A stretch of 64,000 bases of DNA from an uncultured virus (IMG/VR IMGVR_UViG_3300010347_003641) (IMGVR_UViG_3300010347_003641), one strand, 5' to 3'; shown: positions 1 to 64,000, numbered from the stretch's first letter. Notes: generated by a model not told the origin, from the letters alone. A program made the numbers and translations.

Positions 1-2
1 GT

Positions 3-3000
3 CGCAGCCTGAAAAGCGAAATAAAAAGCTACGCAAAGAACTTCATTAAATTCATGCGGGACGTTGAGTACGAGACGAAGGCCGACGAGTACAAAAGTCT
101 TAGATTGTATTCTCAAAAAGAAATAGACAGAAAGTCGAAGGGCGTGTTCGACGCCATGATCGACTCCGACGCGAAACTGAAAGACGACGTGAGGAAGATC
201 CTGACCGACAGGACCTCCAAACCGGAAGACAGGGCAAAGGCCATAAAGGAACTGGCCAAAACCATCTCGCTGGAAGGCACGTTCGACAAGAAGGGTGAAG
301 ACCGTATCGAAACGGGTCTGAAGAAAGCCTCCGCTTACTTGAAGAGAATGGAGACGTTAGAAAAGGGCAAGGGCATCGTGCCTGACGCAAAGAGGCAGGC
401 AGCACAGGCCTACAACGTATTCAATATGGTTTTCGGTACAGCGCTTTCGGTGAAAACAGACGCGAAGGGAGAGTTCTTGAAAGCCACAACGCCCGAAGAG
501 AGAATGAAGGTGATCTCAAAATCCTTCGGCGAGACCTCGGCGAAACTGTACGCAAAAGCCGCCAAAGAATACACAGGCAGGGTAAGCGTGGTGATGGAAA
601 GAATAGCACAGAGCGGCGGCCACCTGGTCGATGGGAAGGGACTCAGCACAACGGAAATTGCGCAGGGCGTCATAGACGTACTGACAAGACGCGCGCTGGG
701 CAATTTCAACCCTGCCCGCGAAAGAAAAGCCGGTCAGAGTTACGACCCTGTCGTAGAGAACGCGCACGCGCTCCTCAACAAATACGCAAAAGAATTGAAC
801 GTTGAAAAGCTGTACACGCAAACGCTCATAGAGGCGTACGGGAAAAAAGCAGAGGGAAAGGCGCAGATGAGCGAAGCACAAATCCGCGAGGCCGCTGCCA
901 AAGAACTCAAAAGCTCAATCGAAGAAGTCGATTCCACGGCCAAGGCGTCGGACCTTCTTAAGTTCTGGTTCTCCGCGGCAAAAGCCGAAGACGTAGATCC
1001 AAACGCTTCGCATCTGACGAGAAGGTTGCTAGGCGCCGCGCAATCGGGAAACGAGGACGTGGTTTCTGAATTCGACTCGCTCATAGACGGCGTCGTGTTG
1101 AGGGAAATGGCGTCTGCGGCTAAGAAGCAAATGGAAAACGTGTCTTCGCTCTCTCTCATAGATATGTCCGGGCGCAACATGTTCGATATAGTGCTGAGTG
1201 CGTCGGAAAGGGGCGACGATGTAGGCAACGCATACGAAGAAATGCCAGGCCCTGTACTCGAATACGCAAGACAGTGGCGTTCGATCCAGATGAGTCTCGG
1301 CGAATTCTCAAACAAAGAACTTGAAGAGGACAAAAAGTTCCTCGGATACATCTCCGACAAATACGGAAAGTCTATGATCGACGCAATCGCAGGGAAAACC
1401 GACGACGAAGAGATGTTCGTGAAAACTTTTCTCGAAGAGTTGCAGGGTTCCAAGGAATTCGCAGGTCTTTACAGGGCTTTTTCCTCCAAGGAGTTCAACG
1501 AAGAAGGGATAGGAGCAGTCTCGGATTTCCTGTTGCAACATTCCGATTCGATCGACGAAATTGGCTCTGTTATAGCCAGCGACATAAGGGAAGGGCTTTC
1601 GAACAGCTTCCTAGATCCGGAGATATTGAAGAGTGCAGAGACCAGAGAGAAACTCGTCGGTGCCGTGTCGCAGGTTATAAGGGACAGGTACTCGCAGGCG
1701 TACGTAGATATGGGCAGAAGCTCGATAGAGTGGACCTCAATAACGCCGGTCGAGATCTCGGAAGTCGCGAAAACAAAAGATTTTCTCGTGGAAGACAGCG
1801 TCCTCGACTCAGTGCTGGGAACATTGACCGACCGCTCGAATAGAGAATTCATAGATTCCTCTTCCACTAAGTTCACAACAGGGACTGACGTAGAAAAGCT
1901 TGCGCGAGTGTTCGCTGGATTCTCGGGCGAGTACAGCGACGCGATGGGCATAGAACACGACGCAGAAAGATCGGCCGAATACATTGCCGAAAGGATCGCG
2001 AACATCTCAGAACGCCATTACGACTATGGGTTCGAAACGCCGGAGGAATTTCTTGCGTTCATGGGTGGATACGGCAAATACGAAGAAATACTCGACCAGG
2101 GCAGCGACAATTTCGAAAATTACTCGGCACTGCCGATACTCGAACTCACAGCCGGCCGTAATGACGACTTCAAGCTTTCGGCAACCTCAATGGATCTGCT
2201 CCAGGGGAAGGAATCGGATGTGGTTGAATACGACAGATCGACCGGTTATATTCCACCGAAAAAACCCAGAGAATACGAATCGCCGACAAGGCATCTCGAA
2301 GTTGAACCGGGAATGTTCGAACCGCATAGGGAATATGAAGCACTCAACGACACGGTGATCGAGAACGTGAAAAAGAGAACCGCCGAAGAACTTCGCAGAG
2401 ACCGCGAGAGCGTTCGCCTGCTGGAACGCGCCGGCCTTGATTCGAAAATAGTTATGGATATAGGCGAGGCCAGAACGATCGAACCGTCTTCCGGCGTTCG
2501 CTCGGCAATGTCTTCAGTCCCGAGAGATATACTCAACGCGCTCAAGATCAATTTCACAGAAAAGAGATCGTCCGACACCGACGCGATGGGAACCTCATCG
2601 GAGAAGTACAGGAAATACATGGCCGACGCACTCGACGCTATAACATACGTGTTTCAGAGCGAACTCGGAGCCGAGGCGTCGGACCTCGAGATCGCACGCG
2701 CAATGTCCACGAAGGAAAACTACACCGAGAGTATCGTAGAGCGCATAATAAACACAGCAAATATGTTCTTCGCGAACACTTCAGACGGATCTATCACGAA
2801 CGCAGAAATCGCCAGCGGCAAGGAAGCACGCTCTGTAATCGCTTCTCTGGACAGCACAAGAGTGTCCGCAGAATTCCTTCCAGACGTCGAAGAGGCCGCG
2901 ACAACCGGAGAGGTTCAGGTGAAGATCTTCAGGGGCGAGAACATCGAATCTATCATTTCCATAAGGTCGAACGCGGAGATGTCTAGGGAGATCATAGATA

Positions 3001-5120
3001 GAATGTCGGAACTGAACGAAAAATTCAACGACCTCGATTACAACGCGGCTATTGCCAAGATAGAGCTTCTTCAACAGGCCGGTATCCTGAAAGAATCGCC
3101 GATAGCTAGCGGAAGCGCTATGGATATCTTCGACAAGATGTACAGGTTGCGAAACGTCATGTTCTCTGACGAAGATATCAAGGACGACCTTTTGCTACTC
3201 GACTCGCTTGCCGAAGAATACGAGAAAGAAGATTTCCTCGACAGTGAAACCGAACGGTTGCCCGACGACGAAATAGAAGCGCAGGAGTATTCGCGCTCAG
3301 AGAAGTACGCCGACGATATCGACGTCCACAAAGAGGCGCTGGCAGAACTGGAAGAGAGCGAAATAGAGGAGCCGGACAGCACCGGAATGTATTCGAAGGA
3401 GATAGGAAAAATATACGGCCCGGAACACACGACGTTCGGTCAGGCGAGGCCATTCCAGGAGTACAAGAGGAATATACAGCTCAGATCTCTTTATACTCCG
3501 GGGGCAAACGTCGTCATAGCGGGAGAAAAAGGCGACGAAGCGTACACCGTCGTGGAACCGGTATTCGGCCTTCCCGTACTCGAAGACAGGACCGGCCAGC
3601 GGTACGTCGCCGGTATCGGAGAGAACGGCGTAGAGGCCTTGTCCTTGAGCATGAGGACCGTGTTGAGGCAGTTGCTTCCAAATTCCGGGCAGTACGCCAA
3701 CGAAACGCAGAGCGTCCCGTCCAAGTTGATCGACGCTATACACACGGCAACAGCGGACTATTTCGACGAATACATACAGGAGCAGCGCAGGCTCGGCGCA
3801 AGAGAAGTAGTCAAGATGGTCGTAAGGTCCAGGCCAAGAACCGCCGAAGAGAGCACAGAGCGCCTGATCCTTGAAAAGACAGAGCAGTTGGCCGAGATGT
3901 CTTCGATGATAAACGCCATAGATCTCGGCGGTGTGGATTCCGGCGTCAACTTCATAGACGTCGAAGGGAACATGGGCAAGGCCCGCAAGTCGGTCTTAAT
4001 CGAAGAACTCTCCGATAGCAAAGGCAGGTTTTTCGATGAGTTGAACAGGCTCAAAAGCTCGAGAGGCACGATCGAACTTGTCGAAGAGACCGCTTTTGAG
4101 AAGACGATAGAGTTCCCCGAGGCAAAACGCCTCCCGCCGGAACGTCTGCTCGCGGCTATGGACATAATATCCGAAGCCTTCGAACGGATAGATCCTTCCG
4201 AGATAATCGAAGGCAGGAAAGGCTCGCAAGCGATAGCTGAGGCTATTGTGGATATCCATAACACCGCGCAGAAGCTCGAGGCCGTTTCTAAGGAAATAAC
4301 GGAAATGGTGGATCTCTTCGACGAGAAAACAGTCGAGAACTTGAGCGAAGGTGCCAGAGCCTTAGTCCAATCCATGACTCAAGCCGCAAAGCGGCAAACG
4401 CAAGCCGCTCAATACATAAGTCAGGGTGCAACCGACGCGGCCGAGATACTCAATTCGATAGGCGACAACATAAGAGAATTCTTCGACGATATGAAGAACG
4501 GCGAATACACGGAGGCCGCTTACGTCAATTTCCTAAAAATGCTATCTGACACTTACTCCGTCTTCTACTCTTCGTACGGGCAGACGCAGGACGTGAGAAT
4601 AGGTTCGGCTGAGCATATAGAGCGAGGACTCGAAGGGATAAAGAACACGCTAAGTCAGTTCGTCAGAGACGGCAAGGTCAACGTCGAAGCGATCGAAAAT
4701 ATCCAGAAAATCGTCGATGCGGTTAACAAGCAGGCCGACGAAGCGGTCGGGAAACAGGTGGAAGAAAAGCCAGTTACCAATGTCATCGAAGACTTCAAGA
4801 GGATCTTCAAGAGCGAATTTCTCAACAGCGGAGAGAAAAAGACGCTGAAAACAGCCGGCCTGATCGGCGGCGGTATCCTCGCGGCCGCTTTGACGATCGG
4901 AGCCATATCGAGAGCCAATCTCAACAAGGAAAGAGAAAGGGCCGAAATGAACGCAGCTTCTCAAGTCATGCCGGCCAACAGGATAAACCAGTTCGTACCG
5001 ACCTCCCCGGACGTTTCGATGTACATGAATTCGAATTACGGACTCGATTCCTCGGCCATAGCCTCTGTCGCGCTATCACGTACCGGGCAGAATTCCAAAG
5101 TTTCCATAATAGGCAGGTAA
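3..5120 (+). CDS. Probable tape measure / large helical virion protein, 5'-truncated
   Basis: Frame is open from position 3 (RSLKSEIKSYAKNFIKFM), so the gene begins upstream of the window. At least 1700 aa, Ala/Glu/Lys-rich and helical, with a hydrophobic segment near the C-terminus (AGLIGGGILAAALTIGAI). Lies directly before hub and baseplate genes. Confidence 0.55.
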   Translation, partial: RSLKSEIKSYAKNFIKFMRDVEYETKADEYKSLRLYSQKEIDRKSKGVFDAMIDSDAKLKDDVRKILTDRTSKPEDRAKAIKELAKTISLEGTFDKKGEDRIETGLKKASAYLKRMETLEKGKGIVPDAKRQAAQAYNVFNMVFGTALSVKTDAKGEFLKATTPEERMKVISKSFGETSAKLYAKAAKEYTGRVSVVMERIAQSGGHLVDGKGLSTTEIAQGVIDVLTRRALGNFNPARERKAGQSYDPVVENAHALLNKYAKELNVEKLYTQTLIEAYGKKAEGKAQMSEAQIREAAAKELKSSIEEVDSTAKASDLLKFWFSAAKAEDVDPNASHLTRRLLGAAQSGNEDVVSEFDSLIDGVVLREMASAAKKQMENVSSLSLIDMSGRNMFDIVLSASERGDDVGNAYEEMPGPVLEYARQWRSIQMSLGEFSNKELEEDKKFLGYISDKYGKSMIDAIAGKTDDEEMFVKTFLEELQGSKEFAGLYRAFSSKEFNEEGIGAVSDFLLQHSDSIDEIGSVIASDIREGLSNSFLDPEILKSAETREKLVGAVSQVIRDRYSQAYVDMGRSSIEWTSITPVEISEVAKTKDFLVEDSVLDSVLGTLTDRSNREFIDSSSTKFTTGTDVEKLARVFAGFSGEYSDAMGIEHDAERSAEYIAERIANISERHYDYGFETPEEFLAFMGGYGKYEEILDQGSDNFENYSALPILELTAGRNDDFKLSATSMDLLQGKESDVVEYDRSTGYIPPKKPREYESPTRHLEVEPGMFEPHREYEALNDTVIENVKKRTAEELRRDRESVRLLERAGLDSKIVMDIGEARTIEPSSGVRSAMSSVPRDILNALKINFTEKRSSDTDAMGTSSEKYRKYMADALDAITYVFQSELGAEASDLEIARAMSTKENYTESIVERIINTANMFFANTSDGSITNAEIASGKEARSVIASLDSTRVSAEFLPDVEEAATTGEVQVKIFRGENIESIISIRSNAEMSREIIDRMSELNEKFNDLDYNAAIAKIELLQQAGILKESPIASGSAMDIFDKMYRLRNVMFSDEDIKDDLLLLDSLAEEYEKEDFLDSETERLPDDEIEAQEYSRSEKYADDIDVHKEALAELEESEIEEPDSTGMYSKEIGKIYGPEHTTFGQARPFQEYKRNIQLRSLYTPGANVVIAGEKGDEAYTVVEPVFGLPVLEDRTGQRYVAGIGENGVEALSLSMRTVLRQLLPNSGQYANETQSVPSKLIDAIHTATADYFDEYIQEQRRLGAREVVKMVVRSRPRTAEESTERLILEKTEQLAEMSSMINAIDLGGVDSGVNFIDVEGNMGKARKSVLIEELSDSKGRFFDELNRLKSSRGTIELVEETAFEKTIEFPEAKRLPPERLLAAMDIISEAFERIDPSEIIEGRKGSQAIAEAIVDIHNTAQKLEAVSKEITEMVDLFDEKTVENLSEGARALVQSMTQAAKRQTQAAQYISQGATDAAEILNSIGDNIREFFDDMKNGEYTEAAYVNFLKMLSDTYSVFYSSYGQTQDVRIGSAEHIERGLEGIKNTLSQFVRDGKVNVEAIENIQKIVDAVNKQADEAVGKQVEEKPVTNVIEDFKRIFKSEFLNSGEKKTLKTAGLIGGGILAAALTIGAISRANLNKERERAEMNAASQVMPANRINQFVPTSPDVSMYMNSNYGLDSSAIASVALSRTGQNSKVSIIGR

Positions 5121-5131
5121 CGGGCCTCCAA

Positions 5132-5143
5132 GTTATTCCTTTC
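5132..5143 (+). promoter_or_regulatory. Putative phage late-promoter motif, copy 1 (GTTATTCCTTTC)
   Basis: Intergenic, preceded by CAA; same core recurs upstream of four other genes. Confidence 0.6.
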
Positions 5144-5164
5144 TTGCGAAGGGAGTTGGATCGG

Positions 5165-8100
5165 TTGATAAATTTCTGGAATGTTAACTACGAGAAGCAG
5201 AATACGCCATATGACTTCAAGACATACAGGAAGAGTATAGAAGCTTTCCCGAAAGACGAGAGATGGGCCGAAAACGAAAACGGCATATACGTCGAAGGTC
5301 TTCCGACCGATGAATCGTACGACACGACGGGGCATTATGAAGCTGTAAACATGATCGACCAATGGGCTTATGACCCATCTGTTATTAAACTGGTAGATCT
5401 CTATCTCGACCAGCAGATGGAAGCTGCGATAGTCAATCCGGTTTACGTTGATTCGACCGGCGTCTTACGCGACTTCCTGAAGGAAGCCGATCCGCGTTGC
5501 TGCGATATGTGGGCATCGGTCGCTTCGTTCTTCCCAAAATACATTCACTTCAACATAGCCGATACCGACGGCGACGCAAAATCGTATTTCGACCACAGGC
5601 TCATAATACTTCCTACCCAGGCCCACGGCCTAAACGACAAGGAATTGCTTAAAATAGGAGTCGTCGGAACTCCGGACGGAAAGGCCGGCGAACTCGTGCA
5701 GTCGCTCATCGAAGACGAGAACTCGGAGCTCATGTTCCATCTCAATCCTTATCCGGCGAAGGCAGAGCTCTTAGGCACCAACGGTCTCACTCCGGTCAAA
5801 CTGAATATCAACGGCGCCGAAGTCTGGTACTTCTCGGAATATTTCGATATGTACAACGCGACAGGCAAGGAAGACGCACTGGTTGTCGGCATCGTAGATG
5901 GCGATACGATAAGTGTAGATCGCGCCGCAACAGACAATGTGATCGACAAGGTAAGACTCCTCGGCCTCGACGCTCCCGAGATCGTAGATCCAAATTCGCC
6001 GCCCGCGTTTTTCGGGCCGGAAGCCGCCGCCTTCGCCAAAACAGTTCTCGACGGTTGCGAAATAAAACTCTCGTACGACCGTACTGTAAAAGACGACAAG
6101 GGCCGCCTCCTGTGCTATGCGTGGTTGCCTGTGCAGTACGAAGGCCAGACGAAGCATGTTCTTTTCAACCTGCTCTCCGTACTCAACGGATATGGCACGT
6201 CGTGTAGCGATTTTGACATAGAAAAGAATTCTCTGTTCATGTTCCAAGACGCACAGATGTTCGCAGAAGACAACGAGTTCGGCCTTTGGGAGAGTGAAAA
6301 ACTCGGCACCGATTACAACTTCATGATTAAACTGCGCGGCAAGCGAAACAAGCACACACTTTCCCCGGGCGGCTCGGCCGCGAAGTTACTGTGCGACTGC
6401 TTCGATCATATCGACGTTGTCCCGTCGGCGTTTTCGTACGCGATGTATTTTTTATTCCCCTACGTCGCTTATCAGCAAGGCTTGAACGAACTCAAAAACC
6501 AGGCCGACTTCCACAATTACGCGCAAACCGTAGCGGCGAAGTTCCCTTCGACGGTGATAATCGAGTTGAACGCGCAGATCGTTCAGGAATTGGGCGAAGA
6601 TGCGGTCGCCGGAATCATTAACTCAAGGATCAGACCGTTTTTGGAAAGCGGTTATACCTTTCAGCCAAACGTGCAGGATCATATACCGGAATTCATTTTC
6701 GGGCTCCCCGACGTCTCTGAAGGCATCAAGATATTCAACAAGATACTTCTCGGCGAGAAACCGCCGACTCCGCCGACTCCTCCGGAAGAGGAAGAAGAGC
6801 CCGAACCGCCGGCCGTTAGCGACCCTGTTATTGAAGAGCCGAAAGTCGTTCTTGACACTCCGGTGCTGCCTCCGATTGCAATAGAAGCGCCGGAGGAACC
6901 CGAGGACAAGCTCGAAGAGATAAAGATACCGGAGGTTCCCTCCGAGCCGACGCCTGAGCCAGTAGAGACAGTAACTCCCGTTCCTTCTCAAGAGGAGATA
7001 GAAAAGAAAATACTTATAGATTGGGCCAAAGAATTAGACGACGAACATAGGGTCGGAAAGGTAGAACCGAGGAATGTGTATGCGCCTGACGATATAGAGC
7101 TCGATCAGGAATACAGTCCGACTCCAGGTCAAAAACCGTACACGAGCATTCAGCAAGCTATTTACAGCAAACCAGACGATCCGGCGCAAATAGCAAACAC
7201 TCTGGGCAATGCCAAGCAACTCAAGCAGACTGAAGTCGCTTTCGTCCCTACGGCCGTCAAGACCTTCATGAAAGACGACATAACCATAATAGGAACGGTC
7301 GGACTGATCGGAGGTCCAACTTCCATATCTGTTACAACCATTCCTAAAGTCGTCGATATGAATTCGACGGTTGTAGGCATAGATTCCAGAGATTACGGGT
7401 ACGCAGAAAACGTAATGACCATTAGCGCGATATTCAGCGAAGACGGAGTGGAACGGCAATTCGTGAACGTAGCAGGCAGCGTGATACCGGCAAACATGGC
7501 CGCGCTGATCGCAATGTTCGACTTAACTCCGTACGTGCCTATTTATTCAAAGGATATATACAAGCTCGTACCCTCCGAGGTTGCTCCCTTCTCGCAGTCG
7601 AAAGACGTCATATACGGAGCCTTGAAGTCGATCTCCGTGAAGAACATGAGCGCCTTCGTTGACACTTACCAGGTTGACATGGAGTTCCTTCTCACCCCGC
7701 TGGAACTGGTGATGAACGGGCCTGTGATGTACGTCGATATCGTCTCGAACGGCTCGACGGCGGTCAACATACCGAAGAGCTTCTTGTACGAATCAAAGGA
7801 ATTCGTGAACAGGGTCCTGAAGAGGCAACTTGAAAAGTCGGCCGTAAGCAGTTTCCTCTTCGACCAGAAGTTGCGCGGCTACGAATTGTCGATGTCGCTC
7901 GACGCGGCCGATATGATAGACGCAGTAGTAACCGCCTTCAGGCAGACGAAAGACAGTCTCCAGGACTGGTACCAGAACAGGGAAAACACCATAGAGGAAC
8001 AGGCGGGATACGTAAACCTCCTGTACTCGCTCGAAGGGATCGCGCAGGCGCTAAACGACGAACTGGAAGGCATACGCGCCGAGAGCGACGAGATGTGGCA

Positions 8101-11100
8101 AATGGGAATACAGATGGAGTCCGAAGTCAAGGGCGTAACTGTTCCGAGCGAAGACGGCGAAGGACTCACTCCGAAGCAGATACCTGCGCCGGCCATATAC
8201 TTCCAGAACATAGACTCGCTGGTCGTCGGGTACGACAACATCTTCGCGCCGCTCACTATACAGAACGCCACTCTTCCGATTTACCAGCTAATAACGAGGA
8301 CTCCGGTCTTTGCCACCGTCGATCTGGTAGCTACGAATCCCGACTCTGTAAACGCCGTGTCCGCCTTTATGAAAGCCTTCCAGAAAATAATGAAGTCGAA
8401 TGCAGAAATATTCAACGGCGCCATTCCTATAAGCGTTAACAATCCGCTTCTAACTGTCTTCGGAGCTGACAAGTTCAACATACGAAAATTCGACGTGGCG
8501 AACGCCGACGAAATGCCGAACGTTTTCAGGGCGCAGTTGAACATAAGCGAAAACACTTCCAGAAAGGTTTTGCAAAACACGAGAATAGAAACCACCGAAG
8601 GAATAGTCAAAGAGTACATCAACGCTATACTCGAGACGTACTACTCAGCTAAAGACAGCGCAGGACTCTACTGGACTTCGTTCGACCCGGAGTTTCATCT
8701 CCTTGCCGACATAGTGCCGATATTCAACAGGGGCAGCATCAACACAGCGATAGCCTCGGCACTTTGTTCTTCCGCGATAGGAATGAACATATTCCTTCTC
8801 CTCCTTGCGGCGTCCAAGTCCGTGTACGACAGGCAGAAGGATCTCGGCGGTGTCGGCGATTTCTACGTTCGCGTGAGCGGTTTCAAGATAAAGAAAAACG
8901 GGTATGTCGAATACGAGCCTATACCTGGATACAGAACAGTCAACGATTACGAAGACATAGACAACGTCTTCGGCCTGCTCATGGGCAACAGCAACACGTC
9001 GGATCTTATACGAAAGGCCTTCGGCGAAGAGCGCGCTTTCGCAAGATTAGAAGCACTGTTCGTCTCCAGAGCCGAAACGTTGCTCGGGTACATTAAGCCC
9101 GGCGACGAGGAAATCGACGGCAGAATGATCGAGTACATTATCAGTCAGTTGTATTACAACATAAGCAGCGGCGCTTGCGAGGACCTGCTCGCCGGCTCCG
9201 TCATTGACGGCTTCGTGTTCCACGCACTGTCGTCTATAAGAGACGAGCTCAAGAACGGGAACCGCGAGATACTGACCGACGTGTTTTCCAACTACATGGC
9301 ACTGGTGAGCAACATAGACGCAACGAAGCTGTCGATTCTCACCGCATACACGTACGCCGGAAAAAACGATATAACCGGCGAGAAGATCCCGATGAGCCTT
9401 TCTTCGGCTTACATAATGATCGCCGACGAGATAACTTCCTTCACGGCGGAAGACTCGAACATAAAGAGCGGCGACCTTCTCGAGACACTGTACAACGAAA
9501 AGATCAAGTCAAAGCTCACCGTACACCACAACTGCCTCGAAGCGCCTTTGTCCGAGATATTCTGGACCAACTCGGTGCCTTTGAAGGGCGACATAATATC
9601 GAGCGTAACAAACAACGTCGCAGACCCTATAACCAAAGAGATAAGTGAGGGGCTCAACAAGCTGTACGCCTACGGCTCTGCCGACTCTTACGTCGCATCG
9701 AATGTCATGAAGAAAGTTGCCGCAAACGAGCTAAAGAGAATAGCCGAAAGCATTCCGAGCCGGATAGTGTCGATGGTAACGTCCGCGAACGCGCCGATAC
9801 AGTTGACCGACCAGAGTAAAATATGGACTCTTCAGAACATAGAGATAACCGGCAACGACAAATCGAGCAGCATCTACGCCAAATACGCGGACAACCTTGT
9901 CGAGAAAAATTTCGGCAAACGCGTAGAGAGCATAATGAACGAAGCGATCGACAAGATCGAGAACAGCGTAGCCGGCGACACCGACATGAAACTCACAATA
10001 ACAAATTCCGATTTCGTCACGCAGATAGCAAACGCCTTCTCGAACCTATCGCAGGAATTGTCTATGTACGAATTGGGAGCGGACCTCCTCATTCCAACTA
10101 TCAACGTCGTCTTCTCACCTTCCGTCGAAGGCGGCTTCCTCGAATTCGCAAACTTGACTCAGGCCATGGTGAACACGATAATAGGCTTCGAAGTGGTACA
10201 CGATATGGATTCTCCGGCCTCCACGTGTGTTATAAAGTTCATCGCCAGTTCGGATCGCACGAGGGACGACGGCTCTATCACGCTGAAATCGGAACTCGCG
10301 AAGATAATAATAGGCGCCGGAACCAACGTGTCGCTTTACGTGAAGTACGGCAACACGTCGAACATGACCTCTCTCGTGTTCCAAGGAAGAGTAACAAATA
10401 TGCAGACCGACGACGCGATAACGATAATCGCCGAGTCGTTCGGCGCAGACTTGCTAAAACCTATTTTCAAATCAGACAAGAGGATAGGTGGCCTCTTCTG
10501 CAATCCGCGCGATATGGTAGTAGATGCCCTAGTGCGCACGGAGAGCCCGTCGCTCGGAATGAAAAGCAACTTCCTGCAGACCATGGCCAAGCTGTTCTCG
10601 CAGAAAATATACGGCGACGATTCGGTCCGAGAAATGAAAGCATATTCCGACAAGCTCTTCTTCGCCGAATACAGGGCCTTGCACGGGCTTATAAACGTTT
10701 ACTTTCCGTACAAGTATTGGGGCCTCAACGTCGGCAAAAAGCTCTTCATGAGCGGTCAGTACGATGCGATGCAGCACATGTCTTACGGCGAGAGCTACTT
10801 CCACGCATACCACGCGAAGGCCGGTTCCTGCGCCTGGGACGTTGTGAAAGACGCGCTCAACAGGGTACCGGGATATGTAGCATATCCGGTCAATTACGGG
10901 ATAGGCCGGCAGACGCTCTTCTTCGGGAAACCGGAATACAGGTACAAGTACCTCCCCGGCACCGTAGGCTCGAACAACAAAACGTTAATACAGCAAGCTA
11001 TCCAGTCTGAAGCCGGACAGCTCATAAACTCGGCTGTGTCCTTCTATTCGTCGATAATCGCTAAGACCGATGCGCTGCTAGACGAGTACCACAGGGGACT

Positions 11101-13333
11101 CTTCCAGGATTACACCGACCTCTTGGAAAGGATAGGCTCACTCGAGGCCTTGAAGCCAGACATTGAGCAGTCGATGTGCTTCGACGCCGGCGCCGCGAAG
11201 ACCGAGTCCGCAGTCATGGATTCCGACGGTAGGGTCCTCATAGGCGGCACCAATTACCTGCTGGACGGGCTCCTGCTGCCAGCAGGCGATACCTTCGCCA
11301 AGTTGAAGCAAACGTACGGGCTGTACACTACCGTGCCGGAAATCTATTTCAAGACGACCGGTCTGTTCAAAAGAGACAGGAACGGCAACCAATTCCAGAC
11401 CGTGAAGATATACTCGCTCGTGTCAGACACGGAACGGTATCTTGTCAACGCAGAACTTATAGAACAGGGGCTTGCCGGCTCCGACCCGATGTGCGAATCG
11501 GAAGAGGGAAAGTATTACGCGTGGATTGAGCTGCAGGCCGTAAGGAACGGCGAGGGAATCTACGCAGACAGGGCTGCGTCGAGAGTGCCGGAACGCGCCT
11601 TCCTTTACTCGTCTCCGAAACAGTACGTTCTCGAATTCTCCGACAGCATTCCGCTGGACAATTTCATGTCGGCCTTGAGGGCTTCGATCGACTCGGTGAA
11701 GGAAAGGCTCACGGAGATATCCAGATACTTCCCTGCCGCTTCATCCGACAACAAGAACGTGAACGCCGATATAAAGAACGTTGAGAACAACAACATATTC
11801 TCGGCTTCCGGTGATTCCAGATTCTCCGGCGTGATCAAAACGATATTGGGCGACGTAGAGAATTTCGAGAAGTCGATGAACACCGCTCAGCTCAAGATAA
11901 CCTCCAACAGTGGCGGCATAAAGATCACGTCAACGAACCGCCTGTTTGTCGCCTTGCTTGCAGGTCTTACGTCTGCGAACGGCTGCTTCGCCAAAGTCGA
12001 TAGCCTCGCCAATTCCATAACCGACTCGGTCAACAAGAGATTCTCCGAACTGGAAAACCTCGACCAACAACTCGTAAACCTCGCGATACAGGGTCAGAAC
12101 CTGGAGAAACTCCTCAACAGTGGCACCAGGTTCAGCTACATACCAATTTCCAAGGAGACAAACAAGTTCGAATTGATGAACATTCCCGGCACCAAACCGT
12201 TCAGGCAGTCGCACTACATAGGATCGATGAGCCTCCTGGGCAACACAATAGCGGCGAGCAAAGCCGAGATAGCAAACGAAGTTGTCTTGTACACGAAGGC
12301 CGTTTACGACGACTGGTGGATACCGTTCAAGTGGTTCGGCGCCCTTTTTGCCTCGCTCTTCACGGCTGGGAACGTTTCGAAGGAAACGATAAACAACGTG
12401 CGGTACATGGTTTACAAGGCGCAGTTCGACGACGATATAAGGGACGAAAACGTCATAGCCAAGCATGTGATAGATGAAGACGCCAAGCAATTGCAGACCA
12501 AGGCGCTCGTCGCGACCAGCGTACTCGACGATTCCATAAAGCGAATGTACGCCGGATACGCCACAATACTCGGCAGGCCCACTATAAAACCGCACGATAT
12601 AGTCTATATAAACGATGCGAGGAATGGAATGTCAGGCGCTTTCGGCGTCAAAGAGGTAATTCACAGTTTCGGGAAAGACTCCGGGTTCACCACTATGGTC
12701 AGGCCATACTTGCTGACCGAAGTACGCGACGTCGAGACGAAGTTTTGGGCCGTGTTCTCTCGCGCCCTCATAAACCTCGGGCTCGAGTTCGTCCTGTCCT
12801 TCGTTGTCGGAGGAATAGGCGCTCCTCTGATATCCAAAATCACAACACCGTTCTTGAAGTCGGCTGTCGTTAGAAGCGCAGCCAACCTCTACGGCTCCTA
12901 CCTGCTTCTCAATTTCGGGTACTCTATTTTCGGCAGTGAATACTCCGTCGGCGCCTCTCGTTCGTGCGGGATCTCTTCGAACCAGGGGACGGACCTAGAA
13001 CAGTACGTTACCGACGAGGCATCCGACGAAGGCTCATACTTCACTGGCGAATTCCAGACGCTAGTTACTAACCAGCGTGTTATAAACCCTATAGCAATTT
13101 ACCCGCTACAAGTTTATGGGATACCGCTGGTGATAGGCTTAGACGGAATGAGCCTTGCGAAGAAAAACATAAGCGATATTAGGCACGAGGATTTCATAAA
13201 TTACTGGAAGGAAGTCGCCCGTGGCGTAGAGGCCTACGGGTACGGCGCGAGAATGTTTTTCAACACGAGTTTCGACATGTTCAATACGGCTTACCAGCAA
13301 ATGCTGATGAGCATCAGGACTGGTGTGAGATGA
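5165..13333 (+). CDS. Multidomain baseplate hub-like protein (T4 gp27/gpD-like C-terminal region) with SNase (thermonuclease) domains
   Basis: Likely TTG start at 5165 after GGGAG (ORF track starts at 5144). SNase motifs VDGDT, VRLLGLDAPE, DDKGRLLCY and GLW at about 5876-6295; Pro/Glu linker at about 6755-7000; hub-like motifs LYVKYG...VFQGRVTNM...IIAESFGADL and GYATILGRPTIKPHDIVYIND...GAFGVKEVIHSF...GFTT. Confidence 0.75.
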   Translation: MINFWNVNYEKQNTPYDFKTYRKSIEAFPKDERWAENENGIYVEGLPTDESYDTTGHYEAVNMIDQWAYDPSVIKLVDLYLDQQMEAAIVNPVYVDSTGVLRDFLKEADPRCCDMWASVASFFPKYIHFNIADTDGDAKSYFDHRLIILPTQAHGLNDKELLKIGVVGTPDGKAGELVQSLIEDENSELMFHLNPYPAKAELLGTNGLTPVKLNINGAEVWYFSEYFDMYNATGKEDALVVGIVDGDTISVDRAATDNVIDKVRLLGLDAPEIVDPNSPPAFFGPEAAAFAKTVLDGCEIKLSYDRTVKDDKGRLLCYAWLPVQYEGQTKHVLFNLLSVLNGYGTSCSDFDIEKNSLFMFQDAQMFAEDNEFGLWESEKLGTDYNFMIKLRGKRNKHTLSPGGSAAKLLCDCFDHIDVVPSAFSYAMYFLFPYVAYQQGLNELKNQADFHNYAQTVAAKFPSTVIIELNAQIVQELGEDAVAGIINSRIRPFLESGYTFQPNVQDHIPEFIFGLPDVSEGIKIFNKILLGEKPPTPPTPPEEEEEPEPPAVSDPVIEEPKVVLDTPVLPPIAIEAPEEPEDKLEEIKIPEVPSEPTPEPVETVTPVPSQEEIEKKILIDWAKELDDEHRVGKVEPRNVYAPDDIELDQEYSPTPGQKPYTSIQQAIYSKPDDPAQIANTLGNAKQLKQTEVAFVPTAVKTFMKDDITIIGTVGLIGGPTSISVTTIPKVVDMNSTVVGIDSRDYGYAENVMTISAIFSEDGVERQFVNVAGSVIPANMAALIAMFDLTPYVPIYSKDIYKLVPSEVAPFSQSKDVIYGALKSISVKNMSAFVDTYQVDMEFLLTPLELVMNGPVMYVDIVSNGSTAVNIPKSFLYESKEFVNRVLKRQLEKSAVSSFLFDQKLRGYELSMSLDAADMIDAVVTAFRQTKDSLQDWYQNRENTIEEQAGYVNLLYSLEGIAQALNDELEGIRAESDEMWQMGIQMESEVKGVTVPSEDGEGLTPKQIPAPAIYFQNIDSLVVGYDNIFAPLTIQNATLPIYQLITRTPVFATVDLVATNPDSVNAVSAFMKAFQKIMKSNAEIFNGAIPISVNNPLLTVFGADKFNIRKFDVANADEMPNVFRAQLNISENTSRKVLQNTRIETTEGIVKEYINAILETYYSAKDSAGLYWTSFDPEFHLLADIVPIFNRGSINTAIASALCSSAIGMNIFLLLLAASKSVYDRQKDLGGVGDFYVRVSGFKIKKNGYVEYEPIPGYRTVNDYEDIDNVFGLLMGNSNTSDLIRKAFGEERAFARLEALFVSRAETLLGYIKPGDEEIDGRMIEYIISQLYYNISSGACEDLLAGSVIDGFVFHALSSIRDELKNGNREILTDVFSNYMALVSNIDATKLSILTAYTYAGKNDITGEKIPMSLSSAYIMIADEITSFTAEDSNIKSGDLLETLYNEKIKSKLTVHHNCLEAPLSEIFWTNSVPLKGDIISSVTNNVADPITKEISEGLNKLYAYGSADSYVASNVMKKVAANELKRIAESIPSRIVSMVTSANAPIQLTDQSKIWTLQNIEITGNDKSSSIYAKYADNLVEKNFGKRVESIMNEAIDKIENSVAGDTDMKLTITNSDFVTQIANAFSNLSQELSMYELGADLLIPTINVVFSPSVEGGFLEFANLTQAMVNTIIGFEVVHDMDSPASTCVIKFIASSDRTRDDGSITLKSELAKIIIGAGTNVSLYVKYGNTSNMTSLVFQGRVTNMQTDDAITIIAESFGADLLKPIFKSDKRIGGLFCNPRDMVVDALVRTESPSLGMKSNFLQTMAKLFSQKIYGDDSVREMKAYSDKLFFAEYRALHGLINVYFPYKYWGLNVGKKLFMSGQYDAMQHMSYGESYFHAYHAKAGSCAWDVVKDALNRVPGYVAYPVNYGIGRQTLFFGKPEYRYKYLPGTVGSNNKTLIQQAIQSEAGQLINSAVSFYSSIIAKTDALLDEYHRGLFQDYTDLLERIGSLEALKPDIEQSMCFDAGAAKTESAVMDSDGRVLIGGTNYLLDGLLLPAGDTFAKLKQTYGLYTTVPEIYFKTTGLFKRDRNGNQFQTVKIYSLVSDTERYLVNAELIEQGLAGSDPMCESEEGKYYAWIELQAVRNGEGIYADRAASRVPERAFLYSSPKQYVLEFSDSIPLDNFMSALRASIDSVKERLTEISRYFPAASSDNKNVNADIKNVENNNIFSASGDSRFSGVIKTILGDVENFEKSMNTAQLKITSNSGGIKITSTNRLFVALLAGLTSANGCFAKVDSLANSITDSVNKRFSELENLDQQLVNLAIQGQNLEKLLNSGTRFSYIPISKETNKFELMNIPGTKPFRQSHYIGSMSLLGNTIAASKAEIANEVVLYTKAVYDDWWIPFKWFGALFASLFTAGNVSKETINNVRYMVYKAQFDDDIRDENVIAKHVIDEDAKQLQTKALVATSVLDDSIKRMYAGYATILGRPTIKPHDIVYINDARNGMSGAFGVKEVIHSFGKDSGFTTMVRPYLLTEVRDVETKFWAVFSRALINLGLEFVLSFVVGGIGAPLISKITTPFLKSAVVRSAANLYGSYLLLNFGYSIFGSEYSVGASRSCGISSNQGTDLEQYVTDEASDEGSYFTGEFQTLVTNQRVINPIAIYPLQVYGIPLVIGLDGMSLAKKNISDIRHEDFINYWKEVARGVEAYGYGARMFFNTSFDMFNTAYQQMLMSIRTGVR

Positions 13334-13590
13334 AGAGTTTTTCCGTGATACCGGAACGCGTCAATTTCAGAATGCTCTCTGCGACCATCAAAATAGACGG
13401 GGATCTCGTCGATATTCCGCTCGCTTACTTGCCGGATATACCCAACGAATTCGACTGCAAGAAGCTTTTTGTCATGGTCATTCAGGGCGACGATTCCAGT
13501 CTCGTCGGAATACCGTACTTCAAGATGAACAAAGCCATAGAAAGGGACAAGGAACAGCGGTATGTACATCCGTCGGTTCCTCGAATGTGA
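13330..13590 (+). CDS. Small baseplate protein, possibly the OB-fold part of a spike
   Basis: ATGA overlap with the hub gene; beta-rich 86 aa; occupies the usual spike position. Confidence 0.45.
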   Translation: MKSFSVIPERVNFRMLSATIKIDGDLVDIPLAYLPDIPNEFDCKKLFVMVIQGDDSSLVGIPYFKMNKAIERDKEQRYVHPSVPRM

Positions 13591-13600
13591 GGTGTCTGAA

Positions 13601-13975
13601 TTGCCCGGCGAAACGATAATGGCATACATAAACTCCGAGATAAAGAGAAAGGAAGACAATCCCGTTCAGAAGATGTTGAAACCCGAGGGCGGCGGCGACT
13701 CTTTCGTGGCAGTTACCGACAATTCCGTCGAACTAATAGCCGGCCAGCACGGGATCGTCATCGACGAAGCAGGAGTGCATATAAAAGGCCAGATGAAGCA
13801 CTACGAGATGCCGACGACCAACAAGCACGCCGGCATATTCTTCGAGAACCCCGTCGAGGAAGTGTTCATACCGTCCACCGCCGCAACGTGGATAATGCAC
13901 TTGCTTCCAGCCAACCCAATAGGCCGCTTCACGCCGTTCGTCATGGCTGTCGCAAAGATAATGGGGAGCATATGA
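13601..13975 (+). CDS. Spike-like beta-helical protein
   Basis: Likely TTG start at 13601 after GAGGTG (track starts at 13562). Short beta repeats VAVTDNSVELIAGQHGIVIDEAGVHIKG; lies between hub and gp25-like genes. Confidence 0.45.
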   Translation: MPGETIMAYINSEIKRKEDNPVQKMLKPEGGGDSFVAVTDNSVELIAGQHGIVIDEAGVHIKGQMKHYEMPTTNKHAGIFFENPVEEVFIPSTAATWIMHLLPANPIGRFTPFVMAVAKIMGSI

Positions 13976-13976
13976 C

Positions 13977-14414
13977 ATGTACGATGAAATCTTCGACCTT
14001 ATGGTCATAGATGGAGATATAGTGATAGGAACTGCCGATGTGATGTTATGCAACGGCAGCGAAGCGTTGAAAAACATAGTCAACAACGTCGTGTTCTCGA
14101 GAGTAGGCTCGTACCGGCTCAACCCTATATTCGGCTCAAACATCTTCGCGAGGATAAGCGGCTTTAGAAGCTGGTCCGATCAGTCCGGCTTTGCAGAAGC
14201 CTTTTCGACCGATCTCAAAAACGCATTGAAGGTTCTCGACCCCGTCCTGGCCAACGCCATAAATGTGAAGCCGGGTGAAATGTCGCCGGAGGGAAAGATC
14301 TCTTCGAGCCTCGTAATAGACAATTCGAACGAACTGCCCTTCGAATTGAGCATGATTGATTCTGAGCTGAAGTTCGGATCATTTTCGGAGGTAAGCGATG
14401 AGAACGTACAGTGA
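13977..14414 (+). CDS. Baseplate wedge / sheath initiator (gp25/XkdS-like)
   Basis: DGDIV...GSEALKN...SRVGSYRLNPIFGSNI pattern; immediately upstream of baseplate J. Confidence 0.7.
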   Translation: MYDEIFDLMVIDGDIVIGTADVMLCNGSEALKNIVNNVVFSRVGSYRLNPIFGSNIFARISGFRSWSDQSGFAEAFSTDLKNALKVLDPVLANAINVKPGEMSPEGKISSSLVIDNSNELPFELSMIDSELKFGSFSEVSDENVQ

Positions 14415-15552
14415 AATCTTTTCTCAAATAACCGATAGAATCATGAAATACACTCCAGTAAAGACGTTGCAACCGGGTACGGTTTTGCGGACTCTGGTCG
14501 AGGCAATGAGCAAAGAGCTGGAGCGCGTCAACTACGAACTCGACAGGGCGTTGTACAACAACGTTATTTCAACGGCTTCGGGAATGCACCTCGACGCTAT
14601 GGCCAAAGTCTTCGGGCTGGAAAGGCGCATAGGATACGACGTAAACACCGTATCGGGAATAGAATTCTATTCGCCGTCCGGAGTTCTCGGCGAGGAAATA
14701 ACCGGCGAATTCTTCAGAGGAGACATCAAAATTACGAACGCAGACAATTCGGTCGAACTGTCCGTCGTGCCTTTCACGGTCTCTTCGAACGACTTGAACA
14801 GGAAGAGCATAAACGCGATGGCGCGAGTAACGCGCAAATGGATAGACGAAATACCGGCCGGCACGCTGAAGTTTTACACGCCGACTTCCGGAAAGATGAA
14901 AGTGAACAACCCGAATTCTATTCGACTTTCCGTTGGTGGTGAAGGCGACGAAGAGTTCAGGTACAAAGTTTCGAGATTCATAAGGGCCGTTGCCGGCGGG
15001 AACAGGGCATCTGTTAGAGTTGCTGCCATTTCTGTCCCGGGAGTGGCCGACGTGATGATAGACGATCGGTCGCGTTACGGTTTCGGCGCCTTTGACGTTT
15101 ACGTTATCGGCGAGGACCTCACCACCGATTACCTCTTGGTCACGCCGGTGGAGGAAGCGATAATGGGCATAACGCCTCCCGGCATAAAGGCCAACGTGAT
15201 GGCCACTCCGAAGATACTCGTGGGTTGCTCTTTCAAGGCGATAGTCAGGAACGGTTCGTCCGACGAAATGTTGAGAGAGATCATCAACAAGGCGTTGAAG
15301 AACTACGTTGACAACATAACCATCTCCGGAGAGCTTAGCAAATACAAGATGATCGACGCGATCGCGAAGTCGGATATCAACGTTATAGACGTCGAGGATT
15401 TTCGCTTCTTCGTCAGCTTCATCGATCCGAACAGGAACATAACACAGACAGGCACTACGGAAGTTTTGAGCCAGAAGGTGAGCTTCGGCGGCATTTACAA
15501 ATTCATGATGAACCCGACCGGCGGAACCTCGATCGAGTTCATAAAGGGCTGA
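14398..15552 (+). CDS. Baseplate J-like wedge protein
   Basis: PGTVLRTLVEA, TASGMHLDAMAKVFGLER and GGEGDEEFRYK...GGNRASVRVAAISVPGVADV motifs. Confidence 0.85.
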   Translation: MRTYSEIFSQITDRIMKYTPVKTLQPGTVLRTLVEAMSKELERVNYELDRALYNNVISTASGMHLDAMAKVFGLERRIGYDVNTVSGIEFYSPSGVLGEEITGEFFRGDIKITNADNSVELSVVPFTVSSNDLNRKSINAMARVTRKWIDEIPAGTLKFYTPTSGKMKVNNPNSIRLSVGGEGDEEFRYKVSRFIRAVAGGNRASVRVAAISVPGVADVMIDDRSRYGFGAFDVYVIGEDLTTDYLLVTPVEEAIMGITPPGIKANVMATPKILVGCSFKAIVRNGSSDEMLREIINKALKNYVDNITISGELSKYKMIDAIAKSDINVIDVEDFRFFVSFIDPNRNITQTGTTEVLSQKVSFGGIYKFMMNPTGGTSIEFIKG

Positions 15553-15556
15553 TCAC

Positions 15557-18100
15557 ATGAAAGACCTGTTTGTTGATGTAAGAACCAGAGAGCGGCCGGT
15601 AGTGTTGTACTATTTCGCCAAAAACGGCATAGTGCGTTGGTCCGTGTACGGCTCTTTCGATTACTTCGAATTGAGGAAGAAGAAAAAGCTGCCAGAAGAG
15701 AACTGGACGCTTCTCACGCAAACGGAAGAGAATGTTTTCATTGACAGCGGCATGGCATGCAGCGACGAATACAAATTGTCGGTAGTTCTTGACGGGCGAG
15801 AAGTTGCGTACGCTGTATTTCCAGCCATCGAAGAGGAGGCCACTTCTTCTGGCTTCCCACTTTCGTCGGCCGGTTACAGGATTCTCGACATCTTGCCGTC
15901 GGTGTTCAACGCACATAAAAACCATGTTTCGAAAACCAAGTTGAACCTTCTAGCAAACACGCTCGGGCTCGGAATAGACTCGACCACGAAGGAGATATAT
16001 CGGAACATGGACGCCGGTTCATTTGCCTTCTTCGACCCGTACGGTATCGACTCGTACTCCTTCGTGAGCAAGACCGGCGATTCGGTTTCGGTTAACGGTG
16101 AGGAGTTTTTCGAGAGCCGCTCAGTCGTGCCGGATTCTTACAGCTACGAAGGCCGCATCTTCAGATTCCCGTTCGCCGAAACTAAGGCCTTTTCGTCGTG
16201 GCACATCTCGCGGACCTGCGCTGTCAGGTATCAGGACTTCATAGACTATCTAGCATTCGGTTACGACTGGACGAAAAACGAGATAAAGGTCTTGGCCTAC
16301 CTTACGAACGAACCTGTCGGCCGTATAACGCTCCCGGGCAGCGAAAACGTATCCTTCGCCGCCATGCACATCTTCGAAGACACAGTTTACGTACTCGACA
16401 AAGCCAGCCGGTCTGTCCTGTGTTTTGCCAAACCGGACACCGGAAACGGACGCGCCAAATTCATAGGCTCGGCGCCTCTGGATTACCTGCACGGCTCGCC
16501 TCTAGGAATACTCCCGATCGCAGGTTGCCTTCTAGTGGCTACAACCGATTGGATAGACGTTTACAACGCACAGTACAAGAGATATTTCGTGAGCGATGGG
16601 AAGACTTACGCAACCGGACACCACGACTACATAAAGATCGACGGAGTCTCTTACAGAGCTGCGCAAACAGACAACTGGACGATAATAGACGAGTACATGC
16701 AAACGTTCTCTTACACCAGAGAAGGCAAAAGGCTTGCGAGGGCCGTTGTCGAGTTTTCAAACAATTGGCTCGATTCGAACGGCTCGCGGAACAGCATACT
16801 GATGAACCTCGCGGCATGCGGCATAAACAAGTCGAAAGTTATAGAGCTTTGCGACATAGACAAACGCGTCGATCTAACCGTCGAGGAAAAAGTACACATA
16901 GTGAACAAGTTCGACATGCCTCTCTCGTGGGGCGACGGCATCTTCGACAAGACGCCCGAGACGATGCAGATGTTTTACGAACCGATAAAGACGCGGTTCG
17001 ATTCCTTCTCCGCGCCGTTGTTCGGCACTCCAAGCTTCTCCGGCAACGTCCACGGGAAACGGGCCGCTGCGCTATCGAACGGCTATCTTGCGGAGTTTGA
17101 CTTCTACAAAGAGGTTTCTATAAACGGGGCCGGAACCTTCGATGCGGCTCCGTGCTATCTTGCCGGTTACACTTCGGACAAGCCGGTGATGTTCGTAGGG
17201 CCGAGCAGGGCTTGCGACTTCTTCTCGTCTGCGAGCGCCACGGAACTGTCGATAGAACGCAAGGACGCCGACGAGATAGAGGTTTATTACACCAGCGCCG
17301 GCAGACATATAAGAGAGATACTCACTCCGCTTGCTGGTGTTGTTACCACGTCGCAACCTATCGACTACAACTGCGAGGTAGAGGTTTACGCCCACATAGG
17401 GAACCGCGAGATACCGCTCGCCTTCTCGAACGCGAAAAGGCTCGTCGTTATGCAAAGGTCCGGCGACGCAATTTGCGTAAAGGTGCTCGACGGTGGTTCC
17501 ATAAAGCTGTACCTTGGCCTCGACAAAGACTACACAGAAACCAATGGAGGGTTGCCGGCGGGATTTGAAGCGCTCGTGAAAGTCAAGCCGTACGAGGGAT
17601 ACGTCGCAATAGAACCGTCGGATTCATGGTCCGTAACCGTAGATGCCGAAGTGTACGGCGGCGACGATAAGTTCTACATGAAGAGAAGCCAGAACGATTC
17701 CGTGCTAATGACTGTGTCTGTTTATAAGGGAGACTGCGAATTGTCAGAGAACGTCATAGTATCCACGTCGGCTGCCAGCGCCGCGGCTATGTCCGGTTGC
17801 GTTTTGCCTTTTCAGTCGAATTCGCAACCTTCGATCTCTACGCACACTCCAGCGCAGCTCGCCGCCGGAATAACAATGAACGACACGGTAGCAAGCCACA
17901 CGGTAGTCTATGTGTACGACGGCACCAAGTATTTGAAGACTAATCTGAAATTAACGAAATCCAGTTCGCTTTATACTTGCACCGTCGCGGACAGCGCTAA
18001 ACTGTACAAGCCTGCCGAGGAAACCGTTGCGATAAACGTTCGCGGTCAGGTGTACAACAAAACAATATACGTTTCTGTCGAGCCTCCGGCGGACTTATGA
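15557..18100 (+). CDS. Baseplate-associated structural protein, function unknown
   Basis: 847-aa beta-rich ORF, closely coupled within the baseplate operon. Confidence 0.55.
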   Translation: MKDLFVDVRTRERPVVLYYFAKNGIVRWSVYGSFDYFELRKKKKLPEENWTLLTQTEENVFIDSGMACSDEYKLSVVLDGREVAYAVFPAIEEEATSSGFPLSSAGYRILDILPSVFNAHKNHVSKTKLNLLANTLGLGIDSTTKEIYRNMDAGSFAFFDPYGIDSYSFVSKTGDSVSVNGEEFFESRSVVPDSYSYEGRIFRFPFAETKAFSSWHISRTCAVRYQDFIDYLAFGYDWTKNEIKVLAYLTNEPVGRITLPGSENVSFAAMHIFEDTVYVLDKASRSVLCFAKPDTGNGRAKFIGSAPLDYLHGSPLGILPIAGCLLVATTDWIDVYNAQYKRYFVSDGKTYATGHHDYIKIDGVSYRAAQTDNWTIIDEYMQTFSYTREGKRLARAVVEFSNNWLDSNGSRNSILMNLAACGINKSKVIELCDIDKRVDLTVEEKVHIVNKFDMPLSWGDGIFDKTPETMQMFYEPIKTRFDSFSAPLFGTPSFSGNVHGKRAAALSNGYLAEFDFYKEVSINGAGTFDAAPCYLAGYTSDKPVMFVGPSRACDFFSSASATELSIERKDADEIEVYYTSAGRHIREILTPLAGVVTTSQPIDYNCEVEVYAHIGNREIPLAFSNAKRLVVMQRSGDAICVKVLDGGSIKLYLGLDKDYTETNGGLPAGFEALVKVKPYEGYVAIEPSDSWSVTVDAEVYGGDDKFYMKRSQNDSVLMTVSVYKGDCELSENVIVSTSAASAAAMSGCVLPFQSNSQPSISTHTPAQLAAGITMNDTVASHTVVYVYDGTKYLKTNLKLTKSSSLYTCTVADSAKLYKPAEETVAINVRGQVYNKTIYVSVEPPADL

Positions 18101-18108
18101 GGTGAACT

Positions 18109-19434
18109 ATGATTGTTCAATACAGGTCTCTTACGAAGAACGCCCCTGTGATACGAAAGGTAGATTCGTCGAACGTCTCGATGCAGATCAATTCTAAATC
18201 CGTGAAGACGCACAACCACAAAGTAACTACCAACCAGTATCTCACTCCGAACGTAGTGCTGAGCGACGTAACACACACGGACACAGGCGAAAAGTTGTTT
18301 TACAAGCATGAGCTTAAACTCGACGGCGTATTGACCAGAACGCTTGCCATGAACCTCGTTACACTCACAGACCAGAATAAGCAGCCTGTGAGCAGGCAAC
18401 TGTACGATATCCAGATAGTCAACAGCAAGCCGGTACTCTTCTCGAATCTTAGAAACACCGACGCTGCGCAGTATTTCGTAGTTAAGAGGAACGCGACGAA
18501 TAATTCGATATCCAGGGAGCTTTATTGTGCCAAGCCGGTGAAACTTCCTCTCAAGGACGTGCCGGTCGCAGACGGGTCATTCGACGGGTATTACAGCACG
18601 AAGAACCTCATAGACGATACCAACATGGTTTACAGCCTTTCGGAAAACATAGTAGTCGTGCAACCTGACTTTTCACAGATACCTTGGTTCGAAAGCAACT
18701 ACGAGCATTTTACCTGCTCGCTCACGGCCGCAAGGCGTGTATCCGAGAATGTGTTCTCTACCGGGCTCATGTTCGTAAGCAGCTTCTCGAACGGCGGAGT
18801 CAAAAGCGAGGAATGTTCATTCGACGGATACCTGTACATCAGAAGCACCGAAGAGGCTTTAGACGTAGTCGTGTATCTTGACGTGTACGGGTTTCCTATA
18901 GTATGTCAGGCCATAGAGGAGCCTTACCTGCTAGAATTTTCGCTCAACAGGTTCGAGACGACACGCTCGAGCGAATATTCCGGCGATTTTAGCAACGTAA
19001 TAGCGGCGATAACAACGGAGTTCTACAACCGCGAAGAGGAGATGGTCAAGAGAGACGACTCCGATTTCGAAATTGGAGTTGTCGAAGACGCCGATCGTGG
19101 CGACGTGCTGGAGAACGGCGTGTTCGACGTTTCGAGATTCGACAGCAACTACGACACCGGCTCGGCCTGTATATGCGTCATTACAGACGACTCTGAAATA
19201 AATGCGGCGAAAGAGCTTATCAAAAACGACAACAATCCGGTTTTCGCATTCCTTCCGGCCGGTACCTCTATGGTGTTTGTGGATAAAAACTTAAACGACG
19301 TAGCTTCTATCGAATCTGTGAAGACTTCAGAAAGGTTGAGGCTCGTTAACAGAGTCAACGCGGATACCGGAGACGGAAGCACAGGTACATCTCTGAGGAT
19401 AAACGAATCAATCAGAATAGTTCTGGAGGATTAG
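18109..19434 (+). CDS. Baseplate-associated hypothetical protein
   Basis: 441-aa ORF preceded by a GAGGTG RBS. Confidence 0.55.
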   Translation: MIVQYRSLTKNAPVIRKVDSSNVSMQINSKSVKTHNHKVTTNQYLTPNVVLSDVTHTDTGEKLFYKHELKLDGVLTRTLAMNLVTLTDQNKQPVSRQLYDIQIVNSKPVLFSNLRNTDAAQYFVVKRNATNNSISRELYCAKPVKLPLKDVPVADGSFDGYYSTKNLIDDTNMVYSLSENIVVVQPDFSQIPWFESNYEHFTCSLTAARRVSENVFSTGLMFVSSFSNGGVKSEECSFDGYLYIRSTEEALDVVVYLDVYGFPIVCQAIEEPYLLEFSLNRFETTRSSEYSGDFSNVIAAITTEFYNREEEMVKRDDSDFEIGVVEDADRGDVLENGVFDVSRFDSNYDTGSACICVITDDSEINAAKELIKNDNNPVFAFLPAGTSMVFVDKNLNDVASIESVKTSERLRLVNRVNADTGDGSTGTSLRINESIRIVLED

Positions 19435-19435
19435 C

Positions 19436-19870
19436 ATGAGGATCGAAGGACATATAAAGATCGAAATTGAAGGGAAAACCATTGAACAGAAAAACATGGT
19501 CGTCAACGGCGGCCTCGACGCAATCGTTCTCGCCCTGACCTCCGGCACCGCCGTGAGAAACGAGATAACCAAGGTAGCAGTCGGCTCAAGTTCCCAGGCA
19601 GTCGCGGCATCAGACACCGCGCTAGTCTCGCAGATAGAGAGGCTCGCTTTCGACTCTATGGACGTCGATACTTCCATAAGCGGAGTGCGAACGATAACGT
19701 TCGCCAAGCAATTTTCTGCGGTGCAGGCCGTCGGCACGATAAACGAACTAGGCCTTTTTCTAAACAACGGGACCAGCGAAGTCCTGTTCAGCCGCGCCGT
19801 GCTTAGCTCGCCTATAGTGAAAGGCAACGTAACGATGAACGTTACGTGGGATATAGAGTTGTCGTCGTGA
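19436..19870 (+). CDS. Stand-alone tail-fibre attachment/collar-type domain
   Basis: KNMVVNGG...ITKVAVGS...DTAL...INELGLF...LFSRAV pattern, typical of myophage fibre N-terminal modules. Confidence 0.65.
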   Translation: MRIEGHIKIEIEGKTIEQKNMVVNGGLDAIVLALTSGTAVRNEITKVAVGSSSQAVAASDTALVSQIERLAFDSMDVDTSISGVRTITFAKQFSAVQAVGTINELGLFLNNGTSEVLFSRAVLSSPIVKGNVTMNVTWDIELSS

Positions 19871-19887
19871 TTAACAGTTCAATTCCG

Positions 19888-19910
19888 AAGCCCCTTTTAG
19901 GGGCTTTTTT
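19888..19910 (+). terminator. Rho-independent terminator
   Basis: AAGCCCCT-TTT-AGGGGCTT hairpin ending in a T run. Confidence 0.85.
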
Positions 19911-19922
19911 GTTATTCCTTAT
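19911..19922 (+). promoter_or_regulatory. Putative late-promoter motif, copy 2 (GTTATTCCTTAT)
   Basis: Directly after the terminator; begins 25 nt before the ATG of the giant fibre gene. Confidence 0.6.
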
Positions 19923-19935
19923 TGGGGGTGAGTAG

Positions 19936-22900
19936 ATGGCTTCAATTTTCGACGTCGCAGGTGAAGAGATTCTCCTGTACAACGCTCTCAATACGAAGGT
20001 TCTTACATTCAAGAATGCGAACGGCGATCTTGTCATTCGCTCGGGCGCCACTCCGGAGATAGCGAAGACGCTCCTGGTTATAACCAAGGACGGCATAGTG
20101 TTGGACGGAAACGATGTCGCCTTTAAGGACTACGTCGATTCCGTCGTCGGCGCAATTCAGATAGGTACCGTTAAGCAGTCGGTCGCTTCCCACACGTCTC
20201 TTCAGACATTGACAGACAACGTCAACGGAGACATGAGATTCGCAGAAGACACAGCTAAGCTTTACAGGTACGACAGCTCCGCAACCGGCGGAGACATACA
20301 GTGCAACGAAGGCGGATATTGGGTCGCGATGTTCTCGGCGCCACAGCAGCACAACACGCTTCAAGGAATCCAGGGCGGCAGTTCTGCAAATTCCGAGTAT
20401 TTCCACCTTTCCCAAAACGAAAGAAGCAACTTGCTCACCCACATAGTAAGCACAAACAACCCGCATTCTGTAACACTCGAACAGTTAGGGGCTGCCAGCT
20501 CATCGCACGAACACAAATTCGGCGTAAAAGTCGGAACGGCCAACAAAGACTTCACGATCGGCAAAAACCTTTCGACTCCGTACGTAACGTTCGTGCCGCA
20601 GGGCAGCGCAACTGTAGAGCTTGACTCACAGGGGAACGTACTCATAGGCTTCACGCAAACGGAAACGATATACACGGCCGGAAGCGGCATAACCATAAGC
20701 CCGGACAAAGTCATTGCTATTAAATACGCTAGCAGCGGCTCTTATCTTGGGACAGGCGAGGCTGTCGCAAGGCACGACCATGAACATACTGGTTCTCAAA
20801 TACACGGCGCAGTTGCCTCGGCCGTGAACGCAGACACGGTCGATAACAAGCATGCAAGCGAATTCGCCCTGTCGTCTCACAGCCATTACAATTACTTCCA
20901 GAAGGGAGACGACTCTGCCTCGAAGATAACGCTGGGAAGCGGCGGCACGCTGAAACTCTATTTCAACGATTTCACAAGCACATTCGACAACACAGGCAAA
21001 TCAATAACTCTAACCCTCGATGGCACGAAAGTAGTGAAGAGCGTCAACGGGAAGAAGGGCGATGTTACGCTTGCCTTTAGCGACATAACAGGCACGTTGC
21101 CTACCCACACGCACTCAGGTGGCGACATCACTTCGAAGGTAGCGAGCTCTTCGTACGCAGACAACGCCGGACTGGTAAACAACTTCTCGGTAGGCCAGAA
21201 TCTGCTCACGACGTCCGACGTCAATTTCAAGACTGTTGCAACAACCGGCAACGTCACGGCCGGCGGTTCTGTCGCGGGTGTGAACATCACGGCTTCCGGC
21301 ACTCTCAGCGGAAGCACGGTTAATGCAAACACTTCTTCTAGCCTTGCAAGCGCTACTGCCAGCCAGTTGACAGCTTCGGGCGACATAAAAACCACGTCTG
21401 GCAGCCTTGTCTTCGGCAAGTCGAAACTGTTGAGCGCGAGGAACAGACTCGAGATAATGAGTTCTAGCGACGACACGAAGATCGCAGTCGGTTATCTCGG
21501 AGGAATAGACGGCCGCGCATTGGACTCGACGGATTTCGGGATCTGGTTCGGAGCAGGCAACGCGATAGTGATAGACAACGGCACAGCCTCTCAATTCAAC
21601 GGCGACTGGATAGTGCAGCACGACGCGAATGTATCGCTCGTCGATTCCGGCGGCAACGAGGTAATAAGGCTCGGTACAACCGCTTCCGAACTCGGCCTCT
21701 TCCTGAAGAACTCGGCTGGCACCGTGCTGTCGAAATTCACGTCCGGCGGAGCCTATTTCGGAAACAACGTCTGTATCCTGGCCGACGGTTCCGGGCAATT
21801 GACGGACGGGATAACGTGGACTCAAGCAGGCGAGCTCACGGTGAACGCGGCCAAAGTTATAGGAACGCTTTCGGCGGCGAAAGTGAAGGCCGAAGACGTA
21901 CTTACCGGTATCCTCGCTGCAGGCAACGCGAATGTGAGATTGAATCTCGGCCAGAACAACATCGCGGTCGAGAAATACTCGACCTCGTGGGCTCCGGTCG
22001 CAAGGTTCGGAGAATACGACAGCAACAAATACGGGCTTTGGGCAATTGAAGGAAACATAGGCGGCTGGAGTGTAAATTCTAGCAGCCTGTCCAACGGCAA
22101 CATATCGCTCGACTCTGCACTCGACAAGATAGCGGTAGGAACGAAGATAAACCTGTTCGGAAACGCCACGAGCACGATAGGTTCGATCGCGGTTGATGTG
22201 TCTGGAAACGTTACCATAGGCAACACCGCCGTATTCAACGCCAACAACACGGCGACGATATCCGGCTGGAAGTTGCTCACCGACCGGTTCGAAAGCACTT
22301 CCGGCAAGACCAAGCTGTACGCAAACGGCAAGCTCGCGCTCACAGATGGCACAAACGAGAAGATAAGAATGTTCATAGACGCCTCGAAAGGCCCCACGCT
22401 AGAACTCGTCGGCGCTATGAAATTCGACAGTGACGGCCTCGTCTTCAACGGCGGTACGATAAAGTGGGCGACGCTAGACGATGCTTCGAAATCGAACATA
22501 TCGTCATACTCCGTCATTTTCTCTTCGACGAACGGTTTCGCCGTGCTTAAAAACTCGGACACCGGTGTGTACACACCATCTTCCGTAACCATAACCGCCA
22601 CCGTTTACAGGGATTACGACGGCACCGCTGCGTCTGTAGCTTCGCACGACTGGAAAGACACATCGACCAACCAGACCGTAAGCTCCTCGTCCTCGCTGAC
22701 GATCAATCCCTCTTCTATATCCATGGGCGCGAACAAGACATACGCTTACACAGCAATTCTGTCGAACGGGCGAACAGTGGCATCTGCTCTCGTGTTGAGC
22801 TATTCTGCGACGGGTACTTCCGGGCTTCCTGGGGCGGATGCAATACATGCGTACGTAGAACCGGCCGCAATAGCCATAACCAAGTTTTCAAACGGTACGT

Positions 22901-25900
22901 TGAGTTCCACAAACGCGAGCGCAACCGCACGACTCTTCAAGGGAACTACCGAAGTGTCCGGCGCAGCGACGATAAGCTGGAGCAAGATTGGAGACGTTTC
23001 GTTCAGCCAGAGCGGCCAGACGTTGAATCTCACATACGATTGGGACGGTGTAGATTCGAAAGTCGGCGTTTACAGGGCGACGATACTGTACAATCCAGGG
23101 AGCGGGCAGCAAACGTATTACGCCTCTGTCCCAGTTAGCGTTGCCGACCACGGTGTGGCCGGAGATCCGGCCGTAACCGCTACGATCGAGCCGCAGGGCG
23201 TTATAGTGCGAAAAGACAGATTCGGCTCTTTCGACGGGAACAAGACTTTGACCGCACGCCTTTTCGTAGGAGGCACAGAAGTAACTCCCGATTCCATACA
23301 GTGGAAGAAAAACGGTTCGAACATAAGCGGAGCGAGCGCTTCTACATACACGGTAGTAGCGTCCGATTCCTGCGCGGCTGTTTATTCGTGTGCTATGTCG
23401 TACGGAGGCCATTACTACACGACTTCCACGATAGTAAACCTAGTTGTAGATGGCCCGCAGGGGCCGCAAGGAATTCAGGGCGTCCAGGGCGCAGCCGGCA
23501 CTTCTTCGTATTTCCACGTACGCTACTCTGTGAATTCCGACGGGAACCCAATGCAAACGACTCCGGCGAAGTACATAGGTACGGCCGTAACGAACAGCAT
23601 GACGGCTCCAGCAACACCTTCCGAATACTCGTGGGTACAGCTTGAAGGCTCACAAGGCCCACAGGGTGAACAGGGAATCGCCGGAACCGACGGCGCGAAC
23701 GGGCAGACTTCGTATCTACACATAAAATATTCCGACAACGGGTCCTCTTTCACAGCCGGCAACGGCGAGACTCCCGGAACGTGGATAGGCCAGTACGTTG
23801 ACTTCAATCCTGCAGATTCGGCCACGTTCGGCGATTACACTTGGACCAAGATCGAAGGCCCGCAGGGACCGGCCGGTGAAAACGCGGTCGTGTACTGGAT
23901 AGAAGCCGAAAGAAACACCGTGGTTTACAATCCGAACACGGGTATTTATACCGGTAATCCAATAACGCTAAAATGTATGAAGAGGGTCGGAAACGGAACT
24001 GCCGTCGAGCAGTCGGCTTACTGGAAGGTCGCCGGCGCATGGCATTCCGCAACACCATCGACCTCTATTTCCATCAGCCCGACTTCAACTACAAGTATAG
24101 CGGCCGCTCTCGCGTACAACGCGAGCGACAGCGAGTGCATAGATTTCCTAACAATAAACGTCGTCTCGGAAGGGTCCGATTCGTACTCCATAATCCTGTC
24201 GAACGAACACCAGACTGTAAGCGCGAATTCCGACGGCAGCTCGCCAAGCCCTTCGTCCGTGTCCACGTCGGTCCTCCTCTACAGAGGTTCCATGCAGATT
24301 AGCGATTTCTGGATAGGCGCGTCTTCTGGCACGGTGAACCAGACTACGAAAACCGTTACTCTTAGCATTCCAACAAGCAGCACGTCTAGCGGTTCTTCAA
24401 CGATAACGGTGAAGACGTCGGAAACAGGCACGACGATAGGAACGAAGAGCTTCACGTGGTCCAAGTCGCTCCGCGGTATAGAGGGGCAACAGGGTCCGCA
24501 GGGGCAATCGACTGTTGTCGGAATACTCTCTAATGTTTCGCACACGGTGCCGACCGACCCGAACGGCAACAGCGGCAACTTCTCCGGGTGCGAGACTACG
24601 ATGAGCGTTTTCGTCGGTACAGCAGACGATTCTGCGAATTGGAGCTATTCGAAGACTCAATCGGCCGGTGTAACCTGCACGCTCGTTGGAAGAACCGTTA
24701 CCGTCTCTGCGATGACGAGCGACACTGGCTACGTAGATATAACGGCCTCGAAGAACGGATATCCGTCAATAACAAACCGGTTCACGATAACCAAGTCAAA
24801 ACAGGGAGTAACCGGCGCAACCGGGCAGGCCGGCCAGAATGCCACGGCGTATTGGCTAGTGTCTAGCACCGCCGCGATCTCCAAGAACAGGGACGGCGTA
24901 TATACTCCTTCGAACATAACCGTAAACGGCAAGAGCGCGACGGGGACCAGCGCGCCGACAAGCTACTCTGGCCGCTTCAAGATCTACGAAACGAGCGATG
25001 GAACCAATTGGGTATCGACATACACTTCTTCGGCAAACGAGGCGTCGAAGACCTACACTCCGACTGCAGGCATAAAGGCAGTCAAGGTCTCCCTGTACCT
25101 GGCCGGCGGCACCACGACATTGCTAGACGAAGAGACAATCCCGATCGTGGAAGATGGCCCCGTCGGCCCGCAGGGTGTTCAGGGCGTGCAGGGTATCGCC
25201 GGCACCTCCTCGTACTTCCACGTGAAGTATTCGGCAAACGCGAACGGCAATCCGATGAGCGACACGCCGAACACTTACATCGGCACGGCGGTTACGAACA
25301 GCCACACTCCGCCCGACGTTTACAGCGATTACACGTGGTCGAGATTCGAGGGCGCGCAAGGGCTGAAAGGAGATCAGGGAATACCCGGTACGAACGGTGA
25401 AAACGGCCAGACGAGTTACCTTCACATAAAATACTCCGACGACGGTTCTAGCTTCACCGCCGGCAACGGAGAAACTCCCGGCAAATGGATCGGTCAATAC
25501 GTCGATTTCAACCCTGCCGATTCTCTCACTTTCTCCGACTATTCGTGGGCTAAGATAGAAGGCCCAACCGGTCAAACTGGCGCTACCGGTCCGCAAGGGT
25601 CGCCGGCCCTTACTTCCTTCCTAACCAACGACAGTCATATCGTTCCGACTGACGCTAACGGCAACAACGGCGTATATACCGGTTGTTCCACTACTATGAA
25701 CGTACTCGTAGGAACGACCGACGACTCGGCCAACTGGAGCTATTCGATATCCAGTTCGACCGGCGTTTCCGCATCTCTAAGCGGCAGGACCGTAACCGTC
25801 ACCAACATGACCAGCGACTCCGGATACGTCGATATAACCGCAACCAAGAGCGGATATCCTTCACTCGTCTGCAGGTTCGCTATATCCAAGTCGAAACAGG

Positions 25901-28900
25901 GGACCGCCGGAGCCAACGCCACGTCTTACTGGCTTGTTTCAAGCGCTGGAGCAATAAAGAAGGCGCTAGATGGCACACTCACGCCTTCCTCCATAAGCGT
26001 ATCGGCCAAAAGCGCGACCGGCACGTCGGCACCGGTTTCGTATTCCGGCCGGTTCATCATAGCCGAATACAACGGCAGCGCGTGGACCGACAAGTACACT
26101 TCCGCTTCCAACGAAGCAACGAAAGCGTACACACCGACGGCCAGTGCAACTGCAATTCGTGTCCGGCTGTATCTTGCCGGCGGGGCGACCAACATGCTCG
26201 ACGAAGAGACAATACCGGTAATCAACGACGGCCCTCAAGGTCCGATCGGGCAGACCGGAGCGCAGGGACAGTCAGGCCAATCAGCTATAATAAGCTTCCT
26301 GTCTAACAGCTCGCATCTGGTGCCTACCGACAGAGATGGAAACAACGGCGCTTTCGATGGTTGCGAGACCACGATGAGCGTGTTCATAGGAACCACCGAC
26401 GATTCTGAAAACTGGGCTTACGTCGCGACACCTTCTTCTGGCGTAACAGCTTCTATATCCGGAAGAACCGCAACGGTCACAGGAATGAGCGTGGATACTG
26501 GATACGTAGATATAACCGCGTCGAAAGCAGGATACCAGTCGCTTATAAGCCGGTTCAACATCGCAAAAGCAAAACAGGGAGTTCAGGGTGCGGCCGGTCA
26601 GAACGCCACCTCGTACTGGCTAATATCCGACGCAAACGCTATAAAAAAAGCGCTCGACGGCACGTTTTCGCCTTCAAGCATTGCGCTGTCTTCAAAAAGC
26701 AAGACTGGTACATCTTCTCCGGTCGCATACTCCGGTCGTTTCATAATAGCCGAATACGACGGTTCGACCTGGACAGACAAATACACTTCTTCCGCAAACG
26801 AATCGTCGAAAACGTACGCAACATCGGCAACGGCGAAAATAGTGCGTGCGAGATTGTATCTCGCCGGCGGTACAACAAACCTCATAGACGAGCAGCTAAT
26901 ACCGATCGTTGAAGACGGCCCGGCCGGTCCGCAAGGGCCAACGGGCCAGACCGGTGCGCAGGGTCCTCAAGGCTCTCCAGCTCTCATGGCGGTGCTCTCA
27001 AACGACAGCCACATAGTGCCGACAGACCAGAACGGAAACAACGGAGTATATACCGGTTGCTCGACTACGATGAGCGTGTTCGTAGGCACGTCCGACGACT
27101 CTATAAACTGGACCTTCACACGTACGAATTCTGCCGGCGTTACTTCAAGCATCGCAGGAAACGTCGTAACAGTCTCCGCAATGAGCGTCGATACTGGATA
27201 TGTTGACATAACGGCTTCGAAAACTGGATATCCGTCGCTGACCTGCAGGTTCACGGTAACGAAATCCAAGCAGGGAATAACAGGAGCAACAGGCAGCGCA
27301 GGCACCAATGGCATAGACGCCACCGCGTACTGGCTCGTAACCGACGTGTCGGCCATAAAGAGAACGATTGCCGGAGCGTATGTACCGTCAACGCTAACCG
27401 TTTCGGCCAAGAGTGCCACTGGCGCCGGCTCTCCCGCGGCATATGCGGGAAGATTCATAATCGCAGAAACGAGCAACGGCTCCACATGGACTAACAAATA
27501 CACGTCCTCTTCGAATGAGAGCTCGAAATCTTACACTCCATCTGCCGGTATCAAAGCCGTTAGAGTAAGGCTGTATCTCGCGGGCGGAACTGCGAACCTT
27601 CTCGACGAGGAGATAGTGCCTGTTGTTGACGACGGACCGCAAGGACCGACAGGGCCACAGGGAATACAGGGACCTACCGGCCCCTCTGGAACTTCATCGT
27701 ATTTCCACGTAAGATATTCTCCAAATGCCGACGGCAGCCAGATGCAGACCACGCCATCTACTTACATAGGTACAGTCGTGACAAACAACCCGTCCGCTCC
27801 GAGCGATTACACACAATACTCGTGGGTGAGACTCGAGGGCGTGCAGGGACCGCAAGGGGAGCAGGGAATCGCCGGTACGAACGGATTGAATGGTCAGACG
27901 TCGTACTTGCATATAAAGTATTCGGATAACGGTACCTCTTTCACGGCCAACGGCGGCGAAACTCCCGGCAAGTGGATCGGGCAATACGTCGATTTCTCGC
28001 CTGCCGATTCGACCACGTTCAGTAACTACACGTGGACGAAAATTGAAGGGCCGCAGGGTCCTACCGGCCAAACCGGAGCGCAAGGCCCGCAGGGAACACC
28101 GGCTCTGACGGCGCTTCTCACTAACGACAGTCATATCGTACCGACCGACAAAGACGGAAATTACGGGAACTACACTGGCTGCGCCACGTCCGCGAAAGTA
28201 TTCTCCGGCGCGACGGAAGACACCGCCAACTGGACTTTCTCGAAGGTAGATTCGACAGGCGTAACATCAGCGATAAGTTCTAACACGGTAACGGTTAGCA
28301 ATATGACCGTTGATGCCGGATACGTTGATATAACAGCCGCAAGGAGCGGATACCCGTCGCTAACGTGCAGGTTCACAATATCCAAGTCGAAGCAGGGCAT
28401 CACCGGACAGGCAGGCCAGGACGCTACTTCGTATTGGCTCGTGTCCGACGCACCTGCCGTGAAGAAGAACCTCGCAGGGTCATACATGCCGGCTTCTATA
28501 AACGTCTCGGCAAAAAGCCAGACAGGCACATCGACTCCCGCGGCATACGCAGGAAGATTCATTATCGCCGAGACTACCGACGGAACCACATGGACCAACA
28601 AATATACCTCTTCTGCCAACGAAGCCAGCAAGGCTTATACCCCAAGCGCAAGTATAAAATCGATCAGGGTAAGGCTGTATTTGGCCGGTGGTACAACAAC
28701 TCTTCTCGACGAAGAGGTTATCCCGATAGTCGAAGACGGACCGGTTGGGCCTCAAGGGCCGCAGGGTCAGCAGGGCATTCAAGGCCCGCAGGGACCTGTC
28801 GGCTCCAGCGGCTTGAACTTCAGCGAAGCGAAAATGCTTTTCACAGATCCCACGTTCCAGAGCGGCGAAAACGGAATGTCCGTTTACAACAACTCGGCCA

Positions 28901-31900
28901 ACGGGCTTGTAACGCTCGCGCGCGTCTCGCGCGTCAGCGATTCCCCGTACACCGATTCCGGACACAACATCAAGATAGCCAACACCGGCACGGCGAGCCC
29001 GGGCCTTGGCGGCTTCTACCACCCGATAAATTCAAGAGCGAACGCCGTGTTCGTGCAGCGCATTGTCGCGAAGATTCCCGTCGGTTACAGTATAGAGCAA
29101 GCAACTAACCCAATCGGTACGGACGCGACGAACACGTGGATCACTTCGAAGGCCGGAACCGGAAGATTCGAAGAGTACATTCTCGTGCGCCGTTGCGGTT
29201 CGACAGGCACCTTCTCCAGCTCTGGCCACATATACATCGCAGGCAGTCCTCTCGGCACTCCGGAAAGCCCCGTCGAGTGGATAATCGCGTACGCTACCGT
29301 TTATGATTTCACGGCGATAGGTTTTGCCAATATAACGGCCGTTCTCTCCAACGAGTCGCACACCGTTCCAACCGACAGCGCCGGAAACAACGGGAACTTC
29401 GCAAATGCCGCTACTACGATGACTATATTCAACGGCGCAAGCGACGATTCATCTAACTGGACCGTTACCGCAAACGCGAGCAACGTAACAGGCTCTCTCA
29501 GCGGCAAGACGTACACAGTCGCCGGAATGTCTGCCGATTCCGGATATGTCGATCTGACGGCTTCCAGAAGCGGGTACCCGAGCGTTACGAAACGCTTCAC
29601 TCTAACAAAATCGAAGCAGGGAATAACTGGCTCCACAGGAGCCGCCGCAACCGCTTACTGGTTGACCAGGAGCGCCGCCGCGATAAAAGAAGCACTCGAC
29701 GGCTCCTTTACTCCGGTGTCCATAACTTTCACGTTGAAATCGAAAACAGGAACCAGCGATCCGATCGATTACGCAGGCCGCTTCATCATCGCGCGTTCTA
29801 CGGACGGCTCCACCTTCACTAACGTATATACCTCAAGTACGAACCAATCCTCGTACGCGTACGCGATCCCTGCAGGCACAAAGTCTTTGAGGGTTCGCGG
29901 CTACCTCGCTGGCGGAACTACAACGTTGCTCGACGAAGAAATAATACCGGTCGTAAAAGACGGACCTGTCGGGCCGCAAGGGCCGCAAGGCGCGCAGGGA
30001 ATACAGGGCGTTCAGGGAATAGCGGGAACCTCGTCGTACTTCCACGTGAGATATTCCGCAAATGCCAATGGAAACCCAATGACGACGACTCCGGATACGT
30101 ACATAGGAACCGCCGTTACCAACAGCCCTACGGCTCCGTCGGATTATTCGGAATACGTGTGGTCGCAGTTCGAAGGCTCTCAGGGACCTCAAGGTCTTCA
30201 GGGAATTCAGGGGCCTAAAGGCGACAACGGACTTACAAGCTATCTACATATAAAGTATTCAGATAACGGAACGAGCTTTACCGCCAACAACGGAGAAACG
30301 CCGGGCAAATGGATAGGCCAGTACGTTGATTTCTCGCCTACCGACTCGACGACGTTCAGTAACTACACGTGGACGAAAATCGAGGGGCCGCAGGGTCCTC
30401 AAGGCATTCAGGGTGTTCAAGGCATCGCTGGAACCTCGTCGTATTTCCACGTGAGGTACTCGGCCAATTCGAACGGAAATCCGATGACTACGACGCCGAA
30501 CACGTACATCGGTACTGCCGTTACTCAAAGCCCGACGTCGCCAGATTCGTACACAGAGTACACGTGGTCCCGCTTCGAGGGGCTTCAAGGGCCGCAGGGC
30601 ATTCAAGGCATCGCAGGAACCAACGGAGCAAACGGCCTTACGAGTTATTTACATATAAAGTATTCAGACAACGGAACGAGTTTCACGGCAAACAACGGAG
30701 AAACGCCTGGCAAGTGGATAGGTCAATATGTTGACTTCAATTCTGTCGATTCAACCACGTTCAACGACTACGCGTGGACCAAAATTGAAGGTCCGCAGGG
30801 TGTTCAAGGGCCGCAGGGAATACAGGGACCGCAGGGCGAGGCCGGATACAACGCGTACACAGTAAGTATAAAGACAGATAACGGGCAACTGTTCAAAGCC
30901 AGCGAATACGGCACCGTCGTAGGACACAACACGATCACGCTATCGCTCGACCTTGTAAACATAAATCCCGTGTCTTACCAGTGGAAAAAGAAGGTAGGAG
31001 GAAGCGAGACCATAGTCGGTACCTCGAACCAGCTCGTAGTTAATTTCGCGGACGTATTGACTTCGGCCGTGTATTCATGTACCGTAACCGGTACTGCCAA
31101 CGGGCAAAGCGTATCTGTAAGCGACGCGACGACTCTGTCCAGGGTGTACGACGGAAGCGGCGCCTACTCGGTAGTCTTATCTAACGATCATCACGCGATA
31201 CCTACCGATTCTGAGGGAAATTATGGAGTCTATTCCGGCGCCGAGACCACCGTGAGACTGTTCAGGGGAATAACCGAAGTAGCAACCGGCGAATTCTCCA
31301 TATCCAAGAACCTGACGTCCTCTTCCGACGTAACCTCTTCGTTCAACAACACGACCAAGAAAGTATCGGTAAGCAGCATGACCGTTGACAACGGTTGGGT
31401 GGATATAGACGTCACTGTTGGCGGCAGCGTCGTATGCACCAAGCGTTTCAGCCTGTCAAAATCGAAACAGGGGGCTCCCGGCATATCCGCAACCAACACG
31501 ACCCTGCTAAACTGGTCAGGCAATGTCGCGTGGGCCACCAGCACGACGATGGCAAACGCTTCTACATGGACATTCGACAATGTGCCGGCCGACGTCACGA
31601 ACGTAGAGATATGGGTGAAGGCCACCGACCCGGAAGGCACCACGCACGTCGCGCTCAACGGCACCGATCTAGGGATCATGGATATAAACGATTACCATTT
31701 GCCCGACAACTCAACGGCGTGGTTCAAGTTCTTCGCTTCGAACGTGCTACCCGGCAGCAACCAAAACACGATAAGCATATGGTCAACCACGAGCGATGGA
31801 GGAACAATACTCGAAATAAAAGTGTATCCTACGGGCCTTCGAGGAGAGCAGGGTCAGACCGGAGCCGCGGCGATCGCTTATTTTGCTACCGCAACTCCAG

Positions 31901-34900
31901 ACGTTGTCGTGTTCGATCCGAACGCTGGAACCTTCTCGGCTTCCGCCATCAACTTAAAATGTTTCAAAGTTGTCGGGAACGCCGCGCCTGTCGCGCAGAG
32001 CGCCTCTTTCTATTACACAGACGCAACCGGAACTGCGGCCAGCGTTGCCGGCTCGAACGTCAACGTTACGTGGGGAAGCGCGGCCGGCAACATAAACAAC
32101 ACTACAACATTTACCGCAAAGGTCGGAGGAATCGAAGTCGATGCCGTTACGGTGAGTAGAATCGCCTCCGGTACGAACACGTATTCGGCGGTCCTGTCAA
32201 ACGAGGCGGTCATCGTAGCGACCGACAAGGACGGACTCAATCCTAATCCGTCTAGCGCCGAGACGATAATCACCGTTTACAAAGGGACTTCTCCGCTCAC
32301 ACTCACAGCGCTGTCAGCCTCCGGAACCGGCTGCACCGCGACTGCCAACCTCTCGTTGTCGAAGGTAACTATAAGCAGTTTCACGGCCGATTCTGGATAC
32401 GCGCAGATAACTATTACGGCCGACGGAAAGACATTTACGAAATACTTCAGATTCGCAAAATCCAGACAGGGTGCAACAGGAATAAGTGGAACTAACGCTA
32501 AGTACCCGGCCGTCGAAATAACCGGCGACATAAACAGCGTGTACAACGGTTCCACGTATTCGCCGGTCTCCGTAACTCTAGCGCCGAAGATCTTCGAGGG
32601 CGTCAACACGCTGAGCGGTGTGTCCTTCGATTGGTCTTACGTTAACGGCTCGTACACGGTCGTGTCCGGCTCAGACGCCACCACGCCGCTAACTATAAAC
32701 TTTTCGGATATCAAGAGGCCGCAGCCGGAGACAGTAACCACCGTCAAGTTAGTTATAAAGCACGGTACCCTCTCGTTCGTGTACAATGTGAACCTGACGG
32801 TTAAAGACACAAGATACGACTGGCTCAGGACATGGACGAACTCGACGCTCATAGGAACAGACAAGATAGCCACTCCGGACCTTTTCGCAGGCACCAACAG
32901 CGCAGGTTCGCTCACTGGCGTGCGCATAAATATCGAAGGCGTCAAGGGTCTGAAGAACAACGTTGCCACGTTCAACCTCGACACAGCCGGAAACCTGACA
33001 GTCGGAAACGATACCAACTACATGAAATTCACTTCCGCCGATGGAAAGGTGAAGATACGCGCAACCGAGTTCCTTCTTGCAACAGGGACCAACATTCTCG
33101 ACGCCGCTTCTGCCGACGCTCAGACGAGAGCAAGCACAGCCCAATCGAACGCGATATCTACCGCGGCGGCCGATGCCACCACGAAAGCAAGCGCGGCCCA
33201 AAACAACGCGATATCCACGGCCGCAGCCGACGCAACGACGAAAGCGAACGCCGCAGAGGACAACGCGAACGCTTACACGTCCGCCGAAATAGCTCTGGTA
33301 AACAACACGATCACGTTGAAGACTTCTGCGAGCAACCTGGTGTCTGAAATAAACCTAGCACCTGCCGGCGTAACCATATCCGGCGACAAGATAAACATAG
33401 TCGGCCTGCTCAACGCAATAAACAGCGACGGCTCTGTCACGACGATAAGCGGAAACAAGATAACGACCGGAACCATAACCGCCGCGCACATGAACGTGTC
33501 CAGTTTAAGCTCTATGACAGTCAATGCGGGTACGATAACTGCAGGGCTTCTGAAAGACGCCGCGTCGATCACCCAATTCGACGTAACCAACGGATTGATC
33601 AGGCTCGGAACGATGACGGCCGGAAAGGACGTAGGCGGCACCGGAATTCACGGAATAAACATAGATTCCAACAACTACTGGTACCAGAACGCGAAGTTCA
33701 GAGTGGGGAACTCCACCGATTACCTCTACTTCGACGGCACCAGCCTGAAGATATACGCGAGCGAATTCAAGGGTACGTTCAAGACGACGGCAAATGTAGA
33801 TGTCGGCGCAACGCTCACTGACCACGGAACGAGAATAACCGCGACTGAAAACGAAGTGTCGCTGAACGTCGTCAAGAAGGGCTCCATTATAGCCAGCGTG
33901 AACGCGTCCTCAGAAGGCGTTGCGATATCAGCGAACAAGATAAACATAAGCGGCGTAGTAACCGCGATAAACGGCGGCACGACCACCATCGATGGCAGCA
34001 AGATAACTACCGGCACTGTAACGGCCAAGCAGTTGCAGGTAGGAAGTAACGGCAACCTCGTGCCAGATCCTCTCTTTGAGAACTTCAGCGATTACTGGTC
34101 CGGAAGCAGTTGCGAAGTGATAGACGACACGACTTTCCCGGGCGCTTCTGGCTCGAGACCGGTCCGCGTATTGAAGATAACTACGGCTGCCGAAGCGTCG
34201 GCCACTCTCAAATACAAAGTGCCTGTAAATCCGAAGTCTATCTACAAATTCACGCTCTGGTTCTGGAGCGACAACGCGACAATCGGAACTAGATACTTCG
34301 GAACGTACGGATACGACAGGTCCGGCGCAAACACCGGAGTGCTTAACGAGAACGGAACTGTAAACACGAATCCGTACTTCTGGAACGGCGACATTCCGGC
34401 CAACACGTGGGTAGAAAAAGTCGGCTATCTACTTCCGGAATCGCTCAGAGGGAAGGGCTTGTTCAGCGGTAGTCCGAAGTTCTACATGCCATCGGAAATG
34501 CAATACGCCACTATGCGTTTCCTGAATTACTACAACGGCGGAACGGCCGTCGAGAACAGGTTCGCCATGCCGGTTATCGAAGAGATCTCTACGACGATAG
34601 ATGGCTATACGATAACAACCGGAAAGATCCAGAACGCAGCCGGCTCTTCCTACTTCAACTTGAACGACGGCACGTTCGTCCTCGGTACCGACAAGCTCGT
34701 CTGGAACGGAACAACGTTGTCGGTCAAAGGGAGCGGCGAGTTCTCAGGCACAATAACAGCTACCGGCGGCTCGATTACGGGCAACATGAACGTGACCTCC
34801 ACCTTGACTGCAAACAACGCCAAGTTTGGAAAGAACGTAACTAGTGGAAACCACGGTCTGCTGCTGAACGCAAATAACTACTGGTATGACAGCGGCACGT

Positions 34901-37900
34901 TCAGGGCCGGAGACGCAAACCAGTACATTTCCTTCTCGTCCGGAACGCTCTCGATAAAGGCAGCCTCGTTCCTTCTCAGTTCAGGCACCAGCGTGCTTGA
35001 TGCCGCCGCTGCCGATGCAACCACGAAAGCCAATGCGGCACAGAGCGATGCAATAAGCACGGCCTCTGCCGACGCCACTGCGAAGGCAAACGCCGCACAG
35101 TCGAGCGCCGAAGATTATACGGACGCGCAGATAACGACGGTAAACAATTCGATCAACCTGAAGGTATCTAAGAACGACGTAATAAACCAGATCAACATAT
35201 CCACAGAGACTATCAAGCTGCAGGGAAATAAGATAGAACTCGAAGGTGTAAACGGAATAGACATCACCGGAGTCGTGCGCCTCATAAACGGAAACGCGAA
35301 CGGCACGACGATTGACGGCGGGAAGATAACTGCCAGCTCGATAAACTCTTCGCAGATTGCCGCCGAAGCTATAACTGCCACGCATCTCGCTGCCAGCTCT
35401 GTAACTTCAGACAGCATAGTCGCCGGCGCCATAACTACCACGAAGATAGCGGCTGGCTCTGTAACGGCGACAGAACTCGCCGCCAACTCCGTAACTGCCA
35501 ACGCGATAGCCGCCAATGAAATAACGTCTGCCAAGATAGCGGCCGGCGCGATAGAAGCTACACACATAAGCGCCGGAGCGGTAACTGCCAACGCCATATC
35601 TGCAGCAACTATAACTGGCGACAAGATAGCCGGAACCACGATAACAGGAAGCAATCTGGTCGCCGGGACCATCACTGGCAACGAAATAGCCGCAGGCACG
35701 ATCACAGCGTCGAACATAGCGGCCTCAACGATAACCGGTTCGCAAATCGTTGCCGGTACCATAGACACGGCGCACATAAAAGCGTCGGCAATAACATCGT
35801 CTCTCATATCTTCAAGCGCCATAACTGCCGACAAGATAAGCGCCAGCGCCGTAACGACAAGCAAGATAGCCTCCAGCGCGATCACCACCGACCAGTTGGC
35901 CGCCGGTGCTGTTACTGCAGCAAAGATACTAGCAGGCACCATAGAGGGCAGCAACATAAAGGCTGGAACAATATCAAGCGGAAACATAGCAGCAGGAGCT
36001 ATAACCGCCACTCTTCTCGCAACCGACGCCGTTACCGCCGCAAAGATACAGGCCGGTGCGGTCGGAGCCGACGAAATAGCCGCCAATGCCGTTACAGCAG
36101 CAAAGATCGCTGCCAGTGCGATAACAGCGACTCATATAGCAACCGGTGCCATAGAAAGCGGCCATATAAAAGCCGGCGCGATAGAGACCGGACACATAGA
36201 GGCCGGCGCCATAACCACCGCCCTCCTCGCAGCAAACGCAGTTACAGCAACGAACATTCAGGCCGGAGCTGTAACCGTCGATAAACTGGCCGCCAACGCA
36301 GTTACAGCAGACAAGATTGCAGCGAATGCGGTTACGGCCAGCGAGATAGCCACCGGTGCAGTAACGGCCGCGAAAATTTCCGTCTCCGAATTGTCAGCCA
36401 TAGCTTCGGACATAGGAACCGTAACGGCCGGTATCATAAGGAGTTCTGACAGCTCGACCTATTTCGACCTCGACTCAAAGACGTTTGCGCTCGGCACCAA
36501 GCTCACGTACAACCCAACCTCCGGCCTCGTGATAGACGGAAAGTTGACAACAGGCGACGGGAGCATTGCCGGTTGGACGATAGGGTCGAGCTCTCTGTCG
36601 AAAGACAGTTTGACTATTAACTCTTCGACGCCATACATAGGACTAGGCGCAATCGTTTACGGCGGAGCTGGCATTTGGCTCGGAAAGAACACGACATCAT
36701 GGAAAATGAGCCTGTACAACGACGCCAACAATTACTTCCGCTGGGACGGCTCTAAGGTGGAGCTGAAGACCGCCTTCTTCGGGATAGACGCGGCTGGCGG
36801 AATGAACGCGACTTCAGGCAACATAGCCGGCTGGACCATAGGCGAGAACAACCTATCGTCGGCAAATCTAAAGTTCTCTTCGAACCCGACTTCCGAATAC
36901 GTTGCGCTGTGCGCCGAGGATTTCGGATACAACGGCGTGTGGTTCGGCACGTCAGATTACTTCTCATTTGTCCCGAAGATGACGTCGAACACTACACCTT
37001 ATTGCACGATAAGCAGCAACAATTCGTCTGTCGATGCGTTCAAGGCCTTCGACGGCTCGCTGTATTCGTATGTCGAAATAACGCACAACAGCGCAGAGAC
37101 GTGGCTGAAGGCGGATCTCGGCAGCGGAAACAGCGAAACGCTCAGAAGGTATAGAATATACTGCCCGTCGGAAACGCCATATACGTTCGGAGACCCGGAA
37201 AGCGACACGATGTTCAGCCCGAAGGCATGGGCTGTCTATGGTAGTGCCGACGGAACCAACTGGACGCTCCTCGATTCGAGAAGCGTAACCTACCCATGGG
37301 GCGGCTGGTCTGCGTATTACACGATATCCTCGCCAAGCGCATTCAGATATCACAGGATAAGTTTCACTTCTTATTCGAACGCGACTAGCATAAGAGTGTC
37401 CTCGATAGAATTCCAGACCACGTGGGGCGGCAAGATACACAAGCCGCTGACCAGTAACTCTGCGCCGGCTCCTTTCGCGGTCGTTAGCAGCCCTTCGACG
37501 ACTACCGCTTACAGGATATTCGACGGTAGCAGCTCGACGTACTGGAACAGGTCTTCACCGAGCGGCGAGACGTGGATACGCCTGTTCACTTCTTACCTCA
37601 TGAAGGGTATAGACAGGTACAGGATAGTCGCGCACGGGACCAATGCGACGTATTCTCCGCGTTCGTGGAAGCTGCAGGGAAGCAACGACATAGTAACCTG
37701 GGTTGATCTGCACACGGTCTCCGGACGCGCCGGCTGGACAGGCCCGTCGGAATTCTTCTACACCGACTGCAAAGCCGCGTTCCCGTATTACAGAATCCTC
37801 ATCAGCGAGTACAACAGCTCTTCGTACGTTTACATATACGAGCTTGAATTGTACGAGGTTAAGAACCACAAGTTCAGCCTTATAGGAAGAGACAAGTTCA

Positions 37901-38541
37901 AGAACCAGGACAACTACCTCGTGTGGGACGACGGACTCCAGTTGAAAGGAAACGTCTTCGTCGGGGCCGGCGAGAACGCAATAACTTTCGAAGATTCGAA
38001 GATAGATCTGGTTGACGGCACTTCCTCCGCGTCTAACGGCTGGACTACGTTCAGGCAGAAGCCGAAAGACACCGACATAGTAAGCCTCGGGTACATGAAC
38101 GAACAGACGAAAATATCGAGCCTGTTCATAGTAGAGTCGGAGTTCAAATCCGGAGCACAGACACTCGGAAGCGCATACTTGCAGACCGAAGCCGTTTCCT
38201 TCGACGGAACGAACCAGGATTACGTAACTCTGCGGTTTGGCTCGGAAGGCGTCGAGAAGACCATAACTTACACCAAAGGGTTTTTCGACTTCCACGGAGA
38301 CGGATTCACATTCGACTCGTACGTAAAATCGCCTATTCCCACGTGGGTCGGCACGGCGACTTCCGCGACTTTCAAATACCCGAACTCGTCTAGTTGGACC
38401 AATGCCGAGAATTGCCCATTCTCGAACATATGGTTCTGGTACAAATCTAGCGGTACTCCAAACAGAGTTATGTACATACGCAATTCTTACAACGGCGCCA
38501 GCACAGTGTATTGGGTGGCCTTGACAGAAAAGGTACTTTAA
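19936..38541 (+). CDS. Giant modular tail fibre / receptor-binding protein (6201 aa)
   Basis: HxH motifs at the N-terminus, GPQ collagen triplets, antireceptor/PblB-like repeats, repeated beta-sandwich pairs, carbohydrate-binding-like inserts, Gp58-like shaft modules, a decamer repeat tract, and two F5/8 discoidin-like domains near the C-terminus. Confidence 0.9.
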   Translation: MASIFDVAGEEILLYNALNTKVLTFKNANGDLVIRSGATPEIAKTLLVITKDGIVLDGNDVAFKDYVDSVVGAIQIGTVKQSVASHTSLQTLTDNVNGDMRFAEDTAKLYRYDSSATGGDIQCNEGGYWVAMFSAPQQHNTLQGIQGGSSANSEYFHLSQNERSNLLTHIVSTNNPHSVTLEQLGAASSSHEHKFGVKVGTANKDFTIGKNLSTPYVTFVPQGSATVELDSQGNVLIGFTQTETIYTAGSGITISPDKVIAIKYASSGSYLGTGEAVARHDHEHTGSQIHGAVASAVNADTVDNKHASEFALSSHSHYNYFQKGDDSASKITLGSGGTLKLYFNDFTSTFDNTGKSITLTLDGTKVVKSVNGKKGDVTLAFSDITGTLPTHTHSGGDITSKVASSSYADNAGLVNNFSVGQNLLTTSDVNFKTVATTGNVTAGGSVAGVNITASGTLSGSTVNANTSSSLASATASQLTASGDIKTTSGSLVFGKSKLLSARNRLEIMSSSDDTKIAVGYLGGIDGRALDSTDFGIWFGAGNAIVIDNGTASQFNGDWIVQHDANVSLVDSGGNEVIRLGTTASELGLFLKNSAGTVLSKFTSGGAYFGNNVCILADGSGQLTDGITWTQAGELTVNAAKVIGTLSAAKVKAEDVLTGILAAGNANVRLNLGQNNIAVEKYSTSWAPVARFGEYDSNKYGLWAIEGNIGGWSVNSSSLSNGNISLDSALDKIAVGTKINLFGNATSTIGSIAVDVSGNVTIGNTAVFNANNTATISGWKLLTDRFESTSGKTKLYANGKLALTDGTNEKIRMFIDASKGPTLELVGAMKFDSDGLVFNGGTIKWATLDDASKSNISSYSVIFSSTNGFAVLKNSDTGVYTPSSVTITATVYRDYDGTAASVASHDWKDTSTNQTVSSSSSLTINPSSISMGANKTYAYTAILSNGRTVASALVLSYSATGTSGLPGADAIHAYVEPAAIAITKFSNGTLSSTNASATARLFKGTTEVSGAATISWSKIGDVSFSQSGQTLNLTYDWDGVDSKVGVYRATILYNPGSGQQTYYASVPVSVADHGVAGDPAVTATIEPQGVIVRKDRFGSFDGNKTLTARLFVGGTEVTPDSIQWKKNGSNISGASASTYTVVASDSCAAVYSCAMSYGGHYYTTSTIVNLVVDGPQGPQGIQGVQGAAGTSSYFHVRYSVNSDGNPMQTTPAKYIGTAVTNSMTAPATPSEYSWVQLEGSQGPQGEQGIAGTDGANGQTSYLHIKYSDNGSSFTAGNGETPGTWIGQYVDFNPADSATFGDYTWTKIEGPQGPAGENAVVYWIEAERNTVVYNPNTGIYTGNPITLKCMKRVGNGTAVEQSAYWKVAGAWHSATPSTSISISPTSTTSIAAALAYNASDSECIDFLTINVVSEGSDSYSIILSNEHQTVSANSDGSSPSPSSVSTSVLLYRGSMQISDFWIGASSGTVNQTTKTVTLSIPTSSTSSGSSTITVKTSETGTTIGTKSFTWSKSLRGIEGQQGPQGQSTVVGILSNVSHTVPTDPNGNSGNFSGCETTMSVFVGTADDSANWSYSKTQSAGVTCTLVGRTVTVSAMTSDTGYVDITASKNGYPSITNRFTITKSKQGVTGATGQAGQNATAYWLVSSTAAISKNRDGVYTPSNITVNGKSATGTSAPTSYSGRFKIYETSDGTNWVSTYTSSANEASKTYTPTAGIKAVKVSLYLAGGTTTLLDEETIPIVEDGPVGPQGVQGVQGIAGTSSYFHVKYSANANGNPMSDTPNTYIGTAVTNSHTPPDVYSDYTWSRFEGAQGLKGDQGIPGTNGENGQTSYLHIKYSDDGSSFTAGNGETPGKWIGQYVDFNPADSLTFSDYSWAKIEGPTGQTGATGPQGSPALTSFLTNDSHIVPTDANGNNGVYTGCSTTMNVLVGTTDDSANWSYSISSSTGVSASLSGRTVTVTNMTSDSGYVDITATKSGYPSLVCRFAISKSKQGTAGANATSYWLVSSAGAIKKALDGTLTPSSISVSAKSATGTSAPVSYSGRFIIAEYNGSAWTDKYTSASNEATKAYTPTASATAIRVRLYLAGGATNMLDEETIPVINDGPQGPIGQTGAQGQSGQSAIISFLSNSSHLVPTDRDGNNGAFDGCETTMSVFIGTTDDSENWAYVATPSSGVTASISGRTATVTGMSVDTGYVDITASKAGYQSLISRFNIAKAKQGVQGAAGQNATSYWLISDANAIKKALDGTFSPSSIALSSKSKTGTSSPVAYSGRFIIAEYDGSTWTDKYTSSANESSKTYATSATAKIVRARLYLAGGTTNLIDEQLIPIVEDGPAGPQGPTGQTGAQGPQGSPALMAVLSNDSHIVPTDQNGNNGVYTGCSTTMSVFVGTSDDSINWTFTRTNSAGVTSSIAGNVVTVSAMSVDTGYVDITASKTGYPSLTCRFTVTKSKQGITGATGSAGTNGIDATAYWLVTDVSAIKRTIAGAYVPSTLTVSAKSATGAGSPAAYAGRFIIAETSNGSTWTNKYTSSSNESSKSYTPSAGIKAVRVRLYLAGGTANLLDEEIVPVVDDGPQGPTGPQGIQGPTGPSGTSSYFHVRYSPNADGSQMQTTPSTYIGTVVTNNPSAPSDYTQYSWVRLEGVQGPQGEQGIAGTNGLNGQTSYLHIKYSDNGTSFTANGGETPGKWIGQYVDFSPADSTTFSNYTWTKIEGPQGPTGQTGAQGPQGTPALTALLTNDSHIVPTDKDGNYGNYTGCATSAKVFSGATEDTANWTFSKVDSTGVTSAISSNTVTVSNMTVDAGYVDITAARSGYPSLTCRFTISKSKQGITGQAGQDATSYWLVSDAPAVKKNLAGSYMPASINVSAKSQTGTSTPAAYAGRFIIAETTDGTTWTNKYTSSANEASKAYTPSASIKSIRVRLYLAGGTTTLLDEEVIPIVEDGPVGPQGPQGQQGIQGPQGPVGSSGLNFSEAKMLFTDPTFQSGENGMSVYNNSANGLVTLARVSRVSDSPYTDSGHNIKIANTGTASPGLGGFYHPINSRANAVFVQRIVAKIPVGYSIEQATNPIGTDATNTWITSKAGTGRFEEYILVRRCGSTGTFSSSGHIYIAGSPLGTPESPVEWIIAYATVYDFTAIGFANITAVLSNESHTVPTDSAGNNGNFANAATTMTIFNGASDDSSNWTVTANASNVTGSLSGKTYTVAGMSADSGYVDLTASRSGYPSVTKRFTLTKSKQGITGSTGAAATAYWLTRSAAAIKEALDGSFTPVSITFTLKSKTGTSDPIDYAGRFIIARSTDGSTFTNVYTSSTNQSSYAYAIPAGTKSLRVRGYLAGGTTTLLDEEIIPVVKDGPVGPQGPQGAQGIQGVQGIAGTSSYFHVRYSANANGNPMTTTPDTYIGTAVTNSPTAPSDYSEYVWSQFEGSQGPQGLQGIQGPKGDNGLTSYLHIKYSDNGTSFTANNGETPGKWIGQYVDFSPTDSTTFSNYTWTKIEGPQGPQGIQGVQGIAGTSSYFHVRYSANSNGNPMTTTPNTYIGTAVTQSPTSPDSYTEYTWSRFEGLQGPQGIQGIAGTNGANGLTSYLHIKYSDNGTSFTANNGETPGKWIGQYVDFNSVDSTTFNDYAWTKIEGPQGVQGPQGIQGPQGEAGYNAYTVSIKTDNGQLFKASEYGTVVGHNTITLSLDLVNINPVSYQWKKKVGGSETIVGTSNQLVVNFADVLTSAVYSCTVTGTANGQSVSVSDATTLSRVYDGSGAYSVVLSNDHHAIPTDSEGNYGVYSGAETTVRLFRGITEVATGEFSISKNLTSSSDVTSSFNNTTKKVSVSSMTVDNGWVDIDVTVGGSVVCTKRFSLSKSKQGAPGISATNTTLLNWSGNVAWATSTTMANASTWTFDNVPADVTNVEIWVKATDPEGTTHVALNGTDLGIMDINDYHLPDNSTAWFKFFASNVLPGSNQNTISIWSTTSDGGTILEIKVYPTGLRGEQGQTGAAAIAYFATATPDVVVFDPNAGTFSASAINLKCFKVVGNAAPVAQSASFYYTDATGTAASVAGSNVNVTWGSAAGNINNTTTFTAKVGGIEVDAVTVSRIASGTNTYSAVLSNEAVIVATDKDGLNPNPSSAETIITVYKGTSPLTLTALSASGTGCTATANLSLSKVTISSFTADSGYAQITITADGKTFTKYFRFAKSRQGATGISGTNAKYPAVEITGDINSVYNGSTYSPVSVTLAPKIFEGVNTLSGVSFDWSYVNGSYTVVSGSDATTPLTINFSDIKRPQPETVTTVKLVIKHGTLSFVYNVNLTVKDTRYDWLRTWTNSTLIGTDKIATPDLFAGTNSAGSLTGVRINIEGVKGLKNNVATFNLDTAGNLTVGNDTNYMKFTSADGKVKIRATEFLLATGTNILDAASADAQTRASTAQSNAISTAAADATTKASAAQNNAISTAAADATTKANAAEDNANAYTSAEIALVNNTITLKTSASNLVSEINLAPAGVTISGDKINIVGLLNAINSDGSVTTISGNKITTGTITAAHMNVSSLSSMTVNAGTITAGLLKDAASITQFDVTNGLIRLGTMTAGKDVGGTGIHGINIDSNNYWYQNAKFRVGNSTDYLYFDGTSLKIYASEFKGTFKTTANVDVGATLTDHGTRITATENEVSLNVVKKGSIIASVNASSEGVAISANKINISGVVTAINGGTTTIDGSKITTGTVTAKQLQVGSNGNLVPDPLFENFSDYWSGSSCEVIDDTTFPGASGSRPVRVLKITTAAEASATLKYKVPVNPKSIYKFTLWFWSDNATIGTRYFGTYGYDRSGANTGVLNENGTVNTNPYFWNGDIPANTWVEKVGYLLPESLRGKGLFSGSPKFYMPSEMQYATMRFLNYYNGGTAVENRFAMPVIEEISTTIDGYTITTGKIQNAAGSSYFNLNDGTFVLGTDKLVWNGTTLSVKGSGEFSGTITATGGSITGNMNVTSTLTANNAKFGKNVTSGNHGLLLNANNYWYDSGTFRAGDANQYISFSSGTLSIKAASFLLSSGTSVLDAAAADATTKANAAQSDAISTASADATAKANAAQSSAEDYTDAQITTVNNSINLKVSKNDVINQINISTETIKLQGNKIELEGVNGIDITGVVRLINGNANGTTIDGGKITASSINSSQIAAEAITATHLAASSVTSDSIVAGAITTTKIAAGSVTATELAANSVTANAIAANEITSAKIAAGAIEATHISAGAVTANAISAATITGDKIAGTTITGSNLVAGTITGNEIAAGTITASNIAASTITGSQIVAGTIDTAHIKASAITSSLISSSAITADKISASAVTTSKIASSAITTDQLAAGAVTAAKILAGTIEGSNIKAGTISSGNIAAGAITATLLATDAVTAAKIQAGAVGADEIAANAVTAAKIAASAITATHIATGAIESGHIKAGAIETGHIEAGAITTALLAANAVTATNIQAGAVTVDKLAANAVTADKIAANAVTASEIATGAVTAAKISVSELSAIASDIGTVTAGIIRSSDSSTYFDLDSKTFALGTKLTYNPTSGLVIDGKLTTGDGSIAGWTIGSSSLSKDSLTINSSTPYIGLGAIVYGGAGIWLGKNTTSWKMSLYNDANNYFRWDGSKVELKTAFFGIDAAGGMNATSGNIAGWTIGENNLSSANLKFSSNPTSEYVALCAEDFGYNGVWFGTSDYFSFVPKMTSNTTPYCTISSNNSSVDAFKAFDGSLYSYVEITHNSAETWLKADLGSGNSETLRRYRIYCPSETPYTFGDPESDTMFSPKAWAVYGSADGTNWTLLDSRSVTYPWGGWSAYYTISSPSAFRYHRISFTSYSNATSIRVSSIEFQTTWGGKIHKPLTSNSAPAPFAVVSSPSTTTAYRIFDGSSSTYWNRSSPSGETWIRLFTSYLMKGIDRYRIVAHGTNATYSPRSWKLQGSNDIVTWVDLHTVSGRAGWTGPSEFFYTDCKAAFPYYRILISEYNSSSYVYIYELELYEVKNHKFSLIGRDKFKNQDNYLVWDDGLQLKGNVFVGAGENAITFEDSKIDLVDGTSSASNGWTTFRQKPKDTDIVSLGYMNEQTKISSLFIVESEFKSGAQTLGSAYLQTEAVSFDGTNQDYVTLRFGSEGVEKTITYTKGFFDFHGDGFTFDSYVKSPIPTWVGTATSATFKYPNSSSWTNAENCPFSNIWFWYKSSGTPNRVMYIRNSYNGASTVYWVALTEKVL
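23449..30840 (+). repeat. Intragenic modular repeats: 5 collagen-flanked units and 6 beta-sandwich pairs
   Basis: YFHV[RK]YS...YLHIKYSD...W[IT]GQYVDF units at about 23449-23880, 25153-25600, 27631-28095, 29959-30385 and 30385-30840. L[ST]NxSH.VPTD / YWL...DEExIP pairs start near 24510, 25610, 26285, 26980, 28100 and 29335. Confidence 0.9.
35329..36378 (+). repeat. 35 uninterrupted 10-aa (30-bp) repeats, consensus AAGA[IV]TAxK[IL]
   Basis: Counted from TASSINSSQI to ATGAVTAAKI: 1050 nt with no register shift. Confidence 0.9.
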
Positions 38542-38553
38542 TCGGAGGGGAAT

Positions 38554-38811
38554 ATGCAAGAGAGAAGTGAAATCGAAAGATTGGAAAAGACTCTTATATC
38601 AACGATGCAGGCGATAGGGTCCGCGAAGAATGCACTCGACAGTTTGTCGGCCCTCGCAGCACCGCAGCTCGAAGCTATACTAAGCGAAATATCCAGCAAG
38701 TTCGTGTATTACGAGGCAGAAATCGACAGGCTCCGCAGAGAGAATGAAGAACTCAGGGGGGCAGGCGCCGGCAATTTAAGCGAATTGCCCCGGGCTAATA
38801 TGGGTTCATAA
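38554..38811 (+). CDS. Small coiled-coil protein, possible fibre assembly factor
   Basis: GGAGG RBS; heptad pattern EAEIDRLRRENEEL; follows the fibre gene. Confidence 0.55.
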   Translation: MQERSEIERLEKTLISTMQAIGSAKNALDSLSALAAPQLEAILSEISSKFVYYEAEIDRLRRENEELRGAGAGNLSELPRANMGS

Positions 38812-38835
38812 GGCAAATGTGGAGGTGAAAGGAAA

Positions 38836-39300
38836 ATGGAAACATACAATAAGACAGAAGCCGAAGTATTACCGGAAGTCGTCGAGACCAATACCGAAAA
38901 AATCCAGCTTAGCCCCGAATACGTTCAGTCGATCACAGGAAGGATCTCCAACATTTTCAGGAAACTCGAACACATAGCGTCTGTCGTCAAACAGGCTTCG
39001 CAGAATTCAGAGAATCCGACGGCGTACGCTATAGTAGGCGGCTTTATCGGCGATCTAGTTACACGCGCAACTTCTGCGCAGTACAAGATCGACACGATCG
39101 CTCAGGACGTCAAAGATGCTTACAACGAGGCTATCGACGAAATCAATACAGTTTTCAGCGATATCTCTCTGAAAGAACAGGGTACGCTAACCAAGCTTCT
39201 TGCGCCTGTTACCGGGCTAGTAGCCTCGCTCGAAAGTCCGGCCGAGTTCGAACTGAAAAAAAAAGAAGTTCAGCAAGCGCCGAAAAGTGAAGAGAAGTAA
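38836..39300 (+). CDS. Helical hypothetical protein
   Basis: GGAGGTG RBS; 154 aa. Confidence 0.6.
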   Translation: METYNKTEAEVLPEVVETNTEKIQLSPEYVQSITGRISNIFRKLEHIASVVKQASQNSENPTAYAIVGGFIGDLVTRATSAQYKIDTIAQDVKDAYNEAIDEINTVFSDISLKEQGTLTKLLAPVTGLVASLESPAEFELKKKEVQQAPKSEEK

Positions 39301-39309
39301 GTGATCCGC

Positions 39310-39609
39310 ATGTCCAACTCCTGCGACAAATACAGAAAAGCGGCGGTAGTTTTCGAAACTGCCGCCACTGCTTTATACCGAATGGCGACGGATAACCCGT
39401 TGCGAACAAAAGTCGAATTCGACGCGCTTGTGTACGCATCGTCAGTGTTGGAAAACGTTTCGGCCGAAATCAACGCAACGGAATTTAACCTGGTTGACGT
39501 AACGGAATATATCTTGAACATGCTCGTGGGTTTTGAAATGCCAAGCTACATAGAGTCGATGGTGGATAACGTGCTACGAGGAGTTTCGAGAGCTATAAGC
39601 AGCCTTTGA
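39310..39609 (+). CDS. Helical hypothetical protein
   Basis: ORF track starts at GTG 39301; ATG 39310 is the likelier start. Confidence 0.5.
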   Translation: MSNSCDKYRKAAVVFETAATALYRMATDNPLRTKVEFDALVYASSVLENVSAEINATEFNLVDVTEYILNMLVGFEMPSYIESMVDNVLRGVSRAISSL

Positions 39610-39630
39610 TATAACCATCTGCACCGTCAA

Positions 39631-39642
39631 GTTATTTCTTTC
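39631..39642 (+). promoter_or_regulatory. Putative late-promoter motif, copy 3 (GTTATTTCTTTC)
   Basis: Preceded by CAA; begins 26 nt before ATG 39657. Confidence 0.6.
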
Positions 39643-39656
39643 AGTGGTGAGGTCAA

Positions 39657-40766
39657 ATGCCAGAAATTACGTTTCCGACGCCAAATGAATTCGATAACTT
39701 GGCGGCATTGGCGAAGGATCTGTGGAAGTACCAGGACAATGGCTCGAAATACGAAATAGGACAGCGGTGGGATCATTTCGCGTGGAGCTTGAACGCCACG
39801 TGGTCCGACGGCTCGAAGATCTACTCGGAGTGGAAGTCCAAAGTGATAGACCTCAACGAGCTTCCGCTTCTAATAACCGCCGTGTGGAATGCGACCATGT
39901 GTCCTGGCGGGAAGATAGACACTGACGATCTTGAAGTCGAGAAGATAAAGATAATAACAGCTGAAACTTGCGGCGGCGCGGTGTCGGCAAAGAAGGCCGT
40001 CAACGACGAAGCCGTTCAGCTCAACTGCTACGAGAATTTTGTCGCCGGGGACAACGCGACGGAGATATTCCTCTCAAACACTCAGACAACAGATCAGGCG
40101 AAGAGGTTTGTGCAGGTCTATATAAGAATGTCATCGACCACAACCAATCAGTCGCCTGTGATGAACGAATTTTCGCTCGAAGTGGTTTACGACCAGACGC
40201 CGCCGAGCATTTACGGATTCGACAACTCGGTGAGGACCACACTCGCCCCTCTTATAACATTCAATGTCCGCGACATTCAATCTGGAGTAAGGAACGATTC
40301 GATCGAAGTCCGCTATTCGACCAACGGCGGCTCCACGTATTCGCAATGGTCCGCTCCGTCCATCCTACCTGACAGTCCTTCCTGGACCACCGCCGAATTG
40401 TTATGTTCGTTCACTCCTACTCTCGTAGAATCTTACACGCAAAACGTTTTTCAGGTTAAGGCGACCGACAAATATGGAAACAGCGATACCGAACAGTTCG
40501 TCGTCAGAGTGGACATAAGCGGTCCTACAATAAATGCCGCTGTATATACCGGGTCGGACAAATCCGTTCCGGTTTCCAACGGCGCGATAGTGAATGACAA
40601 CACTTTGTACGTAGAAGCGCTCGCTTCGGATCTCTCTCAAATAAGCGGCTTCTCGTGGTTTTTAATCGAACCTGGCACGACTAGCGAAGAACCTGACGAC
40701 ACGCTCGATTCGTCCGGAAACACTCTGATAATAGACGAATCGACCTCAATTCCGAATAATACGTAG
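39657..40766 (+). CDS. Ig-like repeat virion protein A (ends in an incomplete Ig repeat)
   Basis: One complete repeat DQTPP...DIQSGV...VKATDKYGN...VDISGP, then a half repeat before the stop codon. Confidence 0.7.
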   Translation: MPEITFPTPNEFDNLAALAKDLWKYQDNGSKYEIGQRWDHFAWSLNATWSDGSKIYSEWKSKVIDLNELPLLITAVWNATMCPGGKIDTDDLEVEKIKIITAETCGGAVSAKKAVNDEAVQLNCYENFVAGDNATEIFLSNTQTTDQAKRFVQVYIRMSSTTTNQSPVMNEFSLEVVYDQTPPSIYGFDNSVRTTLAPLITFNVRDIQSGVRNDSIEVRYSTNGGSTYSQWSAPSILPDSPSWTTAELLCSFTPTLVESYTQNVFQVKATDKYGNSDTEQFVVRVDISGPTINAAVYTGSDKSVPVSNGAIVNDNTLYVEALASDLSQISGFSWFLIEPGTTSEEPDDTLDSSGNTLIIDESTSIPNNT

Positions 40767-40788
40767 TTTACGTGAAGGGAAGATCAAG

Positions 40789-42453
40789 ATGCCAAGACTA
40801 AAAGATGGTACTAACGTATTCAAGATGAAAGCGAAAGACCAGTTCGACCACTGGTCGTCTGTAACATCGTTAACCATGCTGGTCGATACAACTCCTCCCG
40901 GCTCGAACGTCGCCGGAAGCGTAGGTAGCCACAATACGGCGAACTGGCAGACTCCGAAGGTATCACCCGATGGCTCCACATGGAAGGACGCAATAGCGAA
41001 GATAGGTTCGCTCCCAGCCGTTCCGACGATCTGGATAAAAGAGAAGAGAAATCCATCTGTTAGAATCCAGACAAAAGATTCAAACAATGAAGTCGGTGCC
41101 TCGGCGGCCGATTGCTCGGGGCTGTCTGCAGTATCAGGCGATTACGCGTACCAGATAAGCTCCGACGGAGGCAACACGTGGGGTTCGTGGCTCACTACCG
41201 GCATAACGACAGAAGCCACCGATGCGTTGAAGAACACGTTTGCAAACATCTCCGCAACAGCTCCGAACTTCTCCAACGATTCAACCAACACACACGACAA
41301 GTGCAGGATAAGGTTCAAGCAAAAGGACAAGGCCGGTAACGAAGGCACATCCGATGAATACGCCGTTTTCATCGACACAACCGCTCCTGTTTACAGTGGA
41401 ACGATAAGCTCGTCGTGGAGACTTACTCAGGCCGCCAGCACTTCAGCCGTTACCCTTCAGGACGTCACCAGCGGCATCGACATAACCGGCATTCCTCCGA
41501 AGTACCAGATATCGACAGACGGAGGGAACACTTTCGGCTCTGGAATAAACCTCACCAACACCGATGGAGCATCGCATGGAGATACGACCAGCAAGACGTT
41601 TACCGCTACCAACCCATTCAACGTCGGCTCGAAGAACGCGCAGAATTTAGGCGTTTGTCAGAACGAGATAAAATTCACGGCTCAGGACGTTGCCGGAAAC
41701 ACAGTCACTTACGGAGATTTCGTCGTCAACTGCGACTACTCTTCGCCTACGATAGGAACTCAAGCACCAACACAGAGTACGTGGCAGCTCACGAGAACTT
41801 TCGAATCCTACGTCCAGTTCAGCGACAACGATTCTGGAATCGACATGTCAACCGCTTACTTCTGTGTGTCTATAGACGGCGGTACCTCTTTCCACCCCGT
41901 GAAGGCAGACGGAACCGTCGATACTACGAAGACTGCGGCCGCTTCTCCTACGTCGAACTGGTCGAAGGCTTTTTGCGCCAACAGCGCTACCGGTGAAACC
42001 GCAGCCGCCGATTTAGCAGGCAACTGCGGGCCGAATACTGCGTACCTTTTCACCTCAAGTGATACAGGCGCTACCAAGGGTACGGTAAACTTCGGCGTTG
42101 ACACTACTTCCACTTCGGGAGTACAGATCAAATTCTCCGTGAAAGACAAGGCAGGGAACAGTTACACCACGAAAGTCGTTCAGGTCGGAATTGATACCAC
42201 GGCTCCTGTCATAAACTCACTCAACGCTTACGAAGATAGCGGCAAGGCTACACAAATAGCAAACGGCTCCATAACGAACGATCCAGATCCGTTCTACGAA
42301 TGGAACGTCAGCGATAACTCGCAAGTCGCCGGATATTCATTCGTGATAGTGGGTCCAGACGAGGTGGACTACACTCCGGACGACACAGTGGACAAGGCCA
42401 GCGGTCAGACAACGTTCAACGTCGCGACGGAAACGGAGCCTACCAATTCATGA
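40789..42453 (+). CDS. Ig-like repeat virion protein B (begins and ends with half Ig repeats)
   Basis: Repeats bounded by DTTPP, DTTAP, DYSSP and DTTAP, with KDKAGN/QDVAGN and SxDGGxT loops. Confidence 0.75.
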   Translation: MPRLKDGTNVFKMKAKDQFDHWSSVTSLTMLVDTTPPGSNVAGSVGSHNTANWQTPKVSPDGSTWKDAIAKIGSLPAVPTIWIKEKRNPSVRIQTKDSNNEVGASAADCSGLSAVSGDYAYQISSDGGNTWGSWLTTGITTEATDALKNTFANISATAPNFSNDSTNTHDKCRIRFKQKDKAGNEGTSDEYAVFIDTTAPVYSGTISSSWRLTQAASTSAVTLQDVTSGIDITGIPPKYQISTDGGNTFGSGINLTNTDGASHGDTTSKTFTATNPFNVGSKNAQNLGVCQNEIKFTAQDVAGNTVTYGDFVVNCDYSSPTIGTQAPTQSTWQLTRTFESYVQFSDNDSGIDMSTAYFCVSIDGGTSFHPVKADGTVDTTKTAAASPTSNWSKAFCANSATGETAAADLAGNCGPNTAYLFTSSDTGATKGTVNFGVDTTSTSGVQIKFSVKDKAGNSYTTKVVQVGIDTTAPVINSLNAYEDSGKATQIANGSITNDPDPFYEWNVSDNSQVAGYSFVIVGPDEVDYTPDDTVDKASGQTTFNVATETEPTNS

Positions 42454-42737
42454 TAGAAGTAACACGCATCACAAGCTCTGATTTCGGTACTTCTTACGTT
42501 ACCGATAGATACAATTGTTCCGGTTATATCGAAGGTGGCACTGTCCTTGTCCTTGACAGGGACAATGCCGCTATTCGATTGAAAGACGACGTAGTCCTCG
42601 TCGTTGACCACAAATGCGCCCATTCTATAGGAGATAGACGGTGCGAATGCGACATTCTGCTAGACAGGAGAGGCGATATTGCAAACCATTTGGAGAAAAG
42701 TATTTCAGCCTTCGTTTCTGAATTTCGACGGCGTTGA
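42450..42737 (+). CDS. Small hypothetical protein
   Basis: ATGA-coupled to the upstream gene; overlaps the next gene by 59 nt. Confidence 0.45.
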   Translation: MIEVTRITSSDFGTSYVTDRYNCSGYIEGGTVLVLDRDNAAIRLKDDVVLVVDHKCAHSIGDRRCECDILLDRRGDIANHLEKSISAFVSEFRRR

Positions 42738-44046
42738 CGATTTCGCTACGATAAACATAGACAGCCTTCCCGAGAGATGGACGATAGAATTCCTCGGGCG
42801 TTTCGACGTTCTCAACGGAATGTTTTTCAGGAAGGGGAACGTTATCTCGCTGTCGGTGATAGAAGATCCTGTCATCCAGGTCGGATACATCGTAGGACGC
42901 GTCCAATATGCAGATCCTACGGAGATGAACCATTACGCGATAACTTACGAGGACGAAGTAGTGTCGCTGTTTGTAAACGCAGAAAAGCGTTTCGAAAGCG
43001 TGTGTTCTTTCTCGCAGGAAGAGGTCGCGGCGCTCGAAGGGCCGGACACGTTCTTCTTCTTCGACGACATGCTGTTCAAATATCCTGGTGCCATGGGTTT
43101 TTTCAGGGTGTGGAACACCGTTCTGAACGAGGAGATCCTCTCCGATTACATGCACATGAACATAACCGAACACGAGAACCTCATGATTTCCGTCAGCGCC
43201 TTGCGGGACGGCGAATTCAAAAACCATTTTTCCGACACGTTCAACATGAACGGGTGCTGGATAGAACAAGTCGATTACGAGCTGAGAACCAAGCACTTAG
43301 TGCCTGACTTCATCGTGTTGAATGACCTGTCGCAGCTCAACGACTACCTCATATTCGATTGGCAATATCCCGAAGGTACTCCAAAGAAGTTCAAGGAGGG
43401 CTACAACAGTTTCAAGATAAAGGCCAGAGACTTCGCCGGAAACTGGTCGGAAACAGCAGTACACACAATGCTCGTCGATACGGTCCCGGCGTTATCCAGC
43501 CTCGTCGGATTCACTCCGGAGGGCGAACTCATAACGTTCTCGTTGCAAAGCGAGGAATCTACGTTAGAGAACGAACGCTCTACCTCGAACGACGTCTCCG
43601 GCTTGAGTCGAGTAGATTTCTTCACGAAATACTTCGGGCAGCCTGAGACTCTCGCTAACTCTCTCGATATCGAAGGCCTGGAATCGCTGAGCGAATTCAC
43701 TACCGTGTGCAAGGACCTAGAAGAGATACGCTTCGTCACTTTCGACATCGCTGGAAATATTAGTACCGTGAAGTACACTGTTTCATATTACGGCGACTCT
43801 ATACCTGTGATAGAGATAGTTTACAGGTCGTATGAAGAGGGGATACAGGTCCAGCTTTCCTACGACATGGTTTTGAACAACGTGGACACGATAGTAGTAC
43901 ACATCGACGACTGCGAGGAACCTACGCTTGAAGTGTCAGACGTGATTGAAGAGAATTTAAGTGTGGAAGACAGAGTTGAAATAATAGGAGAAGTCGCAGA
44001 TTCCTTCGAAATGGAGTTGCGGATTTTCTTGAAGAAGGAGAGTTAG
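42679..44046 (+). CDS. LamG/ConA-like domain plus Ig-like virion protein D
   Basis: TTG start after AGGAG. LNFDGVDDF...NHYAITYE...LFVN...FRVWNTVL (LamG-like), then KIKARDFAGNWS...VDTVP and DVSGL...DIAGN. Confidence 0.7.
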   Translation: MQTIWRKVFQPSFLNFDGVDDFATINIDSLPERWTIEFLGRFDVLNGMFFRKGNVISLSVIEDPVIQVGYIVGRVQYADPTEMNHYAITYEDEVVSLFVNAEKRFESVCSFSQEEVAALEGPDTFFFFDDMLFKYPGAMGFFRVWNTVLNEEILSDYMHMNITEHENLMISVSALRDGEFKNHFSDTFNMNGCWIEQVDYELRTKHLVPDFIVLNDLSQLNDYLIFDWQYPEGTPKKFKEGYNSFKIKARDFAGNWSETAVHTMLVDTVPALSSLVGFTPEGELITFSLQSEESTLENERSTSNDVSGLSRVDFFTKYFGQPETLANSLDIEGLESLSEFTTVCKDLEEIRFVTFDIAGNISTVKYTVSYYGDSIPVIEIVYRSYEEGIQVQLSYDMVLNNVDTIVVHIDDCEEPTLEVSDVIEENLSVEDRVEIIGEVADSFEMELRIFLKKES

Positions 44047-44048
44047 AT

Positions 44049-44345
44049 ATGTTCACACAGGACACACCGCCGTTCCGTTTTCTGTGCAAGGGCAAGCACG
44101 GTCCGATGGACCTGACTGGCGCAACGGTTACGCTACATGTCACTACGCCGGACAGATCGAAGTATTCGAAGCTCTGCGTTATCGAGCCGGAAAATCCCGG
44201 ATACGTGCATACGAGAATGTACATAGGCGATATCGAAAAACCTGGCACTTACGTCGGGCAACTGGAGATAACCTTCCCCGACGACAGGCACTTCTCGTCA
44301 GACGTCTTCGTGTTCACAGTGAAGGAGCGGATCTATGACAGTTAA
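44049..44345 (+). CDS. BppU N-terminal-like adaptor domain protein
   Basis: DTPP...PMDLTGATVTL...G.V...DIEKPGTYVGQLEITFPD pattern. Confidence 0.7.
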   Translation: MFTQDTPPFRFLCKGKHGPMDLTGATVTLHVTTPDRSKYSKLCVIEPENPGYVHTRMYIGDIEKPGTYVGQLEITFPDDRHFSSDVFVFTVKERIYDS

Positions 44346-44739
44346 GGCTTACCACGATAACGCGTTGACGCTCCCAATAAACGGAGACAATCCAGTTGTC
44401 ATCTATATAGACAGGTCAATAACCGACCTCGTTAGATATCCGGTGTACTTCAAGAACCTTTCGAGCAGTTATGTCGCCACCATAACCTCTGTCGCGATAT
44501 CCGTTCCGACGTTCACGTTCAACATATCCAACGACAATTTCAGAACCGGCGAGAGTTTCACAGTCGATTCGGCGCCGCTGTGCAACTTCGAGCACGGGCA
44601 GTTCACTCTCTATCCCCAGGATAAATATATGAACTACCTTCTCGTCAGGGTGCCTCAACCGCCAGTAGGCTTCTGGATAGCACCTACGCGGTTCTCTTTC
44701 ACCTTGAACTACCAATACAGTATATGGACCACTTTCTAA
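44335..44739 (+). CDS. Beta-rich hypothetical structural protein
   Basis: AAGGAG RBS; overlapping start; N-terminus AYHDNALTLPI resembles the AYEDSGKATQI segment of protein B. Confidence 0.5.
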   Translation: MTVKAYHDNALTLPINGDNPVVIYIDRSITDLVRYPVYFKNLSSSYVATITSVAISVPTFTFNISNDNFRTGESFTVDSAPLCNFEHGQFTLYPQDKYMNYLLVRVPQPPVGFWIAPTRFSFTLNYQYSIWTTF

Positions 44740-44749
44740 GGAGTGTAAT

Positions 44750-44941
44750 ATGGCGAAGAAAGCGAAAGTTATTCAGTACACGATGACGGAGACGGTCAAG
44801 GCGACCGGTCTGTCCTCCGACGAAATATGGGAATACATAAACGAAGGCCTCGTGCAACCGTTTTACGACGAAAAGAAAGGCTATATGTATTTCAACGAAG
44901 CGCAAATAGAGATCATGAAAAGGTTCGCTGGTGTTAAATGA
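44750..44941 (+). CDS. MerR/Xis-type winged HTH DNA-binding protein
   Basis: YTMTETVKATGLSSDEIWEYINEGLVQP...GYMYFNEAQI; AAGGAG RBS. Confidence 0.75.
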   Translation: MAKKAKVIQYTMTETVKATGLSSDEIWEYINEGLVQPFYDEKKGYMYFNEAQIEIMKRFAGVK

Positions 44942-45219
44942 GGTCAACAAGGGAGCCGATAAATCTCGAAGAAGTGGTCTCGCGCGTGTCTGCACGCACG
45001 GGTCTGTCTGAAGCGATCACCGCCGAAGTGATAGGCGAATTCGTTGGAGTAATCGCCGACAGTGCAATTGAATTCAGACCTATAAAGGCCAGGGGGCTTT
45101 TCGCCACAAACCCTTCGATTTACAAATCTCACTTCGGACCTGTATTAAAGGTCAACTTTGCACTCGGTAGCAACTTCAAGGACAAGATAAAGCAATTAAG
45201 CCCGATTCTAAGGAGATAA
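44938..45219 (+). CDS. HU/IHF-like DNA-binding protein with shortened beta-arm
   Basis: INLEEVVSRVSARTGLSEAITAEVIGEFVGVIADS...IKARGLF...VNFALGSNFKDKI. Confidence 0.7.
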   Translation: MRSTREPINLEEVVSRVSARTGLSEAITAEVIGEFVGVIADSAIEFRPIKARGLFATNPSIYKSHFGPVLKVNFALGSNFKDKIKQLSPILRR

Positions 45220-45221
45220 AC

Positions 45222-46286
45222 ATGATACATACCACCAAACTGTCGATAGCGAAGAAACTCGGCATCTCTTTCGGAGTACCCGAAGAGATGGCCGTTCTAA
45301 ACAAGTATTATCCCGACGGAAGGGCTTTATCTTCGCACGGCTTCGTCGAGTTCGTCAACAAGGCCTACGTATCCGCCAGTGCCGCCGAGTCAGAGTTCGC
45401 CGTTATCGAAAAGTTAGCCGGCTCTCTCGTGTACGACGCGAAGGAACTGGCGAACGCTCAAATAGTCGGAGCTATTCAGACAGGTGCAATACCTCTCGCG
45501 AGAAACGGGTATTCCGATTTCCGTGTGGTGTTTCCAGACAAGGACGGAATACTCTCCGACGTAAAACGCTGCGGCAAGTACCTGTTCAACTGCAAAGTAA
45601 TGACGCTGGCCCCAATCGCCGGAACGGAGATAGGCTTTTCGAGAAGCGGGAAACTCCCGACTATAGAGACGAACGCCGTTGGCGCCAAGTTCCTTTCTTT
45701 CGTTCACGACGGACTTATGCTAGGCCGCCTGACACTTTCGTTTTCTTTCATGGCCGCACAAGTTATAAACACGATTGCGCTGGAGACAATATTCCCTGTT
45801 AAGAACAACGTCAGAGCGATCCGGTTTTACCTCAACGGTAGCGAAGTCGCGTCCGTCTTTAACGGCATATTCAAAGACGGGAATTACCACTACGAAAAGA
45901 TAACATCGTTGCCGGGCATAGTGTATTACAGTGGCGAATCCGTAACCGCCGACCGGCTCGAAATAGAATTGGATATCGGAACTTTTGCCAACAACTACCA
46001 TTCGAGCGGCGCAGAGACCATTTATACCGCGCTGTCCGGTCTCGAACACGAGAATACACCATGCAATTCGAGCATGATTCTAGGTGATATCATGATCGGC
46101 AACGCAGTTAAATCGCCGCAATCGAGCGTGAAAATCTACGAAGACCCATCTGGCAGGTTAGCGGTCTCCTCGGGCCTGAAATTCTCGCCGGATACAGACG
46201 GAATATTGTTCGTTTTGACCCCGTATTCGTCGGTTACGCAGAAGCCTGAAATTGTTATAGGGCCGTTCATTATCGGGAAAAGGTGA
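45222..46286 (+). CDS. Hypothetical virion protein
   Basis: 354 aa, AAGGAG RBS, beta-rich C-terminal half. Confidence 0.55.
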   Translation: MIHTTKLSIAKKLGISFGVPEEMAVLNKYYPDGRALSSHGFVEFVNKAYVSASAAESEFAVIEKLAGSLVYDAKELANAQIVGAIQTGAIPLARNGYSDFRVVFPDKDGILSDVKRCGKYLFNCKVMTLAPIAGTEIGFSRSGKLPTIETNAVGAKFLSFVHDGLMLGRLTLSFSFMAAQVINTIALETIFPVKNNVRAIRFYLNGSEVASVFNGIFKDGNYHYEKITSLPGIVYYSGESVTADRLEIELDIGTFANNYHSSGAETIYTALSGLEHENTPCNSSMILGDIMIGNAVKSPQSSVKIYEDPSGRLAVSSGLKFSPDTDGILFVLTPYSSVTQKPEIVIGPFIIGKR

Positions 46287-47314
46287 TCGAGATGGAAAGA
46301 ATATCCGAATCAGTAAAGACCATTCCTAATGTTTCCGTCGATACTTTCAACGAATTGACTCATTCGGCAAAAGCGAAACGTGAGTACCTGAAAAACAGGT
46401 ACGACAGAGGGTTTGCAAGAAAAATCGAAATTTCCGATTCCCAGCAGATCTTCGAAGGGAAGCACATAGAGTTCTTCGACGGGGTACACGACGACATGAA
46501 AACCATCGAAGAAGACAGCGAACGCATATACGAAAGCATGAGCGGCGCCGCATCTCTGCTCGACAGTTCCGAGTTTTCGAGGCGGATAACCAACCTTACG
46601 GCCGTGGAAAACGTGTTGCGCGAGGAAGTGAACATACGCGAACTCGTGCGTTCTAGCGAGCTTTACATGCTGTTCTACTCCTTCTCGTACCTTCCAGTTC
46701 CGTCGGCCATGTATTTGTCGAATACCTCTGTCGTCCCCGGCGCAAACAAGCTGTGCCTATCCTCGCTATCTCAAATCAAAACCGCGATCCCGTTTTCCCG
46801 CTCCACGAAGAAGACCGAGGCTTACTGCAACAACATAGAATCGAACGAACTGATGATACTTGCCGACGGCGTTGGAAGGATAACCTCCGTAAAGGCCATA
46901 TACAGCAAAGAAGTCGAATTGCTGTCCAAGACGATCGAGAGAAACTATTCCGGTACGTCCAGACTCATATACAAACCGATCACAGCAAAGAAATTCGTGA
47001 TAGAACACGACGAAAGCGTGAATATCCGCAGCATAACCTCCGTATGGAATTCATACGCAGGAACCGGCAGCGTGCTTATAAAAGTGCCGTCGTTCCCGAA
47101 CGCGTCGAAGATAAGGGCCGTCGTGGGTGGAATCACCAACGGCGGCGACGTAACTGTCGAGATATCCGGCTCCTTCAGCGTTTTCGAAGATCTAGCGGGC
47201 GACGTCGTGGATATAGAAGGCGGTTACACAAATGGTTCGTCCGTTCGTTGCTATCTGTCGAGCGGAATGTCAGGCACTCCGGTGCTGAAATACGTAATGG
47301 TAGCTCTTTATTAG
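46283..47314 (+). CDS. Hypothetical virion protein (helical N-terminus, beta C-terminus)
   Basis: GTGA overlap with the upstream gene, or ATG at 46292. Confidence 0.55.
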   Translation: MIEMERISESVKTIPNVSVDTFNELTHSAKAKREYLKNRYDRGFARKIEISDSQQIFEGKHIEFFDGVHDDMKTIEEDSERIYESMSGAASLLDSSEFSRRITNLTAVENVLREEVNIRELVRSSELYMLFYSFSYLPVPSAMYLSNTSVVPGANKLCLSSLSQIKTAIPFSRSTKKTEAYCNNIESNELMILADGVGRITSVKAIYSKEVELLSKTIERNYSGTSRLIYKPITAKKFVIEHDESVNIRSITSVWNSYAGTGSVLIKVPSFPNASKIRAVVGGITNGGDVTVEISGSFSVFEDLAGDVVDIEGGYTNGSSVRCYLSSGMSGTPVLKYVMVALY

Positions 47315-47324
47315 AGGTGAAACC

Positions 47325-49505
47325 ATGAAGTTCTCGCCAATACAATCGCCACTCAAAAACAGCATCGAAGGCAAGCCGTTCGCCTTCGGCTCGAAGATAG
47401 ATCTCGCCGCAGTCAACCGCCTGTTTGGCAACATGTACGAAACCACGTCCGAACTGGTCGGAAAGAGGAGAGAGTTCATAAAACAGATCTTTTCGATGAT
47501 AGAACCGTACGAAAATATAACCACGAAGTCTATGATAGACATAGCCAGAATCATAACCAGCTCGTATGAAAGGTACGGTTCAGAACAACTCCGCCTTGTC
47601 TCTAATCCAGAGATCAATTGCTCATTAATTTCAGAAACTCTCACGGCGCACAACGGCGCGATAATAAGCGGCTTTGAACTCGAAGAAAAACCGAAATTCT
47701 CAATAAACCCGGAAATTGAAAATGGCACTGTAACGCAGTCAAGCTATATAGATATACATTTCGAAAGTAAAGGTGCCAATCGCTTCGTCATGATAGAGAC
47801 GGACGACGGCGATTATTCGGTGGCGGTAAACCTCTTCGACGAAAACGGTATTTCCCTCGAATCTCACTCCGTCGTCTTCTCGAACATCTTCCTCTTCAAT
47901 CCTAGAAGTGATTGCGCAAGAATGACCATCAGTTCTGTGCTTGCGATCAACATATCCAGGGTCCATGTTTTCAACGGCCGGCCGATTCCCTCGTCCGGGC
48001 ATCTCACTTCTGCAATAGGCAATTTCGACGATTCGACTCAGATAGTTTCGGCCATAAAGGTAATAGGCAAGTGGGAAATGAAAGTGAATTACGGCTCTCA
48101 GCACGCCAGTCATACGATTACCAACGAAGAGAAAGAGATCCCCGTCGTTACCAGAGACATAGTGATAGCCGAACGAAGCGTTTCCGTCGGAACGCAGGTG
48201 GTGGCCGGAGGTCTCGAAGGCCCCGTCTCCAACGGAATTTCATCGACGATAAACAGCAACAGCGCAAGACTTTTGGCTTACAAGTACGACAACGGTCTTT
48301 CCAACGTTGGAATCGCAAGAAACGAAAGGGCTTTCCGGACTTACCTCGTGGCGCAAAATCCGTCCGACGCACCAGAAGGCGTATCGGTATATACTCCGAC
48401 CGGAATGGCTTCCAATGGCATCGTGCGCGGCCTAAACATTGTGGAGTTTTCCAAGATAGAGCTGGCCGACACTTTGAAAAACATAGGCTCATTGTACTCT
48501 GAAAACGTAGAAGGGTTCACTATCGACGGCTCTTCTGCGATCTTCACGTTATCGCCGGACACAAACGACGTTAAACTATCAGATGTGTCGAAAGTAACAC
48601 CGTCAAGCAAGTTCTACGTAGTGCCTTCTTGCTCAATAACCACAAACGACGGAGTCAATGCGTACTCGCCAATGTCCTGCATAGAAGTTATTTCTACGAC
48701 CAACATAACTGCGAGCGGCGGAGTCGTAATCGCCGATCTTGGCAGCCCGTCGGAAGAACTTGACGAACTGATCTCGATAGGCCGTGCGATTGCCGTGGTC
48801 ATAGCCGACTGCGACGGGACCGACGAGATAGCCCTCTCGAAAGTGTGGAAAGACACAACAATGAAAATAGGGTTCGAGTCGAGCGATACTGTAGATGGCT
48901 GCGACGTGTACATCTTCGCTTCATCTTCGGATATGAGCATACCGACCGTAAGGAAGAGATTGAACATAACCTGCAGCGAAGAATTCCAGATGTTGCGCCT
49001 CGCTTCTTTGGGAGAACTCTCGAACGCCATGTTCGAGGTACGCGATCGGGATGGAAATGTTATAGGGAGCGGCAACTGCGCCGGCAACGTTATGCTCACC
49101 AAGAAAGTGAAAGAGGCATCTGTCGAAATATTGCCGTCGGATATGCAGTTGTCCTCTCTGGCGGTGTTCCCGCTTGTGCCGGAACTGTATATAAGCGACG
49201 TGATCTACCTCCCGACAGGCACTAAGATCGCAGACATAGATTTCGACGGAGACATTGACGTGACCGACAGGTTTGGGAATGTCATAGGCCACACTTTCCC
49301 GATGGACGTTCCGCCTTATGGGGTCCGCCTTCTCCTCTCGGAAGATTCGGAAGCGACGATAGAATTATCCGCGATTTCCAATACTACAATAGCGCTGTGC
49401 TACACAGGGCAGAACAATTTCGACGTCTCTTATTCGTTAGAATGCCAATCCAATCACGGCGTCGTATGCCGAAAAACCGATAAGGTTATAAGGAGTGGTT
49501 TGTAA
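47325..49505 (+). CDS. Hypothetical virion protein
   Basis: 726 aa, GAGGTG RBS. Confidence 0.55.
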   Translation: MKFSPIQSPLKNSIEGKPFAFGSKIDLAAVNRLFGNMYETTSELVGKRREFIKQIFSMIEPYENITTKSMIDIARIITSSYERYGSEQLRLVSNPEINCSLISETLTAHNGAIISGFELEEKPKFSINPEIENGTVTQSSYIDIHFESKGANRFVMIETDDGDYSVAVNLFDENGISLESHSVVFSNIFLFNPRSDCARMTISSVLAINISRVHVFNGRPIPSSGHLTSAIGNFDDSTQIVSAIKVIGKWEMKVNYGSQHASHTITNEEKEIPVVTRDIVIAERSVSVGTQVVAGGLEGPVSNGISSTINSNSARLLAYKYDNGLSNVGIARNERAFRTYLVAQNPSDAPEGVSVYTPTGMASNGIVRGLNIVEFSKIELADTLKNIGSLYSENVEGFTIDGSSAIFTLSPDTNDVKLSDVSKVTPSSKFYVVPSCSITTNDGVNAYSPMSCIEVISTTNITASGGVVIADLGSPSEELDELISIGRAIAVVIADCDGTDEIALSKVWKDTTMKIGFESSDTVDGCDVYIFASSSDMSIPTVRKRLNITCSEEFQMLRLASLGELSNAMFEVRDRDGNVIGSGNCAGNVMLTKKVKEASVEILPSDMQLSSLAVFPLVPELYISDVIYLPTGTKIADIDFDGDIDVTDRFGNVIGHTFPMDVPPYGVRLLLSEDSEATIELSAISNTTIALCYTGQNNFDVSYSLECQSNHGVVCRKTDKVIRSGL

Positions 49506-50080
49506 TGCTTGAACTTAATTCAAAACAGGTTCATTTCCCATATAAAGCGGCGATCAGCTCGGCCGACTTGCAGGAAGCGTTCAACGCGATAGTGTCCGAC
49601 ATAGGCATTCTCGCAGGCCTGTTCGCCGGTATCCAGGAACTCGCCGGCCACGGTTTCGTCGCTGGTTGCATATGCTCCTACAACGACATAACCGAGATAA
49701 TATCCATAACTCCGGGAACGATAGCGGTAAAGGAAAAGATATATGGGACACCAGATTCGAACTTGACTTACCAGATAAGCGCCGGATCGAAAGTGATCTT
49801 CGACTCGACTTCGAAAACATTCGATGTTATAGGTTCTTCGCAGCAGCCGTCGGATACTCAGGTAATCGTAGCACAGTGGGACGGCAACGATTTCGACTAC
49901 AACGTGCGAAGAAAGATAGAACATAAACTGCAAGCCAATCTGTACGGCGATTTCAGCGCGTTGAGGGCATCTACGCAAGCGAACCTTCCACCAGTCGAAA
50001 GGGACGGAAGAGTTGCGTATATCGTGGACACGCACAAGTTCGCGAGATTCAACGCTGTAACAAACACTTGGGAGAGCTGA
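49505..50080 (+). CDS. Hypothetical virion protein
   Basis: TAATG coupling, AAGGAG RBS, 191 aa. Confidence 0.55.
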   Translation: MLELNSKQVHFPYKAAISSADLQEAFNAIVSDIGILAGLFAGIQELAGHGFVAGCICSYNDITEIISITPGTIAVKEKIYGTPDSNLTYQISAGSKVIFDSTSKTFDVIGSSQQPSDTQVIVAQWDGNDFDYNVRRKIEHKLQANLYGDFSALRASTQANLPPVERDGRVAYIVDTHKFARFNAVTNTWES

Positions 50081-50081
50081 T

Positions 50082-50261
50082 ATGACTATAGAAGAAAGAT
50101 TGACACTCCTCGAACAACAGTTGCTAAATCTTCAGCAACAGGTATCCGTTACCGCTTCGCACGCCGAGCTGGTCAAGATCGTATCGACTCTCGGCGCGCA
50201 GATCGCAGAGATAAAGAAAGACGTGGAAACGTTGAAGAACGTTATACTCGGGAGAACATGA
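50082..50261 (+). CDS. 59-aa coiled-coil protein (below the ORF-track cutoff)
   Basis: My translation: MTIEERLTLLEQQLLNLQQQVSV...IAEIKKDVETLKNVILGRT*. GGAG RBS; fills the gap between neighbours. Confidence 0.65.
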   Translation: MTIEERLTLLEQQLLNLQQQVSVTASHAELVKIVSTLGAQIAEIKKDVETLKNVILGRT

Positions 50262-50262
50262 G

Positions 50263-50631
50263 ATGGTTGGCTTTTCCGAAGTAAGACAGACCTTCGTATC
50301 CGACGCAGGAGCCATCTTCTCGTTCAAGGTCGAGAACACAAACAACTACAATTCAAACACCGTCGTTACTGTGAAGCAAATAGATCCGAAGAGGGCCTGC
50401 TCTGTAACTTTCATAACCTCGCACGCAACCACTCCGTTCGTTCCGTCGAAATCTCTGGACCAGGCCAGCGATGAAGAGTTGACACAGTACGCCTCTCTCA
50501 TGTCGAACATTCAGAAGACCTGTTTTTTATCGGTACCCGCGAATACGACAATAATCGTGTCGGTTGTAATCGAATCGAACGACGGCATTAAGGCTCCAGT
50601 GAAAGTGAACGTATCAATAAGAGAAATATGA
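50263..50631 (+). CDS. Small beta-sandwich hypothetical protein
   Basis: 122 aa, GGAG RBS. Confidence 0.55.
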   Translation: MVGFSEVRQTFVSDAGAIFSFKVENTNNYNSNTVVTVKQIDPKRACSVTFITSHATTPFVPSKSLDQASDEELTQYASLMSNIQKTCFLSVPANTTIIVSVVIESNDGIKAPVKVNVSIREI

Positions 50632-50678
50632 ACTCATCTGCCGGTACCAACAAACCCACAAAGGAGGTGTGATGCCTA

Positions 50679-51065
50679 ATGGACATCACGACACTTATAA
50701 TCTTGGCGGCTATTTTCGGCGCTTCCATCGGTACGGTTTTCGTTGCAAAAAAGCTCGGAATAAAAGGCAAGGCGCTCACGGCCATACAGGCGGCCAAGTT
50801 CATCGTTGACGACGCCATAAAAGCAGCCGAACAGCACAAGAAGAACGACGGCTGGACCAACGAACAGGCGAAAGAATTCGCAGTCGATAGGATATTCTCG
50901 CATCTCTCCGAACTCGACCTCGACGAATACATAAGCATCGAAACCGTTGATCTGATAGTAGAGGGGGCGGTCGGAGCGTACAACCTTGTGCGTGGCCTGT
51001 TTCCAAAACCCAAACCAGCCGACGAATCCGCTGACGACGCTGGTCCAGAGCCTCAAACAGTTTAG
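50679..51065 (+). CDS. Holin, LL-H family-like
   Basis: Single N-terminal TM segment (LIILAAIFGASIGTVFVA), then AIKAAEQ...AKEFAV...DLIVEGAV; AAGGAGGT RBS. Confidence 0.65.
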   Translation: MDITTLIILAAIFGASIGTVFVAKKLGIKGKALTAIQAAKFIVDDAIKAAEQHKKNDGWTNEQAKEFAVDRIFSHLSELDLDEYISIETVDLIVEGAVGAYNLVRGLFPKPKPADESADDAGPEPQTV

Positions 51066-51399
51066 CTCCGGCTCCGTTTCAAAAGCGGCGGTTTCCGGCC
51101 TGTACGATTGCTTATCTACGATAAATCCCGAGTTTGCGCACAAGTTTTTTATACTCGTCCAGTCCGGAAAGGTAACATCTTTTATCCCGCAACTAGGAGT
51201 GAGTTTCGACCTGTTCAGAAGCGAAAATTTCGGAGCCGGTGTAGGTGTGTCAACAGATGGTAAGCTGCTCTTGGACGCCAACTACAAGGTCGAAAATGAA
51301 ATGGTCAAGTTCGCCGATTTTTACATTCACGGTGGATTAACTTACAGTATCAAGGAAAAGAACGCCGGTGTTTTCGCGGGTTTCGAAGTGAAGTTCTGA
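50986..51399 (+). CDS. Amphipathic beta-strand protein ending in Phe, overlapping the holin
   Basis: TTG start with GGAG 9 nt upstream; alternating-pattern strands; the stop abuts a terminator. Start is uncertain. Confidence 0.55.
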   Translation: MCVACFQNPNQPTNPLTTLVQSLKQFSSGSVSKAAVSGLYDCLSTINPEFAHKFFILVQSGKVTSFIPQLGVSFDLFRSENFGAGVGVSTDGKLLLDANYKVENEMVKFADFYIHGGLTYSIKEKNAGVFAGFEVKF

Positions 51400-51424
51400 C
51401 GGAGGCGAAAGTCTCCGTCTTTTT
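51398..51424 (+). terminator. Rho-independent terminator
   Basis: GACGGAGGC-GAAA-GTCTCCGTC followed by TTTTT. Confidence 0.85.
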
Positions 51425-51433
51425 ATACCAACC

Positions 51434-51445
51434 GTTATTTCTTAT
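51434..51445 (+). promoter_or_regulatory. Putative late-promoter motif, copy 4 (GTTATTTCTTAT)
   Basis: About 10 nt after the terminator, upstream of the PhoH gene. Confidence 0.55.
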
Positions 51446-51481
51446 ACTGGAAACGGATAATTCCAGGAGGTACAATCATTC

Positions 51482-52615
51482 ATGGACAAAGCCGCGATAG
51501 ACACAAATGTACTTCTCGACTTCCCAGAAATCCTTACCCACGTAGATAAGAACGTAATCAGTTACATCGTATTGTACGAACTCGACGGATTGAAGAAAGA
51601 CCCTTCGAAAGGTATGAGAGCGAGAAAAGCCCAAAGGGCGATACAGGAAGCCCAGCAAAACGGAAAACTCATTATCGACTTCGACGACTACGGTTGCGAC
51701 ACTCCAGATCAAATAATAATTTGTTCTGCCGAAGAAAACAAATGCCCGCTCATCACCTCCGACAGAATGATGCAGATCTTCGCTACGGAATTGAACATCG
51801 ACGTTATTGATGCGAAAAAGCGGGAACGTGAAGGCAAGTTCCTCGTCAAGAGCGACAATATATTCGAAGATTCTATAAGTGTCGAGCCGGAAATCACGGA
51901 GTGCGAATACGGGTATGTCGAGGACTCAAGCGGGAAGCGCCGGCTCGGGTATCATTCGGACGGTACGATAACTTTCATAAACGAGCCGAAGATAAGAATA
52001 CCCGGCGGCACAGAAGTTATTCCTTCTAACGACGGACAGAAATGTCTTATCGACGCTCTCAAAAGAGACGAGATCAGAGCGATATTCGCCACCGGTTGCG
52101 CAGGTAGCGGAAAGACCTACATAACACTCGCGTGGGCCATATCGAGAATAAAGGCCGGCGCCTTCGACAGAATCGTGTGGGTCGTGCCGCCTGTTCGTGT
52201 AGGCGGAAAGGATAGAGACGGTTATGTTCCTGGTTCCATCGAAGAAAAAACCGCGATATACTGCGGCGGTCTCAAGGACAACATAACCAAACTCTGTCAA
52301 GACGCTGGCGAGTTCGCCGAGGCCTGCTTGGAGATCCAGTCGCTCAGTACAATTCGAGGAAGGACGATATCCAATTCCATTTTCGTAGTTGACGAAGCGC
52401 AGAACATAACAGTTCACGAGATGAAAACGCTCCTCTCGAGAGTTGAGGATAATTCCAAAGCGATCATAATCGGCGATATAAACCAGTCGGATATCCGCGA
52501 GGCTACAGGTTTGAAGGCGGCTATCGACAAGTTCTATGGGAACGGATTTTCTGCCGTCGTCAATCTTGAGGCTTCGCAGAGGGGGAAAATCGCCGAAGCG
52601 GCCGATAAGTTGTGA
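51482..52615 (+). CDS. phoH: PIN domain-PhoH family ATPase fusion
   Basis: PIN motifs IDTNVLL, YELD, PDQII and LITSD; PhoH motifs GCAGSGKT, RGRT, VVDEAQN and GDINQSD. Confidence 0.9.
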   Translation: MDKAAIDTNVLLDFPEILTHVDKNVISYIVLYELDGLKKDPSKGMRARKAQRAIQEAQQNGKLIIDFDDYGCDTPDQIIICSAEENKCPLITSDRMMQIFATELNIDVIDAKKREREGKFLVKSDNIFEDSISVEPEITECEYGYVEDSSGKRRLGYHSDGTITFINEPKIRIPGGTEVIPSNDGQKCLIDALKRDEIRAIFATGCAGSGKTYITLAWAISRIKAGAFDRIVWVVPPVRVGGKDRDGYVPGSIEEKTAIYCGGLKDNITKLCQDAGEFAEACLEIQSLSTIRGRTISNSIFVVDEAQNITVHEMKTLLSRVEDNSKAIIIGDINQSDIREATGLKAAIDKFYGNGFSAVVNLEASQRGKIAEAADKL

Positions 52616-52622
52616 GGACACT

Positions 52623-53093
52623 ATGGAAGACTTTGAAACCGATAGCAGACAAGATAGACTCATACTGGAACTTCAAAGAGAAATAGACAAGCTAAAGGAA
52701 GACGTCGAATACCTGAAGAACTCATACGCTTCGCAGGCTTTGAGTATCGACTGCCTCTTCAAAAAGCTGGACGAACTCCAGAAAGAAACGAACAGCCTGA
52801 AAATGCAGGTGATTGGACTCGTAGATAAATTCGACGAATTGCGAGACCACATCGACGGGAAATGGAAAACCGATCTCCTCGCGAAAATGGTTGACTCACT
52901 CCAGCTAACGCAGAACCATTTGATTGAAATGATGAAGGACGTGTCGAAATCGCAGGCCAACCTCGCCGAATCTGTAAACGACAACAAGACGAAAGTGAGG
53001 ATAAGAACGTTCGACTTCTGGCTCAAACTCTTCGCCGGCGGTGGACTTCTCTACTTCGTCATAGAAAAAATTCTCTCGCATCTACTAAAGTAA
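52623..53093 (+). CDS. Coiled-coil protein with C-terminal TM segment (XhlA/holin-like topology)
   Basis: ATG at 52623 after GAGGA (track starts at 52536); long heptad region, then FWLKLFAGGGLLYFVIEKIL. Confidence 0.6.
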   Translation: MEDFETDSRQDRLILELQREIDKLKEDVEYLKNSYASQALSIDCLFKKLDELQKETNSLKMQVIGLVDKFDELRDHIDGKWKTDLLAKMVDSLQLTQNHLIEMMKDVSKSQANLAESVNDNKTKVRIRTFDFWLKLFAGGGLLYFVIEKILSHLLK

Positions 53094-53511
53094 TTCTATT
53101 AAGCATTTTATAGGCAACGGTGTTCGAAGAGTCTTCGATGGATACCGTTGCTTTTCTGTCTATGACTTCGTAATAGGCTATCCATTCGTACTCTCTTCTC
53201 TGCTCGGGACTGTAAGTGTATTTTATTCCGTCAGTTTTCGAGAAGACGTATATCAGGAACTCTTCGTCGGATATCTTCTTCGCGACTGCGAGATAACCCG
53301 GCTTCATGTTGATGGAGCGTTCGTAAATAGTCCTGTATCCGCACGACGTTTCGAGAATGCCCGGAAATTCTATCTCCAACTTCACACGCATGACAGCATC
53401 GACCTTCTGCTGAACTTCTCGAATGTCGATACTTGGACCTTCAAGTTTTATGTAGATTTTGTCTTGCATGTCTTTGGCCTTCACTAGCATCACCGAAATA
53501 AATTTTATCAC
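53059..53511 (-). CDS. Hypothetical protein, the only credible minus-strand gene
   Basis: Fills a gap with no plus-strand ORF; divergent from the XRE gene. True start may be ATG 53490 or 53469. Confidence 0.55.
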   Translation of the reverse strand: MIKFISVMLVKAKDMQDKIYIKLEGPSIDIREVQQKVDAVMRVKLEIEFPGILETSCGYRTIYERSINMKPGYLAVAKKISDEEFLIYVFSKTDGIKYTYSPEQRREYEWIAYYEVIDRKATVSIEDSSNTVAYKMLNRITLVDAREFFL

Positions 53512-53552
53512 TTTTTCAACATGTCAAAATACCTTCGAAAGGGAGTGAGCGT

Positions 53553-53774
53553 GTGTTGAAGTCGAGAGAAGAAATAGGCAAAAAGGTACGTGCGCAGATG
53601 AGAATGCGCGGCATATCGGAGTATGATATGTTCTCGATCACGGGTATCGACCCGGCGAGGCTTTCCGAGATCTGTTTCGAGACGGCGAAAAACGAAAGCA
53701 AGGAACCTACGGCCATTGAGCTTTTACAGATATCGTCGGCGCTCGGGCTGAAGCTAGAAGATATTATCAAATAA
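53553..53774 (+). CDS. XRE/Cro-C1 family HTH regulator
   Basis: IGKKVRAQMRMRGISEYDM...GIDPARLSEI...EPTAIELLQISSALGLKLEDI; GGGAG RBS. Confidence 0.75.
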   Translation: MLKSREEIGKKVRAQMRMRGISEYDMFSITGIDPARLSEICFETAKNESKEPTAIELLQISSALGLKLEDIIK

Positions 53775-53786
53775 ACTTCCCTGCAA

Positions 53787-53798
53787 GTTATTCCTTAT
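53787..53798 (+). promoter_or_regulatory. Putative late-promoter motif, copy 5 (GTTATTCCTTAT)
   Basis: Preceded by CAA; begins 24 nt before ATG 53811. Confidence 0.6.
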
Positions 53799-53810
53799 CA
53801 GGGTGGTGAA

Positions 53811-54128
53811 ATGGCTTTCGTTAAACAGGTTTTCGCCTCTGGAGACACGGCGGCGTACACATGGGCCAATAAAGTCGAGAACGCTCTCGAAGAGACGGCA
53901 AAGGCTCCTACGAAGGTAGTGAAGGAGACTTTGGCGTCTTCTCTTGCCGCGGACACGAACAAGACCGTTACCGGCGGCGCTCTCTACACCGGCAGGACGC
54001 TGGTTATTAGAGACGGAATATACCAGCACGAAACGGACGACTACGTAATAGTGAACTCGACTACCATCAAATTCACATACAACATTCCAGCCGGTTCTGT
54101 GCTGGAGTTCAGGTTCCCGGGGGTATAA
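53811..54128 (+). CDS. Small fibre adaptor-like beta protein
   Basis: LVIRDGIYQHETDDYVIVNSTTIKFTYNIPAGSVL, a module common in phage fibre proteins. Confidence 0.6.
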   Translation: MAFVKQVFASGDTAAYTWANKVENALEETAKAPTKVVKETLASSLAADTNKTVTGGALYTGRTLVIRDGIYQHETDDYVIVNSTTIKFTYNIPAGSVLEFRFPGV

Positions 54129-54131
54129 CAC

Positions 54132-56528
54132 ATGGCCACTCTCACTTCTACCAAAGCAGGCGTGTGGTCCGATCCGACTGTTTGGGGCGGCGCGGTTCCT
54201 GCCGCCGGAGACGACGTTGTTGTAAATCATGATGTCGAATACGATCTGAACGACGAGGCAACGCTTCTCAACCTCATAACTATAAACGCGAACGGTGTTC
54301 TAAGACATAAAGAAGACGTGCAAACGGCAATACATGTTTGGCAGGTCACCATCGCCGGCGGCACGTACCAGATGGGACCGCTTTCCAAACATATTATTTA
54401 CAGAAAGGGTACCGCTACGTACACGACCACCGGAAGAATATACATGAACACTACCAACTACGGCAAATTGCTTCTCTCCGGTTCGAGACTGGATCTATTT
54501 ACGAGCCTCGCCGCTTCTCCTTCTATAGGAGACGCGTATCTCGACGTATCTGATTCGTCGAAATTAGGGTACGGCGATAACATTCACGTCTATAAAGACA
54601 ACAGAAACATTATGGACGACCAGGACGAAGGTTTTTGGGTCAACTACGTCGAGACTGGAAAGGTCTGGATACGGAGATTCGTCGGTCCTTCTTGCACTAC
54701 AACAGCTCAGGCGAACGCAGGAGCCACAGAGATCTATGTTGACAACGCCAGGAAATTCTTCGAGACCGACAGGGTAATAGCCGACAACAGCAAGATCGTA
54801 TTCGATATCCAGAGCATCGACCTATCCGAAAACAAGCTCGTACTAGCTTCTCCTCTCTCCGCTACGATCGCCGCCGGCACGATGCTGTACGAAACAGGCG
54901 TCGAGAAGAGCCACGACAGCGATTCGGAAGTTAGGGTCAATTGTATGACTCTTCAATCGGCGATATCTGCAAACACGACGAATATCGTTCAGATATCAAA
55001 CGCATCGAGACTATCGGTCGGCGACACCCTGTACATAGAGGACACTCACTGGAGCGGAACGTCGCGATACGAAGGTACCTTCGCCACAGTCGCGTCTATA
55101 AACGGGAACGACGTTACACTATCCAACATGTACAGGCGAAACTATCAGACGGTAACAAACCTGACGAATTTTGACAGGAACATAGAAAGCGGCGCGATAG
55201 CCGTACTTCTTAACTTCGACTGCGTGGTAGAGGCCGATCTCACTCCCGGGCCTTACATCGACGTCGCTGACACCTCGAACAGCAACCGTCAGGTAGTTAT
55301 AGAAAACGTGCTTTTGCATAAACTCGGCGGCTCGTCTTCGGCAACATACCGTGGCCTGTCTTTACGCGGTTACTTCAACGGGACCGCAGGCGGTACGTGC
55401 ATAGTCCAGCGTAACGCGCTCTTGTCGTGCAACCAGAAAGCCGATGGCGAGGGAATGTATTTCTACGCGGCTTATTACGGGATAAGACCTATCAGATGCA
55501 ACTTTATATGGGGGGCCTATTCCGGTTTGAGAATGTACGGCTGTTTCCAGGGCGGCCGCGTGTTTGGGAACATCTCCTCTTTCGCTGGTTACAATAATTT
55601 CAGGATTGAATACATAGTGCACGGAATGAAGTTCGCGTACAACCTTGGAACGGCGAGCCAGAACTACGCTTACATGTTTGCCGCATCGTATCACGAGCGG
55701 CCGAATTCAATGCGTTCCGACGGCTGGGAAATTTATGCCGACAGCAACATAAGTAGATTTGCGGTATTCCCATTCTATTTCACCGAGACGGCTACAGGGC
55801 TTCGCTATTCCCTAAACAGATTTTCGTTCTACAAACCTCACTACACGCCGAACCACCCTTTGTACTGCAACGGCTTTTTGTACGTTTTGAATTCCGAGAT
55901 AGTCGGTCAGTTGACAACAACGACGTACGACAACAGCTCTGATTACAACCACTTCGGCACTTCGACGTCGGTAAATAACGGACTCGTCTCCCTCAACCAC
56001 AACTTCAATGGCGATACAATCGTGTACACAGGCCGCGCGATTTTCTACCTCGATATAGACAGCGGGAAACAGGTGTGGCGGATGTCGAAGAGAAACACTA
56101 CGTACTGGTCTGGACTCGTCGGTAGCTGTTACCTCACGAAAGGGTCGAAGGCTACATTCACTGGCCAGATAATGGTCGCGACCAATTACAACGGTTCTAC
56201 TCCTAGAGTACGGTGGTATTCGCCGTTCAATCTAGCGATGCAGTCGCAAGACGTACCAAACTACATAAAGGGAGTCTGGCTTCCGTACTTGGTAGAAGTA
56301 ACTGCGCAGAGGAACGGCTTTTATTTTTTCGTCATAGAGACCAACGCTAACGATACCGACGTGTGGATGACCAATCCGGTGTTGTACGTAGATGGTTACG
56401 AATTGAGGCAGAGTACGATAGACTCCGCCAATCAGGCACGCCTGAAGGAGAGAGTGGTGTTCGACAGAGAGATCACGCCGTCAGATTCATATGGGATAAA
56501 GCTGATGGGCGCAAGGTTCGGAGGATAA
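54132..56528 (+). CDS. G8-like / parallel beta-helix tailspike-like protein
   Basis: N-terminus GVWSDPTVWGGAVPAAGDDVVV; three L...A..G...I.V...GD.I inserts; Asn/Gly/Tyr-rich beta-helix rungs. Confidence 0.65.
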   Translation: MATLTSTKAGVWSDPTVWGGAVPAAGDDVVVNHDVEYDLNDEATLLNLITINANGVLRHKEDVQTAIHVWQVTIAGGTYQMGPLSKHIIYRKGTATYTTTGRIYMNTTNYGKLLLSGSRLDLFTSLAASPSIGDAYLDVSDSSKLGYGDNIHVYKDNRNIMDDQDEGFWVNYVETGKVWIRRFVGPSCTTTAQANAGATEIYVDNARKFFETDRVIADNSKIVFDIQSIDLSENKLVLASPLSATIAAGTMLYETGVEKSHDSDSEVRVNCMTLQSAISANTTNIVQISNASRLSVGDTLYIEDTHWSGTSRYEGTFATVASINGNDVTLSNMYRRNYQTVTNLTNFDRNIESGAIAVLLNFDCVVEADLTPGPYIDVADTSNSNRQVVIENVLLHKLGGSSSATYRGLSLRGYFNGTAGGTCIVQRNALLSCNQKADGEGMYFYAAYYGIRPIRCNFIWGAYSGLRMYGCFQGGRVFGNISSFAGYNNFRIEYIVHGMKFAYNLGTASQNYAYMFAASYHERPNSMRSDGWEIYADSNISRFAVFPFYFTETATGLRYSLNRFSFYKPHYTPNHPLYCNGFLYVLNSEIVGQLTTTTYDNSSDYNHFGTSTSVNNGLVSLNHNFNGDTIVYTGRAIFYLDIDSGKQVWRMSKRNTTYWSGLVGSCYLTKGSKATFTGQIMVATNYNGSTPRVRWYSPFNLAMQSQDVPNYIKGVWLPYLVEVTAQRNGFYFFVIETNANDTDVWMTNPVLYVDGYELRQSTIDSANQARLKERVVFDREITPSDSYGIKLMGARFGG

Positions 56529-56529
56529 C

Positions 56530-59500
56530 ATGACGCCTATAAGGCTAGTAGATGGTCAGGAGTTACAGGCATTCAGCCAGGGGAACGGAAGAGTTGCGAT
56601 ACTGAAGACTTTAGAGGACAGGTTTGTAATAAAATTTGGATCGACGGTGGGTTCAGCGATCGAAGTGTTCTCCGTGTCCAATTCTGCAAACGACGTCGTG
56701 TTAGCGTCCGGCGTTGACCTTCTTTTCGACGGGGCAGCGGCAACGATAGGCGGAAACATTCCATCGTCTATAACGCTCGGAAAGGCGGGCGACACTATAA
56801 ACCTGAACGCTGCCGGCGTAACGTACAACTTTCCTACGTCTGGAACTCCGTACCTCATGCTCACGGGCGGTGTTTTAACAGGAAACTTAGTGCTGGACAA
56901 GGCGGAACTTCATTTCAACTCAGCGTCAGCAGATGCTCAGACAGAAGTAGCACTCAAGGTCGATGGCGAGGACTTCGTCATATTCGAGCCGGAAGAATCC
57001 AACAGGGAATGGTTGCGCATAAAAGACACCGGCGAATCCGATCCGACGAACGCCATGAAACTCTTCGGCTGGAACGTGTGGCACACAGGAAACCTCACGC
57101 CTTCCAATTATCTCCCTCTTGCCGGCGGCACGTTGTCTGGATCGTTGAACATGAACAACAACACCCTCCAGCTTTCCGCCGACGATTACATCCTTGCGGG
57201 GAACGCGAGCTACTCGCAGGCGGGAATATGGATAAGTTCGGGACAGGACATAGCCTTCAACATTAACAGCAACGGTGCCGGAGCAGATAGCTTTCAGGTG
57301 TTCGAAGGGAGTACGCCGACCTCTCTGTTCCAGATAAGGACTGACCTGTTCAAATACAAGACTTACGACATATGGCATTCTGGCAATTTCAATCCGGCCT
57401 CTAAATCAGACGTGCATTCTCACCCGTACATGCCAGACACTCACGACGCTTCGGCGGTAACTTCTGCGAAAATAACAAGCTGGGACGCGGCCTATGCCCA
57501 TTCGCAAGCTTCACACGCAAGGACAGATGCAACTCTCGTGCAGAGTTCTTTGACTAACGGGAACATAAAAATAAACGGCACGGAAACCACCGTATATACA
57601 CACCCTACCGACGCCGGAAACAAGCACATTCCCGCCGCAGGGGCGTCGGGTAATTTCCTGAAATACTCGTCTGCCGGCACAGCCACCTGGTCAACTCCCG
57701 CGATAGCAGATATAACCGGTCTTCAGACCGCTCTGGACGGAAAAGCGCCGACGCATACGCACCCATACCTCGCCGATTCGCATGCGGCCAGCGGAGTTAC
57801 AACGGGGAAGATCGCCAATTGGGACACGGCTTACACGCACTCGCAAGCAACGCACGCAAGAACAGACGCAACGCTTACGCAAAGCTCGTCCACGAATGGA
57901 AATATAAAGATAAACGGCACAGAAATCACAGTCTATACGCACCCTTCTACTGACGGAAACAAGCACATTCCGAGCGGCGGTTCTGCCGGGCAATTCGTAA
58001 AATATTCCTCCGCAGGTACTGGAGCATGGGCCACGCCGGCGATAGCAGATATATCAGGCTTGCAGACCGCTCTCGACGGGAAGGCTGCGAGTTCTCACAA
58101 CCATTCTGCCGCCGATATAAATGCCGGAGTTCTTCCTGCGAGTTACGGCGGAACTGGATTGACTAGCATAGCGACTCTTCTCAATACAAACAATACATTA
58201 GATACAGTTCTCGCAAACGGGAACACAAGCTCGAATACGATGGTCGTAGGAAGGTATTTACAACAGGCCACTGGCGTTCCAACGGAGAACATCGGTTCTC
58301 CGTCTCTTGCGGAAATGGCGCTTTTCCAGCAGCAGTTCGACAATAAAACGTGGTTCTATCCAACGGACATGTTCACGTTCGAATACACGAACGACGGGAC
58401 GACGTGGATCAACGCGAATGTGCCTGCTTCCGAGATAAAGAAATTCGTCAGCGGATATTACAGTGCAACGATAAACATTCCGAACGGCTGCCAGAAATAC
58501 AGGATACAGATCTACAACAAGAATACTTATGTGTACGTGAACGCCCTGTACATATACGCATCTGCAGCCGGTCATAGCACGAAGATAAAAATAAGGAAGA
58601 GAGATGTAATAAGTCAGGCCTGGTCGTACCACACCAACTCTGAAAGCACAGTCGGCGGTTGGCCGGCTCACTGGTATCTTCCGTTCGCTGGAATACCATG
58701 GAGCAGATCCGCAAGCACAGGAATGTGCGATTACGTCGAAATAGAGTTTACGCCAGTGTGGAATGCAACATACCCTTCCAACGTGATAACGTTATACAAC
58801 TTGGATCTTTGGGGCGGATATCCGGCAGGCACAAGAAGTTTGTTCGCATGGGATGGAGATAGGAACGCAACATTTCCAGCCCAGCTCAAAGCGAGCGAGC
58901 TTTACGAAGGAGCAAACAGAGTTTACAGTCCTAACAACACAAACATAGGAACCGGCGCTACAAACTACGCAGCCGGAAACGATTCGCGGTTTCACTCGAA
59001 TGCCAACGATCCGACGAGCGACCAGAAGGCGGCCCTTGCCGGCACTTCTGGCACTCCGTCGAGCACGAACAAGTACGTAACCAATGGAGATAGCAGATTG
59101 TCCAATTCCAGAACCCCGACGGCGCACAAATCGACTCATGCCTCCGGCGGTTCCGATCAGCTCACGCCTGCCGACATAGGCGCGGCTCCAGCTCACACGC
59201 ACCCGTACCTCTCCTCGTCCGGCGGAACTGTATCCGGCGACTTGACAATCACAGGGAACCTGACTATCAGCGGAACGTCAACGACGATAAACACAGAGAC
59301 CATCAACCTCGCAGACAACATAATCGTGCTGAATTCCAACTTCGCAGGCACGCCTTCCGAGAATGCCGGAATGGAAATAGAAAGAGGCACATCTGCAAAT
59401 GTTGTCTTGAGATGGAACGAAACGGCCGACATTTGGGAAGTCACCAAAGACGGCACCAATTACTACACAATACTCGATTCCTCGCACGCGGCGAATGGAG

Positions 59501-61302
59501 TTACAAGTGGCAAGATTACCAATTGGGACGCAGCTTACACACACTCTCAGGCAACACATGCCCGTACAGACGCAACGCTCGTTCAATCGTCGGCAACAAA
59601 CGGAAATATAAAGATAAACGGCGCAGAGACAACCGTTTATACACACCCGAGCGGAGCCGGGAACAACCACATTCCCAGCGGCGGAGCTGCGAACCAGTTC
59701 CTACAATACAGCGCGTCTGGTGTTGCTGTCTGGAGTTCAGTAGATTGGTCCGAACTCTCCGGCAAACCTTCGACATTCGCCCCGTCAACTCATACGCATG
59801 CAATAGCTGACACAACAGGACTCCAGGACGCGTTGAACACGAAATCCGACGTACACACGCACCCGTACCTGTCCAGTTCCGGCGGCACTATAACAGGAGA
59901 CCTGCAATTAGACGCAGCCAACAACGACAGATATATAGTCTTCAACTATACAGGGAGCGCTGGATTCAGTTGGCGGCTTGGATACATAGGAACTGGAAGT
60001 GGCGACGCAAATTACTTCGCTATAGACACCAGCGGCGAAGACGGTACGTGGGCCAGGGCGTTGGAAATAGGACTTACGTCAAAAAAGACGGACTTCAAAA
60101 CTACCCCCTCCGTAAACGGAACACTTTTGTCTCTCTCAAACCACACGCATTCGGCCGTCACAACGTCTGTAGCAGGATTCATGAGCGCGGCCGACAAGAC
60201 AAAACTCGACGGAATAGCCACGAACGCGAATAATTATTCGCACCCAACGGGCGACGGGAATTTGCACGTGCCGGCAACTTCTACTACAAACAACCTCAAG
60301 GTGCTTAAAGCCGGAGCGACTGCCGGCTCAATAGCGTGGAGCGATGTAGATTGGGCCGAATTAACCGGAAAACCTTCGACCTTCGCTCCTTCGGCGCACA
60401 CGCACACGAAGTCTCAAATAACCGATTGGTCGCACGAGCATGCGATAAACATAGGGAACGGCGCGGCCACACAGATATCCCTGAATACAGGCAGTCGGTT
60501 GGATATCGTCGCGGGAACAGATATATCCATAGCCTACGACGACGCAAATGACAAGGTAACGATATCGAGCTCTTATTCTCACCCTAGTGGTGCCGGATAC
60601 AACCATATTCCTAGCGGTGGAGCGGCCAATCAGTTCCTTCAATACAGTTCATCAGGAGTCGCCGTCTGGAGTTCCGTCGATTGGTCTGAACTTTCCGGTA
60701 AACCTTCGACTTTCGCTCCTGCGACTCACTCTCACGCGATAGCAGATACTACGGGTCTTCAGGCTGCTCTGGACGGAAAAGCGCCAACACACACACACCC
60801 GTACCTTTCTGATTCGCATGCAGCCAGCGGAGTTACGACCGGAAAAATCACCAATTGGGACACAGCTTACACCCATTCTCAAGCTTCGCATGCGTACCTG
60901 CCTCTTGCCGGAGGCACGATGGCTTCGAATGCCGTGATTGTGTTCCCCTCCGAGCAGAGGCAGAAGATAACCCTGTACGCAGCTAACAGTTGGCACACGA
61001 TAGGTACGGAAGCGTATCACATAGCGTACGGCGGATACCACAACGCGGCGGGATCTCACGAAGGTCATAAGTTTTACACGGCGCCTTCGAACCTTGCAGC
61101 TCAAATAGGGTCTGGAACGTCGAATTCAGCATCAGGATACACCAACTCGAAGAACTCGAAATTCTTCGGCACAGTCGATTTTGCGGAGAGCACTAACACA
61201 GTTGGAGACGCCAACATAGGCGGCAAAGCGACGATAGCCTCGAAATTTGCGATAGAGTACAACGAGGATATGAACGCCCTCGACTTCAATTACATAGGTT
61301 GA
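56530..61302 (+). CDS. Tail fibre with HxH motifs and internal repeats (1590 aa)
   Basis: YLPLAGGT, WHTGN/WHSGN, GLQTALDGKA, GKPSTFAPSxHxH and DKTKLDGIA motifs. Confidence 0.85.
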   Translation: MTPIRLVDGQELQAFSQGNGRVAILKTLEDRFVIKFGSTVGSAIEVFSVSNSANDVVLASGVDLLFDGAAATIGGNIPSSITLGKAGDTINLNAAGVTYNFPTSGTPYLMLTGGVLTGNLVLDKAELHFNSASADAQTEVALKVDGEDFVIFEPEESNREWLRIKDTGESDPTNAMKLFGWNVWHTGNLTPSNYLPLAGGTLSGSLNMNNNTLQLSADDYILAGNASYSQAGIWISSGQDIAFNINSNGAGADSFQVFEGSTPTSLFQIRTDLFKYKTYDIWHSGNFNPASKSDVHSHPYMPDTHDASAVTSAKITSWDAAYAHSQASHARTDATLVQSSLTNGNIKINGTETTVYTHPTDAGNKHIPAAGASGNFLKYSSAGTATWSTPAIADITGLQTALDGKAPTHTHPYLADSHAASGVTTGKIANWDTAYTHSQATHARTDATLTQSSSTNGNIKINGTEITVYTHPSTDGNKHIPSGGSAGQFVKYSSAGTGAWATPAIADISGLQTALDGKAASSHNHSAADINAGVLPASYGGTGLTSIATLLNTNNTLDTVLANGNTSSNTMVVGRYLQQATGVPTENIGSPSLAEMALFQQQFDNKTWFYPTDMFTFEYTNDGTTWINANVPASEIKKFVSGYYSATINIPNGCQKYRIQIYNKNTYVYVNALYIYASAAGHSTKIKIRKRDVISQAWSYHTNSESTVGGWPAHWYLPFAGIPWSRSASTGMCDYVEIEFTPVWNATYPSNVITLYNLDLWGGYPAGTRSLFAWDGDRNATFPAQLKASELYEGANRVYSPNNTNIGTGATNYAAGNDSRFHSNANDPTSDQKAALAGTSGTPSSTNKYVTNGDSRLSNSRTPTAHKSTHASGGSDQLTPADIGAAPAHTHPYLSSSGGTVSGDLTITGNLTISGTSTTINTETINLADNIIVLNSNFAGTPSENAGMEIERGTSANVVLRWNETADIWEVTKDGTNYYTILDSSHAANGVTSGKITNWDAAYTHSQATHARTDATLVQSSATNGNIKINGAETTVYTHPSGAGNNHIPSGGAANQFLQYSASGVAVWSSVDWSELSGKPSTFAPSTHTHAIADTTGLQDALNTKSDVHTHPYLSSSGGTITGDLQLDAANNDRYIVFNYTGSAGFSWRLGYIGTGSGDANYFAIDTSGEDGTWARALEIGLTSKKTDFKTTPSVNGTLLSLSNHTHSAVTTSVAGFMSAADKTKLDGIATNANNYSHPTGDGNLHVPATSTTNNLKVLKAGATAGSIAWSDVDWAELTGKPSTFAPSAHTHTKSQITDWSHEHAINIGNGAATQISLNTGSRLDIVAGTDISIAYDDANDKVTISSSYSHPSGAGYNHIPSGGAANQFLQYSSSGVAVWSSVDWSELSGKPSTFAPATHSHAIADTTGLQAALDGKAPTHTHPYLSDSHAASGVTTGKITNWDTAYTHSQASHAYLPLAGGTMASNAVIVFPSEQRQKITLYAANSWHTIGTEAYHIAYGGYHNAAGSHEGHKFYTAPSNLAAQIGSGTSNSASGYTNSKNSKFFGTVDFAESTNTVGDANIGGKATIASKFAIEYNEDMNALDFNYIG
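57410..60900 (+). repeat. Dispersed peptide repeats in the 1590-aa fibre
   Basis: DxH..SGVT.GKI..WD.AY.HSQA.HA four times (near 57435, 57775, 59475, 60810); NGNIKINGxE.TVYTHP three times; GKPSTFAP three times. Confidence 0.85.
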
Positions 61303-61306
61303 TAAC

Positions 61307-64000
61307 ATGAGTCTAATCGCTTGGTACAAACTCGACGGCAACGCCAACGACAGTTCTGGAAACAACAGGCATTTAAGTACGATATCTGCGACATACAGCG
61401 CCGCCGGCAAGATAAACGGCGCATATTCTTTCGCTTCCGGCAACAGAATCTATTCGTCAACCGGCATGGACTTCCCTGCGATCGTCTCGGTGTCGGCGTG
61501 GGGGTATTCGACGTCTTTCGACAACAACCCTATGCTTTTCTCGTTCAATTCGCCTTCGTTCGCCGGACCGGATCTTTTCTTTTCAACCGCCTCTTCCACG
61601 ATATGCTGGAACGTCGGGGACAGCGCCACATCTGCCTTTAAGATCAGCGGAACGAACGTCTCGTTTCCAAGCGTCAACGAATGGCATCATTACGTCGTAC
61701 TCAACGACGGATTCAGGAACAAGGCATATCTGTATATCGACGGAGTCTATAGCGGCGAGACTACTTACAGAAACACCACTCAGGCCAATAGGGGCTTTAC
61801 CATAGGTAATTACCACCCTGCTTCCTCTTCGTATGCCTGGCGAGGTATGATAGACGACTTCAGGATATACGACCACATATTGTCCGAACGGGAGATAAAA
61901 GAGCTTGCGAAGGCGAAGGTTCTTCATTATTCGTTCGACGACTTTCAAAGGCCGACTGTTAATCTAATAACCAATCCCACCAGAGAGGTAGTTGGGACGT
62001 ACGAATTCGTGCAATACATAGATCTTGCACCAATTTTCGACACTTACGGCACCGACAAGCCGTATTCTCTCTCCCTCGACATGAAATCCGCCGACACGTC
62101 CAATACTATTAACGTTCTTGTTTATATGCAAAACGGCTCTAACACCAGATACACGTTTGTGAACACGTATGTAGGAGTTTCCGAGTATTATAGCCGATAC
62201 GAGTTCTCGGATTTGACTCCGGTCCTTGCCAATCCTGGCGTTACTCAAGCTATGCTGGCATTCTACGGAACGTACGGTACAGGGAATTACCCTTCGATAA
62301 AGAACGTTCAACTGGAGATGACAAGATACTGCACTCCGTTCGTTGACGGTTCGCGGCCCGGAATCGTTAAAGACCAGTCGGGATTCTCTAACGATGCAGA
62401 GCTTGAAGCCGCTTCTTCTCCGGAGCACACTACGTTCAGCGCCATCGGGAGCGGTGCGTACTACTTCTCCGGGGATGCTCACATACATCTGGCGCAATCG
62501 CCGATTGCGGATCTGAACGGCGATTTTTCGGTTAGCGTGTGGATACGAGCTACCGATGTTTCGACAGACAACACGTGGCAAAGACGTATATTGGGGATAA
62601 ACGGTTCGAGCGCCGGCAAGTTCGACCTCTCGATGTTCGAAAGCGGCGGCATAGCTATACGCATAAACGAAACGCCATATACCACTCCTGCCGTATCGCT
62701 GCTTTACGACTGGCATCACATCGTATTCACAAAATACGGAACTACCTACAAGGTTTATATAGACGGGCAGGAACAGACGTTGACGAACACGGGGCTTGGG
62801 TCACATTCAACATATCCCGGGGTGCTGATCGGAAGAGCTTATTATTCTTCCATATTCCGCGGCGGTTTCATCGGATTGATAGACGACGTGAGAATATATT
62901 CGACTGCGCTTTCCACGAGCGACGTGTTTACGCTTTATCGCACGCGTGCTTCGCTTAACGCAAACGGTCTTTTGCTCACGCACGAATTGAACGAAGAACG
63001 CTTCAACAGATGCCCGCCCTTCGAAGACTGGACCATGTACGGAAATGCGCATGTAGAAAACGGCGAGCTTGTGATCCCCGACTATTCCTCTTATGCCATA
63101 TCGCCGTACATGTACATCGGTCAAGACACCAACTGGTATTGGGGCGCCGAATGGTTTGCTACACAGCAGAGCAACTATGCGTCTTATCAGCCGAACGCCG
63201 GTTTTCTAATGGGTTCGTCGTACTACAATAGCGATTTCGTACTTACTCCGAATACGGCCGATTACACCGGGAACGGTCATGCGAACAGTTATCCGGTGAA
63301 CCAATGGACAGCAAAATACTGGAGCGGCAACGGCGGCAACGATGTGCAATACTTAAAACTCCAGATATCCGGCAGCTCCACATATGCGCAGGCCTCGGGG
63401 TTCAGAGTCAGAAGACCAACCGTTTCTATCGTATCTTACACCGACGACGAATACATACCGTTCTCGAACAATATTCTCGATTACTATTATTCCACAAACC
63501 AGCAATTACGGTCATCTGGTATATTAAACGCGCAAAGCTTTTCGGAAACAGGTGTAACTGACGGTCTGATCGGTTGGTGGCCTTTCGACGGGAACGCGAA
63601 CGATCTCTCGTTTTCGAAAAACGACGGAACAGTAAGCGGCGCATCGGTGGCCGTCGGAACGTTCGGCAAGTGTTATTCCTTTGATGGGACAGACGATTAT
63701 ATACAGATAAACAGCGTGAACGTAGAAACCGTCAACGCGATAATCGACCTCAACAATGTCTCGGCCGTGCAATACTTTTTCGGAAGCGCTACAGCGAGCA
63801 GAGGCATAAGGTACAACGGAGAAACGTTTTTGGTGTTCGGTGAAACGGCGGGAAGCTCCGCGATTCCGTGGACGAAAGTCGCCGGATTTGTCATGTTCAC
63901 CGCCGCAAGGAGCGGTTCCGACTGGAAACTGTACATAAACGGAAGCTTGATAGGCACGGCGACAGGGGCAGGCGCGTTGAGCATAAACAGGATCGGTAGA
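61307..64000 (+). CDS. Multi-LamG (ConA-like) receptor-binding protein, 3'-truncated
   Basis: I translated 898 codons with no stop: MSLIAWYKLDGNANDSSGN...WHHYV...LYIDG...GMIDDFRIYD; second domain WHHIVF...GLIDDVRIYSTAL; third GLIGWWPFDGNAND. Absent from the track because it has no stop in the window. Confidence 0.9.
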   Translation, partial: MSLIAWYKLDGNANDSSGNNRHLSTISATYSAAGKINGAYSFASGNRIYSSTGMDFPAIVSVSAWGYSTSFDNNPMLFSFNSPSFAGPDLFFSTASSTICWNVGDSATSAFKISGTNVSFPSVNEWHHYVVLNDGFRNKAYLYIDGVYSGETTYRNTTQANRGFTIGNYHPASSSYAWRGMIDDFRIYDHILSEREIKELAKAKVLHYSFDDFQRPTVNLITNPTREVVGTYEFVQYIDLAPIFDTYGTDKPYSLSLDMKSADTSNTINVLVYMQNGSNTRYTFVNTYVGVSEYYSRYEFSDLTPVLANPGVTQAMLAFYGTYGTGNYPSIKNVQLEMTRYCTPFVDGSRPGIVKDQSGFSNDAELEAASSPEHTTFSAIGSGAYYFSGDAHIHLAQSPIADLNGDFSVSVWIRATDVSTDNTWQRRILGINGSSAGKFDLSMFESGGIAIRINETPYTTPAVSLLYDWHHIVFTKYGTTYKVYIDGQEQTLTNTGLGSHSTYPGVLIGRAYYSSIFRGGFIGLIDDVRIYSTALSTSDVFTLYRTRASLNANGLLLTHELNEERFNRCPPFEDWTMYGNAHVENGELVIPDYSSYAISPYMYIGQDTNWYWGAEWFATQQSNYASYQPNAGFLMGSSYYNSDFVLTPNTADYTGNGHANSYPVNQWTAKYWSGNGGNDVQYLKLQISGSSTYAQASGFRVRRPTVSIVSYTDDEYIPFSNNILDYYYSTNQQLRSSGILNAQSFSETGVTDGLIGWWPFDGNANDLSFSKNDGTVSGASVAVGTFGKCYSFDGTDDYIQINSVNVETVNAIIDLNNVSAVQYFFGSATASRGIRYNGETFLVFGETAGSSAIPWTKVAGFVMFTAARSGSDWKLYINGSLIGTATGAGALSINRIGR

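Follow-up and report, generated by a model that had tools for sequence, protein, structure and literature searches.

Three neighbouring genes of a phage tail module, encoding proteins A, B and D, carry an Ig-like domain that is divided between gene products, once at the A/B border and again at the B/D border. The split is conserved and its place in the domain is shared by the two junctions, the pieces amount to exactly one domain, and each protein has translation signals of its own. The reading favoured here, at a probability of roughly 55%, is that the split domains are completed in trans, joining A, B and D into a non-covalent chain. The window, i.e., the whole 64,000-nucleotide stretch of uncultured virus DNA that was analysed, has the following features at this locus (identities are to a divergent relative unless stated).

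39657-40766, plus strand: protein A, 369 aa, frame 0, terminus IPNNT
39657-40196, plus strand: N-terminal domain of A, aa 1-180 (151/180 identical)
40197-40508, plus strand: intact Ig-like repeat of A, aa 181-284 (82/104 identical)
40509-40766, plus strand: acceptor part-domain of A, aa 285-369, strands A to E, then a TAG stop (38% identical to the B half)
40767-40788, plus strand: A/B spacer, 22 nt, with Shine-Dalgarno-like AAGGGAAG
40789-42453, plus strand: protein B, 554 aa, frame +1, beginning MPRLKDGTNVFKMKAKD, terminus EPTNS
40789-40896, plus strand: N-terminal donor hairpin of B, aa 1-36, strands F and G (35/36 identical)
40897-42186, plus strand: string of intact Ig-like domains of B, aa 37-466 (from the AF2 model and structural matches)
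42187-42453, plus strand: acceptor part-domain of B, aa 467-554, then a TGA stop (profile match; E value, 1.1e−14)
42408-42623, minus strand: possible 72-aa ORF overlapping the B/D gap
42450-42737, plus strand: doubtful ORF 'C' overlapping the B/D gap
42454-42678, no strand: B/D gap, 225 nt, with eight stops in the frame of B and D
42679-44046, plus strand: protein D, 455 aa, TTG start
42679-43377, plus strand: LamG-like jelly roll of D (about aa 1-205) and short linker (190/233 identical)
43378-43488, plus strand: internal donor hairpin of D, aa 234-270 (32/37 identical)
43489-44046, plus strand: further Ig-like repeat and C-terminal domain of D, aa 271-455 (137/185 identical)

In the favoured reading, A, B and D belong to the baseplate/fibre module of a large tailed phage as three distinct structural proteins. 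A fibre-like protein of 6,201 aa is encoded directly upstream of the locus and BppU_N directly downstream, and Baseplate_J was identified at positions 14398 to 15552 of the same window. B and D each have a Shine-Dalgarno sequence and start codon of their own, with AGGAGAGG preceding the TTG of D. The N-terminal domain of A, proposed as an anchor to the virion, was without a Pfam or PHROGs family match, and its nearest ESM Atlas clusters were unnamed Uroviricota proteins, which serves as a lead only. The intact repeat that follows reads TPPS...DIQSGV...YSTNGGSTYSQW...VKATDKYGN...VRVD. Structural matches to the B model spanned residues ∼31 to 473, ending near residue 470, and were tandem Ig/FN3 rods, including SiiE (2yn3_C; Z score, 9.6) and titin (2rjm; Z score, 9.4); PorU (6za2_A) matched residues 196 to 315 (Z score, 9.8). 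For D, the match to Laminin_G_3 (17 bits) was under the Pfam cut-off of 27.6, and an Atlas model aligned with LamG clusters over residues 1 to 205/234 (TM score, 0.39 to 0.51 by query). Only ∼28 residues separate this fold from the D hairpin, a stretch too short to hold a further socket belonging to D itself. An Rfam search of the B/D gap was without a match at E values of up to 1.

The position of the cut was defined with a 106-position domain profile from 11 intact repeats of four unrelated proteins (P0016, P0036, P0046 and P0050). The C-terminal half of B aligned with profile positions 2 to 64 (E value, 1.1e−14), its counterpart in the relative with positions 2 to 68, and the half of A with positions 19 to 64 (E value, 7e−4). 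The hairpins of B and D occupied positions 71 to 106 (E value, 1.2e−10) and 74 to 105 (E value, 1e−9), respectively. Halves (2 to 68) and hairpins (71 to 106) tile one domain without overlap. The cut falls at one and the same profile position in the two junctions, past strand E of a Big_13/FN3-like domain. For neither split domain does a single chain hold the complete seven-strand sandwich, the halves stopping at about position 64 to 70 and the hairpins starting at 71. Comparison of the C-terminal 89 aa of A with the C-terminal 90 aa of B gave 29 identities in 76 positions (38%; E value, 4e−14), and residues 1 to 42 of B shared 18 of 39 positions with residues 237 to 275 of D (46%; E value, 5e−10). 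Because the two junctions are paralogues of each other on either side of the cut, with identities of only 38% and 46%, the split is older than their duplication and has been retained ever since. The window has 606 stop-to-stop ORFs with a length of 50 aa or more, and among these only A, B and D gave significant matches to the half and hairpin subtypes. The original prediction had described homologous half repeats with a common stopping point at the ends of A and B, and the missing hairpin at the start of B and after the LamG domain of D, all of which was confirmed. The domain maps also agree with the roles it gave the proteins: A carries just an acceptor, B both a donor and an acceptor, and D a LamG domain together with a donor.

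By sequence comparison, the split pieces are homologous to domains that are Big_13 members. Big_13 (PF19077) scored above its cut-off in four of the five intact-repeat homologues scanned. Among the profile sources, P0016 and P0036 reached 54 and 85 bits and P0046 gave 22 bits, below the cut-off. Direct matches in the locus were weak and fell below the gathering score of 27 bits, namely, 18.6 bits for B (residues 169 to 197; profile positions 74 to 102) and 13.8 bits for D (residues 234 to 268; profile positions 68 to 102 of 102). One intact homologue matched the FnIII domain 1k85 (E value, 7e−4).

The stretch was present in 20 runs from 11 studies, and contigs from three runs of three studies (X1, X15 and X20) spanned the two junctions without a single difference or gap. 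Two further public assemblies agreed, one identical at 4,501 of 4,501 positions (L001) and the other with one mismatch and no gaps over 4,165 bases (L002); the A/B spacer was unchanged in all five. Conservation at the protein level rests on one divergent relative, known from proteins alone, whose A′ (369 aa; 81%), B′ (554 aa; 89%) and D′ (455 aa; 79%) have equal lengths and ends and are free of indels. The acceptor halves of A (67/85) and B (75/88) retained their IPNNT and EPTNS ends, and diverged no faster than the adjoining intact domains. The best-conserved segments were the hairpins, at 97% in B and 86.5% in D, compared with 89% and 79% over the full-length proteins. In addition, a fragment with 51% identity (P0029) starts with M and five residues, followed directly by the hairpin.

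Complex prediction for the A half with the B hairpin, which had been put forward as a pair, gave ipSAE values of 0.54, 0.43 and 0.54 against 0.00 for the best of three controls, and was graded by the tool as weak support. Among solved complexes, 116 of 157 had passed the mark, as had 2 of 215 mismatches, and scores of ≤0.60 came from only 18 of those 157 complexes plus both passing mismatches. At least 80% of contacts agreed between runs, with a partner pLDDT of 66 to 70, and the pLDDT of the A half was 65 to 71 with the B hairpin versus 42 to 46 with unrelated partners. This pass may reflect memory of the fold rather than binding, because homologous domains in intact form were part of the alignments and solved structures abound in FN3 folds. 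In the AF2 monomer of B, the internal domains reached a pLDDT of up to 88, the C-terminal half 35 to 54 and the hairpin 71 to 85 without a partner, with no sign of the hairpin closing onto B's own half. The low values of the halves may reflect thin alignments only. The AF2 model of D, at a pLDDT of 27.6, was too low for use.

Under the favoured reading, the Big_13/FN3-like beta-sandwich, which is encoded in two pieces at each border, would work as a connector, with strands A to E at the end of the upstream protein forming a socket and the F-G hairpin of the next protein forming the plug. Going by gene order, the B plug would complete the A socket and the D plug the B socket, joining the products as beads on a string. 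The N-terminal domain of A would then probably lie at the virion end, the Ig rod of B in the centre and the LamG and C-terminal domains of D distally.

Other explanations of the junctions were considered. That false stops were created by a sequencing or assembly error, as the original prediction had allowed for a single base at the A/B border, has a negligible probability; no point in its favour was found, the junctions are identical in the contigs of three runs and two further assemblies, and a diverged relative shares the protein ends. The related suggestion of a +1 frameshift fusing A and B drew on the B frame being open from 40735, which was confirmed: stops lie at 40726 to 40734, leaving 54 nt open 5′ of the B ATG and overlapping the end of A, and a fusion with an intact domain, by a ribosomal shift at or before the A stop or by spacer bypass, would cost only ∼9 linker residues. 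However, the A-frame sequence CCG AAT AAT ACG TAG T offers no known slippery or re-pairing site by eye, the Shine-Dalgarno sequence and ATG belong to B itself, and the relative keeps both ends. The IPNNT end of A is homologous to the EPTNS end of B up to the stop, which indicates that the A frame remains in use up to that point, and the eight in-frame stops and 230-residue LamG domain between the B half and the D hairpin mean that recoding cannot explain that junction. Recoding was thus judged very unlikely.

A more serious, if still rather unlikely, alternative is that nonsense mutation or insertion disrupted a long ancestral gene of Ig repeats, the fragments of which persist as independent proteins with part-domains that never reassemble and are disordered or packed within their own chains. 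The confident prediction of the B hairpin without a partner, the weak grade of the A/B complex and the internal position of the D hairpin, which could pack on D's own LamG or following Ig domain, are compatible with such remnants. An unsplit orthologue, whose absence would also suit them, was not found in word-indexed searches (0.55 to 1.75 times the query length) or in an exhaustive search, free of length limits, of one representative per 50% cluster, where the best non-fragment matches were cellular surface proteins at 32 to 37% identity. Against this, no segment is better conserved than the hairpins, the halves diverge no faster than adjoining intact domains, indels are absent at 80 to 89% identity, and the equal cut is retained in two junctions that have diverged to 38 to 46% identity; a five-strand part-sandwich, if exposed, would as a rule be unstable and disappear. 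It is also conceivable, though improbable, that the B plug fits the B socket as well, giving a pilus-like polymer of variable length in which B units would run head to tail from an A base to a D cap. Donor and acceptor are both on B, and the relatedness of the sockets (38%) and plugs (46%) makes cross-fitting conceivable, but the two pairs of plug and socket have diverged, which is more readily taken as a sign of pair specificity, the AF2 monomer leaves the B half at low pLDDT, no chaperone or usher Pfam family was identified among the 24 window proteins scanned, and phage particles are usually of fixed stoichiometry.

Donor-strand complementation or exchange is known from chaperone-usher pili, type V pili, TasA and archaeal Tafi/threads. 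The likeness to chaperone-usher pili drawn by the original prediction holds in that an Ig-like fold incomplete in one subunit is completed by strands of the next, that the donor of B is N-terminal, and that the LamG of D recalls a tip adhesin with a lectin-like domain. It fails in detail, since those pili lack only the C-terminal G strand, whereas F and G (36 residues) are missing here, and their donor is a short N-terminal extension, compared with an N-terminal hairpin in B and an internal one in D. The present case also involves three different proteins, each encoded once, which are cut at gene borders inside what homologues have as one domain, and assembly would be cytoplasmic and would involve no chaperone, usher or secretion step. 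In branched phage fibres (G7C, CBA120 and similar), the products of consecutive fibre genes attach via dedicated N-terminal adaptor modules; these are whole folded attachment domains rather than halves of one domain. Non-covalent reassembly of pieces is reportedly the subject of Dutta et al. (2005, Protein Sci 14:2838), whose title names fragment complementation of an engineered fibronectin type III domain, an artificial system.

Phage genes in pieces offer another possible parallel: in the split NrdA of Aeh1, gp39/gp60 of T4 and gp43A/43B of phage 25, what was one coding unit is divided between two polypeptides, which have to come together again (PMC2988022). Those cases concern enzymes, interrupted by a homing-endonuclease gene or by an insert that is not translated, and their relatives have unsplit orthologues. 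The split here concerns a structural repeat domain and is duplicated, no unsplit orthologue was found in the word-indexed and exhaustive searches, and the 22-nt A/B spacer and 225-nt B/D gap, the latter with a doubtful ORF of 72 to 95 aa, hold no intervening mobile element. Beta-strand exchange between subunits also occurs in the contractile sheaths of phages and phage-type injection systems (PMC13266070), so the original view that such logic was undescribed for a phage appendage was too broad as to donated strands. The arms of those sheaths extend a sheet from copy to copy of a single protein within a helical lattice, and do not complete an Ig domain divided between neighbouring gene products. 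The literature searched contained no case of a structural domain divided between genes.

If the pieces are joined in trans, the locus would provide a natural Ig/FN3-type structural domain acting as a two-part connector between neighbouring phage gene products, and would explain how long modular adhesion chains are built from separately encoded, exchangeable parts. An annotation rule would follow, by which an Ig repeat ending after strand E, with the next gene opening with an F-G hairpin, indicates a complex and not a pseudogene, and protein engineering would gain a compact natural plug-and-socket pair. A bolder and distinctly doubtful extension is that the split Big_13 junction is a reusable connector into which B inserts repeatedly (A-Bn-D), so that donor-hairpin polymerisation sets appendage length. 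Were that true, it would represent a cytoplasmic, chaperone-free counterpart of pilus assembly, and junction duplication would be a route to new links or tips in such phages.

The C-terminal parts of proteins A and B (the halves; strands A to E) and two short segments at the N terminus of B (residues 1 to 36) and in D (residues 234 to 270) (the hairpins; strands F and G) were compared with one another and with homologous proteins. All genes of the window were on the + strand, and the window resembles the part of a large tailed phage genome that encodes tail and baseplate. The three consecutive genes encoding A, B and D are located among the following features:

14398-15552, + strand: Baseplate_J protein
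19936-38541, + strand: fibre-like ORF of 6201 aa, directly upstream of the A/B/D locus
39657-40766, + strand: A, 369 aa
40789-42453, + strand: B, 554 aa
42679-44046, + strand: D, 455 aa, TTG start
44049-44345, + strand: BppU_N-like protein

A phage tail repeat protein and LamG proteins were found further along, and PHROGs returned 0 families among the 11 proteins searched. The 6201-aa ORF, presumably a giant fibre, carried many collagen-like G-x-y stretches and several modules of ∼300 residues that recur in highly similar copies. Elsewhere, a 2729-aa protein within the structural module (5144-13333, +) contained a staphylococcal-nuclease domain (residues 269 to 383; E value, 1e-9), and a PIN-PhoH fusion protein (51482-52615, +; PhoH E value, 3e-38; PIN_4 E value, 2e-10) had structural genes on either side. 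A large protein at 61307-64000 (+) had two strong Laminin_G_3 stretches (E value, 1e-39) and a weaker overlapping Pfam match named for the lectin-like N-terminal receptor-binding domain of clostridial neurotoxins, which we read as a shared jelly-roll fold only.

The last 89 residues of A were homologous to the last 90 of B (29/76 identical; E value, 4e-14), and the first 42 residues of B to residues 237 to 275 of D (18/39 identical; E value, 5e-10). A search of all 606 stop-to-stop ORFs in the window gave significant matches to these pieces in A, B and D only. An exhaustive HMMER search using B identified 55 proteins at E values up to 0.001, and several of these homologues (e.g., P0016, P0036, P0045 and P0046) carried unsplit copies of the same domain. 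Pfam Big_13 scored above the cut-off in four of the five homologues scanned and below it in P0046, and one homologue matched the FnIII domain of chitinase A1 (1k85; E value, 7e-4). Searching PDB sequences with B and P0046 gave no match at E values up to 1. The pieces, together with the B half of a divergent relative (the relative), were aligned to a domain profile of 106 positions, generated from 11 intact repeats of four of these homologues:

Pieces aligned to the domain profile
B half: profile positions 2-64, E value 1e-14
Relative's B half: profile positions 2-68, E value 1e-13
A half: profile positions 19-64, E value 7e-4
B hairpin: profile positions 71-106, E value 1e-10
D hairpin: profile positions 74-105, E value 1e-9

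As the halves fall within positions 2-68 and the hairpins within 71-106, the two types of piece tile one domain. Both junctions share one cut point, which lies between strand E and the "L-x-D/E-G" turn that precedes strands F and G. The half of A and that of B each lack a hairpin of two strands rather than one strand. The original prediction that Ig domains are split across these gene boundaries was therefore borne out. Between its two terminal pieces, B (residues 37 to 466; 40897-42186, +) contained internal repeats of the Y-x-x-S-x-D-G-G-x-T/S-W type, closest to those of giant proteins (32 to 37% identity), one of which had 6837 aa. Among these giants, those examined (1289 to 2680 aa) had a hydrophobic segment at the N terminus and a membrane anchor at the C terminus; the repeats point to a putative domain family common to cell surfaces and this phage.

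A and B are in different frames, separated by 22 nt, and B and D are in the same frame, separated by 225 nt containing 8 stop codons. As for most genes of the window, a Shine-Dalgarno-like sequence was found at the usual distance before B and before D. An ORF in the B/D gap (42450-42737, +), which overlaps the stop of B by ATGA, is probably not a gene, given its codon score of ∼0 bits per codon and poorly spaced Shine-Dalgarno sequence. A 72-aa minus-strand ORF in the same gap (42408-42623) scored 0.21 bits per codon, comparable to small genes nearby. Rfam gave zero matches at E values up to 1 over 38500-45000, and thus no recognisable intron or recoding element; DNA repeat searches of 39600-44100 identified short chance-like matches only. 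Promoter and terminator counts were below shuffled expectation and uninformative.

Nearly identical DNA covering the 4.4-kb stretch 39657-44046 was found in 20 sequencing runs from 11 studies (2016 to 2025). The labelled organism, where given, was an activated sludge, wastewater, bioreactor or digester metagenome, and this phage appears widespread in such treatment plants. Both junctions were bridged with no differences and no gaps in contigs of three runs from three studies (run X24, with 5/30 bins covered, was uninformative on the junctions), and two further public assemblies were identical or differed by one base, also without gaps. The relative, a Logan contig of 33,511 bases compared by its proteins alone, encodes A′, B′ and D′ of 369, 554 and 455 aa, lengths exactly equal to those of A, B and D. 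These were 81, 89 and 79% identical, respectively, free of indels and matching at both the first and the last residues, so the split point is kept in this homologous locus, a check that the original prediction had proposed. With identical junctions across independent assemblies and the same protein ends in the relative, a sequencing or assembly artefact can be dismissed with near certainty.

The segments most conserved between the two phages were the hairpins (35/36 identical in B and 32/37 in D). The halves, with 67/85 identical in A and 75/88 in B, changed no faster than adjacent intact domains. A distant fragment, P0029, available as protein sequence only and 51% identical over the matched part, begins with a methionine and five residues followed by the hairpin. 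No other close relative was identified: IMG/VR scans for close relatives returned a single unrelated phage with ordinary LamG proteins (L003), tblastn against 50,697 phage records and a GTDB genome scan gave no match, and a JGI/ENA metagenome scan recovered just two copies of the same phage. Since both the halves and the hairpins of the two junctions are paralogues with just 38 to 46% identity, the split is older than their duplication, and to judge from these sequences the split state must have been retained through long divergence. A possible origin is a tandem duplication across one ancestral junction, which would leave in the middle a gene that opens with a plug and closes with a socket, as B does.

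We propose that proteins encoded by adjacent genes dock on each other through mutual completion of the split domains, the hairpin acting as plug and the half as socket. Going by gene order, the plug of B would enter the socket of A and that of D the socket of B, to give a non-covalent A-B-D chain of approximately eight Ig-like domains, a reading to which we assign a probability of about 55%. The N-terminal domain of A would lie at one end of the chain, and the LamG and C-terminal domains of D, likely the binding parts, at the other; the position of such a chain on the virion is one that we infer. For residues 1 to 180 of A (39657-40196, +), the nearest ESM Atlas clusters were unnamed Uroviricota proteins of 138 to 179 aa (score, 0.90 to 0.91), a lead that this domain may occur as a stand-alone protein in other phages.

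That the pieces assemble in trans is suggested by this sequence logic and by one complex prediction. With a small alignment as input for either partner, the 89-aa A half and the 42-aa B hairpin gave ipSAE values of 0.54, 0.43 and 0.54, versus 0.00 in all three controls. Partner pLDDT was 66 to 70, and at least 80% of contacts agreed between runs; the A half itself had a pLDDT of 65 to 71 with the hairpin and 42 to 46 in controls without it. In the calibration of the complex test, 116 of 157 solved complexes passed the mark, as did 2 of 215 mismatched pairs; these counts apply only roughly, because our own alignments were used. Values of 0.60 or under came from just 18 of those 157 complexes and from both passing mismatches. 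The pass may be partly owed to the abundance of solved FN3 structures and to intact homologues in the alignments. The predicted pairing of the A C terminus with the B N terminus, as originally anticipated, thus gains weak support. According to its title, a 2005 paper by Dutta et al. concerns an engineered FN3 domain and the complementation of its fragments.

AlphaFold2 modeled B (25 aligned sequences; mean pLDDT, 63) with folded internal Ig domains (pLDDT up to 88), a confident N-terminal hairpin (71 to 85) and a poorly defined C-terminal half (35 to 54). Structural matches to this model were the tandem Ig/FN3 rods SiiE and titin (Z, 9.4 to 9.6) and, over one domain, PorU (Z, 9.8); they span residues ∼31 to 473, all of B but plug and socket. 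The AlphaFold2 model of D (2-row alignment; pLDDT, 27.6) was unusable. In the ESM Atlas model of D, LamG jelly-rolls aligned over residues 1 to ∼205. The ∼28 residues that remain ahead of the hairpin are not enough to form a socket within D itself.

That the pieces are leftovers that do not reassemble is the most credible alternative to the A-B-D chain, if clearly a less probable one, and the conservation of the pieces speaks against it. The pilus-like fibre of self-polymerising B originally envisaged is conceivable, although speculative, and we consider it improbable. A +1 frameshift fusing A and B, which the original prediction had raised alongside a single-base error, is very unlikely: no plausible slip site could be seen by eye, B has start signals of its own, and the tail of A is homologous to that of B as far as the stop. 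Such a fusion would in any case be inapplicable to the B/D junction.

The logic resembles donor-strand complementation in chaperone-usher pili and related fibres. However, two strands rather than one are missing here, one donor (that of D) is internal, and no chaperone or usher was found among the 24 window proteins scanned; the locus is therefore not a member of the chaperone-usher family. The "genes-in-pieces" enzymes of T4-like phages are likewise split units whose halves reassemble (PMC2988022), whereas the A/B spacer is 22 nt with no mobile element, and an unsplit orthologue was not found. Inter-subunit strand exchange has been described in the contractile sheaths of phage-type injection systems (PMC13266070), which makes the original claim of novelty for phage appendages too broad. 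In the open-access literature searched, no Ig/FN3-type structural domain split across neighbouring fibre genes was found described; nor was donor-strand complementation in a phage fibre or appendage, as far as titles and the opening of abstracts indicate. The split Big_13/FN3-like domain across gene borders in this phage tail module is real, conserved and duplicated, and the reading we favour for its junction is a plug-and-socket connector among three structural proteins.
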